NCBI GenBank assembly: GCA_963789815.1
Contig: CAWBMG010000013.1
Location: forward strand, 729,569-793,568
From: an uncultured Acidobacteriota bacterium
GTDB taxonomy: Bacteria > Acidobacteriota > Vicinamibacteria > Vicinamibacterales > UBA2999
Direction of reading: 5' to 3'
DNA length: 64,000 nt
Shown: piece by piece, positions 1-64,000 of the stretch
Position numbering within the stretch: the first letter of the stretch is position 1
Layout of the letters: the number at the start of each line of letters is the position of its first letter
Notes under the pieces: generated by a model
Seen by the model: only the letters and a program-made list of their open reading frames with translations
What the model was told of the DNA's origin: nothing
The model's database searches: none
Made by a program: the position numbers and the translations under genes

Positions 1-409
1 CGTTGTTCGATTGGCAATTCAGTGGGTTGGATTTCCCCGTGCCTCGCTGATCGACGAGCACAATGTCTCGGTCGCGCTGGACGCCGCGAAACAGTGCCTG
101 AACCTGAGGGGCCAATTGCGCAGCACCTTGGCCCGGACCTCCCGCGAGGAAGAACAACGGATCGGGCTGCACGTCGCTGCCGATCGAAGGCAGTACGACG
201 ATATTGAGGGCGATGCGGCGGCCCGACCTCGACTCACGATTCTCGAAGACTTCGACGTGTCCACAGTACGCGTCGGTCGGTCCCTCGGCGCTGTTGCACG
301 AATGCAACCGGTCCAGCCCGCCCGGCGCCGATGTGCCGGTGCATGCACCCGAGATGATCATGGTTGCGAGCGCGAGGAGGGTCACGGGCGCGCGAGTCAC
401 CGGGGCCAC
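1..409 (-). CDS. alpha/beta hydrolase (S33 aminopeptidase-like), probable lipoprotein; C-terminal part lies beyond the left edge
   Basis: My own minus-strand translation; the ORF track omits it because there is no stop in the window. GTG at 409 gives MAPVTRAPVTLLALATMIISGAC (lipobox-like), followed by LFFLAGGPGQGA and IVLVDQRGTGKSNPL motifs typical of alpha/beta hydrolases. Confidence 0.6.
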   Translation of the reverse strand, partial: MAPVTRAPVTLLALATMIISGACTGTSAPGGLDRLHSCNSAEGPTDAYCGHVEVFENRESRSGRRIALNIVVLPSIGSDVQPDPLFFLAGGPGQGAAQLAPQVQALFRGVQRDRDIVLVDQRGTGKSNPLNCQSNN

Positions 410-445
410 CGAGTGCAGCGCGCGCGCAGGTGTAGGATACCGTCC

Positions 446-2542
446 GTGTGGCTTCGCGCGGCTGTCGTCGTCTTGTCCGGTGTGTTGGTGTACACCAATG
501 CACTCTCGGGACAGTTTCTCTTCGACGATGAGAATGCGATTGTCACCAATTCAACTATTCGGCAACTCCAGCCTCTGACTGTACCGCTCAGTCCGCCGCG
601 CGACACGCCGGTCGCCGGACGGCCGCTCGTCAATCTCACATTTGCGCTGAACTACGCAAGCACAGGCCTTGATGTGCGGGCTTATCGCCTGACAAATCTC
701 GCAGTGCATTTGTTAGCAGGTCTCGTGCTGTTCGGCATCGTTCGGCGCAGCTTGCTAGGGCCGAAGCTGGCGAGCCACTTCGGTGCGCAATCGCTCACGC
801 TCGCTTGGGCGTGTGCGCTCGTGTGGACGCTTCACCCGTTGAACACCGAAGCCGTGAACTATTTGGCGGAGCGGACAGAGTCTCTGATGGGTCTTTGCTA
901 TCTGCTGACCGTGTACTGCGCGATTCGCGGAGTGAAGGGGTCAGGGCTCAAGGCTCAAGGCTCAGGGCTCAAGGCTCAAGGCTCAGGGCTTAAGGCTCAG
1001 GGCTCCGGGTTGTCGGCGTGGGACTTTGCGGCGGTCTTGGCGTGCACGGCAGGAATGGCATGTAAGGAATCGATGGTGACCGCGCCCTTCATCGTGGCGT
1101 TGTACGACCGCGTGTTCCTGTTCGACTCGGTGAAGGACGCTGTTCGACGGCGATGGCATGTGTATGCGGGACTTGCCGCGTCGTGGTTAGTTCTGGCGCT
1201 GCTGCTGTCCGGACAGCCGCGAACATCAGCCGGGTTTGGGTCCGGGACTGATCCCTGGACGTACTTCCTGAATCAGATGGACATCATCGTCCGGTACCTT
1301 CGGCTGAGCGTGTGGCCCCAAGGACTCGTGCTCGACTACGGGCTCCCACAGTCGCTCACACTCGCCGATGTTGTGTGGCCGGCCGGGTTCCTGACCGCTC
1401 TGGGCTTGGCCACACTCATTGCAATCCGCTATAGGCCGTTCGTCGGGTTTCTCGGGGCATGGTTCTTCATTACGCTTTCCCCGACGTCGAGCTTCGTCCC
1501 GATTGCCACCGAGGTCGGTGCCGAGCGACGCATGTATCTACCGTTGGCGGGGCTCGTGGTGTTGGCGGTTGTCGGTTCGTACGCCCTCATTGCTGCGCGC
1601 GCCGGAAGACCCACAGTCGTCGCGCCCGCCTTGCCTCGACGAACCCGCGGAGACACACCCCTCGACGACGCTCGCGAAAGTCGACGGGGGGAGTCGAGGA
1701 GCAGTCGTAGCTCGAAGAGCGCCCGTGTCTCGACGCCTCCTATGGCCGTGGCAACACGCCTGGGGATCGGAGTGCTCGTGAGCGTGTGCGCGTTGCTCGC
1801 CAGTGGGACCATCGCTCGCAACCGAGAATATCGATCGCGTCTGTCGATGGCGCAGACCATCGTTGACAGGCGCCCGCACGGCCGCGCGCACTTTCTACTT
1901 GGATCGGAGTTGGTGTCGGCAGGAGAGCACGACCGAGCGATGGCGGAGCTGCGACTCTCGGCCCGCGACTACCCCGGAGCGCATTACGCCTTGGCCACGG
2001 AGCTTCTGTTCGCGGGCCAGCTCGACGAGACGATTACCCACGCGAAGGAGTTCATCCGCCAGAGGCCGAACGACTCCGCGGTGGTCCCGGCGCGCGAGTT
2101 GCTGGCGCGCGCGCTCGGCTCGAAGGGGGACCTCGACGGGGCAGCCGAACAGTTCGCTCTGATTGTTCAGCGGGTGCCTCAGCACGCCGTTGCTCAGGCG
2201 TCTCTCGGGGATATTCGCCTGCGACAGAGACGCCTGGACGAGGCCATCAGCCACTTCGAATCGGCTCTCAAAGTTCAGCCTACTGACTCGATTCTCCTGG
2301 GGAAGCTCGGTTTGGCACTGGCCCAGGCCGGAAGGATGAGCGAGGCGACAACGGTTCTCGAACGAGCCGTGGCGGGTCGGCCAGCCGACGTCGGTCTCGC
2401 GAACATGCTAGGGCAGGCACTTGCGGCCCAAGGGCGCTACGCCGAAGCTTTGACGTATCTTCGACGAGTGGTCCAGCTCCTGCCAGGTGACGCCCAAGCC
2501 GCCCGTAACCTCTCGGCGGCCGAGAGGTTGGCCACCAAGTAG
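446..2542 (+). CDS. TPR-repeat membrane protein with an N-terminal polytopic PMT_2/DUF1736-like glycosyltransferase-type domain
   Basis: In-frame GTG at 446 within ORF 11..2542, placed after the divergent hydrolase start. N-terminus VLVYTNALSGQFLFDDENAIV plus multiple TM segments. The C-terminal third carries TPR-like repeats (AHYALATELLFAGQLDE, AVAQASLGDIRLRQRRLDEAI). Start position is uncertain. Confidence 0.75.
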   Translation: MWLRAAVVVLSGVLVYTNALSGQFLFDDENAIVTNSTIRQLQPLTVPLSPPRDTPVAGRPLVNLTFALNYASTGLDVRAYRLTNLAVHLLAGLVLFGIVRRSLLGPKLASHFGAQSLTLAWACALVWTLHPLNTEAVNYLAERTESLMGLCYLLTVYCAIRGVKGSGLKAQGSGLKAQGSGLKAQGSGLSAWDFAAVLACTAGMACKESMVTAPFIVALYDRVFLFDSVKDAVRRRWHVYAGLAASWLVLALLLSGQPRTSAGFGSGTDPWTYFLNQMDIIVRYLRLSVWPQGLVLDYGLPQSLTLADVVWPAGFLTALGLATLIAIRYRPFVGFLGAWFFITLSPTSSFVPIATEVGAERRMYLPLAGLVVLAVVGSYALIAARAGRPTVVAPALPRRTRGDTPLDDARESRRGESRSSRSSKSARVSTPPMAVATRLGIGVLVSVCALLASGTIARNREYRSRLSMAQTIVDRRPHGRAHFLLGSELVSAGEHDRAMAELRLSARDYPGAHYALATELLFAGQLDETITHAKEFIRQRPNDSAVVPARELLARALGSKGDLDGAAEQFALIVQRVPQHAVAQASLGDIRLRQRRLDEAISHFESALKVQPTDSILLGKLGLALAQAGRMSEATTVLERAVAGRPADVGLANMLGQALAAQGRYAEALTYLRRVVQLLPGDAQAARNLSAAERLATK
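938..1012. repeat. in-frame 21-nt tandem repeat encoding (GSGLKAQ)x3 plus GSGL inside the TPR membrane protein
   Basis: GGCTCAGGGCTCAAGGCTCAA units read directly. The same GGGCTCAG/AAGGCTCAG motif forms the intergenic array at 15141-15259. Confidence 0.9.
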
Positions 2543-2545
2543 TAG

Positions 2546-2566
2546 CTGAATCAGCCTCTGATTCAG
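2546..2566 (+). terminator. perfect 9-bp hairpin just after the stop codon, with no U-tract
   Basis: CTGAATCAG-CCT-CTGATTCAG sits 4 nt after the TAG at 2540-2542. No T-run follows, so terminator function is uncertain. Confidence 0.35.
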
Positions 2567-2606
2567 ACACTGCAATTCCCCCCTAGCCCCCTTCCCCTCG
2601 TCCCCC

Positions 2607-2612
2607 TATAAT
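2607..2612 (+). promoter_or_regulatory. -10-like TATAAT 13 nt upstream of the GntR start, implying a very short leader
   Basis: Exact TATAAT hexamer in the 82-bp gap before the ATG at 2625. No clear Shine-Dalgarno sequence lies between them. Confidence 0.3.
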
Positions 2613-2624
2613 GGGCACGTAAAA

Positions 2625-3371
2625 ATGGTTGCACTGACCGGATCCCGGCAACCGTCAAGCCTCGCCTCCGAGGCCTATAGTGTCGTGCGTCAACGGATCT
2701 TGCGTGGCGACATCGGACTTGGACAAGCGGTTTCGCGCCGCAAACTGGCCGCCGAGTTGAACATGAGCTTCCTGCCAGTGTCGGAAGCGCTCCTGCGACT
2801 CGAGTTCGAGGGCTTGCTCGAGAGCCGTGCGCGCGCCGGCACACGAGTCCGCATTCCCTCTCAAGAGGACATCAAGGGACATTATGTTGTCAGGGAGGCG
2901 CTGGAACTGCAGGCCGCGGCTCGATTCACTCAGCTTGCGACGGCCAGCGAACGCGCGGAGCTTCAGGTGCTTGCCTTGCGTGTCGACGCCCTGTCCACAC
3001 AATCTGATCGTCCCCTGTACGTAGGCACGCACAACAAGTTCCACCTTCGCATCGCCCAGGCGGGCCGGTGCCCTGCTTTACTCGAAGCCATCGAGAAAAC
3101 TCACGCCCTGGCGTCCATCTGGTTTTGTGCGATGCAGCAGTCCACGACGGATGGCACGCCGACTCGTCATCAATTCCTGGCCGAGGCGCTCGTCAGCGGC
3201 GATGAGGCGCGTGCCTCGCAAGCCATGCGCCAGCACCTGGAGGTCGGGCTGCGTCACGCTCTCGAGGTGCTTCAGCCGTACTTCAAACTGCGGAAGTTGA
3301 CGGGGAAGACCTTTTTCCGCACGGACCGGAATCTGAAGCCACCCGCCCCGAGTCTTCCGACGCCAAGCTAG
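2625..3371 (+). CDS. GntR/FadR-family transcriptional regulator (wHTH plus FCD-like domain)
   Basis: N-terminus YSVVRQRILRGDIGLGQAVSRRKLAAELNMSFLPVSEALLRLEFEGLLESRARAGTRV matches the GntR wHTH pattern. The C-terminal domain is helical. Confidence 0.9.
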   Translation: MVALTGSRQPSSLASEAYSVVRQRILRGDIGLGQAVSRRKLAAELNMSFLPVSEALLRLEFEGLLESRARAGTRVRIPSQEDIKGHYVVREALELQAAARFTQLATASERAELQVLALRVDALSTQSDRPLYVGTHNKFHLRIAQAGRCPALLEAIEKTHALASIWFCAMQQSTTDGTPTRHQFLAEALVSGDEARASQAMRQHLEVGLRHALEVLQPYFKLRKLTGKTFFRTDRNLKPPAPSLPTPS

Positions 3372-3414
3372 GACACTCTCGACAGACGCTATTCACGCGG
3401 CCCGCGTGCGTGTG

Positions 3415-3443
3415 TTGACAGAGTATCAATCGAAGGCCAGAAT
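3415..3443 (+). promoter_or_regulatory. sigma70-like promoter candidate (TTGACA, 17 nt spacer, CAGAAT) upstream of the secreted-protein/TBDR genes
   Basis: Perfect -35 hexamer at 3415-3420 and a weak -10 at 3438-3443. CAGAATA (3438-3444) and TATTCTG (3468-3474) form a 7-bp inverted repeat that could be an operator. Confidence 0.35.
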
Positions 3444-3504
3444 AAGGGGTCGCGGTGTGTGTAGTGATATTCTGCGCACTCTGACTTTTGCTGGAGGTTG
3501 TTCG

Positions 3505-3909
3505 ATGCGGACCAAGTTTGCTGTCGTAGTTGCCGGGATTGTCTTGCTCGCGGGCGTGCGTCCGCTCGTGGCGCACCATTCGTTCTCGGCCGAGTTCGAT
3601 GCCAATAAGCCGTTCAAGATGACCGGGACGGTAACCAAGGTTGAGTGGATGAACCCCCACACCTTCTTCTACATCGACGTCGTCGATGAGAAGACCAAGA
3701 AGGTGACCAATTGGGCGATGGAGATGGGGAGCCCCAACGGTCTCATGCGGCAGGGTTGGTCGCGAAACACCATGAAGATCGGCGACCAGGTCATTGTTGA
3801 AGGCAGCCTCGCAAAAGACGGGAGCCCCACTGGCAACGCCCGCGCAGTAGTGATGGCCTCTACGGGCCAGAAGCTCTTCGCCGCGTCGAGCCAGGGCGCC
3901 ACGCAGTAA
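3505..3909 (+). CDS. small secreted protein, resembles the DUF6152 group
   Basis: GGAGG lies 7 nt before the ATG at 3505. Signal peptide MRTKFAVVVAGIVLLAGVRPLVA is followed by HHSFSAEFD. Product is about 134 aa. Confidence 0.8.
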   Translation: MRTKFAVVVAGIVLLAGVRPLVAHHSFSAEFDANKPFKMTGTVTKVEWMNPHTFFYIDVVDEKTKKVTNWAMEMGSPNGLMRQGWSRNTMKIGDQVIVEGSLAKDGSPTGNARAVVMASTGQKLFAASSQGATQ

Positions 3910-3924
3910 CGCGAGGAGCGTCTC

Positions 3925-4956
3925 TTGAACAACAGGATTCAGACCGCGCTCGCTGGCGCGACGGCAGCGTTCGTGTTCTCGACGACGGTTTGGGTCACTG
4001 AGGCGCAGCAGGGCGCCGCGATACCAGGTCAGCCTCAGCCCGCGGCCGATGGACAATCGGGCCGCGGGCGGGGCCGCCAAACCGGCCCGGTGCTTCCGAC
4101 ACCACGCCTACCCGACGGCACCGTGAACTTTGGTCGAGTGCCGGGTGAGAAGGGTACCTGGAACGTCCCGTACATCACGAACATGGCGATGCGCGTCATT
4201 GGTCCTGATGGCCAGTTGCTGCCGGAGATCGTGACGTATCAGCAGGCGCAACAAGCGGCGCGCGCTGGCGGGGCTGGTGCGCGAGGCGCCGGCGGCGGTG
4301 GCGGTCGCGGTGGCTCCAAGTCTGAACCCTGGATGCCGTGGATGCCGTGGTCCGCGGCTGTGTACGACTACAACTCCGCAAACGAATCCAAGTACGACCC
4401 TGAAGGTTACTGCCTGCCACCTGGTGGTCCCAGGATGATGGCGACGCCCTATCAGATGGAGATCATTCAGCTGCCCGAGCACAAGCGCATCGTGATGATC
4501 TTCGAAGGCGCGACGCACATCTGGCGCGAGATCTACATGGACGGTCGCAAGTTCCCCGAAGGTGACGCCCTCAACCCGACGTACCTTGGCTACTCGGTCG
4601 GCCATTGGGAAGGCGACACGCTCGTCGTCGAGAACAAGGGCTTCAACGAGAACAGTTGGTTCGACTACTTCGGCCATCCGCATACCGACCAGATGCACGT
4701 GATCGAGCGGTGGACACGCCCGAACAAGCAGACGCTGCACTACGAAGCGACCGTCACCGATCCGGGCGCTTATACCCGGCCGTTCACGATCGCCTGGGAC
4801 ATTCCCTTCAATGCGACGAGCGAGTTGCCCGAGTACATCTGTCAAGAGAACAACCGGTACTTGAACCGGCTCCAAGACGATCACGGTCAGCCAATCTTTG
4901 GACCTCGTCCGCAGCCTGGTCGGCGTCCTGCGGGCGGCAGCCGGGGAACGAGATAA
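3925..4956 (+). CDS. uncharacterised secreted protein, paralogue family type A (GHWEGDTLVVE motif)
   Basis: TTG start, signal peptide, Gly/Ala/Arg-rich linker. The conserved C-terminal domain is shared with 10748..11719 (WxGDTLVVE, RxTR, YEATVxD, EYxCxExN). Confidence 0.8.
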   Translation: MNNRIQTALAGATAAFVFSTTVWVTEAQQGAAIPGQPQPAADGQSGRGRGRQTGPVLPTPRLPDGTVNFGRVPGEKGTWNVPYITNMAMRVIGPDGQLLPEIVTYQQAQQAARAGGAGARGAGGGGGRGGSKSEPWMPWMPWSAAVYDYNSANESKYDPEGYCLPPGGPRMMATPYQMEIIQLPEHKRIVMIFEGATHIWREIYMDGRKFPEGDALNPTYLGYSVGHWEGDTLVVENKGFNENSWFDYFGHPHTDQMHVIERWTRPNKQTLHYEATVTDPGAYTRPFTIAWDIPFNATSELPEYICQENNRYLNRLQDDHGQPIFGPRPQPGRRPAGGSRGTR

Positions 4957-4958
4957 GG

Positions 4959-5366
4959 ATGCGGTTCGGAGTTCTACCGTCGTTGGTACTCGCGGGCCTG
5001 TTGTGCCTGCCGGCAACGGCTGGGGCGCAGTTTGGCCACCCCATGAAGGGTCAGTGGAGTGGAGAGTGGGGTGCCAAGGACGGCCCTCAGCGCCTTCTCC
5101 TCAATCTTGAATGGGACGGGAAGGCGATCACTGGCGTGATCAACCCGGGGCCCGCCGCCGCCGTCGTGAAGTCCGTGACGTTCGACTACACAAATCCCTC
5201 GGCCTGGGTCGTCAAGATCGCCGCCGAGGGCAAGGACGCCTCAGGCAAACCGATCCCGATTGCTGTGGATGGCAAGTTGGAGAACATCGGGGCGTACTAC
5301 AAGCACTTCCACGGCACCTGGACACAGGGCGGCCAAAAGGGCGAATTCGCGGTCACGCGAAACTGA
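4959..5366 (+). CDS. small secreted protein of unknown function
   Basis: ATG at 4959, 2 nt after the upstream stop. Signal peptide MRFGVLPSLVLAGLLCLPATAGA. The rest of the supplied 253-aa ORF is out-of-frame overlap. Confidence 0.7.
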   Translation: MRFGVLPSLVLAGLLCLPATAGAQFGHPMKGQWSGEWGAKDGPQRLLLNLEWDGKAITGVINPGPAAAVVKSVTFDYTNPSAWVVKIAAEGKDASGKPIPIAVDGKLENIGAYYKHFHGTWTQGGQKGEFAVTRN

Positions 5367-5620
5367 CCAGGCGGCGTTCCGTCGCCTTTGGTGTTTCTAT
5401 CTACAGATCGCCGATTTATCGGCACTCTTGCCAAAACGGGAATCGCCGTAAAGGCGATCTTGCGGGCGCCCCGAGTGCTAACATACGTCGGCTAAGCCGT
5501 TTAGCGACGGGGCTATACGGCCGGGCGATCGAAGAGGACGTTCCCGAAGGCAACGAACGATCCGACGGTAACAGAGCGCGGGGTCAGGAATAAACACGAC
5601 ACATGATGGAGGTTCGTTAA

Positions 5621-8600
5621 ATGCGTGCATCTGTTCGGATCGCACACGTGCTGGCTTGGTTGGTCCTCGTACCGACCTTGGCGTTTGCACAGGCGTCGAT
5701 CACAGGGATCGTCAGGGATACTTCCGGCGCCGTGCTCCCCGGAGTCACCGTGGAAGCGGCAAGCCCCGAGCTCATCGAGAAAGTACGAACTGTTGTCACC
5801 GATGGCAGCGGCCAGTATCGCATCGTCGACTTGCGCCCCGGCATCTACTCGGTCACCTTCGGGCTGCCTGGCTTCAATACCGTCAAGCGCGAGGGTATCG
5901 AGCTGACAGGGAGCTTCACTGCGGCTATCAACGCCGACATGAAAATCGGGTCGATCGAGGAAACGATCACCGTCACAGGCGAGACGCCCATCGTCGACAC
6001 GCAAAGTGTCCGGCGTCAGGTCACTGTATCGAATGAGCTCATTTCGGCGATGCCGGCGGCGCGCTCGTACGCCGGTGTGATGATGCTCATTCCCGCGACG
6101 ACGACACAGGCGGGCGGTAACCTCGACATCCAGGTCACGCCCGGCATGCTCGTGTTCGGCGGCGCAGGCGGCCGGAATAACGAAGCGCGCATCCAGGTGG
6201 ATGGCTTGAACACCGGCGCGGCGTTCAACGGAGCCGGCGTCTCGAGCTACGTCCCCGACATTAGCAATGCCCAGGAAATCTCCATGACCACGTCCGGTGG
6301 CATGGGCGAGGCGGAAGTTGGTGGGCCGTCGTTCAGCATCGTCCCGAAAACGGGCGGCAACTCGCTCAAGGGCAGCGTCTACGCTTCGAACATCACCGAT
6401 GGAATGGTCGGCGACAACTACACCGACGAACTCAAAGCGCGTGGCCTCGTGACACCAGGTAGGCTATTCAAGTTGTGGGACTACAACCTTGGCATCGGTG
6501 GACCGATCAAGAAGGACACCGTGTGGTTCTTCTTCCAGTTCCGTGACGAAGGCAGCCATCGCACGATTCCGGGCATGTTTGCCAACGCGAACATGGGCGA
6601 CCCGACGAAATGGACGTATGTCGCAAACCAGAGTCTGCCGGCCGTTGCGGCGGGAAGTTGGCGGAATGCTGCGTTACGTTTGACGTTCCAACCGACACCG
6701 CGCAACAAGTTCAACGTGTTCTGGGACCAGCAGATGCCCTGTCAGGGAGCAGGATATCTTGGTACCGACGCTGGATGCCGCCAATCAGGTCCTGGCGAGA
6801 TCATCTGCGGCGCGGCGGGAGCTTCCAATCCTCCATGCAGCGCGATCGCGGCGCCCGAGAACGGAACGTATCTGAGCGGCTACGGGCAGCGGGTGCAGCA
6901 AGCGACCTGGACGTCGACAGTGACGAACCGGCTCCTCCTCGAGTCTGGTTTCGGCACCTACCTCAGTCAGTGGGGCGGCACACCGCACCCCGGCAGCAAT
7001 TTCACCGAGCTCGTGGGCGTGACCGAGCAGTGCACGGCAGGCTGCGCGGCTAACGGTAACATCGCGGGCCTCCAGTACCGCTCGGGCACCTATCGGCAGA
7101 ACCTCCAGGGCACCTTCGGTTGGCGCGGCTCGGCGTCATACGTAAGCGGCGCGCAGAGCATGAAGTTCGGTTACCAGGGAGGCTACCTGAAAGACAACCA
7201 GTACACCTACACGAACAACCAGTTCGTGTCGTACCGGTTCAACAATGGCGTTCCGAATCAGATTACCGAGAACATCAATTCCTTCCCCGCTCAGCAGCGC
7301 GTCCGGTACGACGCGTTTTACGCGCAGGATCAGTGGACGCGCGGACGGTTTACCGTTCAAGGGGCTATTCGGTACGACCACGCCTGGAGCTACTTCCCAG
7401 AAGCTACCGTTCCCGTGCAGCGTTTCGTGGCGACGGCGATCACCTATCCCGAAACGAAAGGTGTAACCGGATACCACGACATCACGCCCCGCGGCGGCGT
7501 GGCGTGGGACGTGTTCGGGACCGGAAAGACCTCGGTCAAGGTCAACGTCGGCAAATACCTGCAGGCCGCGCAGAACGGCTTGACCTACGGCCAGTTGCGA
7601 CCGACGTCACGCCTGACCACGACGACGACCCGCACGTGGACCGATGCGAACTCGAACTACGTGCCGGAGTGCGACTTGACGAGCCCGGCCGCCAACGGTG
7701 AGTGCGCGGCGATTGGGATCGCGGCCTTCGGGAGCAACGTGTTCACGAGCACGCTCGACGAGAGGCTGGTCAACGGTTGGGGCGTCCGCCCGGGTGACTG
7801 GCAGTACGGCGTGTCGATCCAGCAAGAGCTTCTGCCGCGCGTCTCGGCCGAGTTCGGCTTCAACCGTCGTTGGCTCACCAACTTCGTGGTGACCGACAAC
7901 TTGCTGCAGCCAGCGAACGAGTTCGGGACGTTCAGCATTGTCGCGCCCGTCGATCCGCGGCTACCGTCGGAAGCGTCGGGCCGGACCATCTCTGGTCTCT
8001 ACAATGCGAATCCGAGTGTTTCGACGTTGCAGAACGAGCTTCAGGCTCTGGCCGGCGATTTCGGGGACTACTCCCGAAAGTCGAAGGGATTCCTGTTCAA
8101 CATCAGCGCGCGGCCCCGCAACGGGTTGGTGTTCCAGGGAGGGATGAGTACAGGCGAAACGCGCACTGACTATTGTGACGTCAGGGCCGTCCTGCCGGAG
8201 CAGCTCACGGCGGGGCCAGTGACTGTGGAGAGCTATACGCCGACCAATCCGTGGTGCAACTTCTCGACCGGTTGGGTGACGCGGTATACGGGCCTCGGTT
8301 CGTATGTGGTCCCGAAGGTCGAAGTGCAGGTCTCCGGCACCTTCAGGAGCGACCAAGGCGGCATTCTGATGGCGAACTACAACGCGACGAGCGCACAGAT
8401 CGCGCCGTCGCTGGGTCGGCCGCTCTCGAACGCGGCGCCCAACGTCAGCGTCAACTTGATCGAGCCGGGCACGCTGTATGGCGATCGGGTGAACGAGATC
8501 GACCTTCGATTCGCAAAGATCCTGAGGTTCGGCCGAACACGGACCAACGTCGGATTCGATGTCTACAACATCCTGAACTCGGCGCCGATTCTGACTTACA

Positions 8601-8695
8601 ACCAGACCTATTCGCCAACGAGCACCACATGGCTGACGCCGAACTCGGTACTCCAGCCGCGCTTCTGGAAGTTCAGCGTGCAAGTCGATTTCTAA
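5621..8695 (+). CDS. TonB-dependent receptor with N-terminal carboxypeptidase-regulatory-like domain
   Basis: Signal peptide followed by ITGIVRDTSGAVLPGVTVEAASPELIEKVRTVVTDGSGQYRIVDLRPGIYSVTF (CarboxypepD_reg type). Plug-like region, long beta-barrel, C-terminal aromatic residue (VQVDF). Confidence 0.9.
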   Translation: MRASVRIAHVLAWLVLVPTLAFAQASITGIVRDTSGAVLPGVTVEAASPELIEKVRTVVTDGSGQYRIVDLRPGIYSVTFGLPGFNTVKREGIELTGSFTAAINADMKIGSIEETITVTGETPIVDTQSVRRQVTVSNELISAMPAARSYAGVMMLIPATTTQAGGNLDIQVTPGMLVFGGAGGRNNEARIQVDGLNTGAAFNGAGVSSYVPDISNAQEISMTTSGGMGEAEVGGPSFSIVPKTGGNSLKGSVYASNITDGMVGDNYTDELKARGLVTPGRLFKLWDYNLGIGGPIKKDTVWFFFQFRDEGSHRTIPGMFANANMGDPTKWTYVANQSLPAVAAGSWRNAALRLTFQPTPRNKFNVFWDQQMPCQGAGYLGTDAGCRQSGPGEIICGAAGASNPPCSAIAAPENGTYLSGYGQRVQQATWTSTVTNRLLLESGFGTYLSQWGGTPHPGSNFTELVGVTEQCTAGCAANGNIAGLQYRSGTYRQNLQGTFGWRGSASYVSGAQSMKFGYQGGYLKDNQYTYTNNQFVSYRFNNGVPNQITENINSFPAQQRVRYDAFYAQDQWTRGRFTVQGAIRYDHAWSYFPEATVPVQRFVATAITYPETKGVTGYHDITPRGGVAWDVFGTGKTSVKVNVGKYLQAAQNGLTYGQLRPTSRLTTTTTRTWTDANSNYVPECDLTSPAANGECAAIGIAAFGSNVFTSTLDERLVNGWGVRPGDWQYGVSIQQELLPRVSAEFGFNRRWLTNFVVTDNLLQPANEFGTFSIVAPVDPRLPSEASGRTISGLYNANPSVSTLQNELQALAGDFGDYSRKSKGFLFNISARPRNGLVFQGGMSTGETRTDYCDVRAVLPEQLTAGPVTVESYTPTNPWCNFSTGWVTRYTGLGSYVVPKVEVQVSGTFRSDQGGILMANYNATSAQIAPSLGRPLSNAAPNVSVNLIEPGTLYGDRVNEIDLRFAKILRFGRTRTNVGFDVYNILNSAPILTYNQTYSPTSTTWLTPNSVLQPRFWKFSVQVDF

Positions 8696-8746
8696 CTACC
8701 TCGTAGGGCGGGTCTTGCTGTTGAGACCCGCCTCCCTTGACTCCAG

Positions 8747-8780
8747 GAGCCGGGCTCGATTTCAGCCCGGCTCTTTTCTT
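8747..8780 (+). terminator. intrinsic terminator downstream of the TBDR gene
   Basis: GAGCCGGGCT-CGATTTC-AGCCCGGCTC followed by TTTTCTT. A second GC hairpin precedes it at about 8707-8732. Confidence 0.75.
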
Positions 8781-8793
8781 GTACGAGCTGTAG

Positions 8794-8829
8794 GTCTTCG
8801 TGACCTTCGTGTCTTTCGTGCGCTTCGTG
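8794..8829. repeat. four tandem 9-mers (nnCTTCGTG) immediately upstream of the ligJ start
   Basis: GTCTTCGTG ACCTTCGTG TCTTTCGTG CGCTTCGTG read directly. They occupy the position where an RBS would be expected. Confidence 0.85.
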
Positions 8830-8830
8830 G

Positions 8831-9871
8831 TTGAATATCAGAGACATGGTCATCGATTGCCACGGGCACTACACCACGGCGCCGAAAGAGCTTCAGGCGT
8901 TTCGCGACGAGCAGATCTCCGGGCTGAAGAATCCCTCCCACGTGCCCTCCAAGCGCCCGCTCTCGATCAGCGACGATGAGCTTCGAGAGAGCGTTCAGCC
9001 TCAGCTGAAATTCCAAAGCGATCGAGGCACAGATCTCACGATCTTCTCGCCGCGTGCGTCTGCAATGGCGCATCACATCGGCGACGCGACGACCAGCGCA
9101 CACTGGTCGGAGCACTGCAACGACCTGATATTCCGCGTCTGTGGTCTCTTTCCGGAGAACTTCGTAGGCGTCTGTCAGCTTCCGCAGACACCTGGCGTGG
9201 CGCCCAGCAACGTCATCGGCGAGCTGAAGCGGTGCATCACCGAGCTCGGGTTTGTGGGCTGCAACCTGAATCCGGATCCATCGGGCGGCCACTGGAACTC
9301 GCCTCCCTTGACTGACAAGGCCTGGTATCCCGTTTACGAGAAGCTCGTCGAGCTCGACGTGCCGGCGATGGTCCACGTCAGCGCGTCGTGCAATCCGAAC
9401 TTCCACGCCACGGGCGCGCATTACATCAATGCCGACACGACGGCGTTCATGCAGTTCCTGACGGCCGACCTCTTCAAGGATTTTCCTACGCTCCGCATGA
9501 TCATTCCCCACGGCGGTGGCGCCGTTCCGTACCACTGGGGCCGGTATCGCGGCCTCGCTCAAGACATGAAGCGTCCGCCGCTCACCGATCTGATTCGCAA
9601 CAACGTGTTCTTCGATACGTGCGTCTACCATCAGGCTGGAATCGACCTGCTGATGAAGGTGGTGCCGGCCGAGAACATCCTGTTCGGGTCCGAGATGGTG
9701 GGGGCCGTGCGCGGGATCGATCCCGAAACAGGCCACTACTACGACGATACCAAACGATACGTCGACGGCGCAGCGATCGGCGACGCCGACCGCCGCAAAA
9801 TCCTCGAGGGAAACGCGAGGAAAGTGTATCCACGAATCAATAGGAAGCTTGGCGCCGTCCGCGGTGGCTGA
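8831..9871 (+). CDS. ligJ: 4-oxalomesaconate hydratase (amidohydrolase_2 family, LigJ-like)
   Basis: Near-colinear with my recollection of Sphingobium SYK-6 LigJ: IDCHGHY, IFSPRASAMAHH, NLNPDPSGGH, VPAMVHVS, IIPHGGGAVPYHWGR, FFDTCVYHQ, ILFGSEMVGAVRGIDPETGHY. The start could instead be the ATG at 8846. Confidence 0.9.
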   Translation: MNIRDMVIDCHGHYTTAPKELQAFRDEQISGLKNPSHVPSKRPLSISDDELRESVQPQLKFQSDRGTDLTIFSPRASAMAHHIGDATTSAHWSEHCNDLIFRVCGLFPENFVGVCQLPQTPGVAPSNVIGELKRCITELGFVGCNLNPDPSGGHWNSPPLTDKAWYPVYEKLVELDVPAMVHVSASCNPNFHATGAHYINADTTAFMQFLTADLFKDFPTLRMIIPHGGGAVPYHWGRYRGLAQDMKRPPLTDLIRNNVFFDTCVYHQAGIDLLMKVVPAENILFGSEMVGAVRGIDPETGHYYDDTKRYVDGAAIGDADRRKILEGNARKVYPRINRKLGAVRGG

Positions 9872-10012
9872 AGCCGTCCGCGGGGGCTGAAGCCCCCGCG
9901 CTACAGGTGCCCGTAGCGCGCACGCTTTAGCGTGCGCGAGCGGCAAAGTACCTGTAGCGCGCACGCTTTAGCGTGCGCGAGCGGCAAAGGCAACGCGAGC
10001 GGCAAAGGCAGC
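9863..10012. repeat. intergenic hairpin/tandem repeat block (GGCTGAAGCC hairpin plus two 41-nt units, each with an internal palindrome)
   Basis: CGGGGGCT-GA-AGCCCCCG hairpin. GTAGCGCGCACGCTTTAGCGTGCGCGAGCGGCAAAG occurs at about 9913 and 9954, then a GCGAGCGGCAAAGGCA tail. Confidence 0.85.
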
Positions 10013-10014
10013 AG

Positions 10015-10698
10015 ATGAAACCAACAATCGTTCGAAACATTCCGCGGGCCGACGCTGACGCCGTTCACGTGCTCGGAGAGCTGGGCGTCGCCACGGTGCA
10101 CGAGGCACAGAGCCGGACCGGCCTGATGCGGCCGTACATGCGCCCGATCTACCCATTGGCCAAGGCCGCCGGCACAGCCGTCACCGTCCTGTGTCACCCA
10201 GGCGACAACTTGATGATTCACGCTGCGATGGAACTGTGCCGCAAGGGCGACATCCTGGTCGTAACGACCACGTCCGAGTCGACCGACGGCATGTTCGGTG
10301 AACTGCTGGCCGTTTCGGCGCGCGCTCACGGCGTGACAGGACTCATCATCGATGCCGGTGTTCGAGACGTTGCGGATCTGACGACGATGGCGTTTCCAGT
10401 GTGGTCGAAGGCCGTGTCGGCGCAGGGCACCGTCAAGAGCACCGCAGGCTCCGTCAACGTTCCCGTCGTGTGCGCCGGCGCCATCGTAAAGCCGGGCGAT
10501 GTGATTGTCGGCGATATCGATGGCGTGGTCGTTGTGCCGACGCAGCTCGCTGCCGAGGTCGCACGCCTTGGAAAAGAGCGGGTGGCGAAGGAAGAGAAGG
10601 CGCGAGAGCGCCTGCGCAACGGTGAGCTCGGCCTCGATTTCTACGGGCTGCGTGCGAAACTGACCGAGTTGGGCGTCAAATACGTGGATGAGGAGTAG
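10015..10698 (+). CDS. ligK: 4-carboxy-4-hydroxy-2-oxoadipate aldolase/oxaloacetate decarboxylase (RraA-like, LigK/GalC-like)
   Basis: ATG at 10015 is the 15th codon of ORF 9973..10698; the upstream part is repeat-derived. GVATVHEAQSRTGLM, GDNLMIHAA, GLIIDAGVRD, SAQGTVK and GDIDGVVVVP match the LigK pattern as I recall it. Confidence 0.9.
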   Translation: MKPTIVRNIPRADADAVHVLGELGVATVHEAQSRTGLMRPYMRPIYPLAKAAGTAVTVLCHPGDNLMIHAAMELCRKGDILVVTTTSESTDGMFGELLAVSARAHGVTGLIIDAGVRDVADLTTMAFPVWSKAVSAQGTVKSTAGSVNVPVVCAGAIVKPGDVIVGDIDGVVVVPTQLAAEVARLGKERVAKEEKARERLRNGELGLDFYGLRAKLTELGVKYVDEE

Positions 10699-10747
10699 GC
10701 AAAGGGAGCTGGGTAGCTAGTTAGCTGGGGACCTGGGGATTTGATGG

Positions 10748-11719
10748 ATGAGTAGGCGCGCGCTTCTGTTAGTCATGCTGGCTTCGACACCTGCGGCTGC
10801 TCAAAACCCGGCCACGGACGTGGCGCCGAGGGCACCCGGCTACATGGTGCCGCGGACGCCGTGGGGAGACCCCGACATCGAAGGCATCTGGCCGAGCACA
10901 GAGTACGTGAGTGTGCCGCTGCAACGACCGCAGCAATTCGGATTGCGCACCGTGTTGACCGACGAGGAAGTGACTCAACGGGCGAAGCAGGAACAGGCTC
11001 AGAAGGAAGGCTTCGAACGCGACGGCGCCGGTGGTCCTACCGGGGCGCCAGGGCACTGGCTCGAATGGGGTAAGACGCAGCGGCAAGCCTCGCTCATCGT
11101 GGACCCGCCGAATGGACGCATGCCGGCACTCACTCCGGAAGGGCAGGCTCGCGCAACCGCTGCGCCCGTGGGAACCTTTGGCAACCGGCCCCTCAATGGG
11201 CCGAGCGACTTCACGATGTGGGAGCGGTGCTTTACGCGGGGCGTGCTGGGTTCGACGCTGCCGGTGCTCTGCAACAGCGGCATCGACATCACGCAAGGCC
11301 CGGGCTACGTCGCGATCCGATACGAGATGATCCACGACCATCGCGTCATTCCGCTGGGTGCGGCGAAAGTCTCTCCGGCGATCAAGCAGTACATGGGCGC
11401 TGCGCGTGGGCGCTGGGACGGGGACACGCTCGTCGTCGAGACAACCAACTTCACCGACAACAAGCTCGGAGTAGGAATCAGCGGCGGCGGGGCGCCGGGC
11501 AGCGACGCGCTCCGACTCACCGAGCGCTTCACCCGGGTGTCGCGCGACACCATTCGCTACGAAGCAACGGTCGATGACTCTCGCACGTGGACAGCCCCAT
11601 GGACGGTGGCGTTTCCGCTGAGGTTGACGCCCTCGTACGGCATGCACGAGTACGCGTGCCACGAAGGGAACTACGGCCTGTTGAACGCACTGAGCGCCGC
11701 CCGCGCATCGGAGAAGTAG
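10748..11719 (+). CDS. uncharacterised secreted protein, paralogue family type A
   Basis: Signal peptide MSRRALLLVMLASTPAAAQ. C-terminal domain RGRWDGDTLVVETTNF, LTERFTRVSRDTIRYEATVDD and HEYACHEGN is homologous to 3925..4956. Confidence 0.8.
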   Translation: MSRRALLLVMLASTPAAAQNPATDVAPRAPGYMVPRTPWGDPDIEGIWPSTEYVSVPLQRPQQFGLRTVLTDEEVTQRAKQEQAQKEGFERDGAGGPTGAPGHWLEWGKTQRQASLIVDPPNGRMPALTPEGQARATAAPVGTFGNRPLNGPSDFTMWERCFTRGVLGSTLPVLCNSGIDITQGPGYVAIRYEMIHDHRVIPLGAAKVSPAIKQYMGAARGRWDGDTLVVETTNFTDNKLGVGISGGGAPGSDALRLTERFTRVSRDTIRYEATVDDSRTWTAPWTVAFPLRLTPSYGMHEYACHEGNYGLLNALSAARASEK

Positions 11720-11798
11720 AGCGGGCCCTTAAGGGCCCGCGGGTCCACCGGCAGATCCAGCCTATAATCTCGTTCGAACTCATTTGAAAGGAGTCTCA

Positions 11799-12293
11799 AT
11801 GGGCATCCGTGTGGTTATGGCTCTCGTTCTGGCCGGGTCGGTTGCGACAATCGCCTGCGGGGGAGGTGCGCCTTCGAACGAAGCTCAGCCTGCGGCGGCG
11901 CCCGCAGCCTCCGCCGACGCGTCGCACACCGAGCACGCGGCCGGTCAGGGACGCGTGTTCTTCATGCAGCCAGCGAGCGGCGCGACGGTGAAGAGCCCGG
12001 TGCAGTTCGTGTTTGGCAGCGAGGGATTCGCGATTGCCGCTGTTCCGGCGGGCGAAGTCAAAGAGGTTCGTGCCGGCACGGGCCACTTCCACCTCGGCGT
12101 TGACACCGATTGCCTGCCGGTAGGACAGGCCATCCCCAAGGCCGCTCCGTGGATCCACTTCGGCGACGGCAAGAACATGATCGAGATGCAGCTCGCGCCC
12201 GGGCCGCATAAGTTCGCCGTGCAAGCTGGGGACGACCTGCACCAGACCATCGCCGGCCTCTGCGAAACGATCTCGATCACTGTGGCTGGGTAG
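11799..12293 (+). CDS. DUF4399-like lipoprotein
   Basis: AAAGGAG lies before the ATG at 11799. Signal ends in IACGG (lipobox). GHFHLGVD, WIHFGDGKNMIEMQLAPGPH and AGDDLH fit the DUF4399 pattern. Confidence 0.75.
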   Translation: MGIRVVMALVLAGSVATIACGGGAPSNEAQPAAAPAASADASHTEHAAGQGRVFFMQPASGATVKSPVQFVFGSEGFAIAAVPAGEVKEVRAGTGHFHLGVDTDCLPVGQAIPKAAPWIHFGDGKNMIEMQLAPGPHKFAVQAGDDLHQTIAGLCETISITVAG

Positions 12294-12424
12294 AGGAAAC
12301 GGAGGGGGCGGAGGGAACGGGATCACACGGAGCCACGGAGGAACGGAGATAAACAGAGAGTCTTTACCTCCGTGTCTTCGTTCCTCCGTGTGATCCCGTT
12401 CCCTCCGTCGCCTCCCTCCCCTCC
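12294..12424. repeat. long inverted repeat (GGAGGGAACGG/CACGGAG motifs) between convergent genes; the right arm lies inside the antiporter 3' end
   Basis: GGAGGGAACGGGATCACACGGAG...GGAGGAACGGAGA is mirrored by ACCTCCGTGTCTTCGTTCCTCCGTGTGATCCCGTTCCCTCC around an AT-rich centre at 12349-12366. Confidence 0.9.
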
Positions 12425-14139
12425 GCGGTCGGTGCGCCGAACAGTTCCTCTCGCACCCGCGCCCGCTCCCGGTCGATTTGATCGGGCGTCGCGCCCAGCC
12501 GGCGAAGAACGGCTTCCGTCATCGCCAACGCCACCTCGCCCTCTCCGGAAAACACCTGCTCGGCTCCCGCGCTGCGAAGCGGCGGCACCTCGCGCAGATT
12601 GACGCCGCGAACGAAGATGTGCACGTTTGGATTGAGCTCGCGTGCGCTTTTGATGACGTCTGGTGAGCCGGCGCCGGCGCCGCTGACGATGAGCGTGTCC
12701 GCGTGGCGCAAGCCCGCAGAGACCAGGATGTCCTGATACCGTGCGTCGCCGTAGATCGCGGACACACCTGCCTCGCGAAGGTTTCTGACGGCGTCCATGT
12801 TCAGCTCGACCACCGTTGGCGCGATGCCGTTCTCCTGCAGGAGCCTCGACACCGTCCGTCCCGTCGGGCCATAGCCGATGACAATCGCGCGCTCGCTCGA
12901 ATCAAGCGACGACGAGACTCCGGCGTCGGGCATCGTGGGATCCACGGCAGGCCGTCGAAACCAGCGGCGTTCCGACAACCAGTTCCCGAGCGGCTCGATT
13001 CCCTTGAATACCAGCGAGTTCAGAGTGATAGACGCGATGGCGACAGTAACGACCACATTCGTCGCTTCGTCCGGGACGATCCCGAGGGTGCGCCCGAGAG
13101 CAATCAGTATGAAAGAGAACTCGCCAACCTGTCCGCGGGACAACGACACGGTCAGGACCGTCCGGATCGGGTAGCGCATCAGCAGCAGGACGAGCGCCGA
13201 CACTGCCGGTTTGACCACTATCACGATCGCAAAGGCGCTGGCCGCAAAGGCGGAGGAGCCGACGAGCGCAGCCGGGTCGAGCAGCATACCGACGGACACG
13301 AAAAAGAGGACGGCGAACGCGTCCCGCATCGGCAGCGCTTCGGTCGCCGCGCGCAAGCTGTAGTCCGACCGGCCCACGACCATTCCCGCGAGGAAGGCGC
13401 CGAGCGCCATCGAGACTCCGAACACGGTCGCCGAGCCCACGGCAATGCCGAGTGCCAGGACGAGCACGGTGAGCGTGAACAACTCGCGCGAGCGGGTCGC
13501 CGCCACGCGGTCGAGGACCATGGGGATGATGCGACGTCCGACGATGGCGGCAAACGCGACGAGCCCGGCCACTTTCAACAGCGTCAGTGCCAGATCGACC
13601 GCGACGCGAGACGCCGAGGCGGCGGTGGCGAATGTTGGCAGGAGGACGAGCACGACGACCGTGAAGACGTCCTCGACCACGAGCCATCCGACCGCGATGT
13701 GGCCGGCAGGTGTGTGCAGTTCGCGGTTGTCCGAGAGCACGCGCACGAGAACCACGGTGCTTGCGACAGAGAGCGCGAGGCCGAAGACAATGGCGCCCGG
13801 CCACCCCCACCCGAACGCGTGCGCCGCGAGTGCGCCGAGGGCCGTCGTGGCCGCGCCCTGCACGATGGCGCCGGGAATGGCCGTGCGGCGAACTGCGAGC
13901 AGTTCCTCGAGATGAAACTGCAACCCGACGCCGAACATCAGCAGGACGACGCCGAGCTCGGCAAGCTGCTCCGCGAGCCCCGCGTTGGCCACAAATCCCG
14001 GCGTATACGGACCCACGACGACGCCGGCGATCAAATAGCCGACGATGGGGGAGAGACCCAGCCGCTGCGTGATGTAGCCGAAGACAAGGCCAGCCCCGAG
14101 GCCCCCCGCCAGCGTAAGCACGAGTTCGACTCCATGCAT
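12364..14139 (-). CDS. monovalent cation:proton antiporter-2 (CPA2, Kef/YbaL-like) with C-terminal TrkA-N/RCK domain
   Basis: Start taken at MHGVELVLTLAGGLGAGLVFGYITQRLGLSPIVGYLIAGVVVGP. About 12 TM segments, then IVIGYGPTGRTVSRLLQENG (Rossmann GxGxxG). Confidence 0.85.
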   Translation of the reverse strand: MHGVELVLTLAGGLGAGLVFGYITQRLGLSPIVGYLIAGVVVGPYTPGFVANAGLAEQLAELGVVLLMFGVGLQFHLEELLAVRRTAIPGAIVQGAATTALGALAAHAFGWGWPGAIVFGLALSVASTVVLVRVLSDNRELHTPAGHIAVGWLVVEDVFTVVVLVLLPTFATAASASRVAVDLALTLLKVAGLVAFAAIVGRRIIPMVLDRVAATRSRELFTLTVLVLALGIAVGSATVFGVSMALGAFLAGMVVGRSDYSLRAATEALPMRDAFAVLFFVSVGMLLDPAALVGSSAFAASAFAIVIVVKPAVSALVLLLMRYPIRTVLTVSLSRGQVGEFSFILIALGRTLGIVPDEATNVVVTVAIASITLNSLVFKGIEPLGNWLSERRWFRRPAVDPTMPDAGVSSSLDSSERAIVIGYGPTGRTVSRLLQENGIAPTVVELNMDAVRNLREAGVSAIYGDARYQDILVSAGLRHADTLIVSGAGAGSPDVIKSARELNPNVHIFVRGVNLREVPPLRSAGAEQVFSGEGEVALAMTEAVLRRLGATPDQIDRERARVREELFGAPTAEGREATEGTGSHGGTKTRR

Positions 14140-14157
14140 CGGAGCATCGTACTTTTT

Positions 14158-14334
14158 CAACTCCCGATTCCCAATTCCCAACTTCCAAGCCAGATGAAAC
14201 CACACGCTCGAATGGAGGCAATGGGAGTTGGACGAGCGAACAATTGGGAGTTGGACGAGCGAGCAATTGGCAGTTGGACTAGCGAAGTAGTTGGGAGTTG
14301 GACAAGCGAAGTAGTTAGGAGTTGGGTGTGGGTG
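14158..14334. repeat. CCAACTCCC/GGGAGTTGG family element: short left arm plus 4.5 tandem 23-24-nt units
   Basis: Units GGGAGTTGGACGAGCGAACAATT (14223), GGGAGTTGGACGAGCGAGCAATT (14246), GGCAGTTGGACTAGCGAAGTAGTT (14269), GGGAGTTGGACAAGCGAAGTAGTT (14293) and AGGAGTTGGGTG (14317). The opposing CCCAATTCCCAACTTCC arm is at 14158-14190. Confidence 0.9.
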
Positions 14335-14340
14335 TTTCTT

Positions 14341-15135
14341 CTAGATCGAGGCCGAGGACGTCAGGAATTTCAGCACAGAGGACGTGAACGCCTCGGCTTG
14401 CTCGACGTTACTCAGGTGAGCGCTGTCGAGCGTCACCATACGCGCGCCAGCAATCCTCGCCTGGATGAACTGCAATGCGTCGACGGGCGTCGACGTGTCG
14501 CTGCTCCCCGCCACTGCCAGAACCGGGCAGCGGATCCCAGGGATGGCTTCGCGAAGATCGGCGTCGCGCAGCGCGGCGCAGCAACCAAGATAACCGGCTG
14601 GAGAGCACGACTGCAGCATCGTTCGAAATCGCTCGACCGTCTCCGGGTCGCGCTCTCGGAAGCCCGGAGAAAACCACAAAAGCATGGCGCGCTCGGCGAC
14701 AGCGGACATGCCATGTTCGCGCACGAGCGCGATGCGCTCTGTCCACGACTGGACGCTGCCGATCCGCGCCGCGGTATTGGCCAGCACCAGGCTCTTCACA
14801 CGCGGTGAGGCGTGCACGCCAAGCCACATCGCCGTGAGACCCCCGAGCGAGAGGCCGCAGACGTGGGCAGAATCGATGCCCTCGGCATCGATGACCGCCA
14901 GCGCATCGTGAGCGAGTTGCCCGATGGTGTAGTCGCCCGTGGGCACAGACGAGCGCCCGTGACCACGGGCGTCGATTCGAATGACACGATAGACGGCCGA
15001 AAACTCAGGAAGCTGGCGTGACCAGAGCTCGCGCGTGCTGCCGATCGAGTTCAAGAAAAGCAGGGCCGGCGCGGTCGCGGGCCCCGCGACGTCGTAGCTG
15101 ATCGTCGCGTCGCTCGTCTTGACGGTGTGCTCCAT
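14341..15135 (-). CDS. alpha/beta hydrolase, 3-oxoadipate enol-lactonase (PcaD)-like
   Basis: 264 aa with LLFLNSIGS, RGHGRS, the nucleophile elbow GLSLGG and a C-terminal SAHLSNVEQ. This is the typical PcaD-type layout. Confidence 0.8.
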   Translation of the reverse strand: MEHTVKTSDATISYDVAGPATAPALLFLNSIGSTRELWSRQLPEFSAVYRVIRIDARGHGRSSVPTGDYTIGQLAHDALAVIDAEGIDSAHVCGLSLGGLTAMWLGVHASPRVKSLVLANTAARIGSVQSWTERIALVREHGMSAVAERAMLLWFSPGFRERDPETVERFRTMLQSCSPAGYLGCCAALRDADLREAIPGIRCPVLAVAGSSDTSTPVDALQFIQARIAGARMVTLDSAHLSNVEQAEAFTSSVLKFLTSSASI

Positions 15136-15140
15136 CTCTT

Positions 15141-15259
15141 AGGGCTCAGGGCTCAGGGCTCAGGGCTCAAGGCTCAGGGCTCAGGGCTCAAGGCTCAGGG
15201 CTCAAGGCTCGGACTCACGGCTTAGCCGGCTTAAGCCCTGAGCCGTGAGCCCTCAAGCC
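15141..15259. repeat. GGGCTCAG/AAGGCTCAG tandem array with an opposing CCCTGAGCC arm (hairpin element)
   Basis: About 9 tandem 7-8-mers at 15141-15211, then GCTTAAGCCCTGAGCCGTGAGCCCTCAAGCC. Same motif as the in-frame repeat at 938-1012. Confidence 0.9.
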
Positions 15260-15260
15260 G

Positions 15261-16442
15261 TTAGTGCTTCTGCCCAGCCATGGCCTGCTGACCACGCTTG
15301 TGGCTGGTCGAGAAGATCACGTGCAGCGACATCAGCGCCTGAAGCGGGTGCGCACCGGCGTCGGCGAGCGGACCAACGTGCTCGCTCACCTTTCCTCCCT
15401 GACCCACGTTGATGAGCTCGCGGGCAGCGGTTCGCTGTGCGCCCCGCAGCTCGTATTGGTCGGCAACCGCCTCGAAGTCGTTCAGGATCCGGCTGCGAAG
15501 CTCCGCGCTGTGCCGCGACTCGAACAGCAGTTTGTTCAGCCCATAGGCCTCTGATGGCGGGTGCTTGTAGAACTGGAAGCCCTGATTCAGGAACTTGAAC
15601 CCGCCGTACTGCTCGGCGGCTTTCATGGGCGCGTTCTTCCGTTCCCGTTTCGGGAGAAAGCGCATCATTCCCAGTCCGTGATGCCACGTCGGGATGTAAT
15701 CGATGAGCTCGCCTTCGAGCGCGCCGGTGGCACCGAACATGACTGCCCAGCTGAGCATCTCGGTGTTGCCGACCTCGTCGAGCTGTGTACCGGTCATGTT
15801 GAGGAGCGCGTCGGCATTCCCCGTTTCGAATTGCGCCAGAAGCCACCGATCGAAGTCGAACTCGGGATTGAGATACTTGTTCGTGCCCGGGAAGTGAGAC
15901 ATGCCGCCGCTGGCAATGATCGCGACGCGCTCCTTTCGGCCCTTCACGATATCGGCGATCGCCTTGCCAAGCGCCGCCGCGCGCTTCGGAGTCGGCAAGG
16001 GCGGGACGTACACGTTCGTGAAGAACGGCACCACGGGGATGTTGCGTTTGCCGATGACGTACTCGAACGGAATCGAGAACGCGTGGCCGAGCTCTGCATC
16101 CTCCGAGTAAGCCATGTCGAAGTTGTGATCGACGACCAGCTTGTTGAGGATGTCTTCGGCCATCTCCCGGTGGATCGGCAGGTTGTGCTCGCGGCCCGCG
16201 AACTTCGCAATTGCCCGGTCGCCCGCCACGATCGCAAATGACGGAATACAACTGACCGAAAACGTCTCGACGTGATCGGCGCCGAAAAAGAGAATCACGT
16301 CGGGCTTGGTCTCGTCGAGAACCTTGCCGAGCTCCTGCATCCCACGGCCCGCCTGATCGAGCTGATCCGGATCTTCGTCGGGCGGCCTGGTAAACATGTA
16401 TGGCGTGTGACAGGTGCCGACTGCTGCGACGATTTCGCCCAT
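15261..16442 (-). CDS. class III extradiol ring-cleavage dioxygenase, fused LigB-like N-domain and LigA-like C-domain (gallate/protocatechuate 4,5-dioxygenase type)
   Basis: N-terminal 280 aa carry LigB-fold hallmarks (GADHVE, ASGGMSH). The C-terminal roughly 100 aa, AYGLNKLLFESRHSAELRSRILNDFEAVADQYEL, resemble the LigA small subunit. This fusion architecture is known from GalA/DesB. Confidence 0.8.
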   Translation of the reverse strand: MGEIVAAVGTCHTPYMFTRPPDEDPDQLDQAGRGMQELGKVLDETKPDVILFFGADHVETFSVSCIPSFAIVAGDRAIAKFAGREHNLPIHREMAEDILNKLVVDHNFDMAYSEDAELGHAFSIPFEYVIGKRNIPVVPFFTNVYVPPLPTPKRAAALGKAIADIVKGRKERVAIIASGGMSHFPGTNKYLNPEFDFDRWLLAQFETGNADALLNMTGTQLDEVGNTEMLSWAVMFGATGALEGELIDYIPTWHHGLGMMRFLPKRERKNAPMKAAEQYGGFKFLNQGFQFYKHPPSEAYGLNKLLFESRHSAELRSRILNDFEAVADQYELRGAQRTAARELINVGQGGKVSEHVGPLADAGAHPLQALMSLHVIFSTSHKRGQQAMAGQKH

Positions 16443-16457
16443 TGAACTTTGCTCCTA

Positions 16458-16556
16458 CCGTAGGGCCGGTCCTATGGACCGGCCAGCCGGCACGTCCGAA
16501 AGGACGTGCCCTACGCGTCTTCTCGGCACGTCCGAAAGGACGTGCCCTACGTGCCC
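16458..16556. repeat. GCCCTACG-family hairpins (GGCCGGTCC-TAT-GGACCGGCC, and 2x GGCACGTCC-GAA-AGGACGTGCC-CTACG)
   Basis: Three perfect 9-bp stem hairpins read directly. The last CCCTAC overlaps the ligC stop codon. Confidence 0.9.
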
Positions 16557-17488
16557 TACCGATTCATCGCCTTATCGATCTTATCCAACAACGCCATCGT
16601 CGGAACGACGCTGGTCGCGCTCGATTCCGGCTCGCGTCCTTCACGGATCGCGCCCACGAACTCGATATCCTGGCGGTCGAAGGCCGGCATCCCGTCGAGC
16701 GCAACCTCCTTCCCGTCGCTATCGGTCATCGAGTCCCGGTAGATCTTGTAGGTGTCTTCCTCTCCGATGTAGCGGTAAAACCCGCCGAATGGGCCCTTGT
16801 TGTTGAACGACATCGCCATCGTGAAAAGCGGCCCCTTCTTCGACTTCATCGCAATCGATAGATCCATCGGGATCTTGAGCTCCGGGTGATCCGGTCCCTT
16901 CTGCCCCCACACCTCCCAGTTCGGCTCGTCGAGCACCCAGTGTGCGAGATCGACCGAATGGCAGCCATGGTGCCACAGCAGATTGTCCACCCACGACCGC
17001 GTCTGACCGTGCATGTTGAGGTTGGTGCGCCGGAAGAAATAGGTTTCGACGACCATGTGATGCAGGTGGAACGAGCCCTCTTGGATGCGACGGCGGATCT
17101 CGCGGTGAGGGCTGGAGAACCGCCGTGTGTGCGTGACCATGCACACCTTGCCCGCGGTCTTGGCGGCTGCGAGCATGTGCTGCGCGTCCGGTAGATTGAG
17201 GCTCATCGGGATTTCGACCTGGACGTGCTTGCCTTTCGAGAGCGCAAGGATCGTCTGATCGTGGTGCTGGTCACTCGGCGTCGTCAGGATCACAGCGTCA
17301 ACGCCGGGGCGGTCGATGCACGCTTCGAGGTTGGCGGACGAGAACGGGATGTTCCATTTTCCCGCGAACCCTTTTCCGCTCTCTTCAGTGCGCGCGGCCA
17401 CCGAGACCACCTTGACGCCTTCGATCTTGGCCAGGGCCTTCACGTGAATCTCGCCCATTGCCCCAGTGCCGGCCAGACAAATCTTCAT
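16556..17488 (-). CDS. ligC: Gfo/Idh/MocA oxidoreductase, 4-carboxy-2-hydroxymuconate-6-semialdehyde dehydrogenase (LigC)-like
   Basis: MKICLAGTGAMGEIH, GKHVQVEIP, VCMVTHTRRF, TYFFRRTNLNMHGQTRSWVDNLLWHHGCHSVDL, SFNNKGP and FVGAIREGREP track SYK-6 LigC as I recall it. Confidence 0.85.
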   Translation of the reverse strand: MKICLAGTGAMGEIHVKALAKIEGVKVVSVAARTEESGKGFAGKWNIPFSSANLEACIDRPGVDAVILTTPSDQHHDQTILALSKGKHVQVEIPMSLNLPDAQHMLAAAKTAGKVCMVTHTRRFSSPHREIRRRIQEGSFHLHHMVVETYFFRRTNLNMHGQTRSWVDNLLWHHGCHSVDLAHWVLDEPNWEVWGQKGPDHPELKIPMDLSIAMKSKKGPLFTMAMSFNNKGPFGGFYRYIGEEDTYKIYRDSMTDSDGKEVALDGMPAFDRQDIEFVGAIREGREPESSATSVVPTMALLDKIDKAMNR

Positions 17489-17509
17489 TCAGCCTCCAAA
17501 AGACTCGTC

Positions 17510-17608
17510 AACTCCCAACCACTATCGCTTGTCCAACTCCCAACTCCCAATTGCCTTCGAGCGTCCTTGGGAGTTGGGCCAGCGTCAGAAGTTGGGAGTT
17601 GGAAGTTA
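17510..17608. repeat. CCAACTCCC/GGGAGTTGG family inverted-repeat element
   Basis: CAACTCCCAACC...GTCCAACTCCCAACTCCCAATTG is opposed by CTTGGGAGTTGGG...GTTGGGAGTTGGAAGTT. Confidence 0.9.
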
Positions 17609-17624
17609 GAACATCGCGGTCGCT

Positions 17625-18557
17625 CTATTCATCGACCAAGCGTGCAGGGTTTGTTACTGCCATGGTCCTCACCTCGTCGATCGAGAATCCGGCGTCCAAC
17701 AGCCGCTGCGCGAACATCGCGAACCCGGCGGCGACGGGCGGGTTGATGGTCTGCCCCAGATCCGTCGCGAGGAGCGTCCGCGACACGCCCGTCTTCCGAA
17801 TGTTCGCAAACGCGACATCCCACGGGGCCTTGTTCGTGTAGGTCGTCGTGAAGCAGTGTTCGATGATCGCGCCCAAGTCGGCGAGCTCCTTTTGCTCCTC
17901 GCCGCTCAGGTTTTGCGACGGGAACTCGGCGTGCGTGACAAGGACCTTTTTGAGTCCCATCTCCTTCGAGGCGCGGACGAGGGCAAAAATCTCACGGCGA
18001 CCGAGGTGGCCCGTGGCCAGGATCATGTTGTGCTTGGCGATGCGTTCGAGACATCGGCGAGCAGCGTCGACGAGGTTGCCGGACTCGTCGATGACAGAGA
18101 GCGGCGGTGGCGAAATTCCCTCGGCCGCTAGCTCGCGCTGAATCTTGGCCCAGAAGGGCAGCTTCTCGCTGCCGCCGTCGAGTCGCCCTGCGGTTTCGTT
18201 CGCAGCGTCAACGGTGGGCATCCAGACGATCTTGCAGCCGGACCGGCCTGCCAGCTCGACCGCGACTGGATTAAGGCCCCCGACGCTGTGATTGAGCGTG
18301 ATCGCGCCGAAAGCCTTGATGCCAGGGACGGCCTTCGTGACCACCTGCGCCCGTTCTCCGGTCTGGATGTAGTGCGACTTGAGCACGAACCCTTTCATCC
18401 CGTGGGCCAGAAATTCCTTGGCGAGATCGAGGTCGTCGATTCGCCGGGCGATCACGTCCGGTCCGACGTGGACCTGCAGGTCGTATCCGCCCTCCAGGCA
18501 TTTCCAGGCGGCATCAGAGACAGGTGTGGCTTCGTTCGCGGGCGTCAATGTGGTCAT
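17625..18557 (-). CDS. metal-dependent TIM-barrel hydrolase-like protein (amidohydrolase-related; resembles the uncharacterised DUF6282 group)
   Basis: Start at MTTLTPANE (ATG 18557), forming an ATGA overlap with the upstream gene stop. Motifs DLQVHVGPD, KSHY, VWMPTVDA, ATGH and THAEF suggest metal ligands on a barrel. The family assignment is from memory only. Confidence 0.65.
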   Translation of the reverse strand: MTTLTPANEATPVSDAAWKCLEGGYDLQVHVGPDVIARRIDDLDLAKEFLAHGMKGFVLKSHYIQTGERAQVVTKAVPGIKAFGAITLNHSVGGLNPVAVELAGRSGCKIVWMPTVDAANETAGRLDGGSEKLPFWAKIQRELAAEGISPPPLSVIDESGNLVDAARRCLERIAKHNMILATGHLGRREIFALVRASKEMGLKKVLVTHAEFPSQNLSGEEQKELADLGAIIEHCFTTTYTNKAPWDVAFANIRKTGVSRTLLATDLGQTINPPVAAGFAMFAQRLLDAGFSIDEVRTMAVTNPARLVDE

Positions 18558-19555
18558 TGGCTTAGAGGCATCTCCTCGGTATCTATCTCTGGAAGGATTG
18601 AGGCGTTGTACCGTGGGCCGGATACAGTCATCGGGTTGATGAGCGCCTCCAGCCGTTCGAGCGTGCGCGCGTCCAGCCGCACGCGCGTCCCACCGGTATT
18701 TTCTCTCAGGTGGTCCAGCCGCGTCGTCCCCGGGATGGGAATGATGTGGTCGCCCCGCGCCAGCAGCCAGGCGAGGGCTAGCTGCCCCATGGTGCATCCG
18801 TTGTCACGAGCGATGACGGCAAGTCCATCCAGAAGACCGAGGTTCTTGGGGAAGTGCTCGGCCTGGAAACGGGGCATTCCGAGCCGGATGTCTTTCGGAG
18901 GGAGTGTCGAGACGTCGCGAAGCTCGCCCGTCAGGAAACCCCGCGCCAGAGGACTGAAAGCGACAAACGCTATGCCGAGCTCCTTGCACGCCTCGAGGAC
19001 GGCGACCTCCGGGTTCCGCGTCCATAGCGAGTATTCGGTTTGCAGCGCGGTAATCGGGTAGACGCGATGAGCCTTGCGGATGGTCGGCGCCGAGACTTCG
19101 CAGAGGCCAATCGTCTTGACCTTACCCTCTTTCACCAGGTCCGCAAGCGCGCCCACGCTCTCTTCGATCGGCACCCGCTTGTCCCAGCGGTGGAGGTAGT
19201 AGAGATCGATCACATCGGTCTGAAGGCGCTCGAGGCTCTCCTCGCAGTTTTTTCGAATGACCTCAGGCCGGCCGTCGATCGAGCGCTGGCCCTGCTCGTT
19301 ACGAAACATCCCGCCCTTACTCGCCAGCACGAATTCGTTGCGGCGGCCTCTGAGCGTATTTCCAATCAGGGTTTCGTTCGCACCGAAGCCGTATAACGCT
19401 GCAGTGTCGAAGTGCGTGCACCCGAGCTCCAGGGCTTTCAACAACACGGGGGCTGCCGCCTCAGGCGCGGGTGGAGTGCCATACGCATGGGACAGGCTCA
19501 TGCACCCGAGAGAGATTGCGGAAACGTCAAAAGGACCGAGCTTACGCGTTTGCAT
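18554..19555 (-). CDS. aldo/keto reductase
   Basis: Start at MQTRKLGPFDVSAISLGCMSLS. HFDTAALYG, LASKGG and LYYLHRWD are AKR signatures. Confidence 0.85.
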   Translation of the reverse strand: MQTRKLGPFDVSAISLGCMSLSHAYGTPPAPEAAAPVLLKALELGCTHFDTAALYGFGANETLIGNTLRGRRNEFVLASKGGMFRNEQGQRSIDGRPEVIRKNCEESLERLQTDVIDLYYLHRWDKRVPIEESVGALADLVKEGKVKTIGLCEVSAPTIRKAHRVYPITALQTEYSLWTRNPEVAVLEACKELGIAFVAFSPLARGFLTGELRDVSTLPPKDIRLGMPRFQAEHFPKNLGLLDGLAVIARDNGCTMGQLALAWLLARGDHIIPIPGTTRLDHLRENTGGTRVRLDARTLERLEALINPMTVSGPRYNASILPEIDTEEMPLSQ

Positions 19556-20174
19556 CGCGTCCTTCCGGTCGCCCGGGCTTCTCCGACCCGGCAAGCCACG
19601 CTTTGCCTTCCGCGTATAGCCTTTCAACGACGGGTCCGCGCAGTCCGGGAAGGTCGGCCTTTACCTTGAACCCGTTCTTCGACTGCAGGTAGCCAAGGTG
19701 CCGATAGCCCTCGGGGAAGCGCGCGAGCAGTTCAGCGTCGAGCGCGAGCGTCGCCGCCGGGTCCACGGGATCCAACCGGTCCTTCTCGTAGATTGGCTGG
19801 CGGCGCACGATTCCCCAACGTTCGCCACGTCTTTCGAGAAAGTCATAGAACCGACCCGTGCACACGACGTCCACGAGCACTCCCTCGACTGCTGCCCGCT
19901 GGTTGATTGTCATCTTGGTCTGTGAAACTGCACGGACGCCTGCGATGTCGCACGTGAAGCCGCCAAGGAAGTGAAGAATGCTTACGCCCCGCTCGAATCC
20001 TTCACGGCTGACCTCGATGAATGCGCGTGCAGGCCCTTGAAACCATGTGGCCGTCATCCACCCATCGTCATGCCAGACAGTCGCAAAGCGATCCCAATCG
20101 CCGGCGTCACGCCAGAGCGCCCAGTTCTCGATGACCTCCCGGATTGCGAGGCGGTCTTTCGTTGCGTCGTCCAT
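19542..20174 (-). CDS. NTF2-like (SnoaL_4-type) protein
   Basis: DRLAIREVIENWALWRDAGDWDRFATVWHDDGWM is the typical SnoaL-like N-terminus. Overlaps the AKR start by 14 nt. Confidence 0.7.
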   Translation of the reverse strand: MDDATKDRLAIREVIENWALWRDAGDWDRFATVWHDDGWMTATWFQGPARAFIEVSREGFERGVSILHFLGGFTCDIAGVRAVSQTKMTINQRAAVEGVLVDVVCTGRFYDFLERRGERWGIVRRQPIYEKDRLDPVDPAATLALDAELLARFPEGYRHLGYLQSKNGFKVKADLPGLRGPVVERLYAEGKAWLAGSEKPGRPEGRDANA

Positions 20175-20184
20175 AAGTCCTCAA

Positions 20185-20264
20185 CCACGAAGGGCACGGA
20201 GATCACTAAGGGATTCTCCGTGACCTTTGTGTTCTCCGTGGCTCATCTCTCCGTGTCTTCGTGG
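20185..20264. repeat. CACGGAG/CTCCGTG family inverted repeat between two same-strand genes
   Basis: CCACGAAGGGCACGGAGA is opposed by TCTCCGTGTCTTCGTGG, with extra CTCCGTG copies in between. Confidence 0.85.
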
Positions 20265-20265
20265 C

Positions 20266-21171
20266 TTAAGTATTCCTGAGCCGATTGCGCATCGTCCCGA
20301 TTCCCTCGATTTCGGTCTCGAGCACATCACCATCCTGCAGGTACTCGGGCGGCGTGCGTCCCATGCCGACGCCTTCGGGTGTGCCTGTCGCGAGGATGTC
20401 GCCGGCCTCCAGCGTCAGGCCCTTCGAGAGCCACTCGATGATCGAGTCGACACGGAAGATCATGTCACCGGTGTTTCCATCCTGTTTTGTGACTCCGTTG
20501 ACCCGGCACGTCAACCGCTTCGTCTGGGGGTCGCCGAACTCGTCGGCGGTTACCACCAGCGGCCCCATGGGGCAGAAGCTGTCGAGGCTCTTGCCCTTGA
20601 AAAACTGCAGGTGCTGCTGCTGCAAGTCGCGCGCGGTGACGTCGTTGATAACCGTGTACCCGAAGACGTGGCCCAGGGCGTTGGCCTTCGGAATATTGAG
20701 GCCACCGGTGCCGATGACGACGCCCAGTTCCACCTCCCAATCCACCTGACTCGTGAGCGCGCTGTGGACCTGCACGTCAGCGAACGGTCCACAAACGCTG
20801 GTGACGGCTTTCGTGAAGAGCACAGGGGCCGTCGGAATCTTCGCCTCTTGACCGCGGGCTCGAGCGGCCTCTCGAGCGTGCGCCGCGTAGTTCCGGCCGA
20901 GACAGAAGACATTCTTGGACGGGCGAGGTATCGGCGCGTGCAGGCGGACTTCGGCGAGCGCGTGCGCGGCGGGGCGACGTGCGTCCGTCGCAAGCTCCCG
21001 CATTCGGCGCCATGCCTCCGGACCTTGCTGAATGAGCGTTAGGAGTGAGTCGGGCAACGGTCCCTTCCATCGCCCCTCGGCGAGCGCGCTCGCCGGATAG
21101 ACGCGGTCATCATCGACGACCCCGAGACGCGCCGTGGAGTCCGTTTCAAGCGAAAACGTGGCGTATTTCAT
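20266..21171 (-). CDS. fumarylacetoacetate hydrolase (FAH) family protein
   Basis: NVFCLGRNYAAHA, DWEVELGVVIG, GYTVINDVTARD, KSLDSFCPMGP and GDILATGTPEGVG are FAH C-terminal domain motifs. Confidence 0.85.
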   Translation of the reverse strand: MKYATFSLETDSTARLGVVDDDRVYPASALAEGRWKGPLPDSLLTLIQQGPEAWRRMRELATDARRPAAHALAEVRLHAPIPRPSKNVFCLGRNYAAHAREAARARGQEAKIPTAPVLFTKAVTSVCGPFADVQVHSALTSQVDWEVELGVVIGTGGLNIPKANALGHVFGYTVINDVTARDLQQQHLQFFKGKSLDSFCPMGPLVVTADEFGDPQTKRLTCRVNGVTKQDGNTGDMIFRVDSIIEWLSKGLTLEAGDILATGTPEGVGMGRTPPEYLQDGDVLETEIEGIGTMRNRLRNT

Positions 21172-21333
21172 GTGGATTCGAAGACTCGGTGTGATCTGTC
21201 AGTGTGGCGAAAGGGCGCTCTGCCGGAGTATACTCCCGGCCAATTGACGCCTAAGTCGGGCTCTCAGTCTGTCGGGGGAGCAGGGCCCATCGGGGCGAAC
21301 TCTACAGACCAGTATTCATTCAGGAGGGTCAGG

Positions 21334-24300
21334 ATGAGACGCGCACTCCGCGGATTATTCAGCGGGCTTGTCGTTGTGCTCCTAGCCGCCGACGCTTCAA
21401 TGGCGCAGGTGGGTTCCACATCTCAGATTAACGGTACCGTGCGGGATTCAAGCGGAGGTGTCCTGCCGGGTGCAACTGTCGTTGGTATCCAGACCGAGAC
21501 CGGATTTCGGCGAGAGTCTGTCACCGACACAAACGGGTCGTATACCTTGCCGAACCTACCGGTCGGTCCATACCGCCTGGAAGTGTCGCTCTCAGGGTTT
21601 CGGACTCTTTCGCAAACCGGCATCGTCCTCCAGGTCAACGCCAATCCGGAGGTCAACCTCGTACTGCAGTTGGGCGAACTGACCGAGACGGTGTCCGTCG
21701 AAGCCTCCACACCGCTCGTCGAGACTCGGAGCCCCGGCATCGGGGCGGTCATCGAGAACGAGCGTATCGAGGAGTTGCCACTCAACGGACGGAACGCGGC
21801 CGATCTCATCACGATCGCGGGCGCGGCGGTTCCCCTGCCCCAGCTCAACGCGACCAGCCGTAGCATGACGGGCGGTCAGGCTTACTCGGTCGCTGGCGGA
21901 CAGGGATTCGGTGTGGCATTCCTGCTCGATGGTGCCACGCACAATAACCCTTACGACAATTTGAACCTTCCGCTCCCGTTCCCCGACGCGCTCCAGGAGT
22001 TCCGGGTCGAGACCAGCTCGACTACGGCCAGCAACGGGATGCACTCCGGCGCCTCCGTGAACGTGGTGACGAAGTCAGGCACGAACCTCTACCACGGCGA
22101 CCTCTTCGAGTTCGTTCGCAACCACAGGTTCAACGCGACCAACCGCTTCAATCAGATCAACGCGACTACGGGCGAGCGCGCCGACGACGGTCTGAGCCGG
22201 AATCAGTACGGCGGCACGATCGGCGGGCCGCTCAAGACCGACAAGATCTTTTTCTTTGGCGCCTACCAGGGCACTCGGCTACGCGAGACCCCGGCCGACT
22301 TGTTCAATTTCGTGCCGACGGCCGCGATGCTCGCCGGCGACTTCACGCAGTACGCATCCGCGGGCTGTAATACTGGCGGCGCGGTGACCTTACGCGGGCC
22401 ATTCGCGGGCCTTGGCAACCGGATCGATCCGGCCAGGTTCAGCCCGGCGGCGCTGAAGATTGCCGCGCAACTGCCCACCACCACCGACCCGTGCGGCCGC
22501 GTCACATACAGCCGCAGCCGTCCGACGGACGAGCAGCAGTACATCGGCAAGGTGGACTTTCAGCTGAGCCAGAACCAGACGATCTTTGGTCGCTACATCA
22601 TGACCAACAACACGGTGACGCCGCCCCTCCAGCTGCAGCCCGAGAACCTCCTCGTGTCGAGTCTAGGAGGGGGTGAAAGGAAGGCCCACACCTTCACCGT
22701 CGGCGATACGTTGGTCTTGAGCAACAATACGGTCAACGCGATTAGATTCGCTTTCAACTACACCGACGTTCACCGCACGCACGAGCCGATTGGGTTCTCG
22801 GCGCCGGATCTGGGCATCAAGACCTTCAGCTATATCGAGGATTACCTGCTGGTCAACGTCCAGAATGGAGGCTTCCAGCTCGGCGGCGGTACCGAGAGCG
22901 AGGCTAGGTTCAAGACGCCGTCGTATCAGGTCAACGACGACCTGACGATGATCAAGGGGAATCACCAGTACGGCCTAGGCGCGAGCGTGGCGTTCTGGTC
23001 GTCCCTGTCACAGGCCAACGTGCGTTCGCCGGGTCAGTTCACGTTCAACGGCACGATCACCGGCTTGCCGCTCGCCGACTTCCTGACCGGCAGCCTCGCC
23101 CAGTTGATCCAGGCGACGCCCAACTCGCTCGACATGCAGCAGTTGTATCTCGGGCTCTACGCGCAGGACACGTGGAAGCTGTCGCCGAGGGCGACGCTCA
23201 ACTACGGCGTCAGGTGGGAGCCCGGACTGGCGCAGCAGATCAGGAACGGCGCAATTTACAACTTCAGCACCGACCGATTCCTGAAAGGCGAGAAAACGAC
23301 ACAGTACACGAATGCTCCTCCGGGATTCCTCTATCCCGGAGATCCGGGGTTTGTGAACGACAAGGCGGGCATGGAAGATCACTGGCTTCAGTTCTCGCCG
23401 CGGGTCGGGTTTGCGTGGGATCCGAAGGGTGACGGCCGGATGTCGATTCGTAGCGGCTATTCGCTGGCCTACGACTTCGTGAACGCGCAGTTCCATCTCA
23501 ACACATCGGTCGCGCCTCCCTTCAACGCCGAGGCTCGTGTCGACAACCCGGTCGGCGGCTTCGACAACCCCTGGCTCGGGACAGGCAATGAGACGTTCTT
23601 CCCGTTCACGACGGGTAAGGATTCGCCGTTTCCGTTGACCGGACCGTACATCTCGATTCCACCCGACATCGAGCCCCCACGCCAACAAACATGGAACATC
23701 GCCGTTCAGCGTCAGATCGGCGACAACCTGGCGGTGTCGGCAACCTACCTTGGCAGCTACTCCGATCGCCTGTGGAATGTCCTGTCGTTTAACCCGGGCG
23801 TCTACATTCCCGGGAATTGCACGCTGCAAACGCCCACAGGGCCTCAGACGTTCACTCCCTGTTCGACGAATGCGACGCTCAACAACCGCCGCAAGCTGAC
23901 GATGGCCAACTTCGAAACAGGCAAGTACTTGGGTGTTGTGGACGAGCACACCGCGCTTGGCGAGCAGAGGTATAACGGCATGCTTCTCAGCTTCCAGCGG
24001 CGCAGCGCCAATGGAGTCAGCCTCAACGCCAACTACACGCTGTCGAAGTGCAAGGGCCATCCCACTCAAGGTGGAACCACACCGAACGTTGGAAGCGGCT
24101 ACGTCAACCCCGACGACATCGACTACGACTATGGCTTCTGCGACCAGGACCGCCGGCACCTCTTCAACCTGACTGCGGGCGTCCAAACGCCGGAGTTCTC
24201 GAACGCAGGTCTCCGAGCCGTTGCCTCCGACTGGCGTGTGTCCGGAATCCTGCGGTTGTTCTCCGGCCGAGCGCTCAACGTCACGGTCGCGAGCGACCCG

Positions 24301-24666
24301 GCGCGGACCGGCATTGGCAACCAGCGAGCGAACCTCTCGGGCGATCCGTACGGCGACGGGTCGTACAACAACTTCCTCAACCCGGCGTCGTTCACGACGC
24401 CCGCGCTCGGCACGCTCGGTAACTTCGAGCGCAATTCGATCAACGGTCCGGTGCAGAAGGGCGTGGACCTGGCCGTCGTGCGGTCCTTCCGGTTCAATAA
24501 CACCCACCGCATCGAGGCGCGCATCGAATCGTTCAACGCGTTCAACTGGTTCGTTCCGGACAATATCAATCCCCTCGTCGTCAATCGCGACAACGTCTTG
24601 TTCGGACGAATCACAGCTGCAGGTGACCCGCGTATCATGCAGTTCGCGCTGAAGTACAGTTTCTAA
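21334..24666 (+). CDS. TonB-dependent receptor with carboxypeptidase-regulatory-like domain
   Basis: AGGAGG lies before the ATG at 21334. Signal peptide, then INGTVRDSSGGVLPGATVVGIQTETGFRRESVTDTNGSYTLPNLPVGPYRLEVS, a plug, a long barrel and a terminal aromatic residue (LKYSF). Confidence 0.9.
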   Translation: MRRALRGLFSGLVVVLLAADASMAQVGSTSQINGTVRDSSGGVLPGATVVGIQTETGFRRESVTDTNGSYTLPNLPVGPYRLEVSLSGFRTLSQTGIVLQVNANPEVNLVLQLGELTETVSVEASTPLVETRSPGIGAVIENERIEELPLNGRNAADLITIAGAAVPLPQLNATSRSMTGGQAYSVAGGQGFGVAFLLDGATHNNPYDNLNLPLPFPDALQEFRVETSSTTASNGMHSGASVNVVTKSGTNLYHGDLFEFVRNHRFNATNRFNQINATTGERADDGLSRNQYGGTIGGPLKTDKIFFFGAYQGTRLRETPADLFNFVPTAAMLAGDFTQYASAGCNTGGAVTLRGPFAGLGNRIDPARFSPAALKIAAQLPTTTDPCGRVTYSRSRPTDEQQYIGKVDFQLSQNQTIFGRYIMTNNTVTPPLQLQPENLLVSSLGGGERKAHTFTVGDTLVLSNNTVNAIRFAFNYTDVHRTHEPIGFSAPDLGIKTFSYIEDYLLVNVQNGGFQLGGGTESEARFKTPSYQVNDDLTMIKGNHQYGLGASVAFWSSLSQANVRSPGQFTFNGTITGLPLADFLTGSLAQLIQATPNSLDMQQLYLGLYAQDTWKLSPRATLNYGVRWEPGLAQQIRNGAIYNFSTDRFLKGEKTTQYTNAPPGFLYPGDPGFVNDKAGMEDHWLQFSPRVGFAWDPKGDGRMSIRSGYSLAYDFVNAQFHLNTSVAPPFNAEARVDNPVGGFDNPWLGTGNETFFPFTTGKDSPFPLTGPYISIPPDIEPPRQQTWNIAVQRQIGDNLAVSATYLGSYSDRLWNVLSFNPGVYIPGNCTLQTPTGPQTFTPCSTNATLNNRRKLTMANFETGKYLGVVDEHTALGEQRYNGMLLSFQRRSANGVSLNANYTLSKCKGHPTQGGTTPNVGSGYVNPDDIDYDYGFCDQDRRHLFNLTAGVQTPEFSNAGLRAVASDWRVSGILRLFSGRALNVTVASDPARTGIGNQRANLSGDPYGDGSYNNFLNPASFTTPALGTLGNFERNSINGPVQKGVDLAVVRSFRFNNTHRIEARIESFNAFNWFVPDNINPLVVNRDNVLFGRITAAGDPRIMQFALKYSF

Positions 24667-24698
24667 GACCTTCCCTGGGCGCGATCGCACTGACGATG

Positions 24699-25001
24699 GT
24701 CGGTGCGATCGCGCCGCTTGTCGGTGCAAATCTCCTAACGCGGTCGGTGCAATCGCACGGCTTGTCGGTGCAATCTGGCGCACGCGTGTTGGTGCAATTC
24801 CGCTGACGCTCGTCGGTGCAAGGCGAACCACTGACGCAGGTCGGTGCCATCTTGGCGCCGCGTGTCGGTGCGATCCGTCTCGCGTTTGGAGGTGCAATCC
24901 GGGTGCAATCGCGCAACTTGTCGGTGCTGTCCGACGTGGCATGTCGGTGCAAGCAGGCTGACGCCTGCTGGTGTAAGGGAACTAACGCTTGTCGGTGCCG
25001 C
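24699..25001 (+). repeat. tandem array of about 14 units, period 21-28 nt (two shorter), conserved core GTCGGTGCAAT
   Basis: Core starts at 24699, 24720, 24743, 24764, 24788, 24812, 24840, 24864, 24889, 24902, 24920, 24943, 24970 and 24991. The last unit encodes the final residues (GTDKR) of the adjacent gene. Confidence 0.95.
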
Positions 25002-25377
25002 GCTGCTTTCGGGCGACGTCCAGTCGATTGGCCCTGAGGCTGCCTATCGCGGCATACAGGCGGCGCGTCAGCGTTCGGATTGGGGCCAGTTCCTCTGCGG
25101 AGACGTAGCCCTTCAGCTGGGCGCTCCGCAGCGTGTCGGTCACCTCGTTCAGCGACCGGCGGGATACTTCCAAGAAGCGCGCGAACTCGCGCGGCGACTC
25201 GCACCCGAATCCCTCTGCAATATTGCGGCAGATCGAATCGATCGCGTCTTCGGCCTGGCCTCGATGTTTGAAGTCGCGTGAGAACTGTGGGCGCCGGGTG
25301 AACGCGAAAGCGGCAACTCTCAGCTCGTCGGCGAGCTGCCACGCGATGAGCTCCGTGTAGTGCCGCGCACCTGCCAT
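24982..25377 (-). CDS. four-helix-bundle protein (23S rRNA intervening-sequence protein family, PF05635/TIGR02436-like)
   Basis: YTELIAWQLADELRVAAFAF, AIDSICRNIAEGFG, REFARFLEVSRRSLNEVTDTL matches the family pattern (W-Q-x-A, NIAEG, F-L-x-x-S-x-x-S-x-x-E). Start could be M at 25377 or 25398. Confidence 0.8.
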   Translation of the reverse strand: MAGARHYTELIAWQLADELRVAAFAFTRRPQFSRDFKHRGQAEDAIDSICRNIAEGFGCESPREFARFLEVSRRSLNEVTDTLRSAQLKGYVSAEELAPIRTLTRRLYAAIGSLRANRLDVARKQRGTDKR

Positions 25378-25485
25378 ACGGAGGTGATGGCAGAACACAT
25401 GCCAATGGAACCGCGCGCTTCGTCAACAACTTGCGGCCACCATCGCGCAAAATCTCCAATCCCGCGGCGACCACGGTTGGCAGGT

Positions 25486-25716
25486 TTTGCACCAACAAGC
25501 GCTAGTTCAAATTGCACCGACCTGCGTCAGTGAATAGCACCGACAATTTGCAGGCTTGCACCGACAAGCAAGATAGATCGCACCGACGAGCAAGGTCAGC
25601 TTGCACAGTCTTCCGTCAGCCCGCTCGCACCGACATGCAACATCGGATCGCACCGACCAGCCGTGCGATTGCACCGACAAGTTGTGCGATCGCACCTGCT
25701 GCACGTCGGATCGCGC
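25486..25716 (-). repeat. tandem array of about 10 units of the same repeat in opposite orientation (ATTGCACCGAC on the plus strand)
   Basis: GCACCGAC-type cores at 25489, 25514, 25537, 25558, 25580, 25603, 25627, 25650, 25671 and 25692, spaced 21-25 nt. The array ends 1 nt before the MFS stop codon. Confidence 0.95.
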
Positions 25717-27090
25717 CTAGTGCGCTACGGTTACCTCTGCGCTTCTCTTGCCGATGTCTCGCCCCATCACATACATCAACGCGAATATCGTTATCGTCGA
25801 GATCAGAGCTGGAACAGCGGCGGCCAGGAAGAGCTGCTGCGGCCCCCATTGTCGTCCCAGTAGCACGCCGCCGATGTACGGCCCCACGATGGCGCCGATG
25901 CGTCCGACACCGAGCGCAGCGCCAATGCCGGTGGACCGGAGATACGTGGGATAAAACGTCGCTTCGAGCGTGTTCATGCCCGGCTGGCCACCGATCACGC
26001 ACCAGCCGGCGACGAAGACGATCACGCACAGCAGGCCGAGGCTGATGCCCGGCTGTCCGATGAAGGCGATGCTGAGGGTCGCGAGCGCAAATGTCAGCGT
26101 GAGCATCGGCAGGAATCCCCGGCGGGCGATGAGCCACGCCAGACCGAACGTGCCGATCGTGCCGCCGACCTGCAAGAGCGTTCCCACGAGCACCGCAGTC
26201 TGTGTGCTGTAGCCCATGCCGGTGACGACAGTGGGAAGCCAGTTGGAGAGAGAGTAGAGGTTCAGCAGGTTCATGAAGTTGACGATCCACAGTAGGACCG
26301 TGGCCAAGCCTCGTCCTTCCCGAAACAGATGAACGAGCGGCACACCGGCTCGGCTCGCCTCATTCGCGACGTAACGAGTCTTGGCGTCAACACGCATCGA
26401 AGGGTCGAGCTTTTTGAGCCAGCGCGCCAACTGGTCGAGCCGTGTCCTCCTGACCGCAAGAAACTGGAGCGACTCGGGCAAGCCCCAGATCATCGCCAAC
26501 GCGATGACGAGCGGGATCGAGCCGCCGAAAATGAACACCGAGCGCCAGCCGAACGCGGGAATCAACCACGCGGCGACGAATCCACCGATCGCCGCGCCCG
26601 CCGTGAACCCCACCGTGATGCACATGGTCAGCGTTACGCGGCTGCGCTTGGGGCTGAACTCGCCGACCAGTGCGGTGGCATTCGGGATGATGCCGCCGAG
26701 GCCCACGCCCGCAATGAGACGGATCCAGAGAAGTTGCTGAACGTTCTCCGCGAACGTGGTCACGATCGTCATGACCGAAAAGAACAACGTGGCGCCGATG
26801 AGGACCGGTCGTCGTCCGATTTTGTCGGACAGCATGCTGAATCCGATCGATCCAAACAGCACTCCGAGATTCCCCGCGGCGAAGACCGGGCCGAGCAGCG
26901 ATCCGGCGATTCCCCACTCGCGGATGACCGCGGGGGCTGTGTAGCCCAATGCCTGGACGTCGAAGCCGTCCATGATGAGGCACAGCATGCTGAGCGTGAA
27001 CACGCGCACGTGGAGAGGGCCGATCGGGCTGTTTTCCAGAATCTCGCTGAGATTGACCGTTTCGGCCGCGCGGCCCGGCGTGTTCATCAT
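25717..27090 (-). CDS. MFS transporter, aromatic acid:H+ symporter (PcaK/AAHS-like)
   Basis: DGFDVQALGYTAPAVIREWG, LSDKIGRRPVL and 12 TM segments fit the AAHS family pattern. Confidence 0.85.
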   Translation of the reverse strand: MMNTPGRAAETVNLSEILENSPIGPLHVRVFTLSMLCLIMDGFDVQALGYTAPAVIREWGIAGSLLGPVFAAGNLGVLFGSIGFSMLSDKIGRRPVLIGATLFFSVMTIVTTFAENVQQLLWIRLIAGVGLGGIIPNATALVGEFSPKRSRVTLTMCITVGFTAGAAIGGFVAAWLIPAFGWRSVFIFGGSIPLVIALAMIWGLPESLQFLAVRRTRLDQLARWLKKLDPSMRVDAKTRYVANEASRAGVPLVHLFREGRGLATVLLWIVNFMNLLNLYSLSNWLPTVVTGMGYSTQTAVLVGTLLQVGGTIGTFGLAWLIARRGFLPMLTLTFALATLSIAFIGQPGISLGLLCVIVFVAGWCVIGGQPGMNTLEATFYPTYLRSTGIGAALGVGRIGAIVGPYIGGVLLGRQWGPQQLFLAAAVPALISTITIFALMYVMGRDIGKRSAEVTVAH

Positions 27091-27195
27091 GCGCTCCTAG
27101 GCGTGTGAGGTGGGCTGTCGGGGTGTTATGTCAGTGCTAAGATTCACGACGTGCGAAGTATACTCGGCACCCGGATTCTCCTTCGCGAGGGTTCC

Positions 27196-28161
27196 ATGAA
27201 GTACGTCATGCGAGCCGCTATCACTGGGTACGCTTTCCTGGCGGCGACGCTCCTGAGCGTTCCCGCATCGGCTCAAGTCGACTTGGCAGGTGAGTGGGCT
27301 CCTGTGCGCGGCGAGGACAACACGGGCAACCCGGAGCTTGGCGATTGGGTCGGGATCCCGATGAACGATGCGTCACGTCTGCGGTCGTCCGCGTGGGACG
27401 CATCCATCTACACTTTGCCAGAGTGGCAGTGCCGCCCGCACGGCAGCGCCTACATCTCGAGGGGACCTTCGCAGCTCAAGATCTGGAAGGAAGTCGATCC
27501 GGTTTCACGAGAGACCTCGGCTTGGCATTTCGAGTGGCTCCGATCCGTCGATCGCCCCATCTACATGGACGGGCGTCCGCATCCGTCAGCGAACGCCGCG
27601 CACACATGGGCGGGGTTCTCGACCGGCGAGTGGATGGGCAACACGCTCCGCGTTCGCGTGACCCATCTGAAAGAGGAGTATCTGCGGCGCAACGGGGTGT
27701 TTCACAGCGACAAGATCGAAGTCACCCAGTATTTGATCCGCCGAGGTAACTACCTCACCTTCGTGGTCGTCGCCTACGACCCGGTCTACCTGACCGAACC
27801 GATCATTCGGAGCACCGAGTACCAACTTGCGCTCAGCCAGCAGCTTCCTCCATACCCGTGCACCGTGGTGACGGAAGTCGATCGACCGAAGGGCGTTGTG
27901 CCCCACTATCTGCCAGGCACGAACCCCGACGTCGCCTGGTTCGCGAATCGTTACAACATTCCGCTCGACGTCATCATGGCTGGCGCCGCAAATATGTATC
28001 CGGAGATTCGAACGAAGATTCCGCGATCGAGGGGCGGCTTCGGGCCCGAGTTGCCTCCGCCCGCCGCCCAGCCAGCCCAGCGTCCTTCGACCCGCCCAGT
28101 GGCACAAGGCTCAGGACGCCCTGAGGCTACCCAAGGGCGCCGCGCCGGAGCGGGGCAATGA
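27196..28161 (+). CDS. uncharacterised secreted protein, paralogue family type B
   Basis: Start at MKYVMRAAITGYAFLAATLLSVPASAQ. Core IYMDGRPHP, GEWMGNTLRVRVTHLKEEYLRRNGVFHSD and DPVYLTEP is related to 29374..30165 and more distantly to type A. Confidence 0.75.
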   Translation: MKYVMRAAITGYAFLAATLLSVPASAQVDLAGEWAPVRGEDNTGNPELGDWVGIPMNDASRLRSSAWDASIYTLPEWQCRPHGSAYISRGPSQLKIWKEVDPVSRETSAWHFEWLRSVDRPIYMDGRPHPSANAAHTWAGFSTGEWMGNTLRVRVTHLKEEYLRRNGVFHSDKIEVTQYLIRRGNYLTFVVVAYDPVYLTEPIIRSTEYQLALSQQLPPYPCTVVTEVDRPKGVVPHYLPGTNPDVAWFANRYNIPLDVIMAGAANMYPEIRTKIPRSRGGFGPELPPPAAQPAQRPSTRPVAQGSGRPEATQGRRAGAGQ

Positions 28162-29315
28162 GGCTCGATGACATCTGCGGGCGCGTTGCGATCCTGGTGG
28201 TCACCGTCGCGACGTTGGTGACGGTACACGCGCAGCAGCCCACCATCCAGCCGTCGAAGCTCGTGCGAGCGCCGATGATTCAATCGCCGCCCGCCGGCGA
28301 AATCGAGACGCTCCCGATTCGCGGCAACCTATACGTGCTGTTCGGTGCGGGTGGAAACATTACGGTGTCGGTTGGCACCGACGGTGTGTTGCTGGTGGAT
28401 GCCGGATTGGCCAACATGACCGACAAGGTGGTGGCGGCCGTCCAGCGGTTGCAGCGAGAGTGGGCCGCAGGCAACGAGCCGAAGCCACTCGGGTGGGGTG
28501 CGGAAACGCGTTCGTCAGTCGTCGATCGTCACATCTCCGCCCCGCCCAAACCCATTCGTTACATCATCAACACGCACATGCATCCCGATCACGTGGGCGG
28601 GAATGAAAAGCTCCGAAACGCCGGCCGCACCTTCACCGGCGGCAACGTGGCTGGCGACATTCGCGACTCGACCGAAGGTGCAGCGATACTGGCGCACGAG
28701 AACGTCCTCATCAGAATGACGCAGAACGGCGAAAGCGTCCCGGCCCCGTCCTCCGACTCGCTGCCGACGGACACGTACTACGTCGACTACTACAAGCTGA
28801 GCCACTACTTCAACGGCGAAGGCGTGCAGTTGATTCACATGCCGAACGCACACACCGATGGCGATTCGATTGTCCATTTCCGCGGAACGGACGTCATCGC
28901 GCTCGGTGACCTGATGTCCACCGAGTCCTATCCAATCGTCGATGTGGCCAGGGGCGGCAACATCAACGGGATCATCGATGCGATGAACAAAGTGCTCGAC
29001 ATGTCGATGGTGGAGTTCCGTCTCGAGGGCGGGACGATGATCGTGCCTGGCCACGGCCGCCTCGTCGACTCGGCAGACGTGGCCTACTACCGCGACATGC
29101 TCACGATCATCCGCGATCGCGTGCAGGACATGGTCAAGAAGGGCATGTCGCTCGAGCAGGTGAAAGCCGCCAAGCCGAGCGGCGACTACGACTCCGAATA
29201 CGGCGCCACCTCCGGTATGTGGACGACCGACATGTTCCTTGAAGCGGTCTTCAAGAGTCTCGACGGCGGCAAGACGCCCCCACCAAAGGCGGGTGGGGCG
29301 GGTAAGGCAAGGTAG
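28158..29315 (+). CDS. secreted MBL-fold metallo-hydrolase
   Basis: ATGA overlap with the upstream stop. N-terminal signal/TM segment. INTHMHPDHVGGN (HxHxDH motif) with later H/D ligands. Confidence 0.85.
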   Translation: MRLDDICGRVAILVVTVATLVTVHAQQPTIQPSKLVRAPMIQSPPAGEIETLPIRGNLYVLFGAGGNITVSVGTDGVLLVDAGLANMTDKVVAAVQRLQREWAAGNEPKPLGWGAETRSSVVDRHISAPPKPIRYIINTHMHPDHVGGNEKLRNAGRTFTGGNVAGDIRDSTEGAAILAHENVLIRMTQNGESVPAPSSDSLPTDTYYVDYYKLSHYFNGEGVQLIHMPNAHTDGDSIVHFRGTDVIALGDLMSTESYPIVDVARGGNINGIIDAMNKVLDMSMVEFRLEGGTMIVPGHGRLVDSADVAYYRDMLTIIRDRVQDMVKKGMSLEQVKAAKPSGDYDSEYGATSGMWTTDMFLEAVFKSLDGGKTPPPKAGGAGKAR

Positions 29316-29373
29316 GGCAGGTGGGTCGCGTAGGGCGGGTCCTGGTTTCTCGGCCCGCCGTCTTCGGACAAGC

Positions 29374-30165
29374 ATGAAACTCTTGTTGCCAATCGTATTG
29401 TCGCTGTCGATCGCCGCGCCTGCTGCGGCGCAGCAGCCTCCGGCCCAAGGTGGGCGCGGCGGCCAAGCGCCTCAAGTTCCCCCAACCGCGCGCGCAAACG
29501 CGCCGCTCGATCTCACTGGCCAATGGGTGTCTCTCGTTACCGACGATTGGCGCTGGCGCATGGTGACGCCTCCGAAAGGTGACGTGCTCTACCTCCCGGT
29601 GAACGAGGCCGGCCGCCAAATGGCGCAGCAATGGGACGCGGCTCGCGACGCAGCCTCGGGTGAGGCCTGCCGCGCCTATGGCGCGGGCGGCATCATGCAC
29701 CTGCCAGGCCGACTCCGCATCTCCTGGGACAACGACAACACGTTGAAGCTCGAAACCGACACGGGCCAGCAGACGCGTGTCTTCGCCTTCGGCAACTCAC
29801 AACCACCAGCCGGTGAGCCCACGTGGCAAGGTTTCTCGGCTGCGGCGTGGGAGGTGCCCGGTGGTGGTGGGCGTGGAGGTCGAGGCCGCGGTGCAGTAGG
29901 TCCCGCGACGCGGCCAGGCTCGTCCCTCCGCGTCACAACGAAGGGGATGCGGTTGGGCTACTACCGCCGGAACGGCGTCCCGTACGGCCCAAACGCCACG
30001 ATGACCGAGTGGTTTACGACAATCACGGAGCCGGATGGCAATACTTATCTCCTGGTGACCAAGATCCTCGAAGACGCGCAGTACATGAATGCGCCGTACG
30101 TTCGAACCGTGCAGTTCAAGAAGGAAGTCAGCACGACGGGGTGGAATCCGACACCATGCAGCTAG
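29374..30165 (+). CDS. uncharacterised secreted protein, paralogue family type B
   Basis: Start at MKLLLPIVLSLSIAAPAAAQQ. LRVTTKGMRLGYYRRNGVPYGPNATMTEWF and YLLVTKILEDAQYMNAPY parallel 27196..28161. Confidence 0.7.
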   Translation: MKLLLPIVLSLSIAAPAAAQQPPAQGGRGGQAPQVPPTARANAPLDLTGQWVSLVTDDWRWRMVTPPKGDVLYLPVNEAGRQMAQQWDAARDAASGEACRAYGAGGIMHLPGRLRISWDNDNTLKLETDTGQQTRVFAFGNSQPPAGEPTWQGFSAAAWEVPGGGGRGGRGRGAVGPATRPGSSLRVTTKGMRLGYYRRNGVPYGPNATMTEWFTTITEPDGNTYLLVTKILEDAQYMNAPYVRTVQFKKEVSTTGWNPTPCS

Positions 30166-30199
30166 CTCCACCTAGCTACCCACCTTAGCAGCACGAAGA

Positions 30200-31111
30200 A
30201 TGAGATTGTGCCGATTTGGAGATGGTCGACTAGGGGTTGTCGAGGGCGCGCTCGTCAGAGACGTGACGCCTGCGCTCGATGTATTGCCCGGCCTGCGCTA
30301 TCCGTTCCCCCGACACGACGTGCTCATCGAGAATCTGAACGACGTGGTTGCGCGCGTCCGCACAATTGCGGCTGACGCCCCGACGATCCCACTCGACGGC
30401 CTCGCGTTGCTCAGTCCGGTCGCCAATCCCGGCAAGCTCATTGCCGCTCCTGTCAACTACCAGAAGCATCTCGATGAAGTTCGCGGCGACGCGCAGCTGC
30501 ACAATAACAACCCTGGCCATACGCTCACGATTCACAACGCTGGGGTCTTCCTGAAAGCCACCAGCTCACTGGTTGGCCCGGGAGAGGGCGTCGTCATTCG
30601 AACCGCCGACCGGCGCACCGATCACGAGATCGAGCTGGCCTTTGTCATCGGCCGCACCGCCTGTCGCGTGTCCCGCAGCGAAGCCATGCAATACGTCGCT
30701 GGATACGCGATTGGGCTCGACATCACGATCCGGGGTTCGGAGGATCGGAGCTTCAGGAAGTCGGCCGATAGCTACAGCGTTCTCGGTCCGTGGCTCGTGA
30801 CCGCTGACGAGATTCCGCAGCCCGGTTTGCTCGATCTCGAGCTGAGCGTCAACGGCGAGCGGCGTCAACAGTCGAACACCAGGTACCTCATTCTCGGTGT
30901 CGCCGAGCTGATCGAGTTGGCGTCTTCGTTCTACACCCTCTATCCGGGCGACGTCGTGTTCACCGGAACACCGGAGGGCGTGAGTCCCATCGAGCCCGGC
31001 GACAAGATCGTCGCGACCATTGCCACGATTGGGACGATGGAGGTCAACGTGCGGGCCACCGACACGAGTGGGGCGTCGGCTGCCGCTGGCGTGGCCACCA
31101 CGTCGGCCTAG
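30200..31111 (+). CDS. FAH-family hydrolase (candidate maleylpyruvate/fumarylpyruvate hydrolase)
   Basis: KLIAAPVNYQKH, DHEIELAFVIG, GYAIGLDITIRG, KSADSYSVLGP and GDVVFTGTPEGV. Sits directly upstream of the gentisate dioxygenase. Confidence 0.8.
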   Translation: MRLCRFGDGRLGVVEGALVRDVTPALDVLPGLRYPFPRHDVLIENLNDVVARVRTIAADAPTIPLDGLALLSPVANPGKLIAAPVNYQKHLDEVRGDAQLHNNNPGHTLTIHNAGVFLKATSSLVGPGEGVVIRTADRRTDHEIELAFVIGRTACRVSRSEAMQYVAGYAIGLDITIRGSEDRSFRKSADSYSVLGPWLVTADEIPQPGLLDLELSVNGERRQQSNTRYLILGVAELIELASSFYTLYPGDVVFTGTPEGVSPIEPGDKIVATIATIGTMEVNVRATDTSGASAAAGVATTSA

Positions 31112-31176
31112 GGGACGGAGCACCAACCAACCAATGGCTACCACCAACCACAAGCTACCAGCTACAGGCTAGACAC

Positions 31177-32247
31177 ATGGAGAGCGCGACTACGACACGA
31201 GCCTACGCCCAGCGACCTGAGCTCACGCCAGAGCGGGAGGCCTTCTATTCGAAATTGGACGCCAAGAGCGCGGCTCCCTTGTGGGAAGTGATGGGCGTGA
31301 TCATCCCGCCTCACCCCACGCCTCAAGCACTGCCGGTGCTCTGGAGCTACGCCGAGTTACGCCCTCTCCTGTTCGAAGCAGGGCAGCTTCTCACGCCACA
31401 GGAGGCGGAACGGCGTGTGCTGATCCTCGAGAACCCGGGCTTGCGAGGAGAATCGCGCGTCACGGGCAGCCTCTACGCGGGTCTGCAATTGATTCTTCCG
31501 GGAGAGACGGCGCGTTGCCATCGCCACGCCGCATCGGCCCTGCGATTCGTCGTCGAAGGAACGGGCGCCTTCACGGCCGTGGAAGGCGAGCGCACGACGA
31601 TGCACCCGGGAGACTTCATCCTCACGCCCTCGTGGACGTATCACGACCATGGGAATCCCGGTGACGAAGCCACGGTCTGGCTCGACGGTCTGGACGTGCC
31701 CATCGTCAACCTGTTCGACGCCAGCTTTGCCGAGCACTTTCCGGGCTACGTGCAACCGAACACAGTTCGTGACGGCGACTCGCTCGTACGGTACGGCGCC
31801 AACATGTTGCCTGTCGACTATACGTCTTCAGGTCTCGCGTCGCCCATCTTCAACTATCCGTACTCGCGGAGCCGCCAAACGCTCGAGGATCTCTATCGCA
31901 ACGGACCGGTGCACGCGAGCCACGGAGTGAAGCTACGATTTGTGAATCCGTCCAACGGCGGCTATCCCATGCCCACCATTGGTGCATTCCTGCAGCTGCT
32001 GCCTGCAGGTTTCAGAGGCGAGCCCCACCGCTCGACCGACGCGACGGTGTTTTCGGTTGTGGAAGGCCGTGGCCGCTCACGAATCGGCGACACGACGTAC
32101 ATGTGGGGCCCTCGCGATATCTTCGTCGTGCCGTCATGGATGAGCGTAGCGCACGAGGCAGACGAGGAGGCCGTGCTGTTCAGCATGTCTGACCGTCCCG
32201 CTCAGCAGACACTCGGACTGTGGAGAGAACAGGTTCCCGCAGTGTGA
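31177..32247 (+). CDS. gentisate 1,2-dioxygenase (bicupin)
   Basis: PLWEVMG, LENPGLRG, LYAGLQLILPGETARCHRHAASALRFVVEG, TMHPGDFILTPSWTYHDHGN and VWLDGLDVP are characteristic GDO motifs. Confidence 0.9.
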   Translation: MESATTTRAYAQRPELTPEREAFYSKLDAKSAAPLWEVMGVIIPPHPTPQALPVLWSYAELRPLLFEAGQLLTPQEAERRVLILENPGLRGESRVTGSLYAGLQLILPGETARCHRHAASALRFVVEGTGAFTAVEGERTTMHPGDFILTPSWTYHDHGNPGDEATVWLDGLDVPIVNLFDASFAEHFPGYVQPNTVRDGDSLVRYGANMLPVDYTSSGLASPIFNYPYSRSRQTLEDLYRNGPVHASHGVKLRFVNPSNGGYPMPTIGAFLQLLPAGFRGEPHRSTDATVFSVVEGRGRSRIGDTTYMWGPRDIFVVPSWMSVAHEADEEAVLFSMSDRPAQQTLGLWREQVPAV

Positions 32248-32255
32248 TCGTGACA

Positions 32256-32335
32256 AATCCCAACTCCCAACTCCCAATTCCCAAAAGTCGGGGTGGGCCC
32301 TGCTTGGGCGTTGGAGGTTGGAAGTTGGGAGTTGC
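32256..32335. repeat. CCAACTCCC/GGGAGTTGG family inverted-repeat element
   Basis: AATCCCAACTCCCAACTCCCAATTCCC is opposed by GGAGGTTGGAAGTTGGGAGTTGCC. Confidence 0.9.
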
Positions 32336-32341
32336 CAAAGC

Positions 32342-33097
32342 ATGAGTGTGCGCACCTACCGAATAGGCCAGATCGTTCCGAGCTCCAACACGACGATGGA
32401 GACGGAGATTCCGGCAATCCTGAGGGCGCGGGAAGCCGTCGAGCCCGAGCGCTTCACGTTTCATTCCAGCCGTATGCGGATGAAGAAGGTGACGAAAGAG
32501 GAGCTCGCGGCGATGGACGCCGACTCCGATCGCTGTGCCGCGGAACTGGCCGATGCGCGCGTCGACGTACTTGGCTATGCATGCCTCGTTGCGATCATGA
32601 GTATGGGCAAGGGGTATCACTGCCAATCGCAGTCGCGGTTGCAGTCGGTGACGGCCAACGAGGGGTCGCCGGCTCCCGTGGTGACCAGCGCCGGCGCGTT
32701 GGTGGATGGTCTGAAGGTGCTCGGCGCGAAACGTATCGCGATGGTCGCTCCGTACATGAAGCCGCTTACGCAGATGGTGGCCGACTACATCGAGCACGAA
32801 GGTTTCGAGGTGGCAGACGCCATTGCGCTCGAGATTCCGGACAACCTGGAAGTCGGGCGGCAAGACCCGATGGCGCTCGTGGACATCTACAAGCGCCTCA
32901 ATCTGAACAACGTGGACGTCCTTGTTCTTTCCTCGTGCGTGCAGATGCCGTCGCTCGCGGCTGTCCCGATTGTCGAGCGCGAATGCGGCCTGCCGGTCAC
33001 GACGGCCTCAATCAGCACGACCTATCAGATGCTCCAGAAGCTCGGGCTTCGAACGTACGCGCCGGACGCGGGCGCGCTGCTGTCAGGACGATACTAA
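32342..33097 (+). CDS. maiA: maleate cis-trans isomerase (Asp/Glu racemase superfamily)
   Basis: Start at MSVRTYRIGQIVPSSNTTMETE. GYACLVAIM, RIAMVAPY and VLSSCVQMPS carry the two catalytic-Cys contexts typical of maleate isomerase/arylmalonate decarboxylase. Confidence 0.8.
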   Translation: MSVRTYRIGQIVPSSNTTMETEIPAILRAREAVEPERFTFHSSRMRMKKVTKEELAAMDADSDRCAAELADARVDVLGYACLVAIMSMGKGYHCQSQSRLQSVTANEGSPAPVVTSAGALVDGLKVLGAKRIAMVAPYMKPLTQMVADYIEHEGFEVADAIALEIPDNLEVGRQDPMALVDIYKRLNLNNVDVLVLSSCVQMPSLAAVPIVERECGLPVTTASISTTYQMLQKLGLRTYAPDAGALLSGRY

Positions 33098-33102
33098 GTC
33101 GC

Positions 33103-33870
33103 ATGAAACGGTTCTTGAAAGTCCTGAGCGCGATCGTGTCCCTGCTCATTCTCGCGATCGGTGGCCTCGTGGCCGCGACCTTCATGGGGCGGCGAGGAGT
33201 TACTGACGGCCAGGACGTCCACGGCGCCCGAATCGTCGCAGACGGATTCTCGAGCCTGGCGATCGTTCCTGTCGGGGAGCGCGAGGTGCTTCTCGTTGAT
33301 GCGGGACAAGACACTGGAGGCGAAGCGGTTCTTGCCGAGCTTTCGCGACGAGGCCTTTCAGTCGATGCCGTTGCGGCGATTTTCCTCACGCACGGTCACG
33401 CCGATCACACAGGCGCGATCAAGCTCTTCCCGAAGGCACAAGTGATGGCGCTTGAAGCGGAGGTGCCTGTCGTCGAGGGACGGCAGGGGACTCGGGGGCC
33501 GCTGACCCGCTTGTTCCCGGTGAGCCCGACTGGTGTGACGGTGACGCGCCCACTACGCGACGGGGAGACCGTCGCGATCGGCGACGTCTCTGTGCGGGTC
33601 TTTGCCGTCCCTGGGCACACGGTTGGCAGCGCCGCATACCTCATGAACCAGGTGCTGTTTGTGGGTGATTCGGCCGACGTCGCGAGTGACGGTGAGATTC
33701 AGGGGGCGCCGTGGATCTTCAGCGACAACCAGGGAGAGAATCGCGCGTCGCTCCGTCGGATGGTGCAACGGCTTCAGCAGGAAGGCGCTGCCGTGCAGGC
33801 CATCGTTCCCGCACATTCGGGGCCTGTTGAAGGTCTTGCCCCGTTGACGGCGTTCGCACAATCGAACTGA
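33103..33870 (+). CDS. MBL-fold metallo-hydrolase with N-terminal membrane anchor
   Basis: The real gene is the last 255 codons of supplied ORF 32293..33870. MKRFLKVLSAIVSLLILAIGGLV, then LTHGHADHTG and VPGHTVGS. Confidence 0.8.
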   Translation: MKRFLKVLSAIVSLLILAIGGLVAATFMGRRGVTDGQDVHGARIVADGFSSLAIVPVGEREVLLVDAGQDTGGEAVLAELSRRGLSVDAVAAIFLTHGHADHTGAIKLFPKAQVMALEAEVPVVEGRQGTRGPLTRLFPVSPTGVTVTRPLRDGETVAIGDVSVRVFAVPGHTVGSAAYLMNQVLFVGDSADVASDGEIQGAPWIFSDNQGENRASLRRMVQRLQQEGAAVQAIVPAHSGPVEGLAPLTAFAQSN

Positions 33871-33919
33871 GCATCACTTCGCGGGCCGAAAAGTGCATCG
33901 GCCTCGTCCAAGAAGAGGG

Positions 33920-35245
33920 TCAGCGTTCCGCGATGGCGTACAGGTTCTTGTAGCCGCGCAAATACATGACGTTGTCGACGAGCGCCGGGGACGCGTCGAA
34001 CCCGTCGTTGAGCGCGTTGCTCGCGAGCACTTCGAACGTGGACCCGTTGCGGATGACGACTGTCGTGCCGTCGCGCCCTGGGAAGTACACGCGGCCGCGC
34101 GCGCCCACAGGCGAGGCAAAGACGTTGGGGACACCATCGAGTCGCTGGAGAGTGTAGTGAGGCTTGCCGCTCTTGGCGTCGAAGGCCGAAAGAATCCCGG
34201 AGTTGGACTTCAGGAAGTAGAGAACACCGTCGTACAGGATTGGTGAGGGGACGTACGGCGTGTCGCGATTGAGCGTCCAGAGAATCGCTCCGGTGCCGTC
34301 GATGTCTCCCTTCGCCTCGGCCACACGGATCGCCTTGAGGTCGTTCCCTTGGAAGCCGCTCATGAGATACACGATGCCGTCCTCGGTGACGGGAGATGGA
34401 ATCGGATTCATGGTGAGTCCATCGCTCTCCCACACGACGCTGCCAGTTTCGAGATCGTAGCTGCGCGTGCGCTGCATGGCCGGCACGACCACCTGAGGCC
34501 GCCCGTTCACCTCCACCACCAGGGGCGTCGCCCACGTGTCGATCTCTTTGCGGGGCACGCGCCACAACTCCTTGCCGTCACGAGCATCGAGCGCCGCGAC
34601 CCACGACTCGCCACCGAGATGGTCCCAGACCACGACGAGCGTGTCGCGGTGTAGCACAGGCGTAGAGCCTTCGCCGAATTGGTTGCGCATCCGCTTGTCG
34701 CCGAGATCCTTTTCCCAGATCGGCGTCCCGTTCATGTCGTAGGCATAGAGGCCGAACGACTCGAAGTAGGCAAAGACGCGCTGGCCATCGGTGATCGGCG
34801 AGCCGGACGCCCAGGTGCCATTTTCAAAATGCGTCCCCTCGTGCGGCTCCTGTTCCCGGGCCACACGCTCCCACATCGTCTTGCCAGTCCTGCGATCCAG
34901 TGCCATCACGACGAAGCGGTGCATCCCACGCTGCTGCACGCCGCCGCGCGGTTGGTGTTGAGCATCGCCAATGACACCAACAGGCACGGCGCTCGTCACA
35001 AACAGATGGTTACCCCATACGACGGGCGAGGAGGAACCCCGCCCGGGGATCTCGACCTTCCACAGAATGTTTTGTGTTTCGCTCCATGTCGTTGGAGGGT
35101 TTGCCGTGTTCGACACGCCCTTCGCGTACGGGCCGCGCCACTGCGCCCAATAGCGCTCGGCGTCGGAGCTCTGTGCTCCAGCCAGCGAGCCCAGCATCAG
35201 GGTGATGCTCACGGCGGTCAGAGTGGTTCCTCGGGTGCCAGACAT
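33920..35245 (-). CDS. PQQ-like beta-propeller repeat protein (BamB/PQQ_2-like), secreted
   Basis: Start at MSGTRGTTLTAVSITLMLGSLAGAQ. RYWAQWRGPYAKG N-motif, followed by repeated propeller blades. Confidence 0.85.
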   Translation of the reverse strand: MSGTRGTTLTAVSITLMLGSLAGAQSSDAERYWAQWRGPYAKGVSNTANPPTTWSETQNILWKVEIPGRGSSSPVVWGNHLFVTSAVPVGVIGDAQHQPRGGVQQRGMHRFVVMALDRRTGKTMWERVAREQEPHEGTHFENGTWASGSPITDGQRVFAYFESFGLYAYDMNGTPIWEKDLGDKRMRNQFGEGSTPVLHRDTLVVVWDHLGGESWVAALDARDGKELWRVPRKEIDTWATPLVVEVNGRPQVVVPAMQRTRSYDLETGSVVWESDGLTMNPIPSPVTEDGIVYLMSGFQGNDLKAIRVAEAKGDIDGTGAILWTLNRDTPYVPSPILYDGVLYFLKSNSGILSAFDAKSGKPHYTLQRLDGVPNVFASPVGARGRVYFPGRDGTTVVIRNGSTFEVLASNALNDGFDASPALVDNVMYLRGYKNLYAIAER

Positions 35246-35267
35246 CGTTCGGGAAACTCCTCCCTGG

Positions 35268-35372
35268 GATTTACGAATCGACGAATTTACGTATTTACGA
35301 ATTGATTGGAGAATTCGCCAGCGACGCATTTCATCGCGATTCGACGATTCGTAGATTCGTCAATTCGTCAAT
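35268..35372. repeat. ACGAAT/ATTCGT family inverted-repeat element overlapping the 3' end of the TPR-like gene
   Basis: TTACGAATCGACGAATTTACGTATTTACGAATTG is opposed by CGATTCGACGATTCGTAGATTCGTCAATTCGTCAAT. Confidence 0.85.
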
Positions 35373-35968
35373 CTCTTGACGTGCACTCGCGCGACCATGT
35401 GCATATAGCCTCCGGCGCCTGCGTATCGATCGGCGGCGGCATTCGTGATGTGCTCGCGCGCGCGTCGGCCATCGCCAAGCGCCTCGTAGTACAGGCCGAC
35501 GTAGAGCTGCGCGTAGAACTCAGCGCCGGGTCGCGAGCCGCCGGCGGCAAGCACCTGCGCGGGCTCCAGCGTCCCGCGGAGCATCTCGTAAACCTGTCGC
35601 ATCGGGACGCGCGCGTCTGGACCGACCGGCAGAAGCGCCGCCTTGGCGCGCGCGGGTGATTCCTCGCGAGCCACGCAGAGAAAGTGCCACGCGGCATTCT
35701 CCACATCGTCCGGATTCACGGTGCGATGCGCTTCGAACTGGAGGCGGCAGTCGCGGTAGCGGCCGGCGTAGTAGAGCGCGATCCCACGTTGCCACAGCTG
35801 CGGCATCACCTGGGGCGCGATCTTGACGAGCTCATCGAAGCTCGCCACCGATTCGGCGATGCGACCGCGCTCGAACTCCGCCACGGCGCGATCCAAGAGT
35901 GCGCGTGGGTCGGATGGAGCTTGAGCTGCAAGCGTGGCGCCGAGAGCAACCAGTATCAGACTCAGCAT
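35360..35968 (-). CDS. secreted TPR-like (NlpI-like) protein
   Basis: Start taken at MLSLILVALGATLAAQA, because the upstream extension is a GCCCTACG-family hairpin. Helical-repeat content (GRIAESVASFDELVKIAP, ALYYAGRYRDC, YVGLYYEALGD). Confidence 0.6.
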   Translation of the reverse strand: MLSLILVALGATLAAQAPSDPRALLDRAVAEFERGRIAESVASFDELVKIAPQVMPQLWQRGIALYYAGRYRDCRLQFEAHRTVNPDDVENAAWHFLCVAREESPARAKAALLPVGPDARVPMRQVYEMLRGTLEPAQVLAAGGSRPGAEFYAQLYVGLYYEALGDGRRAREHITNAAADRYAGAGGYMHMVARVHVKRLTN

Positions 35969-36018
35969 GGGCCAGGCCGGTCCCAAAGGACCGGCCCTAC
36001 GAGCACGGAAGGATGATT

Positions 36019-37248
36019 TCATTGTTTCCGCAGATCCAGACAGACCAACGTGTTCTCGTTCCGCGCGAATAGGAAACCATCCGCGAGCGCTGGGAAGGCA
36101 CGTACGACGGCGGGTAGCACTTGCGCGCGGGCAAGCGGCTTGAACGCGTCGGGGGAGGCCGCCGCGAGGACGAGCTCACCGCCTTCGCGAAGGATGAGAA
36201 GGCGATCGCCCGCGAGCATCACACTTCCCGCCAGGAATCGTTCCTGGCTCCAGCGCACCTTCCCTGTCAGCATCTCGACGGCGCGGAAACTGGGCCCGAA
36301 CTCCTGCCGCCCGTGGTACCCGTAGAGGAATCCGCCGAATTGCACGCTCGTGGCGTAGTGGTTCGACAACACGTCGTCTGAGGCCCACACCTCCACGAGG
36401 TTCGATCCCTCCAGACGGAGCACACCGGCGCCGGGCCCGTACTGGGCAGAAACAAAGATCAAGTTGCCGACGACGATGGGCGTGGCCGCGTTCACCGACG
36501 CGGCCATTCGGGCCCGCCACGCGCGGCGGAATTGCACGCGACCCGTTACCGGGTCGAGCCCCACGAGCGCCGCCCGTGTCAGGAAGATCGCGTACCGATG
36601 GCCGTCAATCGTCGCGCCCACAGGAGACGAATAGCTCGCCTCGTCCTCGGTCGCTGTCCACAGCACTTTGCCACTCTTGGCGTCGAACGCGACGATGCCG
36701 GCGCCCTTTCCACCGACGTTGGCGATCACCCTGCCTTCTTCCACAAGCGGAGATCCGGCAGCACCAAAGAATCCTTTTGCCACGCCGAAACGGGTTGTCG
36801 TGTCCTCGCTCCAGAGCCGCGTGCCTTTTGCAAGGTCAACGGCGTGGAGCTGTCCTTGCGCCCCGAAGGTGTACACGACCCCGTCAGCAACGACTGGCAC
36901 CGCGCGCGGACCCTCGTCGAAACCGAAATCATCACGGTAGGTCGTGGGGTAGGCGTACTGCCACTGTCGCATGCCGGTGCGAGGGTCGAGGGCTTCCACT
37001 ACTTCTTGGTTGTTCACGCGATGAAAGAGGATGACGTGACCTTGCGCCACGACCGGTCCGCTGAATCCTTGCCCCACTTGTTTGCGCCACAGAACCGGAG
37101 GTCCAGTGGTAGGCCATTTGTCCGCGAGCGCCGGCCCCCGATAGACGCCGTCGCGGCCCGAGCCGAGGAATTGCGGCCAGTCTTGTGCGGCCGTCACCGC
37201 GCCAAGCACGAGCGTAATCACGGCGCAGCAGAGCAAGCAGTAGCGCAT
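36019..37248 (-). CDS. PQQ-like beta-propeller repeat protein, secreted
   Basis: MRYCLLCCAVITLVLGAVTAAQDWPQFLGSGRDG followed by repeated blades. Confidence 0.85.
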   Translation of the reverse strand: MRYCLLCCAVITLVLGAVTAAQDWPQFLGSGRDGVYRGPALADKWPTTGPPVLWRKQVGQGFSGPVVAQGHVILFHRVNNQEVVEALDPRTGMRQWQYAYPTTYRDDFGFDEGPRAVPVVADGVVYTFGAQGQLHAVDLAKGTRLWSEDTTTRFGVAKGFFGAAGSPLVEEGRVIANVGGKGAGIVAFDAKSGKVLWTATEDEASYSSPVGATIDGHRYAIFLTRAALVGLDPVTGRVQFRRAWRARMAASVNAATPIVVGNLIFVSAQYGPGAGVLRLEGSNLVEVWASDDVLSNHYATSVQFGGFLYGYHGRQEFGPSFRAVEMLTGKVRWSQERFLAGSVMLAGDRLLILREGGELVLAAASPDAFKPLARAQVLPAVVRAFPALADGFLFARNENTLVCLDLRKQ

Positions 37249-37262
37249 CGACTGGCAGTATA

Positions 37263-37325
37263 GGGGTCAGATCTTGAATTTTGCAAAGCAGGGCGTTCGC
37301 AGACGCAAAAAGCACGATCTGACCC
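37263..37325. repeat. GGGGTCAGATCTTGA-type palindromic element (diverged copy)
   Basis: GGGGTCAGATCTTGAATTTTGC ... GCAAAAAGCACGATCTGACCC. Related to the elements at 47214 and 57517. Confidence 0.85.
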
Positions 37326-37350
37326 TCCCGATGGTGACAGAATCCTTCCC

Positions 37351-39984
37351 ATGCGCTTGACCCTCGGCTCGCGGCTCGGCACTTACGAGATCGAAGAGAC
37401 CATCGGCGCAGGCGGGATGGGTGAGGTCTATCGAGCGGTCGATACGCGGCTGCACCGCTCCGTCGCGATCAAAGTTCTGTCTTCCGAGCTCGCCGATCCG
37501 TCCGCGCGCAGGCGCTTCCAACAAGAAGCAAAGATGGCTTCCGCCCTCAACCATCCACACATTCTGACTGTGCACGAGGCGGGTGAATTCGAAGATCAGC
37601 AGTATCTCGTCAGCGAATTCGTCGACGGCGGGACCCTCAAGCAATGGGCGCAGACCGAGCAGCGCTCCTGGCGGCAAATCGTCAATCTTCTCGTGGGCGT
37701 GGCTGATGCGTTGGCCACGGCGCACGCTGCCGGCATTCTGCACCGCGACGTCAAGCCGGAGAACATCCTGGTGACGAAGAGCGGCTACGCCAAGCTTGCT
37801 GACTTCGGGCTTGCGAAGCTCGACCATGCCGAAGGCGATGCGATGACCCGCGCCGTCACCCAGGACCGCACGCGCCCGGGGGTCGTCGTCGGCACGATCG
37901 CCTACATGTCACCGGAGCAGGCGTCGGGAAAACCCCTGGATGCCCGCAGCGACATCTTTTCCTTTGGCGTGGTGCTCTACGAGCTCCTCGCGAGTCGGCG
38001 ACCGTTCAGTGCGACGACAGATCTCGAATTGCTGCAAGCGATTCAGCATCGCACGCCTGAACCACTCGACCAGACTCTCCCCGCGAACCTTCGGATGACG
38101 GTCGAAAAGACTTTGGAAAAAGACCCTGCGGAGCGTTACCAGGCAATGCGGGAGATGGTCGTCGATCTACGCCGGATCTTGCGGCAAGAGCACACGATAA
38201 CGGCCGTAGCTCCGGCCGTCCCGGCCGCGAGCGTTCTGCCAGCGCGGGGCTCGCGCTGGCTCGTGGCGGCAGCCGCCGTGCTAACCCTCGGTGTTGGTGC
38301 GTGGCTCTGGAGTCGCGAGGGCGGCCAGCCGGCCGGCACGACAGCACCCACTGACAACCCACTCACGAACGCACAATTCACGCGTCTCACTGATTTCGAG
38401 GGTGACGAGATGGATCCCGCCATCTCTCCCGACGGCAGGTTCGTGACCTTCATCGCCGACCGCGATGCTGGCCGGTTCGACGTCTGGATGGGCCAGGTGG
38501 GCACCGGGCGATTTGTGAATCTCACCCAGGGCGGAACAACGGACTTTCGCACCAACCGCGTGCGCAGTGTCGGGTTTTCGGCTGACGGCGCCGATATCTG
38601 GCTGTCCGGCGGGCCGGACAGAAGGTTGCGGATGCTGCCCTTGACCGGTGGCACTCCCCGGCCTTTCCTTGGCGATAAAGCGATCAATGTTGCCTGGTCC
38701 CCCGATGGCGCGCGAATGGTCTACCACACGCGCGACGATGGTGATCCGATCTTCATCGCCGATCGCGATGGCGGCAACGCTCGCCGAGTTTTCGGCGATC
38801 GGCCAGGCGTGCACAATCACTACCCGGTCTGGTCGCAGGATGCTCGATGGATCTACTTCGCCGCCAGTGTGTCTGGGATCGCCGACGTGATGGATCTGTG
38901 GCGCATTCCTGTATCAGGCGGCCAGTCCGAGCAGATGATGCGCCTCAACACCGAAGTGCGAACACCGGCGCCAATCAACGCCCGAACAGTCTTGTACGTC
39001 GCGCCTGCCGCCGACGGCTCCGGTCCGTGGCTCTGGGCGCTCGACGTGGAGCGCAAGAGTGCACGTCGCGTCACCGTTGGCCTGGAGCGGTACACATCCG
39101 TGTCCGCAACCCCCGACGGTGCGCGGGTTGTGGCCAGTGTTGCCAACCCCACTGCAAATCTCTGGGTCGTGCCCATTCTGAATGGCATTGCGGAAGACCG
39201 TGATGTCACCAGGTTCCCGCTTCCGTCGGTTCGTGCGTGGGCGCCACGTTTTGCAGACCGAACGCTGTTCTATCTGTCCTCGCGAGGCGGGGGCGATGGC
39301 TTGTGGCGTCTTCAGGATGGGCAGGCGCAGGAGATCTGGAAGGGCTCGGATGGAGCCCTGCTCGAGGCCCCGGCGGTGTCCGCAGACGGCCGCTCGGTGG
39401 CATTTGGCCTTCGGCGCCAGGGACGATTGCAGTTGTATCGACTGTCGGCCGATGGCGGCGACCTCCAACGGTTGGCCGATGGCATGGATGTCCAGGGATC
39501 GGCCGACTGGTCGCGTGACGGCAAGTGGATTGCGACGGGCGGCGTCGATGCGAGTGGGCCCGGGCTCTTCAAGATTCCAGTCGACGGTGGCACACCGGTT
39601 CGCCTCGTGACGGGTTTTGCGTTCAATCCGGTTTGGTCGCCGGACGGGGGCATGATTGTGTACGCTGGACCCGACGTGGCCGCGGAAGCGCCATTGAGGG
39701 CCGTCCGACCAGACGGGACCTCGGTCGATCTCCCTCCAGTCCTAGTCGCGGGATTGGGCGAACGCATCCGCTTTCTTCCGAATGGCAACATCGTCTATAT
39801 GCGCGGGGGGTTCAGGCAGGATTTCTGGCTTCTCGACCTGGCGACGAAACAAACACGCCAGCTCACGAAGCTCAACGACTCGGCAGCGCTGCGCACCTTC
39901 GACATCACGCCGGACGGAAAGCGTATCGTGTTCGATCGGAAGCGGGACAACTCTGACATCGTTCTCATCGACCTGAAAAGGTAG
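37351..39984 (+). CDS. Ser/Thr protein kinase with TM segment and C-terminal TolB/WD40-like beta-propeller
   Basis: GAGGMGEVYRA, AIKVL, HRDVKPENILV, DFGLAK and YMSPEQ in the kinase domain. TM segment WLVAAAAVLTLGVGAWLW. Repeated SPDG/WSPDG propeller motifs. Confidence 0.9.
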   Translation: MRLTLGSRLGTYEIEETIGAGGMGEVYRAVDTRLHRSVAIKVLSSELADPSARRRFQQEAKMASALNHPHILTVHEAGEFEDQQYLVSEFVDGGTLKQWAQTEQRSWRQIVNLLVGVADALATAHAAGILHRDVKPENILVTKSGYAKLADFGLAKLDHAEGDAMTRAVTQDRTRPGVVVGTIAYMSPEQASGKPLDARSDIFSFGVVLYELLASRRPFSATTDLELLQAIQHRTPEPLDQTLPANLRMTVEKTLEKDPAERYQAMREMVVDLRRILRQEHTITAVAPAVPAASVLPARGSRWLVAAAAVLTLGVGAWLWSREGGQPAGTTAPTDNPLTNAQFTRLTDFEGDEMDPAISPDGRFVTFIADRDAGRFDVWMGQVGTGRFVNLTQGGTTDFRTNRVRSVGFSADGADIWLSGGPDRRLRMLPLTGGTPRPFLGDKAINVAWSPDGARMVYHTRDDGDPIFIADRDGGNARRVFGDRPGVHNHYPVWSQDARWIYFAASVSGIADVMDLWRIPVSGGQSEQMMRLNTEVRTPAPINARTVLYVAPAADGSGPWLWALDVERKSARRVTVGLERYTSVSATPDGARVVASVANPTANLWVVPILNGIAEDRDVTRFPLPSVRAWAPRFADRTLFYLSSRGGGDGLWRLQDGQAQEIWKGSDGALLEAPAVSADGRSVAFGLRRQGRLQLYRLSADGGDLQRLADGMDVQGSADWSRDGKWIATGGVDASGPGLFKIPVDGGTPVRLVTGFAFNPVWSPDGGMIVYAGPDVAAEAPLRAVRPDGTSVDLPPVLVAGLGERIRFLPNGNIVYMRGGFRQDFWLLDLATKQTRQLTKLNDSAALRTFDITPDGKRIVFDRKRDNSDIVLIDLKR

Positions 39985-39990
39985 GACAAG

Positions 39991-41238
39991 GTGCATCGAA
40001 CCGCCCTGCCCGCGTTCGCCGTGATGTTGATGTCTGCGGTGCTGGCAGCCGAGGACTGGCCGCAGTTCCGGGGCCCGACTGGACAGGGCCACTCGACCGA
40101 GCAGGGTCTTCCGCTCCAGTGGAGCGAGTCGAGCAACGTGGTGTGGAAAACGCCCGTGCCAGGACTCGGATGGTCGTCACCGGTTGTGGCGGGTGGCCGA
40201 GTGTGGCTGACGGCGTCGGTCGAGCAGCGGCCGCCACGGGGTAGGGCGTCGATGTCTCTACGAGCTCTCGCATTCGATGTGGAGACGGGTCGTCAAGTCG
40301 TGGACGTTGAACTGTTCCGGCTCGACCGGACACAGCTTCTCAATCCGAAGAACAGCTTCGCGTCTCCCACGCCGATTCTCGAAGGCGATCGGGTTTACGT
40401 CCACTTCGGCGCGGACGGAACCGCCGCCATTGCGTCGTCCGGCGAAATCTTGTGGAAGACGCGACTGCCGTACGAGTCGCAACATGGAGGCGGTGGATCA
40501 CCTGAACTCCACGGCGATGTACTCATCATCAATTGCGACGGCAACGGTGGGGAAGCGTTCGTCGTGGCGCTCGACAAACAGACCGGCAAGCAGCGCTGGA
40601 AACGGCAGCGTCGTACGCCCGCAGATCAGGCCTACACGACGCCGCTGACGATTCGCGTCGGCGACCGCGATCAGATCGTGTCGGTCGGAGCGTATCGGGC
40701 AGCGGGCTACGATCCGGCCTCCGGCCAGGAGATCTGGCGTGTGAGCTACGACGATGGATTCTCGAACGTGCCGCGACCGGTGTATGGCCACGGGCTCGTC
40801 TTCATCGCGACCGGCTTTCAGCAGCCCACGCTCATTGCCGTCCGGCCCGACGGAGAAGGCGACGTGACGCGCACTCACGTCGCCTGGACCCTTCGGAGGG
40901 GCGCGCCGTTCACACCCTCGCCCATCCTCGTCGGCGATGAGCTGTTCGTCGTCAACGACACGGGCATCCTCACGTGCGTCGATGCTCGAACCGGCGCCAT
41001 CCACTACCAGCAGCGGCTCCCCGGCAACTACTCCGCGTCGCCCATCTGGGCGGACGGGCGGATCTACTTTCTGAGCGAAGAAGGCGTGGCAACGGTGATT
41101 GCGCCGGGAAAGGTCTTCAGCAGGATGGCCGTCAATCAGCTCGATGGGGCCACCTTGGCCTCGATTGCGGTGTCTGGGGGATCGCTTTTTATTCGCAGTC
41201 ACTCCCATTTGTACCGGATTGCCCGCCCGCGACCCTGA
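39991..41238 (+). CDS. PQQ-like beta-propeller repeat protein, secreted
   Basis: Signal peptide followed by EDWPQFRGPTGQGHS and repeated blades. Starts 7 nt after the kinase stop. Confidence 0.85.
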   Translation: MHRTALPAFAVMLMSAVLAAEDWPQFRGPTGQGHSTEQGLPLQWSESSNVVWKTPVPGLGWSSPVVAGGRVWLTASVEQRPPRGRASMSLRALAFDVETGRQVVDVELFRLDRTQLLNPKNSFASPTPILEGDRVYVHFGADGTAAIASSGEILWKTRLPYESQHGGGGSPELHGDVLIINCDGNGGEAFVVALDKQTGKQRWKRQRRTPADQAYTTPLTIRVGDRDQIVSVGAYRAAGYDPASGQEIWRVSYDDGFSNVPRPVYGHGLVFIATGFQQPTLIAVRPDGEGDVTRTHVAWTLRRGAPFTPSPILVGDELFVVNDTGILTCVDARTGAIHYQQRLPGNYSASPIWADGRIYFLSEEGVATVIAPGKVFSRMAVNQLDGATLASIAVSGGSLFIRSHSHLYRIARPRP

Positions 41239-41315
41239 GGATGTAGACTTCATGAGCTTTGCGCACCGCGCAAGCCCAATGTTGACATCGCGGCTCAGCC
41301 GCCCGGGAGCTACTT

Positions 41316-42593
41316 ATGGATATGGTCGATCGCGTTAAGAAGATCTGCCTTTCGCCGCAGACCGAGTGGTCCGTGATTGCCACGGAGACCACGCCGACGG
41401 CGAGCCTGATTACGGGTTACGTTCTGCCGCTCGCGGGCGTCGGTGCCGTTGCCGGACTCATCGGACGGTCCCTCATCGGAATGAGCCTACCGTTCATAGG
41501 GACCTACCGCACGCCGCTCGGCACCGGACTCGCACTCGCGTTGTTCGCCCTTGTCAGCGCGGTCATCGGCGTCTTCTTGATTTCGATAATCATCAATGTC
41601 TTGGCGCCGAATTTCAGCGCCGAGAAGAATAGCGACCAGGCCATGAAAGTGGCGGTGTACTCGTTCACACCGGCATGGGTCGCAGGCATATTCCAGATCC
41701 TGCCGGCGCTCGGGATCCTCGCCATCCTTGGCGCACTGTACGGCCTCTACCTGCTGTACCTCGGTCTTCCACGACTGATGAAGTGTCCCGAGGACAAGGC
41801 CATTGGCTACACAGCCGTCGTCGTGATCTGCGCCATCGTGGTGAGCGTGGTTCTCGGCGCTGTCAGCGCCGCGATTGTCGGCACAGGCATGGTGGCCTCG
41901 GGCGGGCTGACGGGTGCGCTCGGCGGGATCACCGGCGGCGCGGTCGGCGGTTCGGTGGCGTCGAGTCCAGAGCTTCAGGTCGACCCGAATAGCACGCTCG
42001 GCAAGTTGCAACAGCTCGGCAAAGGGCTCGAGGAGAGCGCAAAGAAGGCCGAGGCGGCGGAGAAGCGCGGCGACACGAATGCACAGGTGGCGGCGGGCCT
42101 TGAAGGACTCGGCGCGCTCCTTGGTGGGGGCAAGCGAGTCGATCCCATCGACATCGCCCTGCTGAAGCCACTCGTGCCCGACACATTCGCGGGTCTTCCC
42201 AAGACGAGCAGCAGCGCGGAGAAAACCGGCATGGGCATCATCATGGTGTCGAAAGCCGAAGCGACCTACGGTGATGGTGCCGAACGGCAAGTCACGCTCG
42301 AGATCACCGACACGGGCGGTGTGAGCGGCTTGATGGGACTCGCCAGCTGGATGGGCGTGCAGGAAGACAAGGAAAACAGCGACGGGTACGAGCGAACGCA
42401 AAAAGTGGACGGACGTTTGACCCACGTCAGGAGCTCCAAGAGCGGCGACGACGAGTTCGCGGTCGTCATCGGTGAGCGCTTCATGGTCGGCGCCAAGAGC
42501 CGATCGCTTGACGTGAATGCGTTGAGGACCGCGGTGGCCGGACTCGACCTTGGCAAGCTGGAAGCGATGAAGGATGTGGGAGCGCAGAAATAG
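41316..42593 (+). CDS. Yip1-domain membrane protein with a long C-terminal soluble extension
   Basis: ICLSPQTEWSVIATE N-terminus and five TM segments typical of Yip1/DUF1282. Roughly 210 aa of hydrophilic C-terminus. Confidence 0.75.
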   Translation: MDMVDRVKKICLSPQTEWSVIATETTPTASLITGYVLPLAGVGAVAGLIGRSLIGMSLPFIGTYRTPLGTGLALALFALVSAVIGVFLISIIINVLAPNFSAEKNSDQAMKVAVYSFTPAWVAGIFQILPALGILAILGALYGLYLLYLGLPRLMKCPEDKAIGYTAVVVICAIVVSVVLGAVSAAIVGTGMVASGGLTGALGGITGGAVGGSVASSPELQVDPNSTLGKLQQLGKGLEESAKKAEAAEKRGDTNAQVAAGLEGLGALLGGGKRVDPIDIALLKPLVPDTFAGLPKTSSSAEKTGMGIIMVSKAEATYGDGAERQVTLEITDTGGVSGLMGLASWMGVQEDKENSDGYERTQKVDGRLTHVRSSKSGDDEFAVVIGERFMVGAKSRSLDVNALRTAVAGLDLGKLEAMKDVGAQK

Positions 42594-42704
42594 ATCATTG
42601 ATGATCGATGATTGATGATCGATGATATTGATTGATGATCGATGATATTGATTGAGACGTCGATGACAATCATCGTTCATCAATCATCGTTCATCGATGA
42701 TTTT
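42594..42704. repeat. GATGATCGATGA family element (tandem roughly 20-nt units, then the opposing ATCATCG arm)
   Basis: GATGATCGATGATATTGATT appears twice plus partial units at 42594-42655. This is opposed by CAATCATCGTTCATCAATCATCGTTCATCGATGA. Confidence 0.9.
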
Positions 42705-42706
42705 TC

Positions 42707-42850
42707 TTAGCCGTTCGGTGCGACGCGCCGAAGATTTGAGCCAGTTCTTCTGCGTCGAACAAGCTGAGTGTCTGGCAGTCCTTGGATAAATCGAATGGAG
42801 AGGTCTGCGAACGCATCCGTGCGATTTTGAAGCTCGTCGGCTTTGCTCAT
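42707..42850 (-). pseudogene. truncated remnant of a four-helix-bundle (IVS-protein family) gene
   Basis: MSKADELQNRTDAFADLSIRFIQGLPDTQL matches the family N-terminal pattern L-x-x-R-T-x-x-F-A-x-x-x-I-x(5)-L-P-x-T. It then degenerates and stops after 48 codons at the repeat array. Codon GC3 is weak, and the region is visibly lower in GC than its neighbours. Confidence 0.4.
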
Positions 42851-42981
42851 GCCGAGAAGCAGGCAACGCAAATGCCAGACAGTCGGAGCAACCTGAAACC
42901 GTGCGATCACTCACCGATTCAAGGATGATGCGATCCCCCAATGCTCCGATGTCGCAATCAATGCTCAAATCATGCGGTTCC

Positions 42982-43030
42982 CGATCATCAATTCTTCAAT
43001 CATCAATCATCGTTCATCGATCATCGATGG
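42982..43030. repeat. ATCATCG/GATGAT family array (single orientation)
   Basis: GATCATCAATTCTTCAATCATCAATCATCGTTCATCGATCATCGATG read directly. Confidence 0.85.
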
Positions 43031-43035
43031 TTCCC

Positions 43036-44379
43036 TCAGTCTGGCAACTCCGCCGTTTGGGGCTCCGGTAACCAGAAGCTGGCGATGACGCCGATGACGT
43101 AGGCGATTGTCCCCACAACCGCACAAGCGTACGCCAGCCGGATCGGCAGGGAGCCGCCCGGCATCGACGTCACGAGCGACGTGGTCACGAGCGCGGCGCA
43201 GGTGCCAATCATCCTGCCTCCGACATTGGCCGCGAAGCTCTCACCAGTGCCGCGCAAGTGCGTCGGATAGACGCGGGGCAGATAGTTGCCCCAGAAGCTG
43301 AACTGCGCGATCGTTGCCAACCCCACAAGGAAAATCCCCCACTGCGCCATCGTAAGCCCCATGCTCGGGGTGAGCAAGAACACGATCGGAAGGAACACGA
43401 GTCCTGGGATCTGGAAGACATAGAGCAGCCGGCGACGGCCGACGATGATAGTGGCGAGCGCGGCGAGGATGACGCGGCCAGCCAACCCGCCGAATTCCTG
43501 ATAGGAGGACACGCCGCTGATCGTCTGCTCTCTCGCGACGCGGTCCAAGCCCCGCACTTCCTCGAGGCCCGGGATGATGCGGGGCATCTGCTGGATCGCT
43601 CCGAATGCCGCGGCGTAGGCGCACGCCATCATCACGGTCGTCACGATCGTCGTCCGTCGGAACTCCGGCGTGAACAAAGCGGCGAAGCTGGGGCGCTTCA
43701 GCGTGCCTGCCTTCTTCTTCAATTGCCACGTTGGAGAGTCGGGCAGAAACGGGCGGATGACGATCAGTGGGATCGCCGGAATGATTCCCGACATCAGCGT
43801 GTAACGCCACGCGACCTGCTCTCCGTGGATGAACGGGAACGACTGCTCGTAGGTGACGATCAGGTAGTACGCGCCGGCGACCATGATTCCGCCGAACGAG
43901 CCGAACGCCTGCGTGTAGCCGATGACCCGCTCTCTCAGCTTCGGATCCGGGAACAATTCCGCCAGCCAGGCTACGGCAGCGACGAACTCTACGCAGACGC
44001 CGACGAACATGCAGCACCGCCAGAACAGGAGATGCCAGACTGTCGTCGAGTAGCCAGCAAAGAATGCGGAAAAAGCATAGAGCAGGATGCTCCAGACGAG
44101 CACGCGGCGTCGGCCGAAGAGGTCAGTCAGGTAACCGCCGAGCAAGCCAAAGATGCCGCCTGCGACTGCTGGCACCCACTGCATCCAGCTGACCCAGTCG
44201 TTTACGAGCAGACTGTCCGGCGCGACGGCGAGCAGTTCGGACAGCGCCGGCCGAACGATGAGCGGCAGCATCAGCAGCGTGTAGGAGTCGAAAGCGAACC
44301 CGATTCCGGCGATGATGCAGATGAGCCACTGCACCGGGGTGATGGCCGAGGTCTTGTGAGTGCTCTGTGGGTCCGCCAT
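43036..44379 (-). CDS. MFS transporter
   Basis: 447 aa, about 12 TM segments, with DLFGRRRVL between TM2 and TM3. Confidence 0.85.
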   Translation of the reverse strand: MADPQSTHKTSAITPVQWLICIIAGIGFAFDSYTLLMLPLIVRPALSELLAVAPDSLLVNDWVSWMQWVPAVAGGIFGLLGGYLTDLFGRRRVLVWSILLYAFSAFFAGYSTTVWHLLFWRCCMFVGVCVEFVAAVAWLAELFPDPKLRERVIGYTQAFGSFGGIMVAGAYYLIVTYEQSFPFIHGEQVAWRYTLMSGIIPAIPLIVIRPFLPDSPTWQLKKKAGTLKRPSFAALFTPEFRRTTIVTTVMMACAYAAAFGAIQQMPRIIPGLEEVRGLDRVAREQTISGVSSYQEFGGLAGRVILAALATIIVGRRRLLYVFQIPGLVFLPIVFLLTPSMGLTMAQWGIFLVGLATIAQFSFWGNYLPRVYPTHLRGTGESFAANVGGRMIGTCAALVTTSLVTSMPGGSLPIRLAYACAVVGTIAYVIGVIASFWLPEPQTAELPD

Positions 44380-44533
44380 TCATCTCCTCGTGATTGTGGG
44401 CGTAATGATACCTACAAGCGGTTTCGAACCTGACGCCGCGGTCAGGCTAGAGCCCGGCCACAGGTTTTGAACCGGTACTACGCCAGTCGCCGTCAAACCA
44501 TGACATGGCGCCGGCCCGTTATACTTAGCCCTC

Positions 44534-45658
44534 ATGAGTGTTTCTCCACAGGTTTCGGCCGCTGCATCGGAGGCCCATGTCCGTGCCGCTCGTGAGGCTC
44601 TGGACGCGTGGGTGCGAGAAGTCGTGGCCTGGCATTTCGATCCGTCAACAGGGTCCCCCTTCTGGCTCGAATACGCGTCGAAGCTCGGTTGGGATCCTCG
44701 CAAAGAGGTTCGTGGCTTCGCCGATCTGAAGCGCCTCGGTCCGTTCGAGGACGAGTGGCTTCGTGGTGGGCCTGTCGAGCGATGGGTGCCGAAGGGGTTG
44801 GCGGGCAAGCCCGTCTTCGTCTTCGAGACAGGTGGAACGACTGGCACTCCGAAAACGCGCGTCGCGTGCGAGGACTTCCGCACCGACTACGAGATATTCA
44901 GTACCACGCTCCCGGACGAGTTCTTTCCGAGAGGGTCCAATTGGCTCATGCTCGGCCCCTCGGGGCCGCGCCGTCTTCGCCTCGCGGTCGAGCATTTAGC
45001 GCAGCATCGAGGAGGAATCTCGTTTTGCGTCGATCTCGATCCTCGCTGGGTCATCAAACTGATCAAGAAGGGGTGGAGCGAGCACCTACAGGCATACAAA
45101 GACCACGTCATCGATCAGGCCGTCACCATCCTTCAGGCGAATCACGACATCCGGTGCATGTTCACCACGCCGAAGCTGCTCGAGTCGCTGGCGCTTCGGC
45201 TCGAGTCGATGGGAACCACGATTCGTAAGGCCGGTATTACTGGCATCTTCTCTGGCGGCACTGAATTCACGCCCCAGTGGAACCGCTTCGCGCACGAAGA
45301 GTTGCTTGACGGCGCGTATATGACGCCGACGTACGGGAATACGCTGATGGGTCTTGCCGCGAGCGCGCCCAGCGGGCCGCACAACAACTACAAAATTGCT
45401 TACTACGCGCCGCAGCCTCGCGCCGTCGTTGAAGTAGTCGAATTTGACGATGCCGACCGGACCGTCGAGTACGGTCAGACCGGGCGCGTCAAGCTGACCA
45501 CGCTGACCAAAGAGTTCTTCATGCCTGGTTTTCTCGAGCGCGACGAAGGTGAGCGCGAGCCTCCTTACGAGCGCTACCCGTGGGACGGTGTCAGCGGTGT
45601 CCGACCGTATCGCGCTTTCGCCTCTACGACGACGGTTGGGGTGTACCGAGAGTCATGA
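44534..45658 (+). CDS. adenylate-forming enzyme (ANL superfamily; PaaK/LuxE acyl-protein-synthetase-like)
   Basis: FETGGTTGTPK corresponds to the ANL phosphate-binding motif (T/S-S/G-G-T-T-G-x-P-K). At 374 aa it is similar in size to LuxE/PaaK-type enzymes. Subfamily assignment is tentative. Confidence 0.65.
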   Translation: MSVSPQVSAAASEAHVRAAREALDAWVREVVAWHFDPSTGSPFWLEYASKLGWDPRKEVRGFADLKRLGPFEDEWLRGGPVERWVPKGLAGKPVFVFETGGTTGTPKTRVACEDFRTDYEIFSTTLPDEFFPRGSNWLMLGPSGPRRLRLAVEHLAQHRGGISFCVDLDPRWVIKLIKKGWSEHLQAYKDHVIDQAVTILQANHDIRCMFTTPKLLESLALRLESMGTTIRKAGITGIFSGGTEFTPQWNRFAHEELLDGAYMTPTYGNTLMGLAASAPSGPHNNYKIAYYAPQPRAVVEVVEFDDADRTVEYGQTGRVKLTTLTKEFFMPGFLERDEGEREPPYERYPWDGVSGVRPYRAFASTTTVGVYRES

Positions 45659-45788
45659 CAACTCCCAACTTCCAACTACTGGCGCTTGACCAACTCCCAA
45701 TGGCGCTTGACCAACTCCCAACTCAATTCGAATCAGAGCGAAGGGTTTTGGAGTTTTTGGAAGTTGGCAATTTGGGAGTTGGGAGTTA
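45659..45788. repeat. CCAACTCCC/GGGAGTTGG family inverted-repeat element with internal 21-nt tandem
   Basis: TGGCGCTTGACCAACTCCCAA appears twice, opposed by TTGGAAGTTGGCAATTTGGGAGTTGGGAGTT. Confidence 0.9.
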
Positions 45789-45791
45789 GCC

Positions 45792-47228
45792 ATGCTTCAT
45801 CTTCCCGTCCTCCGCTGGGGACAACCCTATACAAGCATGGAGGTCGACCAGGTCGTGCACTTTGCGACCGGTGAGCCGATCGCGAGCGTGAGCCGCGCCA
45901 ACGGTGGCCTCGTACAACGCGACATGCGAAAGGCTTCGCGCGCCCGCGAGGTGCTGCGTGAGATCCCGATCGACGACCTCATCGCTCGCGTGGCGAAAGC
46001 CGGCGATCTCTATATGAACAGCACGTTGCCGATGGGTGACGGCACGCAGTCGGCAGACGAATTCGTGCGTGCGCAATCGGCCACCACGGGCCTTCCCGAA
46101 CACATGTGCCGCGCGAACATGAAGAAGAACGCGTTCGTGCTGAGCGAGATGCGCAACATCCTCGCATCGCTGACGCGCGGCCTCTCGCTGGACGTGCTGA
46201 CGACCGGGTACGGTGAGGAGCGCGGCGTTCCGATCAGTTATCAGGCCCAGAGCCCTGTGCTGGGCCTTGTGCTGCCCTCGAACTCACCTGGCGTGCACAC
46301 GCTCTGGCTGCCCATCATCCCGATGCAGCTCGGCTTGGTGCTCAAGCCCGGGCCCCAGGAGCCATGGACGCCGTATCGGATGGCAGAAGCGTTCTTCGCA
46401 GCCGGCGTTCCCCGTGAGGCAATTTCTATCTACCCCGGAGAGGCCGATGTTGGTGCGGCCGTGCTCGACGCGGCACCCCGTAGCCTCATCTTTGGTGGCA
46501 CGGCGACCGTCGATCGCTACCGAGGCAATCCGCGTGTGCAGGCGCACGGGCCAGGGTTTTCAAAGATCCTTTTGGGCGACGATCAGGTGGATCGTTGGGA
46601 GAGCTACCTCGATGTGATGGTCGAGAGCGTCTTCATCAACAGTGGCCGGAGCTGTATCAACTGTTCGGGTATCTGGGCGAGTCGCCACACGCGCGAGATT
46701 GCCGAGGCGCTGGCCCGTCGGTTGGCGGATGTCCGTCCGTTGCCGCCCGAAGATCCCAATGCGGGCCTGGCGGCGTTCACCGTGCCCGGAGTAGCGGAGG
46801 CGATTTCACAGTCCGTTGATGCGGACCTTCAGGCCCCAGGCGTTGTCGATGTGACGGCGAAGTACAGAAACGAAGCCCGTGTCGTCAAGCAGGGTCGCGC
46901 CGATTACCTGCTACCGACCGTCGTGCATTGCGACTCGCCCGATGCGGCGGTGGCGAAGAAGGAGTTCATGTTTCCGTTCGTGACGGTGGTCGAATGTCCC
47001 GAGGTACGGATGCTCGAGGCGATCGGTCCAACGCTCGTGTGCAGCGCCATCACGTGTCAGCCCGAGTTCCGTCGGCGCTTGGTGGATGCCGTCCACATCG
47101 ATCGCCTGAACCTGGGCCCCGTGCCGACGACTCGATTGAACTGGCTCCAACCGCACGAGGGGAACATCGTCGAGTTCTTGTTCCGTGCACGGGCGTTTCA
47201 AACAGCAGAGATGGGGGTCAGATCTTGA
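45792..47228 (+). CDS. aldehyde dehydrogenase superfamily protein (LuxC acyl-CoA reductase-like)
   Basis: VLKPGPQEPWTP, IFGGTATV and FINSGRSCINCSG (catalytic Cys context) are ALDH-fold motifs. 478 aa, immediately downstream of the adjacent adenylating enzyme. The last 5 codons and the stop lie inside a palindromic repeat. Confidence 0.7.
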   Translation: MLHLPVLRWGQPYTSMEVDQVVHFATGEPIASVSRANGGLVQRDMRKASRAREVLREIPIDDLIARVAKAGDLYMNSTLPMGDGTQSADEFVRAQSATTGLPEHMCRANMKKNAFVLSEMRNILASLTRGLSLDVLTTGYGEERGVPISYQAQSPVLGLVLPSNSPGVHTLWLPIIPMQLGLVLKPGPQEPWTPYRMAEAFFAAGVPREAISIYPGEADVGAAVLDAAPRSLIFGGTATVDRYRGNPRVQAHGPGFSKILLGDDQVDRWESYLDVMVESVFINSGRSCINCSGIWASRHTREIAEALARRLADVRPLPPEDPNAGLAAFTVPGVAEAISQSVDADLQAPGVVDVTAKYRNEARVVKQGRADYLLPTVVHCDSPDAAVAKKEFMFPFVTVVECPEVRMLEAIGPTLVCSAITCQPEFRRRLVDAVHIDRLNLGPVPTTRLNWLQPHEGNIVEFLFRARAFQTAEMGVRS

Positions 47229-47304
47229 TTTTTGCGTGCGGTGGCAGCTTCTTTTGGACTGAGTCAGGAGGTCCCGCCGCGCGCAAAAATCAAGATCTGA
47301 CCCC
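47214..47304. repeat. GGGGTCAGATCTTGATTTTTGCG palindromic element (23-nt arms, 45-nt loop)
   Basis: Left arm 47214-47236, right arm CGCAAAAATCAAGATCTGACCCC 47282-47304. Confidence 0.95.
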
Positions 47305-47318
47305 ATTGCAGCTTTGAA

Positions 47319-48629
47319 ATGAAGATCCTCTCGATTACGGCGGGCGCGGCGGGGATGTACTGCGGGAGTTGTTTTCGGGACAATGCGCTCGCCGCCGAGC
47401 TGATGTCGCGGGGCCACGACGTCACGCTTGTCCCCGTTTACACGCCGACGCGCACGGACGAGCCCAACGTGAGCCAGCGTCGCGTGCTCTTTGGCGGCAT
47501 CAGCGTGTACCTGCAGCAGCATTCTCGCTTGTTCCGGCGGCTGCCGCGCGTCGTGGATCGAATGTGGGACGCCCCCGGCGTCATCAAGGCATTTGCCAAC
47601 CGGTCGGCCACGACCGACCCGACGCTGCTCGGCGATCTCACGATCTCCACGCTGCAGGGCAAAGACGGCGTCCTTGGCCGCGAGTTCGAGAAGCTCGCGG
47701 AGTGGATGCGGGACGAGCCTGTGCCAGACGTCATCAACCTCCCGAACTCGATGCTCATCGCCCTGGCGGCGCCGCTGCGTGAAGCCTTCGGACGCCCGGT
47801 GTGCTGCACGCTCCAGGGCGAAGAGCTGTTCTTGAACGGCTTGCACTCGCCCTATCGTGAACGCGCCATTGAGTTGATCCGCAGTCACGTACCACACGTC
47901 GACCGCTTCATCGCCGTCAGCGACTACTGCGCCAGGTTCATGGCCGAGTTCCTTCGCATCCCCGAACGCCGCATCTCGGTCGTGCCACTCGGCATCAATG
48001 TCGCCGGCTACGAGCGACGCCAGAGCGAGAGCGACACGTTCCGCGTCGGCTACTTCGCCCGTGTCTCGCCGGAGAAGGGCTTGCATGTGCTGGCCGACGC
48101 GTACGTCCGACTCCGGCAGCGCGCACCGAAGGCGCGAATGCGACTGGATGCGGCCGGGTACATCTCGCCCGCGCAAGAAGGCTATTTGACCGACGTTCGC
48201 GGTGTGCTCGAGCGGGCGGGGCTGGGCGGAGAGTTCACCTATCGCGGCGAGATCGACCGGGCCCACAAGATCACGTTTCTTCAAGGCCTGGATGTGCTTT
48301 CGGTTCCCGCCACCTACGATGAGCCGAAGGGCATTTTCCTGCTGGAGGCGATGGCGTGCGGTGTCCCAGTCGTTCAGCCTCGGCGTGGCGCGTTTATCGA
48401 GATCGTCGAACGCACAGGTGGCGGCGTACTGGTGCGACCAGACGATCCAGCCAGTCTCGCGGACGCGTTGTACGATCTCGCGCAGGATCGCGTGAAGACG
48501 ACGGCGTTGGGCCAGCTCGCCTTCGACGCGGTGCACGCGCGCTACACGATCGCGAAATCCGCAGACGAGTTGCTCGACGTGTATCGTGGCGTTACATCAT
48601 CGATGATCGATGAACGAATGACCGGATGA
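47319..48629 (+). CDS. GT4-family glycosyltransferase (GT-B fold)
   Basis: MKILSITAGAAGMYCGSCFRDN N-terminus. C-terminal EPKGIFLLEAMACGVPVV (E-x7-E-type motif). Confidence 0.85.
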   Translation: MKILSITAGAAGMYCGSCFRDNALAAELMSRGHDVTLVPVYTPTRTDEPNVSQRRVLFGGISVYLQQHSRLFRRLPRVVDRMWDAPGVIKAFANRSATTDPTLLGDLTISTLQGKDGVLGREFEKLAEWMRDEPVPDVINLPNSMLIALAAPLREAFGRPVCCTLQGEELFLNGLHSPYRERAIELIRSHVPHVDRFIAVSDYCARFMAEFLRIPERRISVVPLGINVAGYERRQSESDTFRVGYFARVSPEKGLHVLADAYVRLRQRAPKARMRLDAAGYISPAQEGYLTDVRGVLERAGLGGEFTYRGEIDRAHKITFLQGLDVLSVPATYDEPKGIFLLEAMACGVPVVQPRRGAFIEIVERTGGGVLVRPDDPASLADALYDLAQDRVKTTALGQLAFDAVHARYTIAKSADELLDVYRGVTSSMIDERMTG

Positions 48630-48713
48630 AATCATCGATGAACGATGATCGATGATCGGATGATTTTTCATCGATGATTTGAGATCAATCATCGGTCATC
48701 GTTCATCGTTCAT
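48595..48713. repeat. GATGATCGATGA family element overlapping the glycosyltransferase 3' end
   Basis: CATCATCGATGATCGATGAACGAATGACC ... ATCATCGATGAACGATGATCGATGATCGGATGA ... CAATCATCGGTCATCGTTCATCGTTCAT. It encodes the terminal SSMIDERMTG of the GT. Confidence 0.9.
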
Positions 48714-48715
48714 AG

Positions 48716-49405
48716 ATGGGAAGTATGCTGACCGTCTCCAACCTCACCAAGCAGTACCCATCGCCCGCCGGGCCGCTGACCGTGCTCTCAGACGTGTCCC
48801 TGTCGCTGCAGCCAGGTGACGCGGCAGCGATCATGGGACCGTCGGGCAGCGGCAAGAGCTCGCTCCTCTACGTGCTCGGTGCGCTCGAACCGCCTTCCGC
48901 CGGGAGTGTCACGCTCGGAGGCGTCAACCCATTCGGCCTCCGCGCCACGGAGCTCGCTGATTTTCGCAATGCCAGGGTCGGTTTTGTTTTTCAGGACCAC
49001 TGCCTTCTCCCGCAGTGCTCGGTGCTCGAGAACGTGTTGGTCCCGACTCTGGTTGCGCGTGGTGCCGGTGGCGGAGCTGGAGAGGACGCGCGTCGCGCGC
49101 AGACGCTCGTCGAGCAAGTCGGCCTGACAGGGCGGAGCGACCATCGGCCAGGTCAGTTGTCGGGGGGCGAGCGGCAGCGCGTATCGGTGGCCCGCGCGCT
49201 CATTCGCCAGCCAGACCTCCTGTTGTGCGATGAGCCCACCGGGAATCTCGACCAGGCGTCGGCGTCCATCGTTGCGTCGCTCTTGCTGGACTTGCATCGG
49301 CAGCAGCGGAACATCCTGATCGTGGTGACGCACAGCGCGAAGCTGGCAGCGGAGTTCCCGATCCGGTTCGAGATCGTCGATTCGCATCTGCATCGAGTGT
49401 CGTGA
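48716..49405 (+). CDS. ABC transporter ATP-binding protein (LolD/MacB-type)
   Basis: Walker A GPSGSGKSS, signature LSGGERQR, Walker B LLLCDEPTGNLD, H-loop VTHS. Confidence 0.9.
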   Translation: MGSMLTVSNLTKQYPSPAGPLTVLSDVSLSLQPGDAAAIMGPSGSGKSSLLYVLGALEPPSAGSVTLGGVNPFGLRATELADFRNARVGFVFQDHCLLPQCSVLENVLVPTLVARGAGGGAGEDARRAQTLVEQVGLTGRSDHRPGQLSGGERQRVSVARALIRQPDLLLCDEPTGNLDQASASIVASLLLDLHRQQRNILIVVTHSAKLAAEFPIRFEIVDSHLHRVS

Positions 49406-49414
49406 CCCAAGGCG

Positions 49415-49729
49415 ATGGCTGTTGCGCCCGCCGATCTGCTCGTGCTCATCAGAGAAGGGCGTCCCCCAGTCGTTCTCGACGTGCGCTCTGATGCGGAATT
49501 CGCGCAGGGCCACGTCCCTGGCGCGATCCATATTCCGTTCTGGCAGTTACCTCGTCGGGCGAATGACATCCCGAGCCGCCATGGCGATCCGGTCGTGGTG
49601 TACTGTGGACACGGGCCGCGCGCGTGGTATGCGGCGGCGGCGTTGCGCCGGTGCGGCTTCGAGCGTGTTCAGCTTCTCGAGGGCCACATGTCGCAGTGGA
49701 AGCGCGCTGGCCTTCCAGAAGAGCGTTGA
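49415..49729 (+). CDS. rhodanese-like domain protein
   Basis: VLDVRSDAEFAQGHVPGAIHIP and the active-site loop VVYCGHGPRA. Confidence 0.85.
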   Translation: MAVAPADLLVLIREGRPPVVLDVRSDAEFAQGHVPGAIHIPFWQLPRRANDIPSRHGDPVVVYCGHGPRAWYAAAALRRCGFERVQLLEGHMSQWKRAGLPEER

Positions 49730-49743
49730 CTCAGGATGGACGC

Positions 49744-51025
49744 ATGACTGACGTAGGTGCTCGTGTCTGGCCGGCGCCGCGCGAAGGTGAGCGGTTCTAC
49801 TATGGCTGGATCGTGCTGGCCGTGGCTGCGCTCGCGATGGTGGCGACGCTGCCGGGGCGTACCCAGGGCCTTGGCCTTATTACCGAGCCGCTCCTTCGAG
49901 ATCTCGGGATAAGCCGTGTCGCCTTCGCGCAGGTGAACCTTGTGGCCACTCTCGTCGGCTCGCTGTTCTGCTTCGGCGTTGGCCGGTTGATCGACCGCGT
50001 CGGCAGCCGCGTCGTGCTGACGGTCACTGTGCTTCTCTTGGGGACTGTCGTTCTGACGATGAGCCGGGTAAGCGGCCTTGCCGCGATGCTCGTGCTCGTC
50101 ACGCTGACGCGCGGCTTCGGGCAGAGCGCGCTATCTGTCGTCAGTCTGGCGATGGTCGGCAAGTGGTTTCGGCGGCGTCTCACGCGCGCGATGGCCGTGT
50201 ACGCACTGGTGATGAGCATCGGTTTCATGGCGGCGTTCCCCGCCGTGGGCGCGCTTGTGCTGGGGAGCGGCTGGCGCACGGCCTGGGCTGCCATCGGGGC
50301 GTGTCTGGTGTTCGGAGTTGCGCCGATTGCGTGGCTGTTCGATCGCTCCTCGCCGGAATCGCTTGGCCTCGAGGTGGACGGTGGCGGCGATGTTGTCGAG
50401 CAGCGGGACGTCGCCCATGCGCAGGCGACTCTGGCGGAAGCCGTGAGGTCGCCTGCATTCTGGGTCTTCGCCTTGGCCAGCTCTTTGTACGGCCTTGTCG
50501 CGTCGGGGATTGGCCTTTTCAACGAGTCGATCCTGGCGCAACGCGGATTCGAGCCGCAGGTCTACTACACCGCGCTCGCGGTTACAGCGATCACTGGTTT
50601 GGCCGGGAACTTCGCCGCCGGGGCATTCGCCGATCGCGGTTCACTCCGCCATGTGCTCGTTGCCGCACTGCTGCTCATGACACTCGGTCTCGCCGCGTTG
50701 GCTCATGTGACGACCGTGGCGCATGTCATCGCACAGGCCATCGTCATGGGAATCGCCGGTGGCTTCGTGATGGTCGTGTTCTTCAGCTTTTGGGGGCGCG
50801 CGTATGGACGCACGCATCTCGGGCGTATCCAGGGTGCGGCGCAGGCCATGACCGTGGTTGCCTCCGCCGTCGGACCGCTGTTTCTGGCCCTTATGCGTGG
50901 AGACGACCGGCTCGTACGCCGTAGCGTTCTATCTGCTCGCAGCGGTCGTCGCCGCTCTTGCCGTCGCGGCTGTTGTCGTTCCCATCCCACCAGGCGCACT
51001 CGGCGCCCCCGTCGTCGCACGATAA
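49744..51025 (+). pseudogene. MFS transporter whose reading frame shifts +1 near 50893 (frameshift or sequence error)
   Basis: From 49744 the frame gives 11-12 TM segments up to AVGPLFLAL, then an Arg-rich non-membrane stretch. The +1 frame from 50894 reads CVETTGSYAVAFYLLAAVVAALAVAAVVVPIPPGALGAPVVAR with a stop at 51023-51025, which is a normal last TM helix. Confidence 0.7.
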
Positions 51026-51072
51026 GGCGTCATGCGACCCACAAGTGCCCCCCAGGTCGGTCGCTGAGACAC

Positions 51073-54000
51073 ATGCTTCGTTTTCTCATTCTTCGCAGCC
51101 TGACCTACTACTGGCGCACGAACGTTGCCGTCGTTCTGGGCGTGGCCACGGCGGTGGCGGTTCTGGCAGGCGCGCTGCTCGTCGGTGAGTCGGTGCGGGG
51201 CAGCCTGCAGGACCTTGTCCTGCAACGGTTGGGTCGAACCGACATCGTCCTGACCTCCGCAGGGTTTTTCCGCGAACAGCTCGCGACAGATATCGAAACT
51301 CAATCGGAATTCCCAGCCACCTTCAGCGGTCTCAGCCCGCTCGTCATTGCTCAAGGAGTGGTCACGGCTCAAGAGAGCGGACGACGGGTGGGGCAAGTGT
51401 TGGTTTATGGGATCGACGACCGCTTCTGGCGGTTTCATGGAGTGAACGGCGTGTCAGGCCCCAGCGACCGCGAGGCTCTACTCAGCCCGGCGTTAGCCTC
51501 GCAGCTTCGTCTCGAGCAGAAGGACGCCGTTCTCGTCCGGGTGCAACGTCCAACCGACGTTCCCCTCGAGTCGCTCCATGGCCGCCGCGACGACGTGGGT
51601 CGCACGCTGCGCCTGATCGTTCGCGCCGTCGTCCCGACTGGCCTGCTTGGTGAGTTTTCCTTGGCGCCCCAGCAGGCCGACGTGAAGGCGGTGTTCGTGC
51701 CGCTGTCACGCCTTCAGCAGGAGCTCGAGGTCGAAGGGCGTGTGAACACGCTTCTTGTGGCAGCTCGCGCCGGCCGCGAAGCTGGCGCATCGGAGGCCTT
51801 CGAACTGCTCGTCAACGCGCGCGCCTCGCTCGAGGACGTCGGCCTGACCGTGCGCGCGCTCGAGGATCGTCATGCTCTCGTCGTGGGGTCGGCGGCAGGC
51901 GTGCTCGAAGACCGCCAGGCATCCGCGGTTCTACAGGCGCTCAGTGGCACCGGTATGAGCGGCCAACCACTGTTCACCTATCTCGCGAACACGATTCGAC
52001 TTGGAGGTGAAGAGGAAGGGGAGGAACGGGAGGCCAAGGAGAAAGAGGAAAGGGAGAAGGGGGAAAGGGGGAAGGGGGAAAGGGAGACGGAGAGCGAAGG
52101 CAGTCATGAGCTCCCATACTCGCTGGTCACGGCCATTGATCTGCGCGCCGTGTCCCCGTCGGTCTCGACGTCGCCTGATGCCGACGGCCGACCACCCATT
52201 CTGCTGAACACGTGGGCCGCTTCCGATCTCAAGGCTCGCCCGGGGGACGTGGTAACGATGACTTACTACGTGTGGGCAGAGCCCGGGCTACTCGTGACGC
52301 GCAACACCGAGTTTCACCTGGCCGGTGTCGTGCCGATTGAGGCCGCCGACCGTGACTTCGCACCGGCCTTTGCCGGCATCACGGACTCCGTCTCTCTTTC
52401 CGACTGGGACCCGCCCTTTCCGATCGACTTGCGTCGCGTTCGTCCCGCGGACGAGGACTATTGGAAGCGCTATCGCACGACGCCGAAGGCGTTTGTGCCT
52501 CTCGAAGTCGGCCAGCGGCTCTGGCGGTCGCGCTATGGCGCGCTCACATCCGTGCGCGTGACACCCGCGGCCGGCCAGTCGTTCGAGGACTCGCGGCAGG
52601 AACTCGCGACCCGGCTGCGAAGCGCGATCGATCCCGTATCGACTGGTATGGCCGTCCGTGCTGTGCGCGCAGACGGACTGACTGCCTCGCACGGCGCGAC
52701 GGACTTCGGCGCCTACTTCACCTATTTCAGCTTCTTTCTGGTGGTTTCAGCCCTGTTGCTCGCGGCGCTCTTCTTCAGGCTCGGCGTCGAACAGCGTGTG
52801 CGCGAGGTTGGCCTGCTTCGCGCAGTCGGGTTCGGTCCAAGGGCAGTCAGGCGGCTGTTCTTGGGAGAAGGCCTACTTCTCGCGATAGTCGGGAGCATGC
52901 TGGGAGTAGCCGGTGCGATCGCGTACGCCGGGTTGATGATGGCGGCCCTCAGGTCCTGGTGGGTGGATGCCGTTGGCACAACGTCACTCACGCTTCACAT
53001 CTCAGCGACGTCGCTGCTGACCGGTGCCGTCGGCGGCATCGCGGCCGCGGTTGTCTGCATCTGGTGGACGTTGCGGGCGCTTGGGCGCATTTCGGAACGG
53101 AGTCTCCTCGCCGGAAATGTGACACTCGACGACAACTTCCAACTTCCAACTTCCCAACTCCCAAGGAACCCAGCCACCCAGCTACCTAGCTATCTCGCTA
53201 TCCGCCAGCGGCGATTACTTCTCGCGACGATCGCGCTCGTCATCATCGGCATAGCGCTGCTGCTGTCTGCCGCGGCGGGCAGAGCGGCTCCGGCAGGGGC
53301 CTTCTTTGGCGCCGGCTCATCGCTTCTCGGCGCGGCGCTCTGTGTGAGTCTGTTCATGCTCCGGCGGCAGCCTCGACACCCAATCGAAGGGCGCGGCTGG
53401 CTTCCGGTTCTTCGTCTGGGCCTTCGAGGCGCCACGTATCGTCCCGGTCGTAGCGTCTTGTCGATTGCGGTGATCGCCTCGGCCACGTTCATCCTCATTT
53501 CCGTGGACGCCTTTCGACGCGACGGCCGGCTCGCCGATGGCGGCCGGCAGTCCGGCGTTGGTGGGTACTCCCTCATCGTCGATACGCTGCTCCCCGTGGT
53601 CAACGACCCCAACACAATCGAGGGTCGCAACGCGCTGAGCCTCTCGGCCCTGGACGCCGCCGTCACCATCGAGCCGTTCCGCCTACTGCCCGGAGACGAT
53701 GCGAGCTGTTTGAATTTGTACGAGCCGACGAACCCGCGCATTCTGGCGGCGCGCGACCGGTTCATCGATGACGGACGCTTCGTGTTCAGCGACTCCCTTG
53801 CCTCGAGTGGTGCGGAACGGGCGAATCCATGGCTGTTGTTGCGGCGTCGCGAAACCGACGGCGCGATTCCCGTAGTCGCCGATGCCAACTCGATGACGTA
53901 CGTCCTCCACCGCCAACTGGGCCAAGACATCGTCCTGCGGCGCGGGACAGGAGAAGTGCGTTTGCGACTCGTTGGCGCATTGCGCGACAGCATCTTCCAG

Positions 54001-54576
54001 GGAGAGCTGTTGATGTCGGAGTCCAATTTCCTGCGCGTGTTCCCGGAGCAAGAGGGTTATCGGGTGCTGCTGGTCGAAGACCGAATGGGACGAACCGATG
54101 AGGTGGCGAGAACGATCGAGGGAGCGTTGTTGGATCTTGGAGCCGACGCGACGGGGACAGGCGAGCGCCTGGCTCAGTTTCACAGGGTCGAGAACACGTA
54201 TCTGTCCACGTTTCAGACGCTCGGAGGCCTGGGGCTGTTGCTCGGTACGGTTGGGCTTGCGGCGGTCCTTCTTCGTAACGTGCTGGAGCGGCGTCGAGAG
54301 CTGGCGCTGCTCGGCGCCGTCGGTTATCGTCGAAGTCACTTCACGTCAATGATCGTGGTTGAGAACATGCTCCTTGTCGGCTGCGGCCTCGTCTCAGGGG
54401 CATCGTGTGCATTGTTGGCGATTGCGCCTGCCGCGGCAGAACGGGGCAGCGCGCCATTCACGACTGGCGCTGCGCTGTTGCTGGTTGGTGTGATGGCGAC
54501 TGGGCTGCTCGCATCGATCGTCGCGATTCGTGCCGCGATCCACGCGCCGCTTCTCGAGTCGCTGAGGTCTGAGTAG
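51073..54576 (+). CDS. large ABC transporter permease with duplicated FtsX-type domains
   Basis: Start at [44 protein letters not shown]. Two TM4 bundles are separated by large periplasmic domains. Contains two repeat-derived in-frame insertions. Confidence 0.8.
   Translation: [1167 protein letters not shown]
52003..52100 (+). repeat. 98-nt polypurine tract inside the permease CDS encoding [33 protein letters not shown]
   Basis: I counted 6 pyrimidines in 98 nt. GGGGAAAGG-type units are related to the GGAGGGAACGG intergenic family. Confidence 0.9.
53134..53200. repeat. CCAACTTCC/CCAACTCCC plus CCAGCTACCTAGCTA motifs read in frame inside the permease CDS
   Basis: AACTTCCAACTTCCAACTTCCCAACTCCCAAGGAACCCAGCCACCCAGCTACCTAGCTATCTCGCTATC encodes [23 protein letters not shown]. 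Confidence 0.9.
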
Positions 54577-54652
54577 CTAGGTTGCTAGGTAGCTGGGTAG
54601 CTGGGGTGTTTGGGAGTTGGACAAGAATTAGTTGGGAGTTGGGAGTTTCCGA
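54577..54652. repeat. TAGCTGGGTAGCT and GGGAGTTGG motif block
   Basis: GCTAGGTTGCTAGGTAGCTGGGTAGCTGGGG followed by TTTGGGAGTTGGACAAGAATTAGTTGGGAGTTGGGAGTT. Confidence 0.9.
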
Positions 54653-55921
54653 TTGAGCCTCGCTCGTCTCGTGTTCGTCGCTGTGCTCGTGGCTCTCGCC
54701 GACGTGCCGCTTGGGGCCGAGAACTGGCCGCAGTGGCGTGGGCCGTCGCTGAATGGGACGAGCGCCGAGACCAACCTGCCCGTGCGCTGGTCGACCACCG
54801 AGAACATCACCTGGAAGCTTGCGCTGCCCGAGCGCTCGGGATCCACGCCGATCGTCTGGGGGGACCACGTCTTTCTGAGCGTTGGTGAGGGATCCGACCT
54901 CTCGTTCTGGGCGCTAGATCGCGCGCGAGGCACGGTACGGTGGAAGCGGCCTCTCGGCAATGGCAACCGGCGGATGATGAAGCAGCAGATGTCATCACCC
55001 TCACCCGTGACCGATGGCCGATCGGTGTGGGTGATGACGGGCACCGGACTGCTCAAGGCGTTCGACTTCGCCGGCCAAGAGCTCTGGTCGCGCAGCATCC
55101 AGCAGGACTACGGACGGTTCGGCCTCTTGTGGGGCTACGCCTCGTCGCCGCTGCTCTTCGAGGATTCGCTGTACGTGCAGGTGCTGCACGGCATGATGAC
55201 TGACGACCCGTCGTACATCCTGCGAATCGACAAAGCCACTGGCAAGACACTCTGGCGGGTCAATCGACTCACACGGGCTCGCTCGGAATCGCCAGACGCG
55301 TACACCACACCGGCGCTCCTGCGATACGGAACCACGACAGAGATCGTGATCACCGGCGGCGACGTGGTCACGGGACACGATCCGGCGAGCGGCAAGGAAC
55401 TGTGGCGCGCAGACGGCCTGAATCCTCAGAACGACGGGAGTTACCGGCTCGTCGCATCGCCGGTCGTGCATGGCGAAATGATCGTTGCGCCGTCGCGCGA
55501 GCGGCCGATGCTGATGCTGAAGGCTGGCGGTCGGGGCGACGTGACGAAGTCTCACGTGCTCTGGACGTTTGGCAATGGCCCCGATGTTCCGACGCCGGTC
55601 ACCGATGGGACCTATGTGTATTCCATCAATGATCGGGGCATCATGTACTGTCTGGATGCGAAGACGGGGAAGACTACTTATGGTCCTCAGCGGCTGCGGA
55701 GCGCGTCGTACAGCGGCTCGGCGGTGCTCGCCGATGGCAAGTTGTACATAACCGACGAAGACGGTGTAACGAGCGTGGTGCAGGCCGGTCCGAAGTTCGC
55801 GCTGCTCGCCGAGAACGATCTGAGTGATTACACGCTCAGTTCACCCGCTATCTCCGACGGTCAGATTTTTGTGCGGACCGCGGCGTACCTGTATGCAATC
55901 GGATCAAGGAGACAGAAATGA
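54632..55921 (+). CDS. PQQ-like beta-propeller repeat protein, secreted
   Basis: Signal peptide followed by [13 protein letters not shown]. The annotated TTG at 54632 lies inside the repeat, so the alternative TTG at 54653 ([11 protein letters not shown]) is equally plausible. Confidence 0.85.
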
Positions 55922-55925
55922 ATCA

Positions 55926-56010
55926 ATTCCCAACTCCCAAACGGCCCAACTCCCAAACAGCTTGGGAGTTCTTGGGCGTTGGACAAGCATGAGTTGGGAG
56001 TTGGGAGTTG
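55926..56010. repeat. CCAACTCCC/GGGAGTTGG family inverted-repeat element
   Basis: ATTCCCAACTCCCAAACGGCCCAACTCCCAAAC is opposed by CTTGGGAGTTCTTGGGCGTTGGACAAGCATGAGTTGGGAGTTGGGAGTTG. Confidence 0.9.
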
Positions 56011-56021
56011 ACTGAGGAGAA

Positions 56022-57506
56022 ATGGTTCCGAAGGTACTGAAAGCGGTCGCGCGCGCGGCGGGAGTTCTCCTCGTGATTGGCGGCGTGTTGTACCTGTTCT
56101 TTGGTCTTCGGGTCGTGCTGGATGGCGGTAGCATGCCCCACCTGCGGTTTGTCGAGTCCTCCCAGCAGCAGGCAGAACGCATTCAGCGACATCGAGATGC
56201 TCAGCGAGCACAGGCACCCCCGGTTGGCACACCACCCGTCACCGCGGCACTGCCAACAGAGACTGGCGCTGCTGTCGCCGGTGCGGTAGCCGAAGCGCTT
56301 CAACCCTCGGCAGGATCCACGGCTCCGCCAACGTCCTCCGAACCGCCGTACTGGACGGACTTCCGCGGCCCGCGCCGCGACGGCGAGTATCGCGAGAGTG
56401 CCCTCATCGCCACCTGGCCGGCGGGCGGGCTGACGCCAATGTGGAAGCAGCCAGCTGGCGCCGGATACGCGTCATTCGTCGTCGCTCACGGACGCGCATT
56501 TACGATCGAACAGCGGGGCGCCTCAGAAGTGGTGGCGGCGTACGATGTGATCACGGGTCGAGAGCTGTGGACCAATACCTGGAACGCAGAGTTCCGCGAG
56601 TCCTTGGGCGGTGACGGTCCGCGCGCCACGCCCACGTGGGCGAGTGGCCAGGTCTTCGTGCTGGGGGCAAAAGGCGAGCTGCGCTCCCTGGACGATGCCA
56701 GCGGCCGAGTGGCATGGCGGACCAACATCCTCGAGGACAGTGGCGCCACCAACCTTCAGTGGGGTATGGCGGCCGCTCCTCTCGTGGTGGACGACACCGT
56801 CATTGTTCTGCCAGGCGGGCCGAGCGGACAGTCGGTGGTTGCCTACGATCGTCGCACCGGCAAGCGCGCGTGGTCGGCATTGGGGGATCAGCAGGGTTAC
56901 TCGTCCCCGATGCTCGTCACAATCGGCGGCGTGCGACAGATCCTGGTGTTCAGCGCGACGCGGCTCATGGGTCTTGCCATTGGACGCGGCGAGCTGCTGT
57001 GGGAATACCCCTGGATCGGACCGATGGGCATCAATGCCGCGCAGCCGCTCCTCGTCGGAGAGAACAGGATCTTTTTGTCGTCGGGATACGGAACCGGTGC
57101 CGCAGTGATCGAGATCGCTGGAGGCGCCGGCAGTTTTTCGGTGCGCGAAGTCTGGCGCAACACTCGCATGAAGAACCGATTTGCGAGTTCGGTCCTCTAC
57201 GAGGGTGTTATCTATGGGTTCGACGAATCGATTCTGGCCGCTGTGGACGCGGCGACTGGTGAGCTCAAGTGGAAAGCGGGTCGGTACGGCTACGGACAAC
57301 TGTTGCTCGCCGACGGCCATCTGATCGTGCTCAGCGAAGACGGAGACCTTGCCCTCGTGCGCGCGAGGCCAGACCGTCATGAAGAGTTGGCGCGCTTCCC
57401 GGTGCTGCAAGGCAAGACGTGGAACCCCCCGGCGATTGCCGGTGGGTATCTCCTCGTGCGCAACCTGGCGGAAATGGCAGCGTTCGATCTGAGGTCGGTG
57501 CGCTGA
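56022..57506 (+). CDS. PQQ-like beta-propeller repeat protein with N-terminal TM anchor
   Basis: GAGGAG RBS. TM segment AAGVLLVIGGVLYLFFGL, a linker, then PYWTDFRGPRRDG and propeller blades. Confidence 0.8.
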   Translation: MVPKVLKAVARAAGVLLVIGGVLYLFFGLRVVLDGGSMPHLRFVESSQQQAERIQRHRDAQRAQAPPVGTPPVTAALPTETGAAVAGAVAEALQPSAGSTAPPTSSEPPYWTDFRGPRRDGEYRESALIATWPAGGLTPMWKQPAGAGYASFVVAHGRAFTIEQRGASEVVAAYDVITGRELWTNTWNAEFRESLGGDGPRATPTWASGQVFVLGAKGELRSLDDASGRVAWRTNILEDSGATNLQWGMAAAPLVVDDTVIVLPGGPSGQSVVAYDRRTGKRAWSALGDQQGYSSPMLVTIGGVRQILVFSATRLMGLAIGRGELLWEYPWIGPMGINAAQPLLVGENRIFLSSGYGTGAAVIEIAGGAGSFSVREVWRNTRMKNRFASSVLYEGVIYGFDESILAAVDAATGELKWKAGRYGYGQLLLADGHLIVLSEDGDLALVRARPDRHEELARFPVLQGKTWNPPAIAGGYLLVRNLAEMAAFDLRSVR

Positions 57507-57516
57507 CGGTGCCAAC

Positions 57517-57579
57517 GGGGTCAGATCTTGATTTTTGCGCGAAGGAGACTTGCAGGCGCAAAAATCAAGATCTGACCCC
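57517..57579. repeat. GGGGTCAGATCTTGATTTTTGCGC palindromic element (24-nt arms, 15-nt loop)
   Basis: Arms at 57517-57540 and 57556-57579 are perfectly complementary. Confidence 0.95.
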
Positions 57580-57594
57580 CCTGATAGGTTACTC

Positions 57595-58881
57595 ATGTCC
57601 ATGATCCGTTCCTGTGCGATCGTCGCGGTGCTCGTGTTGATGTCGTGGCCATTGGTTGGTCTGAATGGCCAGGAGTCTGCGCCCGCAGTTCGGATGATCG
57701 CCGACGAAGGCGAGGGCGGGAAGTATTGGCCCCGGTGGCGTGGCGCGTCCGGCCAAGGCTTGGCTGCGGGCACCGGCTATGCCGACACATGGTCACCGAC
57801 CGAGAACGTGCTGTGGAAAACGCCGCTGCCTGGCCGCGGCAATTCGTCCCCGATCATCTGGCGAGATCGGATCATCCTGACCACGGCGTACGACAACGGC
57901 AGACGACTATCGGTGTTGGCGTACCGTCTGTCTGACGGCGTGCAGATGTGGGAGGCCTTTGCGCCGCAAGGCCGCGTCGATGGTGATTCCCACTACAAGA
58001 ACGGCCACGCTTCGTCGACGGCGGCAACTGACGGCGAGCGCATCTACGTGTCGTTTGGCACCCGCGGGCTCTTCGCGTTCGATCTCGACGGAAAACTACT
58101 CTGGCAGCGAGACCTCGGACCGATGGATGCGTATCACGGCACGGCTGGATCTCCGCTTCTGTACAAGAACCGCGTCATCCTCTACCAGGATCAGTTCTCG
58201 GGATCGTTTGTCGCGGCCTTCGACACGCGCACCGGCCAGCAGGTCTGGCGGACGGCTCGAAATGCGTCGGCGGGATGGGGCACCCCCATCGCAGTTCGAG
58301 TCGTCGATCACGACGAGATCATCGTCAACAGCCAGCAGGCCGTGCAGGCGTATGACCCCGCGAATGGCCAGGAGTTGTGGCGCTGCGGGGGAATGAGCTA
58401 CGAGGTCATTCCGACGCCCGTGGTCGGGTTTGGCATGGTGTTCTGTTCGTCGGGACGCGCGGGCCCGACCCTGGCGATCAGGCCAGGAGGGAAGGGGGAC
58501 GTCACACGCACTCACCTGGGCTGGAGCAGTCCTCGCGGGTCGCCATTTGTCCCGTCGCCCATCCTTTATGGCGACCACCTGTACATGGTCAACGACATGG
58601 CGAGCATCGTCACCACCTTCGAGGCGACAAGCGGCAAGGTGATGTGGCAGGGGCGGCTCGGTACGGCGCAGCGCGAAGGCTTTTCCGCGTCGCCGGTCGC
58701 CGTGGACGGCAAGGTGTTCTTCACCAACGACGATGGTGAGACGTTCGTGTTGAAGGCGGGCGGAGCTTTCAACCTGCTGCACGTGAACAAGCTCGACGAG
58801 CGTGTCCTCGCGTCGCCGGCGCTCGTGGACGGGCGCTGGTACTTTCGAACCGACCGTCACCTCATGGCGATCGGGCGATAG
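57595..58881 (+). CDS. PQQ-like beta-propeller repeat protein, secreted
   Basis: Start at MSMIRSCAIVAVLVLMSWPLVG; the upstream extension is repeat-derived. KYWPRWRGASGQG followed by blades. Confidence 0.85.
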   Translation: MSMIRSCAIVAVLVLMSWPLVGLNGQESAPAVRMIADEGEGGKYWPRWRGASGQGLAAGTGYADTWSPTENVLWKTPLPGRGNSSPIIWRDRIILTTAYDNGRRLSVLAYRLSDGVQMWEAFAPQGRVDGDSHYKNGHASSTAATDGERIYVSFGTRGLFAFDLDGKLLWQRDLGPMDAYHGTAGSPLLYKNRVILYQDQFSGSFVAAFDTRTGQQVWRTARNASAGWGTPIAVRVVDHDEIIVNSQQAVQAYDPANGQELWRCGGMSYEVIPTPVVGFGMVFCSSGRAGPTLAIRPGGKGDVTRTHLGWSSPRGSPFVPSPILYGDHLYMVNDMASIVTTFEATSGKVMWQGRLGTAQREGFSASPVAVDGKVFFTNDDGETFVLKAGGAFNLLHVNKLDERVLASPALVDGRWYFRTDRHLMAIGR

Positions 58882-58885
58882 GGAA

Positions 58886-58935
58886 CGCTCCCACTCCAAA
58901 ACTACTGACGCTTGACCAACTCCCAACTCCCAAAC
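58886..58935. repeat. CCAACTCCC family, single-orientation copy
   Basis: CTCCCACTCCAAAACTACTGACGCTTGACCAACTCCCAACTCCCAAAC. It shares the GCGCTTGACCAACTCCCAA unit with 45659-45788. Confidence 0.85.
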
Positions 58936-58954
58936 GCCAAGAGAACTCGATGCT

Positions 58955-59764
58955 CTAACGCCGCCGGACCCGCTGCAGAAAATCGAGAACGGCCCGCGTA
59001 AATTCCTCAGGCCTCTCCCAGAACACACCATGAGCGGCGGCTGGAATCTCGGTCACTTTCGTTCCCGGGATGTGCCTGGCGAGTGTCCGCGAGTATCGTG
59101 GCGGTGTGAGATTATCTTCCGCGCCCACAATGACATGCGTCGGAGCCTGGATGGCTCCCAGTCGATTCCGCGCATCGTGGCTCAGGACGGCGTCGCACTG
59201 ACGTCCAAAGCACGCCGCCGATTGCGGAAACGGGGCGTCGCGAATCATCTGGAGAAAAGAGAGCAACGGCTCCGGCGCCGCGAAGTACCGGTATGTGAAA
59301 AGCCACGGGCTAATGGTTCGTATCAGGTCGTCCGTCGCACCATTCGGCCGGAGCCTCTTCCAGGACGTGATGATTCCGCCGAGCCACGAGTCGACGACTG
59401 GCACTGTGCACACCAGCGTCAGGCTCAACACCCGTTCGGGATAGTTGATGGCGAGCTCCTGCGCGACCATGCCTCCCATGGATGCGCCAAGAATGTGCGC
59501 TGACGAAATGCCCAGCTCGTGCATGAGCGCCGCCGTATCCTCGGCCAGCCGGCGTATGTCGTACTCCTGAATCGTGCTCGAGTCGGTCTGACCGGCGTCA
59601 CGGTTGTCGAAGACGAGGCATTTGTAGCCAGCCGCCCCGAAGGATGGCACCTGCAGGGCCCACGCGAGATGGTCGCCGCTCAGTGATGAAATCAGGACCA
59701 GCGGAGTTCCCGTTCCTTCGTACTCGTAGTACATGCGCAGGCCCTGGACGTGTATCTTGGGCAT
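58955..59764 (-). CDS. alpha/beta hydrolase
   Basis: Start at MPKIHVQGLRMYYEYEGTG; the rest of the supplied 393-aa ORF overlaps the next gene out of frame. Nucleophile elbow GASMGG and C-terminal AAHGVFWERPEEF. Confidence 0.85.
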   Translation of the reverse strand: MPKIHVQGLRMYYEYEGTGTPLVLISSLSGDHLAWALQVPSFGAAGYKCLVFDNRDAGQTDSSTIQEYDIRRLAEDTAALMHELGISSAHILGASMGGMVAQELAINYPERVLSLTLVCTVPVVDSWLGGIITSWKRLRPNGATDDLIRTISPWLFTYRYFAAPEPLLSFLQMIRDAPFPQSAACFGRQCDAVLSHDARNRLGAIQAPTHVIVGAEDNLTPPRYSRTLARHIPGTKVTEIPAAAHGVFWERPEEFTRAVLDFLQRVRRR

Positions 59765-59768
59765 CGGT

Positions 59769-62207
59769 TTACTCAGCTCGGAGCATGGCGACAGGATCGA
59801 CCCGCGCGGCGCGGCGGGCGGGCAAGTACGAAGCCAGTGCCGACGCGCCAACGAGCAAGAGGGCAGCGGCAAGCAGAGACGTGGGATCGAGTGGTCGAAC
59901 GTCGAACAGCAAGCCGCCGAGCGCCTGGCTCGATGCGACCGCGCACGCCAGGCCAATCGCGGCCCCGAGCCCGGCCAGCCGCAGCCCCTCCCCCAGCACG
60001 AGGCTGCGCACGTCCGAGGCCGTTGCACCGAGCGCGACGCGGATGCCGATCTCCTTGTAGCGTTGCCGTACGTGGGCGGTGACCACCGCATACAACCCGA
60101 TTGCGGCGAGCAGCAACGCCGCAATGCTGAACACACCGATCAGAAAGGCATTGAAGCGCGGACGTGCGAGAGGTCGCTCGAGCATTTCCGAGAACGGCGC
60201 CACGCGCATCACCAGCACGTCGGGACTCAGCGCGCGCACGCGGTCTCGCGCGACTTGTGCCACCTGCGGCAAAGGCAAGGCTGTGCGTAGCACGAGCATC
60301 TGGGCGCCGACAATGAACTGCTCCGCGGGCAGGTAAAGAGTCGGGCGTGGCTCTGCCAACTCACGATACCGCGTGACCCTCGCGACGCCCACGACGGTGC
60401 GCCACGGGTCCTTCGAATCGAGTCCCCCAAACTTCATGCGCTTGCCAATCGGATTCTCGCCGGGCCACGTGCGTGCGGCGACGTCCTCGCTCACGATGGC
60501 AACATCGGGCGCGCCCTGCCGATCCGCCTCGGTGAAGCCTCGCCCGCGCACGAGTGCTACCTCGAACGTGGCGAAGTAGTTCGGATGGACCGACTCCAAA
60601 TTGAGCCCGGGGTTCTCAGCGGTCCGATCCGCCGTCTGACCCTCCGCGGTGAACGCAGGCAAGTCCCACCCGCCCGTGCCGGCAAATGGCAATGTGTGGA
60701 CGGGCGTCGCGCCTGCGATACCTGGCGCAGCCTCGAGCCGTTCGACGATGTCGTTGAGGAACTGGAGGTGACGTGCACGCTCGGCGGACTTCGCAGGTGG
60801 GATCGTGAGCTGCACGAAGACCATCCGGTCTGCCGCGAGTCCCATGTCCACGGCCTGGAGGTGGAGGAGGCTACGTGTGAGCAGGCCCGCTGCCGCGACG
60901 ACCGTCACGGCGAGTGCAACCTGTGCGACGACCAGCGTCTTGCGTCCTCGCCGCACACTATTTCCGGTTGCGCCGCGCCCGCCGCTCCGCAGTTGTGAGG
61001 CGAGATCCACGCGCGTGGTGGCAAGGGCCGGCCAGAGCCCGGCCAGCGCGACGGTGAGAGCAGCGACCGCAATGGCGAACACGGCGACGCCCGAATCGAT
61101 TCGAATCGAGTCGACGCGCGGGAGCCCACCCGGAATCAGAGCGACGATCGCTTGCAGAGTCCACGACGCTACCGCCAGCCCGACCACGGCTGCAGCGGCC
61201 GCCAGGACGACGCTTTCTGAGATCAGGTGGCGCGCCAGCCTACCGCGGCCGGCGCCAAGCGCTGCGCGCACTGCCAGTTCCGGCCCCTTCGTTTCACCTC
61301 GCAGGAGCAACAGATTCGCCACGTTCGCGCTCGCGATGAGCAGCACGAGGCCGACGGCGGCAAACAGCACCAGCATCGCTCCTCGCACGTCTCCCACGAT
61401 CGTGTCCTTGTAGGAGCGCACCACCGGTGTCAGCCGCCCTTGGAGCATGCCAGGTTGTGGCTCTGCCTTGAGTTGCGGGATGATCGTCCGCAGCTCGCTC
61501 GTCGCTTGCTCAATCGTCACGCCCGGGCGCAGCCTGGCGATGAGATCGACGTTCACATGAAAGGCGGGGTTCGTCACCGTCGACATCGATGCGGCCGTCG
61601 TCATCCACGCCTCAGAGCCGCGTGGGTACTCGAACGCCGCCGGCATCACGCCGACAATCCTGAACCGCCGCTCTCGGAGCGTCAGTGTGCGTCCGAGGAC
61701 TTCGGGCGAGCCGCCATACCTCCGTTGCCAGAGCCCGTTGCTGATGACGAGCACGTTCTCTGCGCCCGTCACGGCGTCTGCGGGGCCGAGCGCGCGGCCG
61801 AGGATGGGCGCGACACCTACGACGCTGAAGAAGTCTCCGGTCACCGATACGGTCGTGACGAAAGTTGCGGATCCGTTCTCGACCGCGACGGAGGGTTGGG
61901 CGCCATTGTAGTCAACGCCCGCGACGCGCTCGAGGAGGCGGCTCTCCTTGCCGAGCACGTCGATCTCTGTCACTTCAAACGGCCAGTGCCCGACCCCCGA
62001 CGAACGCAGCTCCTGCCAGGCGACGATCAACCGGTCCTGCTCTCGGACTGGTAGCGGCCGCAGCAACACACCCTGAATGAGGGCGAACATGACCGTGGTG
62101 CCGGCCATCCCCACCGCGAGCGTCAGCACCGCCGCTACGGTGAATCCCTTCGCGCGTCGCAATCCACGCCACGCAAGCCACAGATCCTGGCGCCATTGCT
62201 CGAACAT
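59769..62207 (-). CDS. duplicated MacB/FtsX-type ABC permease with no adjacent ATPase (acidobacterial duplicated orphan permease-like)
   Basis: Start at MFEQWRQDLWLAWRGLRRAKGFTVAAVLTLAVGMAGTTVMF. Two MacB_PCD-like periplasmic domains and two FtsX TM bundles. No ATPase gene is adjacent. Confidence 0.85.
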   Translation of the reverse strand: MFEQWRQDLWLAWRGLRRAKGFTVAAVLTLAVGMAGTTVMFALIQGVLLRPLPVREQDRLIVAWQELRSSGVGHWPFEVTEIDVLGKESRLLERVAGVDYNGAQPSVAVENGSATFVTTVSVTGDFFSVVGVAPILGRALGPADAVTGAENVLVISNGLWQRRYGGSPEVLGRTLTLRERRFRIVGVMPAAFEYPRGSEAWMTTAASMSTVTNPAFHVNVDLIARLRPGVTIEQATSELRTIIPQLKAEPQPGMLQGRLTPVVRSYKDTIVGDVRGAMLVLFAAVGLVLLIASANVANLLLLRGETKGPELAVRAALGAGRGRLARHLISESVVLAAAAAVVGLAVASWTLQAIVALIPGGLPRVDSIRIDSGVAVFAIAVAALTVALAGLWPALATTRVDLASQLRSGGRGATGNSVRRGRKTLVVAQVALAVTVVAAAGLLTRSLLHLQAVDMGLAADRMVFVQLTIPPAKSAERARHLQFLNDIVERLEAAPGIAGATPVHTLPFAGTGGWDLPAFTAEGQTADRTAENPGLNLESVHPNYFATFEVALVRGRGFTEADRQGAPDVAIVSEDVAARTWPGENPIGKRMKFGGLDSKDPWRTVVGVARVTRYRELAEPRPTLYLPAEQFIVGAQMLVLRTALPLPQVAQVARDRVRALSPDVLVMRVAPFSEMLERPLARPRFNAFLIGVFSIAALLLAAIGLYAVVTAHVRQRYKEIGIRVALGATASDVRSLVLGEGLRLAGLGAAIGLACAVASSQALGGLLFDVRPLDPTSLLAAALLLVGASALASYLPARRAARVDPVAMLRAE

Positions 62208-62552
62208 GATCACCACTCCCTCAACCACCTCGCTGCCACTGGTGCCCGCCGCATGGGCATCCAAGGTCGTTTGACGTTCTGACGGCGCGGGTATGCCAGC
62301 CGGCGCCTCCTGGTTCCGCCCGCCGAAGAATCTCGCTCCGGCTCGCATCCCTTCCGCGGGCGCGTCGACTATGAGCTGACTCGGGGCGGAGTCTGTCAGG
62401 CGCAATCGGACCGCCAGTGGTCATTCGTACGTCCGGGAGCGCATGGACGAAAGTCGACTCGGAAGTCTCGCTCCGCTCCATTCTCGTGTCAGTGGGGCGG
62501 CGGGCTCCACAAGTCGGCGCCGGCTGGCACACCCGCACCGTGAGCGCGTGCA

Positions 62553-63302
62553 CTATCGTCTGAAAGGAGCCGCTCGCTCACGCGGCAACGGCTTCCCGAG
62601 GTGAACGGCCACGTGCGATCCTACCGCCACAAATGCTGATCGTGGGGTGGGAGAGAGAACCTCCGCAAAGCGAGGACCGTAGAGGTGCTCGCTGGGCCCA
62701 CTAAACGTCGCCGAGCGACTCTCCCACACCTGCCAAGCAGGGTGTTCCACTTCGTACTCCATAGTGCTCGCGTCGCGCTGACGCGTGTAGCCCCAGTAGT
62801 GCTCGGTGATGAACGCCGCTTCCGAACCCTCCGTCGCTCGGTGCGCTGCCCCTGACACCTCTGCTCCCAACGAGAATGCGTGACCGCGATACCGCCATGA
62901 GTACGTTGCCGATCCTCCAGTGTCCGCCGACAAAGCCACGTCATGCGACATCGGGACGGCTACGTAGGGCTCGTTGTAAACATATCGAGCCACTGTCGCG
63001 ATTGCGAGGCGGGGCACCAGCTCTCGGATGAAGACCACGGCGCGCCGGACGACGCCGGATGGCGTGGTCCGCCGGACGTAGAAGCGCAGGTTCACCTCTT
63101 CGAACGTCCGGTGAAAGGGGAGGGGAATACCGCGCACGAGCGTATCTCTGAAGAGGAAGCCGACCAGGCTGACAAGCGTGTGCCCGTCCCATTCGTCGAG
63201 CACGGTACCCTCCGGCACCAGAGGCTCGAGCAACTCGCGCGGGCATACGTAGTTGAGAAGAACCAGATGCTCCCATCGAGCCGTCAGGAAGGGACGAGCC
63301 AC
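62553..63302 (-). CDS. DUF2071 (YqjF-like) domain protein
   Basis: MARPFLTARWEHLVLLNYVCPRELLEPLVPEGTVLDEWDGHTLVSLVGFLF and FEEVNLRFYV fit the DUF2071 pattern. Confidence 0.8.
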   Translation of the reverse strand: MARPFLTARWEHLVLLNYVCPRELLEPLVPEGTVLDEWDGHTLVSLVGFLFRDTLVRGIPLPFHRTFEEVNLRFYVRRTTPSGVVRRAVVFIRELVPRLAIATVARYVYNEPYVAVPMSHDVALSADTGGSATYSWRYRGHAFSLGAEVSGAAHRATEGSEAAFITEHYWGYTRQRDASTMEYEVEHPAWQVWESRSATFSGPSEHLYGPRFAEVLSPTPRSAFVAVGSHVAVHLGKPLPRERAAPFRR

Positions 63303-63348
63303 AGTCGTCAGCTGGAGCTCTTCAGCCTGCTGTCGGATCCTGTGGCGC

Positions 63349-63786
63349 TCACGCGCGCAGGTAGTCGCCCTGCCAGTTCTTGATCTTCAGCTTGATGTCC
63401 TTCCTCGTCGACACGCTGCCGGCGAGTATCTGACGCGTCAGGTCGGCCAGCTCAGCGTCACTGGCAAAACGCAGTGCCACAAGCTGGTCGCGTGTGAGTT
63501 CTTTGATGCGGCTCTGCAGGTCCGGCGGAAGCAGCTCGCGCAGACGCAGGCGCATTTCAAGGCAGATAACCCGATCCTGCACGGTTACGACCATCGCTCT
63601 CGACAACAAGGCCGCCACAACGAGCGCCGCCGCCACGAGGCAAGCGAATGCGGTGCCGATCGATAGACTCGTCCACGCGTTCCACACGGCGTTAATGAAA
63701 TTGACCATCAGCACCGGCATCACAAAGAAATGAAACGGTGGAAAGAAACGAACGTGGTTCTTGTAGGTCTGTACGGTCTCCGACAT
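63349..63786 (-). CDS. small membrane protein, resembles the DUF6526 group
   Basis: QTYKNHVRFFPPFHFFVMPVLMVNF N-terminus, two TM segments and a charged C-terminal tail. Family name is from memory. Confidence 0.6.
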   Translation of the reverse strand: MSETVQTYKNHVRFFPPFHFFVMPVLMVNFINAVWNAWTSLSIGTAFACLVAAALVVAALLSRAMVVTVQDRVICLEMRLRLRELLPPDLQSRIKELTRDQLVALRFASDAELADLTRQILAGSVSTRKDIKLKIKNWQGDYLRA

Positions 63787-63818
63787 AGCTGTTCCTCCCT
63801 GCGTGCGGAACCGGGACG

Positions 63819-64000
63819 CTACTTCTTGACGAACTTGTGCAGCACCGCATTCACCGTGTCGGCGACGTAGATTTCTCCCTTTGCACCAAAGGTCAGATAG
63901 TGCGCCTCGCCGAATTGACCGAGCTCTTTGCCGGGCTGGCCGGTAGCCGCCAGTGCCTTCCCGTTCTTGTCCAGTCGCAGAATCTGCCCCGCGAACCCGC
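63819..64000 (-). CDS. NHL-repeat-like beta-propeller protein, C-terminal fragment (rest lies beyond the right edge)
   Basis: My own minus-strand translation: GFAGQILRLDKNGKALAATGQPGKELGQFGEAHYLTFGAKGEIYVADTVNAVLHKFVKK, stop at 63819-63821. The G-x-F-x-x-P-x-x-(V/I)-A-V-D-like NHL pattern is present. Confidence 0.5.
   Translation of the reverse strand, partial: GFAGQILRLDKNGKALAATGQPGKELGQFGEAHYLTFGAKGEIYVADTVNAVLHKFVKK

What the first reader, a model, noticed from the sequence alone, without database searches (positions are those of the whole stretch)
24699..25716. Two inverted arrays of a roughly 21-25-nt repeat (core GTCGGTGCAAT) enclose a four-helix-bundle gene of the 23S rRNA intervening-sequence protein family
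The whole 1 kb between the TBDR stop and the PcaK-like MFS stop is one structured unit.
- Arrays: about 14 repeat units run in one orientation (24699-25001), then the 131-138-aa four-helix-bundle gene lies on the minus strand, then about 10 units run in the opposite orientation (25486-25716).
- Unit structure: each unit has a conserved 11-nt core and a 10-14-nt variable tail, so cores recur about every two helical turns.
- Cross-arm similarity: individual units are nearly identical between arms. GTCGGTGCAATCGCACGGCTT at 24743 matches the reverse complement of 25658-25678 at 20 of 21 positions. The neighbouring units ...GTCCGACGTGGCAT and ...GCAGGCTGACG also have counterparts.
- Coding overlap: the last left-hand unit supplies the final codons of the gene.

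This protein family was first seen as the ORF inside 23S rRNA intervening sequences. There it sits in the loop of a long stem formed by terminal inverted repeats that RNase III cleaves. This locus has the same stem-loop-with-ORF topology outside any rRNA gene, but the stem is built from iterated short units.

The alternative reading is iteron- or centromere-like arrays of protein-binding sites flanking the gene promoter. I know of no description of either arrangement.
Basis: partly seen in the sequence, partly recalled or inferred. Interest (0 to 1): 0.8.

Follow-up and report, generated by a model that had tools for sequence, protein, structure and literature searches.

The report
Avd-like gene nested in cognate repeat arrays
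A small four-helix-bundle gene of unknown function sits between two mirror-image arrays of a short DNA motif that the protein itself most likely recognises; the same layout recurs, with different motifs, across many relatives in soil Acidobacteria, and this gives the protein family its first testable function.

Summary
Window 24678-25716 is one palindromic unit. About 14 units with core GTCGGTGCRA lie on one side and 10 inverted units on the other, around a 131-aa PF05635 gene (24982-25377, minus strand).

- **Conservation:** 46 related loci had enough flank to judge. 37 have both arms, 9 have one and none has neither, always in the same polarity.
- **Inheritance:** at the same TBDR-MFS site in ten genomes the element is inherited vertically. 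dN/dS is 0.05-0.16, and the gene has inverted at least twice.
- **Expression:** a sigma-54-like motif (GG-N10-GC) lies 26-28 nt upstream of the ATG. The gene's own mRNA therefore starts inside the arms and is probably leaderless.
- **Recognition:** a core variant (G7 to C, in both arms) co-occurs 11/11 with a His-to-Asp change at one loop residue, and it arose twice.
- **Generality:** five other PF05635 lineages, including a decayed copy at window 42694-42910, sit inside inverted arrays of different short units. Arrays without a gene also occur.

Best reading: an Avd-like protein paired with its own repeat family, in the manner of REPIN-RAYT but without a transposase. An RNase III stem, as in rRNA intervening sequences, is neither excluded nor supported. 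I found no published description.

The parts
24678..25716 (.). The whole palindromic element. It fills the spacer between the TBDR stop (24666) and the MFS stop (25717). Its termini are GGCGCGATC ... GATCGCGCC.
   Evidence: The syntenic element in L002 has the same boundaries.
24678..25001 (+). The arm downstream of the gene. It holds about 14 units of 21-28 nt, with core GTCGGTGCRA read on the + strand. Of these, 12 have up to 2 mismatches and 2 are degenerate.
24982..25377 (-). Four-helix-bundle protein gene of 131 aa (PF05635/TIGR02436, pI 10.1). The last six codons and the stop lie in the innermost repeat unit.
   Evidence: Structure model pLDDT 89.7; best PDB matches are 2GSC, 2RLD and the DGR Avd.
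25390..25404 (-). Sigma-54-like -24/-12 motif TGGCATGTGTTCTGC (GG-N10-GC). The first G is 26 nt upstream of the ATG, which predicts a leaderless or nearly leaderless mRNA.
   Evidence: only 8 such motifs occur in the window on both strands, and 2 of them sit at -26 of the two PF05635 genes; 71/78 related loci match at least 7 of 8 positions, and 59/78 have the motif at -26 to -28.
25447..25490 (-). Two dyad-like motifs related to GCAG-N3-CTGC: GCAAAACCTGC at 25490-25480 and GGAGATTTTGC at 25457-25447. They lie between the array and the promoter and are candidate activator (UAS) sites.
   Evidence: Family-wide, at least 7 of 8 positions match in 50/60 loci against 0/60 shuffled, clustered about 54 and 88 nt upstream of the GG.
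25486..25716 (-). The arm upstream of the gene. It holds 10 units with core GTCGGTGCRA read on the - strand.
42593..43028 (-). A second, decayed element of the same kind. A truncated and frameshifted PF05635 gene (42694-42910) has GGCATTTGCGTTGC at 42876-42863, 26 nt upstream of its ATG (42850). It is flanked by GATGATY-type heptamer arrays at 42593-42696 and 42982-43028.
   Evidence: The homologues P0121 and P0122 match PF05635 at E=1e-4 and 4e-3. jackhmmer gives E=1e-16 and 5e-11 for the two fragments.

Best explanation
The locus is a self-contained module of a protein and its cognate repeat.

**What it is.** A basic, Avd-like four-helix-bundle protein (PF05635) is encoded at the centre of a palindromic array of its own recognition sites. 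Solved relatives of this protein are homopentameric rings.

**How I think it works.**
- The gene is transcribed from an internal sigma-54-type promoter, with dyad sites upstream, as a leaderless mRNA that runs into the downstream arm.
- The protein recognises the 10-nt core GTCGGTGCRA, which recurs every 21-25 nt in both arms. It also recognises orphan, gene-less back-to-back arrays of the same unit elsewhere in the genome.
- A residue at the N-terminal cap of helix 3 reads base 7 of the core. This residue is usually His and follows the NIAEGFG loop.
- Many protein particles bound side by side would coat the arms and could bridge them.
- The likely consequences are control of the hairpin- or cruciform-prone intergenic arrays, blocking of read-through from the convergent neighbours, and feedback on the gene's own promoter.

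**Wider pattern.** This module is one of many parallel pairs in Vicinamibacterales. Each PF05635 subfamily is nested in inverted arrays of its own short unit. The pairs are inherited vertically and kept by selection, and the inverted arms recombine and flip the gene.

**Shown:** the anatomy, its conservation, vertical inheritance, purifying selection, the inversions, the promoter-like motif, the co-variation of residue and base, and the generality across subfamilies.

**Inferred:** that the protein binds the core, whether the target is DNA or RNA, sigma-54 dependence, and the physiological effect.
For: **1. Association.** Of 46 related loci with at least 400 nt upstream and 300 nt downstream, 37 have 3 or more cores upstream and 3 or more inverted cores downstream. 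Nine have one arm and none has neither. Polarity is always the same. A logo from about 1170 units gives 1.5-1.9 bits at the 8 core positions and less than 0.6 bits in the spacers.

**2. Selection.** At the shared TBDR-MFS site, identities are 66-75% for the TBDR, 72-76% for the MFS and 57-66% for the four-helix-bundle protein. The TBDR and protein trees are congruent. dN/dS is 0.05-0.16 where dS exceeds 1, yet the non-coding core stays invariant.

**3. Co-variation.**
- Eleven loci carry GTCGGTCC in both arms, and all eleven have Asp at residue 62.
- In the 68 loci with the GC core that residue is His in 64, Asn in 2, Tyr in 1 and Pro in 1, and never Asp.
- It is the only alignment column that separates the two groups perfectly.
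- The change arose twice: in a clade of 10, and in L141, which is nested among His/GC relatives.
- His with G and Asp with C are classic base-contact preferences (established knowledge).

**4. Generality.**
- The decayed second copy in this window and its relatives L204-L206 are flanked by GATGAT-type heptamers.
- L207-L210 have other units, with arms 80-92% complementary.
- L032, found by the DNA pattern alone in a gammaproteobacterium, has a PF05635 gene (E=4e-30) followed by nine copies of GCACCGAC.

**5. Orphan arrays.** Gene-less arrays with the same polarity occur in L007, L019, L042, L065 and L149.

**6. Fold.** The model has pLDDT 89.7. The nearest solved structures are 2GSC, 2RLD and the RNA-bound DGR Avd. 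The protein has pI 10.1.

**7. Promoter.**
Against: - No binding was measured. The co-variation rests on two independent events, and gene conversion between arms could contribute to both arms changing together.
- The window's own protein has Pro, not His, at residue 62, yet it keeps the GC core.
- The family has no recognised DNA-binding motif, and Avd is described as binding RT and RNA.
- Orphan arrays and the many other hairpin arrays in the window show that arrays can exist without a nearby gene. The gene might therefore merely prefer such sites.
- The -12 element reads TGA rather than TGC in two distant subfamilies, L207 and L210. The sigma-54 assignment is therefore not secure.
- No physiological role is demonstrated.
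Confidence: 0.5

Rival explanations
1. An IVS-like RNA element. A transcript spanning both arms folds into a long stem with the ORF in the loop, and RNase III cleaves the stem, as in 23S rRNA intervening sequences.
For: - Folded as one strand, 24690-25720 forms 172 inter-arm pairs, with z of -13.6 on the + strand and -12.0 on the - strand.
- Distant subfamilies have near-perfect mirror-order arms.
- Unit numbers in the two arms correlate (rho 0.66, p=2e-4).
- The Coxiella IVS has a 28-bp terminal stem cut by RNase III, an S23p ORF in the loop and heptamer repeats before the ORF (PMC4990558).
Against: - The conserved promoter-like motif lies inside the arms, 26-28 nt from the ATG. The gene's own mRNA therefore holds one arm only.
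- Gene orientation relative to the neighbours flips between lineages, and about half of the upstream neighbours are divergent.
- In this subfamily there is no excess of spacer complementarity in mirror register.
- Conservation sits in a 10-nt core rather than in pairing.
- There is no Rfam match and no rRNA context.
Confidence: 0.15
2. A selfish foldback or MITE-like element. The arms are terminal inverted repeats and the four-helix-bundle gene is the element's own factor for spread or maintenance. The gene-less hairpin arrays are non-autonomous derivatives. This is the REPIN-RAYT logic with a different protein. It overlaps with the best explanation, because it also needs the protein to recognise the repeat. 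It differs in making spread, rather than host function, the reason the element exists.
For: - The elements lie in many unrelated contexts: 37 singleton flanks and about 15 small synteny groups.
- Gene-less arrays of the same unit and polarity exist.
- There are about 14 hairpin arrays in 64 kb of this window.
- Decayed copies exist: window 42694-42910, and L204-L206 with an in-frame TGA.
- IVS elements have long been suspected to be mobile (PMC4990558).
Against: - No transposase, recombinase or RT lies in or next to the element. PADLOC and PHROGs give no hit.
- No target-site duplication is seen at the termini (reading).
- No empty site was found: all ten syntenic loci carry the element, which has been inherited vertically across 25-35% protein divergence under strong purifying selection.
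Confidence: 0.25
3. The arrays are generic intergenic hairpins, acting as terminators or mRNA stabilisers like REP/BIME elements, that this genome uses everywhere. The four-helix-bundle cassette merely inserts into, or survives in, hairpin loops and has no specific relation to the repeat.
For: Hairpin arrays of several unit types fill many intergenic spacers in the window, right up to the stop and start codons. They fold with z of -2.8 to -6.9. Gene-less GTCGGTGC arrays lie between convergent genes, for example L007.
Against: - Each subfamily is tied to its own unit over long divergence.
- A protein residue co-varies with a core base.
- The core is invariant while the spacers drift, which is not what a pairing-only element needs.
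Confidence: 0.1
4. The upstream array is the enhancer of the sigma-54 promoter and is bound by an AAA+ activator. The downstream array is a by-product of duplication and inversion.
For: Sigma-54 promoters need upstream activator sites. The innermost unit lies at a nearly fixed distance from the start codon, with a mode of 112-113 nt.
Against: - Separate dyad motifs, GCAG-N3-CTGC at about -54 and -88 from the GG, already occupy the usual UAS position.
- Arrays are equally conserved downstream, and they also occur with no promoter or gene at all.
- The co-variation is with the four-helix-bundle protein, not with an activator.
Confidence: 0.07

Closest known systems
23S rRNA intervening sequences that carry an S23p ORF (Leptospira, Coxiella, Xanthomonas and others)
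   Same: The protein family is the same (PF05635). The ORF lies in the loop between terminal inverted repeats. The Coxiella IVS also has tandem heptamer repeats (GACAGAT), variable in number, just upstream of the ORF (PMC4990558).
   Different: - This locus is not in an rRNA gene.
- Its arms are 230-320 nt, built from 10-14 iterated units with an invariant core, rather than a 28-bp stem.
- The gene has its own internal promoter-like motif and is under purifying selection, whereas the Coxiella ORF is decaying and apparently not expressed.
- RNase III processing is untested here.
REPIN-RAYT systems (REP sequences and their REP-associated tyrosine transposases)
   Same: A single gene is flanked by inverted copies of its cognate repeat. 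Gene-less inverted pairs that form hairpins are scattered through extragenic space. Each protein lineage has its own repeat. Inheritance is vertical (the description of REPIN-RAYT is from my own knowledge; the features of this locus come).
   Different: The protein is a non-catalytic four-helix bundle, not an HUH/Y1 transposase. The repeats are multi-unit arrays rather than single REP palindromes. No evidence of copying was obtained.
Avd, the accessory protein of diversity-generating retroelements
   Same: Homologous fold: Foldseek matches 8UB7 and 4DWL with TM-score 0.69-0.73. The L032 relative also matches the bAvd Pfam model. Both proteins are basic, and Avd is pentameric and binds nucleic acid (PMC10053308).
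   Different: There is no reverse transcriptase and no template/variable repeat pair nearby. Sequence identity is about 10%. The partner here is an array of short repeats.
Iteron or centromere arrays bound by small proteins (ParR-parC of plasmid R1; omega protein and its heptad arrays on pSM19035)
   Same: Many short direct or inverted repeats flank a promoter and are bound cooperatively by the small protein encoded next to them. Unit lengths of 7-11 bp or about two helical turns are shared (my own knowledge).
   Different: Those binders are ribbon-helix-helix proteins on plasmids and work with partition or toxin-antitoxin genes. Here the fold differs, the locus is chromosomal, the arms enclose the gene, and orphan arrays are dispersed.

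Membership tests
PF05635 / TIGR02436 four-helix-bundle (23S rRNA IVS protein) family | Sequence match above the curated cut-off | tested here: met
   PF05635 scores 69.3 bits (cut-off 33.8) with E=3.7e-19. TIGR02436 scores 64.5 bits (cut-off 24).
PF05635 / TIGR02436 four-helix-bundle (23S rRNA IVS protein) family | Four-helix-bundle fold resembling solved members | tested here: met
   The model has pLDDT 89.7 and four long helices. The best PDB matches are 2GSC (TM-score 0.78/0.87) and 2RLD. PDB sequence search finds 2GSC at E=4.9e-6.
PF05635 / TIGR02436 four-helix-bundle (23S rRNA IVS protein) family | Homopentameric ring | not testable with these tools
   Only a monomer could be modelled. 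Solved relatives are pentamers: 2GSC and 2RLD each have chains A-E, as does Xanthomonas S23p (PMC4990558).
rRNA intervening sequence (IVS) element | Inserted in a helix of a 23S (or 16S) rRNA gene | tested here: not met
   The element lies between a TonB-dependent receptor gene and an MFS transporter gene. There is no Rfam match in 24400-26000 at E up to 1.
rRNA intervening sequence (IVS) element | Terminal inverted repeats able to form a stem around the ORF | tested here: met
   172 predicted inter-arm pairs, z of -13.6.
rRNA intervening sequence (IVS) element | Excision of the stem-loop by RNase III | not testable with these tools
   This needs RNA end mapping. The internal promoter-like motif argues that the gene's own mRNA lacks one arm.
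Diversity-generating retroelement (Avd component) | Adjacent reverse transcriptase and a template/variable repeat pair | tested here: not met
   The neighbours within about 10 kb are aromatic-catabolism enzymes, a TBDR and an MFS transporter. There is no RT. The only repeats are the short-unit arrays.
REPIN-RAYT | Gene flanked by inverted cognate repeats, with gene-less inverted pairs dispersed in extragenic space | tested here: met
   The gene-less pairs are in L007, L019, L042, L065 and L149. A genome-wide count was not possible.
REPIN-RAYT | The protein is an IS200/IS605-like Y1 (HUH) transposase | tested here: not met
   The only Pfam hit is PF05635.
Transposon / MITE / foldback element | Target-site duplication and presence/absence polymorphism | tested here: inconclusive
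   No direct repeat is seen outside the termini at 24678 and 25716. All ten syntenic loci carry the element. Closely related genomes were not available.
Sigma-54-dependent promoter | GG and GC separated by exactly 10 nt, within the TGGCAC-N5-TTGC consensus, at a fixed position | tested here: met
   The window has TGGCATGTGTTCTGC. 71/78 loci match at least 7 of 8 positions, and 59/78 have the motif at -26 to -28. Two distant subfamilies read TGA at -12.
Sigma-54-dependent promoter | rpoN and a cognate AAA+ activator; transcription start about 12 nt after the GC | not tested
Dyad motifs in the UAS position are present.
CRISPR array | Repeats of 23-50 nt separated by unique spacers of similar length, usually with cas genes | tested here: not met
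   The conserved part is 10 nt and the variable part is 11-15 nt, with its own weak consensus (CTGACGC). There are two inverted arrays and no cas genes.

The most novel reading that the evidence does not exclude
PF05635 proteins, including the enigmatic ORFs of rRNA intervening sequences and the ancestors of DGR Avd, are a large family of sequence-specific binders of short iterated repeats.
- Each lineage is paired with its own genome-wide family of hairpin-forming arrays and is encoded in the loop of a master copy.
- This would be a second kind of repeat-guardian partnership, independent of REPIN-RAYT and built on a non-enzymatic pentameric ring.
- The recognition code would be simple and readable: His for G and Asp for C at the cap of helix 3.
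- It would also explain a large share of the intergenic DNA of Vicinamibacterales.
Probability: 0.35. Interest if true: 0.9.

Novelty: categorically new. Interest (0 to 1): 0.8.

Why it matters
- **An old unknown becomes testable.** The 23S rRNA IVS protein family has had no function since its ORF was first seen in the early 1990s. It is very common: 2,899 clusters at 50% identity are reachable from this one protein. Its only studied member, Avd, is an accessory to a reverse transcriptase. A cognate DNA or RNA motif, with a candidate specificity residue, turns that unknown into a direct experiment.
- **Link to the classical IVS.** The result ties the stem, the ORF in the loop and the heptamer repeats of the classical IVS to a chromosomal system that is under selection.
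- **Abundant intergenic arrays.** It suggests what the short-unit hairpin arrays in these soil bacteria are organised around.
- **Possible tool.** If the binding is confirmed, the protein could serve as a compact, programmable repeat binder.

Tried and rejected
1. **Translated C-terminal tail.** Homologue tails read RTD-x5 repeats, which suggested that the downstream array is selected to be translated. Stop-codon density in that frame is the same in the untranslated upstream arm (1.30 against 1.50 per 100 codons). I treat the tail as incidental read-through.
2. **Register-specific stem in this subfamily.** There is no excess spacer identity on the mirror diagonals.
3. **Known RNA family.** No Rfam match at E up to 1.
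4. **Simple promoter and terminator scan.** No intrinsic terminator was found. The only sigma-70-like site lies inside the TBDR gene.
5. **Defence or phage protein.** PADLOC and PHROGs give nothing.
6. **DGR.** No RT is present.
7. **Whole-collection DNA pattern scan.** Per-genome counts were therefore not possible, and the source genome did not appear.
8. **Exact look-up of the window protein.** It failed although its cluster exists.
9. **Second gene by Pfam or PDB.** Scans of the raw fragments at 42694-42910 found nothing. The gene was confirmed only through the homologues P0121 and P0122.
10. **Further genes in held loci.** Searching the flanks of about 200 loci found no additional PF05635 genes except in L032. 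No PF05635 gene lies next to the pure (GTCGGTGC)n arrays of a Verrucomicrobium.
Full report
**The observation**

Window 24678-25716 is a single palindromic unit. It fills the whole spacer between the stop codon of a TonB-dependent receptor gene (21172-24666, +) and the stop codon of an MFS transporter gene (25717-27090, -).

- The 11-mer GTCGGTGCAAT, with up to one mismatch, occurs 15 times in the 64-kb window. All 15 are in the two arms. Chance expectation is 1.3 and the maximum in 100 shuffles was 5.
- With the 8-nt core there are 12 clear and 2 degenerate units on the left, read on the + strand. There are 10 on the right, read on the - strand. Spacing is 21-28 nt.
- Individual units match across the arms: 33 nt at 94% and 62 nt at 84%.
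- Between the arms, on the minus strand, lies a PF05635/TIGR02436 gene. Its real start is the ATG at 25377, giving 131 aa and pI 10.1. Its last six codons and stop lie in the innermost left unit.

**Conservation**

A protein search found 343 relatives, those named being from Acidobacteria or Vicinamibacterales. The first three contigs fetched all showed the same layout. One was syntenic and one lay in a different gene context.

A metagenome scan then gave 80 loci at 51-73% identity.

- Of the 46 loci with enough flank, 37 have at least 3 cores upstream in the gene's orientation and at least 3 inverted cores downstream. Nine have one arm and none has neither. No locus has the opposite polarity.
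- A logo from about 1170 units shows a near-invariant GTCGGTGCGA (1.5-1.9 bits at eight positions), a weak CTGACGC before it, and free spacers.
- Most homologues end in RTD-x5 repeats, which is the downstream array read in frame. Stops are no rarer in that frame than in the untranslated upstream arm. I take the tail to be incidental.

**Inheritance and inversion**

Ten loci share the TBDR-element-MFS arrangement.

- Identities to the window are 66-75% for the TBDR, 72-76% for the MFS and 57-66% for the four-helix-bundle protein.
- The TBDR tree and the four-helix-bundle tree have the same clades. The element has therefore sat at this site since before these lineages split.
- dN/dS of the gene is 0.05-0.16 in pairs where dS exceeds 1. 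The protein is thus under purifying selection, and the non-coding core has stayed constant over a span in which neutral sites are saturated.
- The gene points towards the TBDR in four of the ten loci and away from it in six. On the tree this needs at least two inversions. A second synteny group shows both orientations as well.
- Recombination between the inverted arms is the simplest cause (inference).

**How the gene is expressed**

- Alignment of the 5' regions shows an invariant GG and TGC separated so that GG-N10-GC holds (consensus GGCAY-N6-TGC). 71 of 78 loci match at least 7 of 8 positions.
- The first G lies 26-28 nt before the ATG in 59 of 78 loci.
- In the window the motif is TGGCATGTGTTCTGC at 25404-25390.
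- Only eight such motifs exist in the whole window on both strands. Two of them sit exactly 26 nt before the ATGs of the two PF05635 genes present.
- This is the geometry of a sigma-54 -24/-12 promoter (established consensus TGGCAC-N5-TTGC). It would place the transcription start at or within 2 nt of the ATG, giving a leaderless mRNA. No Shine-Dalgarno sequence is evident.
- A dyad GCAG-N3-CTGC occurs about 54 and 88 nt upstream of the GG in 50 of 60 loci, against 0 of 60 shuffled. That is the usual place for activator sites.
- Sigma-54 dependence itself is an inference. Two distant subfamilies read TGA at -12.

**Evidence that the protein reads the core**

- Eleven loci carry the variant core GTCGGTCC (G7 to C), and they carry it in both arms.
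- All eleven proteins have Asp at one position, two residues before the conserved EF that follows the NIAEGFG loop. This is residue 62, the N-terminal cap of helix 3 in the model.
- The 68 loci with the GC core have His (64), Asn (2), Tyr (1) or Pro (1, the window) at that position, and never Asp.
- It is the only alignment column that separates the two groups perfectly.
- On the protein tree the change arose twice: in a clade of ten, and in L141, which is nested among His/GC relatives.
- His with G and Asp with C are textbook base contacts.
- Two events are few, and gene conversion between arms could help both arms change together. Even so, this is the kind of signal expected if the protein contacts base 7.
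- The model (pLDDT 89.7) is closest to 2GSC and 2RLD, and then to DGR Avd in its RNA-bound complex. The solved relatives are pentameric rings (PMC4990558).

**Generality**

1. The window holds a second, decayed PF05635 gene at 42694-42910 (-).
   - I first suspected it from memory, and Pfam and PDB scans of the fragments found nothing.
   - A homology search then found P0121 and P0122, which match PF05635 at E=1e-4 and 4e-3. jackhmmer links both window fragments to them at E=1e-16 and 5e-11.
   - This gene and its three relatives are flanked by GATGAT/ATCATC heptamer arrays.
2. Four distant subfamilies (35-50% identity to each other and to the window protein) were fetched.
   - Each gene is enclosed by inverted arrays of yet other short units: CGTTCGN, GGGTTCN/GGGTGCN and GGTTCTT.
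   - The arms are 49-85 nt and 80-92% complementary in mirror order.
3. A locus found purely by the DNA pattern, in a gammaproteobacterium (L032), has a PF05635 gene (E=4e-30) followed by nine copies of GCACCGAC.
4. The published Coxiella IVS has tandem heptamer repeats, variable in number, right before its S23p ORF (PMC4990558).

**Arrays without a gene**

- In Vicinamibacterales genomes the same unit also forms back-to-back inverted arrays with nothing between them (L007, L019, L042, L065, L149). All have the same polarity as around the gene. Single-orientation arrays occur too.
- The window itself has about 14 intergenic hairpin arrays of other units: CCAACTC/GGGAGTTG, AGGGCTC, GATGATC and ATTTACGA. 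They often fill the spacer from a stop codon to the next start, and they fold with z of -2.8 to -6.9.

**Interpretation**

The best-supported reading is a module of a protein and its cognate repeat. An Avd-like protein is encoded in the centre of a palindromic array of its own sites. It is expressed from an internal sigma-54-type promoter. It binds the iterated core in both arms and in orphan arrays.

What the coated arrays do is inference. Candidates are organising hairpin- or cruciform-prone DNA, blocking read-through from convergent neighbours, and feedback on the gene's own promoter.

The rivals stand as follows.

- **IVS-like RNase III stem.** Folding supports it. The internal promoter, the flipping orientation and the lack of register-specific pairing in this subfamily count against it. 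It cannot be settled without RNA data.
- **Selfish foldback or MITE-like origin.** This is compatible with the many contexts, the orphan arrays and the decayed copies. However, no enzyme, target duplication or empty site was found, and the element is old and under selection at this site.
- **Plain hairpin terminators with an incidental gene.** This is contradicted by the subfamily-specific units and by the residue-base co-variation.
- **Enhancer role for the upstream array.** This is made unnecessary by the dyads, and it does not explain the downstream or orphan arrays.

**Comparison with known systems, and novelty**

- The protein is a member of PF05635 by every feature that could be tested.
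- The locus is not an rRNA IVS, because it is not in an rRNA gene. It is not a DGR, because it has no RT and no template/variable repeats. It is not a REPIN-RAYT system, because it has no Y1 transposase. It is not a CRISPR array.
- In logic it most resembles REPIN-RAYT. In topology it most resembles the IVS.
- Full-text searches for the family names together with repeats, inverted repeats or these bacteria found no description of the arrangement. Subscription-only literature was not searched.
- I rate it as a kind of system not yet described, with binding still unproven.

Noticed in passing
window 941-1009, 14158-14325, 15141-15253, 17533-17611, 32254-32334, 35269-35369, 45659-45787, 48596-48713, 55924-56010, 58916-58933: Many intergenic spacers consist almost wholly of inverted arrays of 7-8-nt units: CCAACTC/GGGAGTTG is the commonest, followed by AGGGCTC/GAGCCCT, GATGATC/GATCATC and ATTTACGA/TCGTAAAT. 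They run from the stop codon of one gene to within about 12 nt of the next start. They fold into long hairpins (z -2.8 to -6.9). The CCAACTC hairpins have the C/A-rich arm first, which is the opposite polarity to the GTCGGTGC elements.
   Followed up: partly
window 42593-43028: A decayed second PF05635 gene (42694-42910, -) has lost its middle part and is frameshifted. It keeps GGCATTTGCGTTGC 26 nt upstream of its ATG and lies between GATGATY-type heptamer arrays.
   Followed up: yes
L204 748-981; L205 548-781; L206 507-740: Relatives of that second gene all carry an in-frame TGA at the codon where the family has a conserved Trp (ESVF*L, ECVY*P). In L205 and L206 the frame continues into a normal C-terminal helix. 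This could be shared decay or recoding of TGA.
   Followed up: no
window 53133-53200 and 54569-54647: Nested inverted arrays, CAACTTC plus CCCAGCTA on one side and CTGGGTAG plus GGGAGTT on the other, lie 1.35 kb apart. The first pair sits in frame inside a 1650-codon ORF (49624-54576) that appears to fuse an MFS part and a permease part. Either a gene boundary is hidden there or the repeat is tolerated inside a coding region.
   Followed up: no
window 14218-14325: An array of 4.6 copies of a 23-24-nt unit, GCAATTGGGAGTTGGACGAGCGAA. The GGGAGTTGG heptamer motif is embedded as a core with a spacer, which is the same core-plus-spacer design as in the finding. A CAATTCC/CAACTCC run at 14158-14186 faces it.
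   Followed up: no
L032 2900-3520 (Wenzhouxiangella sp., JBGTLI010000346.1): A gammaproteobacterial PF05635 gene (E=4e-30; it also matches the bAvd model) is followed at once by nine copies of GCACCGAC and four of CACCGAC. Upstream lies GCGTCGGTGCGGCAGTGCGG. This is the same octamer as in the Acidobacteria, here as a pure 8-nt repeat.
   Followed up: partly
L022 2564-2675; L069 3967-4110 (Verrucomicrobium sp. BvORR034): Pure tandem arrays of the octamer GTCGGTGC, 14 and 18 copies, lie in intergenic DNA at two loci of one genome. No PF05635 gene lies within about 1 kb.
   Followed up: partly
L149 1171-1706 and 3146-4563; L001 2484-2628 and 3504-4540: A single locus can hold both a gene-less array and a gene-carrying element of the same unit in neighbouring spacers. 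In L149 they lie on either side of the MFS gene.
   Followed up: partly
all related loci (L124-L203): Unit lengths that are multiples of three (21 and 24 nt) are over-represented: 76% of downstream spacings and 59% of upstream spacings. There is nevertheless no sign of selection for an open frame. This is unexplained; it may reflect amplification of particular units.
   Followed up: partly
L199, L191, L193 arrays: In loci with the variant core GTCGGTCC, the innermost unit next to the gene on either side often still has the ancestral GTCGGTGC. This suggests that the arrays grow or are homogenised from the outside.
   Followed up: no
window 12364-33870: The element sits in a cluster of aromatic-compound catabolism genes: LigB-type dioxygenase, two FAA-hydrolase-family genes, a cupin dioxygenase, metallo-beta-lactamase-fold genes and a PcaK-like MFS transporter.
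   Followed up: partly

Follow-up and report, generated by a model that had tools for sequence, protein, structure and literature searches.

Small four-helix-bundle proteins of the S23p/TIGR02436 family, which rRNA intervening sequences brought to light in the 1990s, are widespread, and we know of no function assigned to the family outside diversity-generating retroelements. Avd, the accessory protein of these retroelements, binds nucleic acid. In REP/RAYT systems, the gene for a REP-associated tyrosine transposase (RAYT) lies between inverted copies of a short repeat, which forms hairpins in other intergenic regions too, and different clades of the gene pair with different repeat families. 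Tandem heptanucleotide repeats, termed STRR, occur in heterocystous cyanobacteria. Among the systems described in the literature, ORF-bearing 23S rRNA intervening sequences (IVSs) with S23p are found in Leptospira, Coxiella, and Xanthomonas (PMC4990558), and Avd is homologous to this family and shares its four-helix-bundle fold (PMC10053308). TAACTGA heptanucleotide repeats are found in Beggiatoaceae (PMC4679880), and GGGACCG and MTYCTGA repeats in Geobacter metallireducens (PMC2700814).

In this study, a gap of ~440 bp between a Yip1-domain gene and an MFS transporter gene was analysed within a 64-kb stretch of acidobacterial DNA, the whole of which is referred to here as the window. We consider it probable that this island represents a defunct copy of a small module conserved in Vicinamibacteria-like Acidobacteriota, in which a gene and its repeat arrays form one unit. 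An intact module would start with a short GATGA-type heptamer array and continue with a conserved leader, in which GCATTKATTGC precedes degenerate TCATYG repeats. Next would come a sigma-54-type -24/-12 element, placed 12-13 nt ahead of the start codon, and a gene of 121-130 codons for a TIGR02436/PF05635 four-helix bundle. The downstream arrays would take in the stop codon of this gene in their first unit and, as the reverse complement of the upstream ones, would end the module. Gene and arrays may be inherited, and occasionally relocated, as one unit in the manner of ORF-bearing 23S rRNA IVSs, and the arrays may form long hairpins that insulate the module. In the literature searched (TIGR02436, PF05635, or S23p with repeats or sigma-54), no earlier description of such a gene-plus-repeats module was found.

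Among known systems, the module has its closest analogue in the ORF-bearing 23S rRNA IVS. As in the IVS, terminal complementary sequences pair into a stem whose loop holds a PF05635/TIGR02436 gene, the element measures a few hundred nucleotides with a GC content below that of the host genome, and its distribution is patchy, with an ORF that is often decayed or unexpressed (PMC4990558). At the present locus, complementary ends enclose the S23p ORF; in the minus-strand fold, 43030-42982 pairs with 42655-42594 around the gene remnant (z = -4.2). However, whereas IVSs are inserted in helix 9, 25, or 45 of the 23S rRNA, the module lies between protein-coding genes (Yip1/MFS). Moreover, its stems are built from 7-24-nt units in tandem instead of unique inverted repeats, and it has a promoter-like element of its own.

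The other systems share fewer features with the module. Like REP/RAYT, it places a gene between inverted repeats and has clade-specific repeat families, but its protein is a small helical bundle with neither HUH/Y1 (IS200/IS605-like) features nor a transposase family match, and its repeats form tandem arrays instead of single palindromes. The module was found to contain no recombinase and no other mobility gene. With the STRR, Beggiatoaceae, and Geobacter repeats the arrays share tandem 7-nt units, dozens of intergenic and some intragenic sites, and some hairpins; within the available portions of PMC2700814 and PMC4679880, neither a link to four-helix-bundle genes nor clade-specific bracketing of a gene was found. 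Unlike the context of Avd, no reverse transcriptase or template/variable repeats accompany the remnant; its neighbours are the Yip1 and MFS genes, and its repeats are simple tandem arrays. PADLOC found no defence-system family. The interest of the module lies in a fixed architecture outside rRNA in soil Acidobacteriota, comprising a sigma-54-like promoter and leaderless start (both predicted), a gene, and clade-specific inverted tandem arrays. This architecture leads to testable hypotheses, namely binding of the protein to its own repeats, processing by RNase III, and sigma-54 control, and it provides a handle on the origin of the abundant short-repeat hairpins in these genomes.

Identity and damage of the gene remnant

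The gap is bounded by the Yip1-domain gene (41316-42593, plus strand; Pfam PF04893, 69 bits), which is the convergent neighbour of the remnant, and by the MFS transporter gene (43036-44379, minus strand; Pfam PF07690, 93.5 bits), which lies upstream of the remnant on the same strand. The two genes converge on the gap, whose GC content is 0.43-0.53 compared with ~0.62 in the flanks; the preliminary description of a ~440-bp island of reduced GC was thus borne out. When positions 42400-43200 were searched with Rfam, no rRNA or other family exceeded the threshold. Matches of the gap hairpin to miRNA precursors were all sub-threshold and were dismissed as generic hairpin matches.

The short ORF that had been noted in the centre of the gap was found on the minus strand, where 47 codons run from an ATG at 42850 to a stop codon at 42707-42709. 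Its first 33 codons (42752-42850; MSKADELQNRTDAFADLSIRFIQGLPDTQLVRR) constitute an N-terminal pseudogene fragment, as supported by homologue identity and by a custom family HMM. This N-terminus had been assigned to a second subfamily of four-helix-bundle proteins, and the assignment was upheld by its identity of 85% to P0001 and 79% to P0002, both of which are TIGR02436 proteins (35 bits, compared with a cut-off of 24). In a search of 5.8 billion sequences, these matches had E values of 3.6e-8 (P0001) and 2.7e-7 (P0002). In addition, 28 of the 33 residues are identical to those of the intact 121-aa protein encoded on metagenome contig L057.

A C-terminal pseudogene fragment (42691-42759, minus strand; approximately codons 98-120 plus a TGA stop), with ~22 codons at 42694-42759, lies in a frame that differs from that of the N-terminal fragment. 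It is identical to residues 98-120 of the L057 protein at 17 of 23 positions, and its DNA also aligns to L029. When the DNA was aligned locally to L029 and L057, the matches to the two ends of the gene abutted at a deletion junction (42751-42766, minus strand). Here a deletion between short direct repeats (CTTGYTCG) has removed ~200 bp, roughly codons 34-97, and has put the remainder out of frame. The decay proposed for this copy was thereby mapped against these homologues. Because the lost codons ~34-97 include the ANYRxA and EEADE-x3-W core and the reading frame is broken, the complete four-helix domain of ~110-130 residues is absent from the remnant; the promoter-like element, 33 N-terminal and ~22 C-terminal codons, and the arrays survive. 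A second frame of the same DNA, LSLFDAEELAQIFGASHRTAKK, had been regarded as a possible helix-turn-helix (HTH) fragment. This proved mistaken, as LSLFDAEELAQIFGASHRTAKK aligns with the C-terminus of the same four-helix-bundle protein, and both frames therefore belong to one gene.

The custom family HMM matched the N-terminal fragment at profile positions 1-34 (E = 2.2e-10) and the C-terminal fragment at positions 98-119 (E = 7.9e-6). In the window, its only matches were these two fragments and an intact paralogue (7e-29), with the next best at 0.42; a regex search of the window for more paralogues likewise yielded none. When the remnant frames were checked against PF05635 and TIGR02436, on the other hand, the profile hit anticipated earlier did not appear (no match at E ≤ 10), and Pfam and NCBIfam searches of all ORFs in the gap gave no family match. 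The general models miss the remnant because fragments of 33 and 22 residues are too short. To take the missing match as a refutation of the gene, as the preliminary description had foreseen, would have been wrong. A sequence search of the PDB returned 2RLD, an uncharacterised S23p-type protein, as the sole match.

The lack of a Pfam or NCBIfam match at E ≤ 10, together with weak sub-threshold HTH matches of the L029 C-terminus, would fit the view that the ORF and its similarity arose by chance and that the gap holds no gene remnant, or holds an unrelated HTH fragment. We regard this as extremely improbable, and it was rejected on the basis of the homologue search, the fragment alignments, and the custom HMM: a match at E = 3.6e-8 was obtained among 5.8 billion proteins, two collinear fragments fit both ends of the same family profile, and conservation at the DNA level extends to the leader and the promoter-like element. 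As for L029, its read-through protein scored 49.6 bits against TIGR02436, in a match that spans positions 4-107 of the 109 in the profile. Taken together, these data support the identification of the remnant as a minus-strand TIGR02436 pseudogene of the second sub-type. For annotation, this means that a low-GC "non-coding island" is a pseudogene, and that such remnants escape general family models.

Arrays, hairpins, and promoter-like element of the gap

TRF and a repeat search gave heptamers at all three places where simple-repeat arrays had been reported around the remnant. A GATGATY array at 42594-42655 (TRF periods of 7, 14, and 20), which forms the outer arm of the downstream hairpin, reads as TCATC on the remnant's strand; its inverted repeat, I1, is 42 nt long and 83% complementary. 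The inner arm of this hairpin is an ATCATCG array at 42665-42704, which reads as GATGAA on the remnant's strand and contains the remnant's stop codon within its first units. The upstream ATCATCG array at 42982-43030 begins 6 nt past the MFS stop codon and reads as GATGA on the remnant's strand. It forms a direct repeat (D1, 83%) with 42667-42702 and inverted repeats (I2 and I3, 83-87%) with 42590-42626. Of the topology that had been proposed, the ATCATC arrays on both sides of the remnant were found, in direct orientation, but an inverted partner exists on the Yip1 side only. The order on the gene's strand is thus GATGA array, leader, remnant, GATGA array, loop, and TCATC array.

When at most one mismatch was allowed, GATGATCGATGA occurred 16 times in the window compared with 0.5 expected, a number that none of 100 shuffles reached. 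Ten of these copies lie in the gap, and the other six in a second GATGA/TCATC hairpin (48596-48713) between the genes for a glycosyltransferase and an ABC ATPase, where the custom HMM detected no four-helix-bundle sequence.

On the plus strand, 42592-42704 folds into a 113-nt hairpin (-58.6 kcal/mol, z = -5.8) that begins 1 nt before the end of the Yip1 stop codon and is directly followed by a T-run (TTTTTCTT, 42702-42709). This arrangement, a stable hairpin and a T-run 3' of a stop codon, is that of an intrinsic terminator. Because the stem is unusually long and AT-rich, terminator function is put forward as a prediction: the hairpin most likely serves as the Yip1 transcription terminator today, and it may originally have terminated the four-helix-bundle transcript from the opposite side as well. 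Neither the upstream half-hairpin of the window copy nor the leader alone folded better than shuffles.

The conserved leader (42905-42981, minus strand) consists of degenerate TCATYG repeats with the motif GCATTGATTGC at 42954-42964, and it can be aligned with the sequence upstream of the gene in L029, L031, L035, L042, and L057. Between the leader and the ATG lies a sigma-54-type -24/-12 element, TGGCATTTGCGTTGCC (42862-42877, minus strand), 12 nt before the start codon. The sigma-54 consensus is TGGCAC-N5-TTGC, with the GG and GC dinucleotides 10 nt apart, and TGGCATTTGCGTTGCC fits this pattern. A sigma-54-like GGCA-N5-TTGC was present 12-13 nt before the start codon (-26 to -28) in 21 of 29 copies, compared with a background rate of 0.009 per 45 nt, and such elements were also found in distant clades and at a second gene locus of the window (locus 1). 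These findings point to a putative promoter. With the element only 12 nt before the ATG, a leaderless transcript is therefore predicted, and the four-helix-bundle gene would be transcribed as a leaderless mRNA from a sigma-54 promoter. A motif search for RpoN-box and GAFTGA (enhancer-binding protein) signatures gave none in the window or in the related loci examined.

Association of gene and arrays in the window and in relatives

Locus 1 is an intact paralogous module (24698-25696, minus strand) with a four-helix-bundle gene at 24982-25377 (TIGR02436, 64.5 bits; PF05635, 69 bits). Arrays of GTCGGTGCAA-type 21-24-mers lie on both sides of this gene in inverted orientation; 17 copies of the motif surround the locus, and none above chance was found elsewhere in the window. 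Its homologues L109 and L110 have the same arrays, and homologues of the locus 1 gene in other genomes have GTCGGTGCRA arrays on the upstream side and their reverse complement on the downstream side. The proposal of two loci with unrelated repeat motifs, GTCGGTGCAA-type at locus 1 and GATGA/TCATC at the remnant, therefore stands.

The search for relatives returned 482; among the 120 listed, lengths range from 119 to 217 aa, with most at ~120-140 aa. On contig L057, an intact four-helix-bundle gene is followed by a convergent Yip1 orthologue. The synteny comparison with relatives that had been suggested thus revealed an intact copy on L057. In the species-representative genomes, the neighbours of the Yip1 genes (≤64% identical) included no MFS gene, four-helix-bundle gene, or heptamer arrays; this has no bearing on the remnant but shows that the module is patchy. 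Of 27 Yip1 loci from other taxa, roughly half of which belong to Vicinamibacteria or elsewhere in the Acidobacteriota, none had these heptamer arrays or a four-helix-bundle gene.

Copies sharing ~70% identity or more were found in three characterised neighbourhoods (ArgRS-GATase/TrmA, AlaRS or sigma-70/PepSY, and Yip1), as well as on several contigs where the neighbours differ. All of these copies are flanked by GATGA/TCATC arrays (flanks of L028-L043 inspected). GATGA-type pentamers per 100 nt were mostly ~2-8 in the flanks (maximum 11) compared with 0.3-1.0 elsewhere, with a few flanks near background, and the other arrays at those loci, listed for nine of the loci, have unrelated motifs. 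In distant clades, other motifs (GTCGGTGCAA, ATTGCCAAA, CGGGTAAT) were found, with the upstream and downstream arrays inverted, and there are at least six further pairs of clade and motif. The upstream/downstream inverted-repeat score exceeded that of every shuffle in ~29 of 48 related loci. The cassette-like association suggested earlier was thus supported: it is kept in different genomic surroundings, and the motif of the arrays differs from one protein clade to the next. Array density was 3.9-fold higher near the gene (p = 5.5e-8); because this compares intergenic with mostly coding "far" sequence, it is not our main evidence.

The window itself contains ~15 array loci of several motif families, mostly at gene ends, with a four-helix-bundle gene at only two, and arrays occur even within ORFs. 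These counts, the solo GATGA hairpin between the glycosyltransferase and ABC ATPase genes, and the plus-strand hairpin with its T-run right after the Yip1 stop codon would be expected if the arrays were generic intergenic hairpins or terminators, and if the gene had merely landed or survived in an array-bearing gap. This explanation is already disfavoured, and we consider it quite unlikely. The motif follows the protein clade rather than the neighbourhood, with GATGA in three contexts and on other contigs, whereas other arrays of the same contigs have different motifs. GTCGGTGCRA arrays accompany another clade in other genomes, the six or more further clade/motif pairs point in the same direction, and the 27 Yip1 loci of other taxa have neither heptamer arrays nor the gene.

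The co-variation of motif and clade could also mean that TIGR02436 proteins are sequence-specific partners of their own arrays, each clade recognising, maintaining, or spreading its repeats in the manner of a RAYT transposase with REP or of a centromere- or iteron-binding protein. The window copy would then be a dead master gene and the solo hairpin at 48.6 kb its offspring. Inverted repeat copies flank the gene while the same repeat is also found elsewhere without it, the repeats of the GTCGGTGCAA clade recur every 21-24 nt, each with a 10-nt core that is conserved and a spacer that varies, and so resemble tandem protein-binding sites, and the family is related to Avd of diversity-generating retroelements (PMC10053308). 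However, the family has no catalytic motif and binding to the repeats is hypothetical; CAACTCC, the commonest array motif in the window (at least eight loci), has no associated four-helix-bundle gene in the 64 kb by custom HMM; and co-variation could stem from common descent of gene and flanks. We regard this possibility as unlikely. If true, it would explain several hairpin-array motif families scattered through these acidobacterial genomes.

As for the favoured reading of gene and arrays as one conserved module, the majority of copies share one conserved neighbourhood (ArgRS-GATase), as expected under vertical descent. L029 and L031 differ in gene order even though their neighbouring genes are 79-87% identical. 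L029 and L030 share a near-identical segment of ~630 bp within divergent flanks, L030 being a 942-bp Logan contig that is possibly chimeric. From this handful of context changes, the module may be mobile. Further decayed copies were found at L028, L029/L030, L060, L070, L076, L079, and L088. Abundant array motifs are CAACTCC, AGGGCTC, and ATTTACGA.

The decayed gene between Yip1 and MFS

Pfam placed a Yip1-domain gene (41316-42593, plus strand) and an MFS gene (43036-44379, minus strand) in convergent orientation around a ~440-bp gap. The GC content of this gap was 0.43-0.53, compared with ~0.62 in its flanks, in line with the lower GC noted in the preliminary description. TRF and a repeat finder also recovered all three arrays described there, as heptamers: GATGATY at 42594-42655, and ATCATCG at 42665-42704 and 42982-43030. 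When one mismatch or fewer was allowed, the 12-mer GATGATCGATGA was found 16 times in the window (0.5 expected); 10 of these sites fell in the gap, and a second hairpin (48596-48713) held the other 6. On the plus strand, 42592-42704 folded as a single long hairpin (-58.6 kcal/mol, z = -5.8) that begins at the Yip1 stop codon, with TTTTTCTT coming right after. When the minus strand of the whole 453-nt gap was folded, array 43030-42982 paired with array 42655-42594 (z = -4.2), looping in all intervening sequence. The exact Yip1 protein was also present on two public short contigs, both of which stop ~100 bp past its stop codon; this suggests that short-read assembly breaks within the GATGA array.

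The gap contained a 47-codon ORF (42850-42707, minus strand), where a remnant of the four-helix-bundle family had been proposed. The profile test proposed in the preliminary description was negative: among the ORFs in the gap, none matched PF05635 or TIGR02436 (Pfam, NCBIfam) with E ≤ 10. When the 47-residue peptide was searched against 5.8 billion proteins, two 77-residue proteins were matched; its first 33 residues were 85% identical to P0001 (E = 3.6e-8) and 79% identical to P0002 (E = 2.7e-7), and both proteins scored 35 bits against TIGR02436 (cut-off 24 bits), in support of the proposed membership. Moreover, a custom profile from 27 diverse relatives was run on all stop-to-stop ORFs of the window. 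It detected the intact paralogue at 24982-25377 (7e-29), an N-terminal fragment (2.2e-10, profile positions 1-34) and a C-terminal fragment (7.9e-6, positions 98-119), and nothing else among these ORFs (next best, 0.42). The remnant is thus genuine, although general family profiles miss it.

Its anatomy was determined from DNA and protein alignments to two contigs with related genes, L029 and L057. The leader is retained upstream of the start codon, and the N-terminal fragment (start codon plus 33 codons, MSKADELQNRTDAFADLSIRFIQGLPDTQLVRR; 42850-42752, minus strand) is identical to L057 at 28 of 33 positions. The C-terminal fragment (last ~22 codons, LFDAEELAQIFGASHRTAKKNHR*; 42759-42691, minus strand) lies in a different frame and matches L057 residues 98-120 at 17 of 23 positions. 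At the junction is a short direct repeat, CTTGYTCG (42751-42766, minus strand), and ~200 bp, roughly codons 34-97, are missing, including the ANYRAARRA and EEADES-W core. The separate helix-turn-helix fragment considered earlier for another frame was rejected, because the alignments place that frame at the C-terminus of the same gene. In the remnant's clade, the downstream array supplies the gene's stop codon through its first GATGA unit (…CGA TGA; window 42691-42704, L029 ~925-935, L057 928-940), so that gene and array physically overlap. By itself, the island locus is an ordinary pseudogene; unlike the locus, the module that contains it (upstream array, leader, promoter-like element, gene and downstream inverted arrays) is worth follow-up.

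Arrays, protein clade and gene neighbourhood

Synteny agreed with the proposed gene site in part. Neither a four-helix-bundle gene nor such arrays occurred at any of 27 Yip1 loci from species-representative genomes of mixed taxa (about half Vicinamibacteria or other Acidobacteriota, the rest mostly Burkholderiales; all ≤64% identical). In the metagenome contig L057, a small membrane ORF comes first, followed by a GATGA hairpin with leader, an intact 121-codon family gene, GATGA/TCATC arrays and a convergent Yip1 orthologue (ending ...GLDLGKLEGMKDVGVQK*, versus ...GLDLGKLEAMKDVGAQK* in the window). An intact copy thus stands at the equivalent site, as the synteny check proposed in the preliminary description had sought, but the upstream neighbour differs from that in the window.

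Several neighbourhoods contained copies that match the clade consensus at ~70% identity or more. The majority lie in ArgRS - GATase(C26) - [gene] - TrmA-like; others lie between AlaRS or sigma-70 and PepSY_TM, next to Yip1, or beside other neighbours (L048/L049, L050, L054, L060). GATGA/TCATC-type pentamers were abundant in the 250-nt flanks of almost all of them, mostly at ~2-8 (maximum 11) per 100 nt versus 0.3-1.0 elsewhere per contig; a few flanks, such as that downstream in L029, were near background. The leader motif GCATTKATTGC was common to clade copies. In the nine clade contigs whose arrays were listed, the other arrays were unrelated (CAACTCC, ACCGTCGA, AGGTGCAAA, CCGAATC).

Distant relatives (38-69% identity) carried different units, with upstream and downstream arrays mutually reverse complementary: CGGGTAAT x6 and TTACCCGA x7 in L103/L104, ATTGCCAAA and TTTGGCAAT in L094/L096, AATTGCCAT and TGGCAATCA in L092, ATTGCCGA and TCGGCAAT-type in L077, and ATTTGAG-type and CTCAAATT in L067. 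The window paralogue (24982-25377) is flanked on both sides by GTCGGTGCAA-type 21-24-mers, 17 in all, which were absent elsewhere in the window. Its homologues in L109 and L110 (66-70% identical) have other neighbours, with 11-15 copies of the GTCGGTGCAA-type unit upstream and 7-9 copies of its complement downstream. Given that homologues in other contexts keep their clade's arrays, the array motif goes with the protein clade rather than with the gene neighbourhood. The association between these genes and arrays is specific; the observation behind the cassette-like association suggested earlier is confirmed, and its interpretation is supported and extended.

Arrays without the gene, and known systems

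The source genome has hairpin arrays of short repeats as a general trait: there are ~15 array loci in the 64-kb window, and most of them lack family sequence. The gene is clearly not required for an array to be present. Inverted pairs of 7-8-nt tandem arrays form hairpins at gene ends at 941-1005, 14158-14325, 15141-15253, 17533-17611, 32254-32334, 35269-35369, 45659-45787, 54569-54647, 55924-56010 and 58916-58933. Their commonest unit is CAACTCC/GGAGTTG, with AGGGCTC and ATTTACGA as further units, and the custom-profile search of the window found no family remnant near these ten loci. A solo GATGA/TCATC hairpin (48596-48713) lies between co-directional glycosyltransferase and ABC ATPase genes; the glycosyltransferase ORF (47319-48629) terminates within the array (…SSMIDERMTG*), and the ATPase gene starts at 48716, just past the hairpin. 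Some arrays sit in frame within ORFs: 53133-53202 and 52012-52087 (CAACTTC-type and GGAGAAGGGGGAAAG) inside a two-FtsX-domain permease (51073-54576), and heptamers in the ArgRS genes of three related contigs (L035 561-606, L041 192-223, L043 511-541), where the unit is unlike in each (CAACTCC, CAAATCC, CCGAATC).

In REP/RAYT systems, the repeat-flanked gene encodes a transposase; the architecture is similar, but the four-helix-bundle protein is no transposase. Tandem heptamers are known in cyanobacteria. They are also known in Beggiatoaceae (PMC4679880) and Geobacter (PMC2700814), and no link to this family was found in the text examined. Our literature search found no published description of the gene/array association. 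The closest analogue of the module is the ORF-bearing intervening sequence of 23S rRNA, in which an S23p-family ORF lies in a stem of terminal inverted repeats, with GC below that of the host and a patchy distribution (PMC4990558). The two share the protein family within an inverted-repeat stem, low GC and patchiness; the window element differs in lying outside rRNA, and so fails the defining feature of intervening sequences, and in having tandem arrays as stems.

Possible relocation, decay and a promoter-like element

Possible relocation of the module is signalled by gene order, among other signs: GATase-[gene]-amidohydrolase in L029 versus GATase-amidohydrolase-[gene] in L031, close lineages whose three proteins are 79-87% identical (amidohydrolase, 87%). 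In addition, ~630 bp (~300-930 of L029) is near 100% identical to L030, whereas the flanks, upstream GATase sequence among them, are only 50-80% identical. This segment comprises the 3'-terminal ~100 nt of the GATase gene and the entire module, with one 19-nt repeat unit differing, and reflects either recent recombination or transfer, or a chimeric contig.

The majority of copies are intact and show stronger conservation than the genes beside them; the protein is thus normally under selection. Broken copies are a minority (L028, L029/L030, L060, L070, L076, L079, L088), with damage that includes truncations and internal deletions like that in the window. In L070 (916-1634), two convergent copies lie 140 bp apart, the first with an in-frame internal deletion. 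In L029 and L030, a 77-codon ORF stops at an in-frame TGA at the family's invariant Trp (EEADESVF-W-L); when read through, it matched TIGR02436 at 49.6 bits (profile positions 4-107 of 109). With the read-through sequence as query, 482 relatives were found; the 120 listed were 119-217 residues long (mostly ~120-140), and Trp occupied the equivalent position in 15/15 whose sequences were examined. The TGA (L028 979-981, L029 779-781, L030 738-740) occurs in two different sub-clades, and the L029 and L030 gene stays in frame beyond it. It may represent a nonsense mutation that arose in parallel, or else a less ordinary event such as read-through.

The motif GG[CT]A-N6-7-T[TG]GC was found in 21/29 clade members (background, 0.009 per 45 nt), ending 12-13 nt 5' of the start codon, with near matches in most of the other 8 loci. 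The element, of the sigma-54-type form GGCA-N5-TTGC, lies upstream of the remnant (TGGCATTTGCGTTGCC, 42862-42877, minus strand), precedes distant-clade genes, and is immediately 5' of the start codon in L029, L031, L035, L041, L043, L057, L078, L103, L107 and L110. It also precedes the window paralogue (about 25390-25404, minus strand), pointing to the same ATG as the public annotation (P0123, 131 aa). The sigma-54 consensus is TGGCAC-N5-TTGC, with which the element agrees in sequence and spacing; an essentially leaderless mRNA would follow. TIGR02436 genes are predicted, from this element, to undergo leaderless, sigma-54-dependent transcription. Neither rpoN nor an activator gene was found in the window or the fetched loci. 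In L088 (1016-1190), where the copy is cut after codon 58, the element is mutated and reads TTGT, not TTGC.
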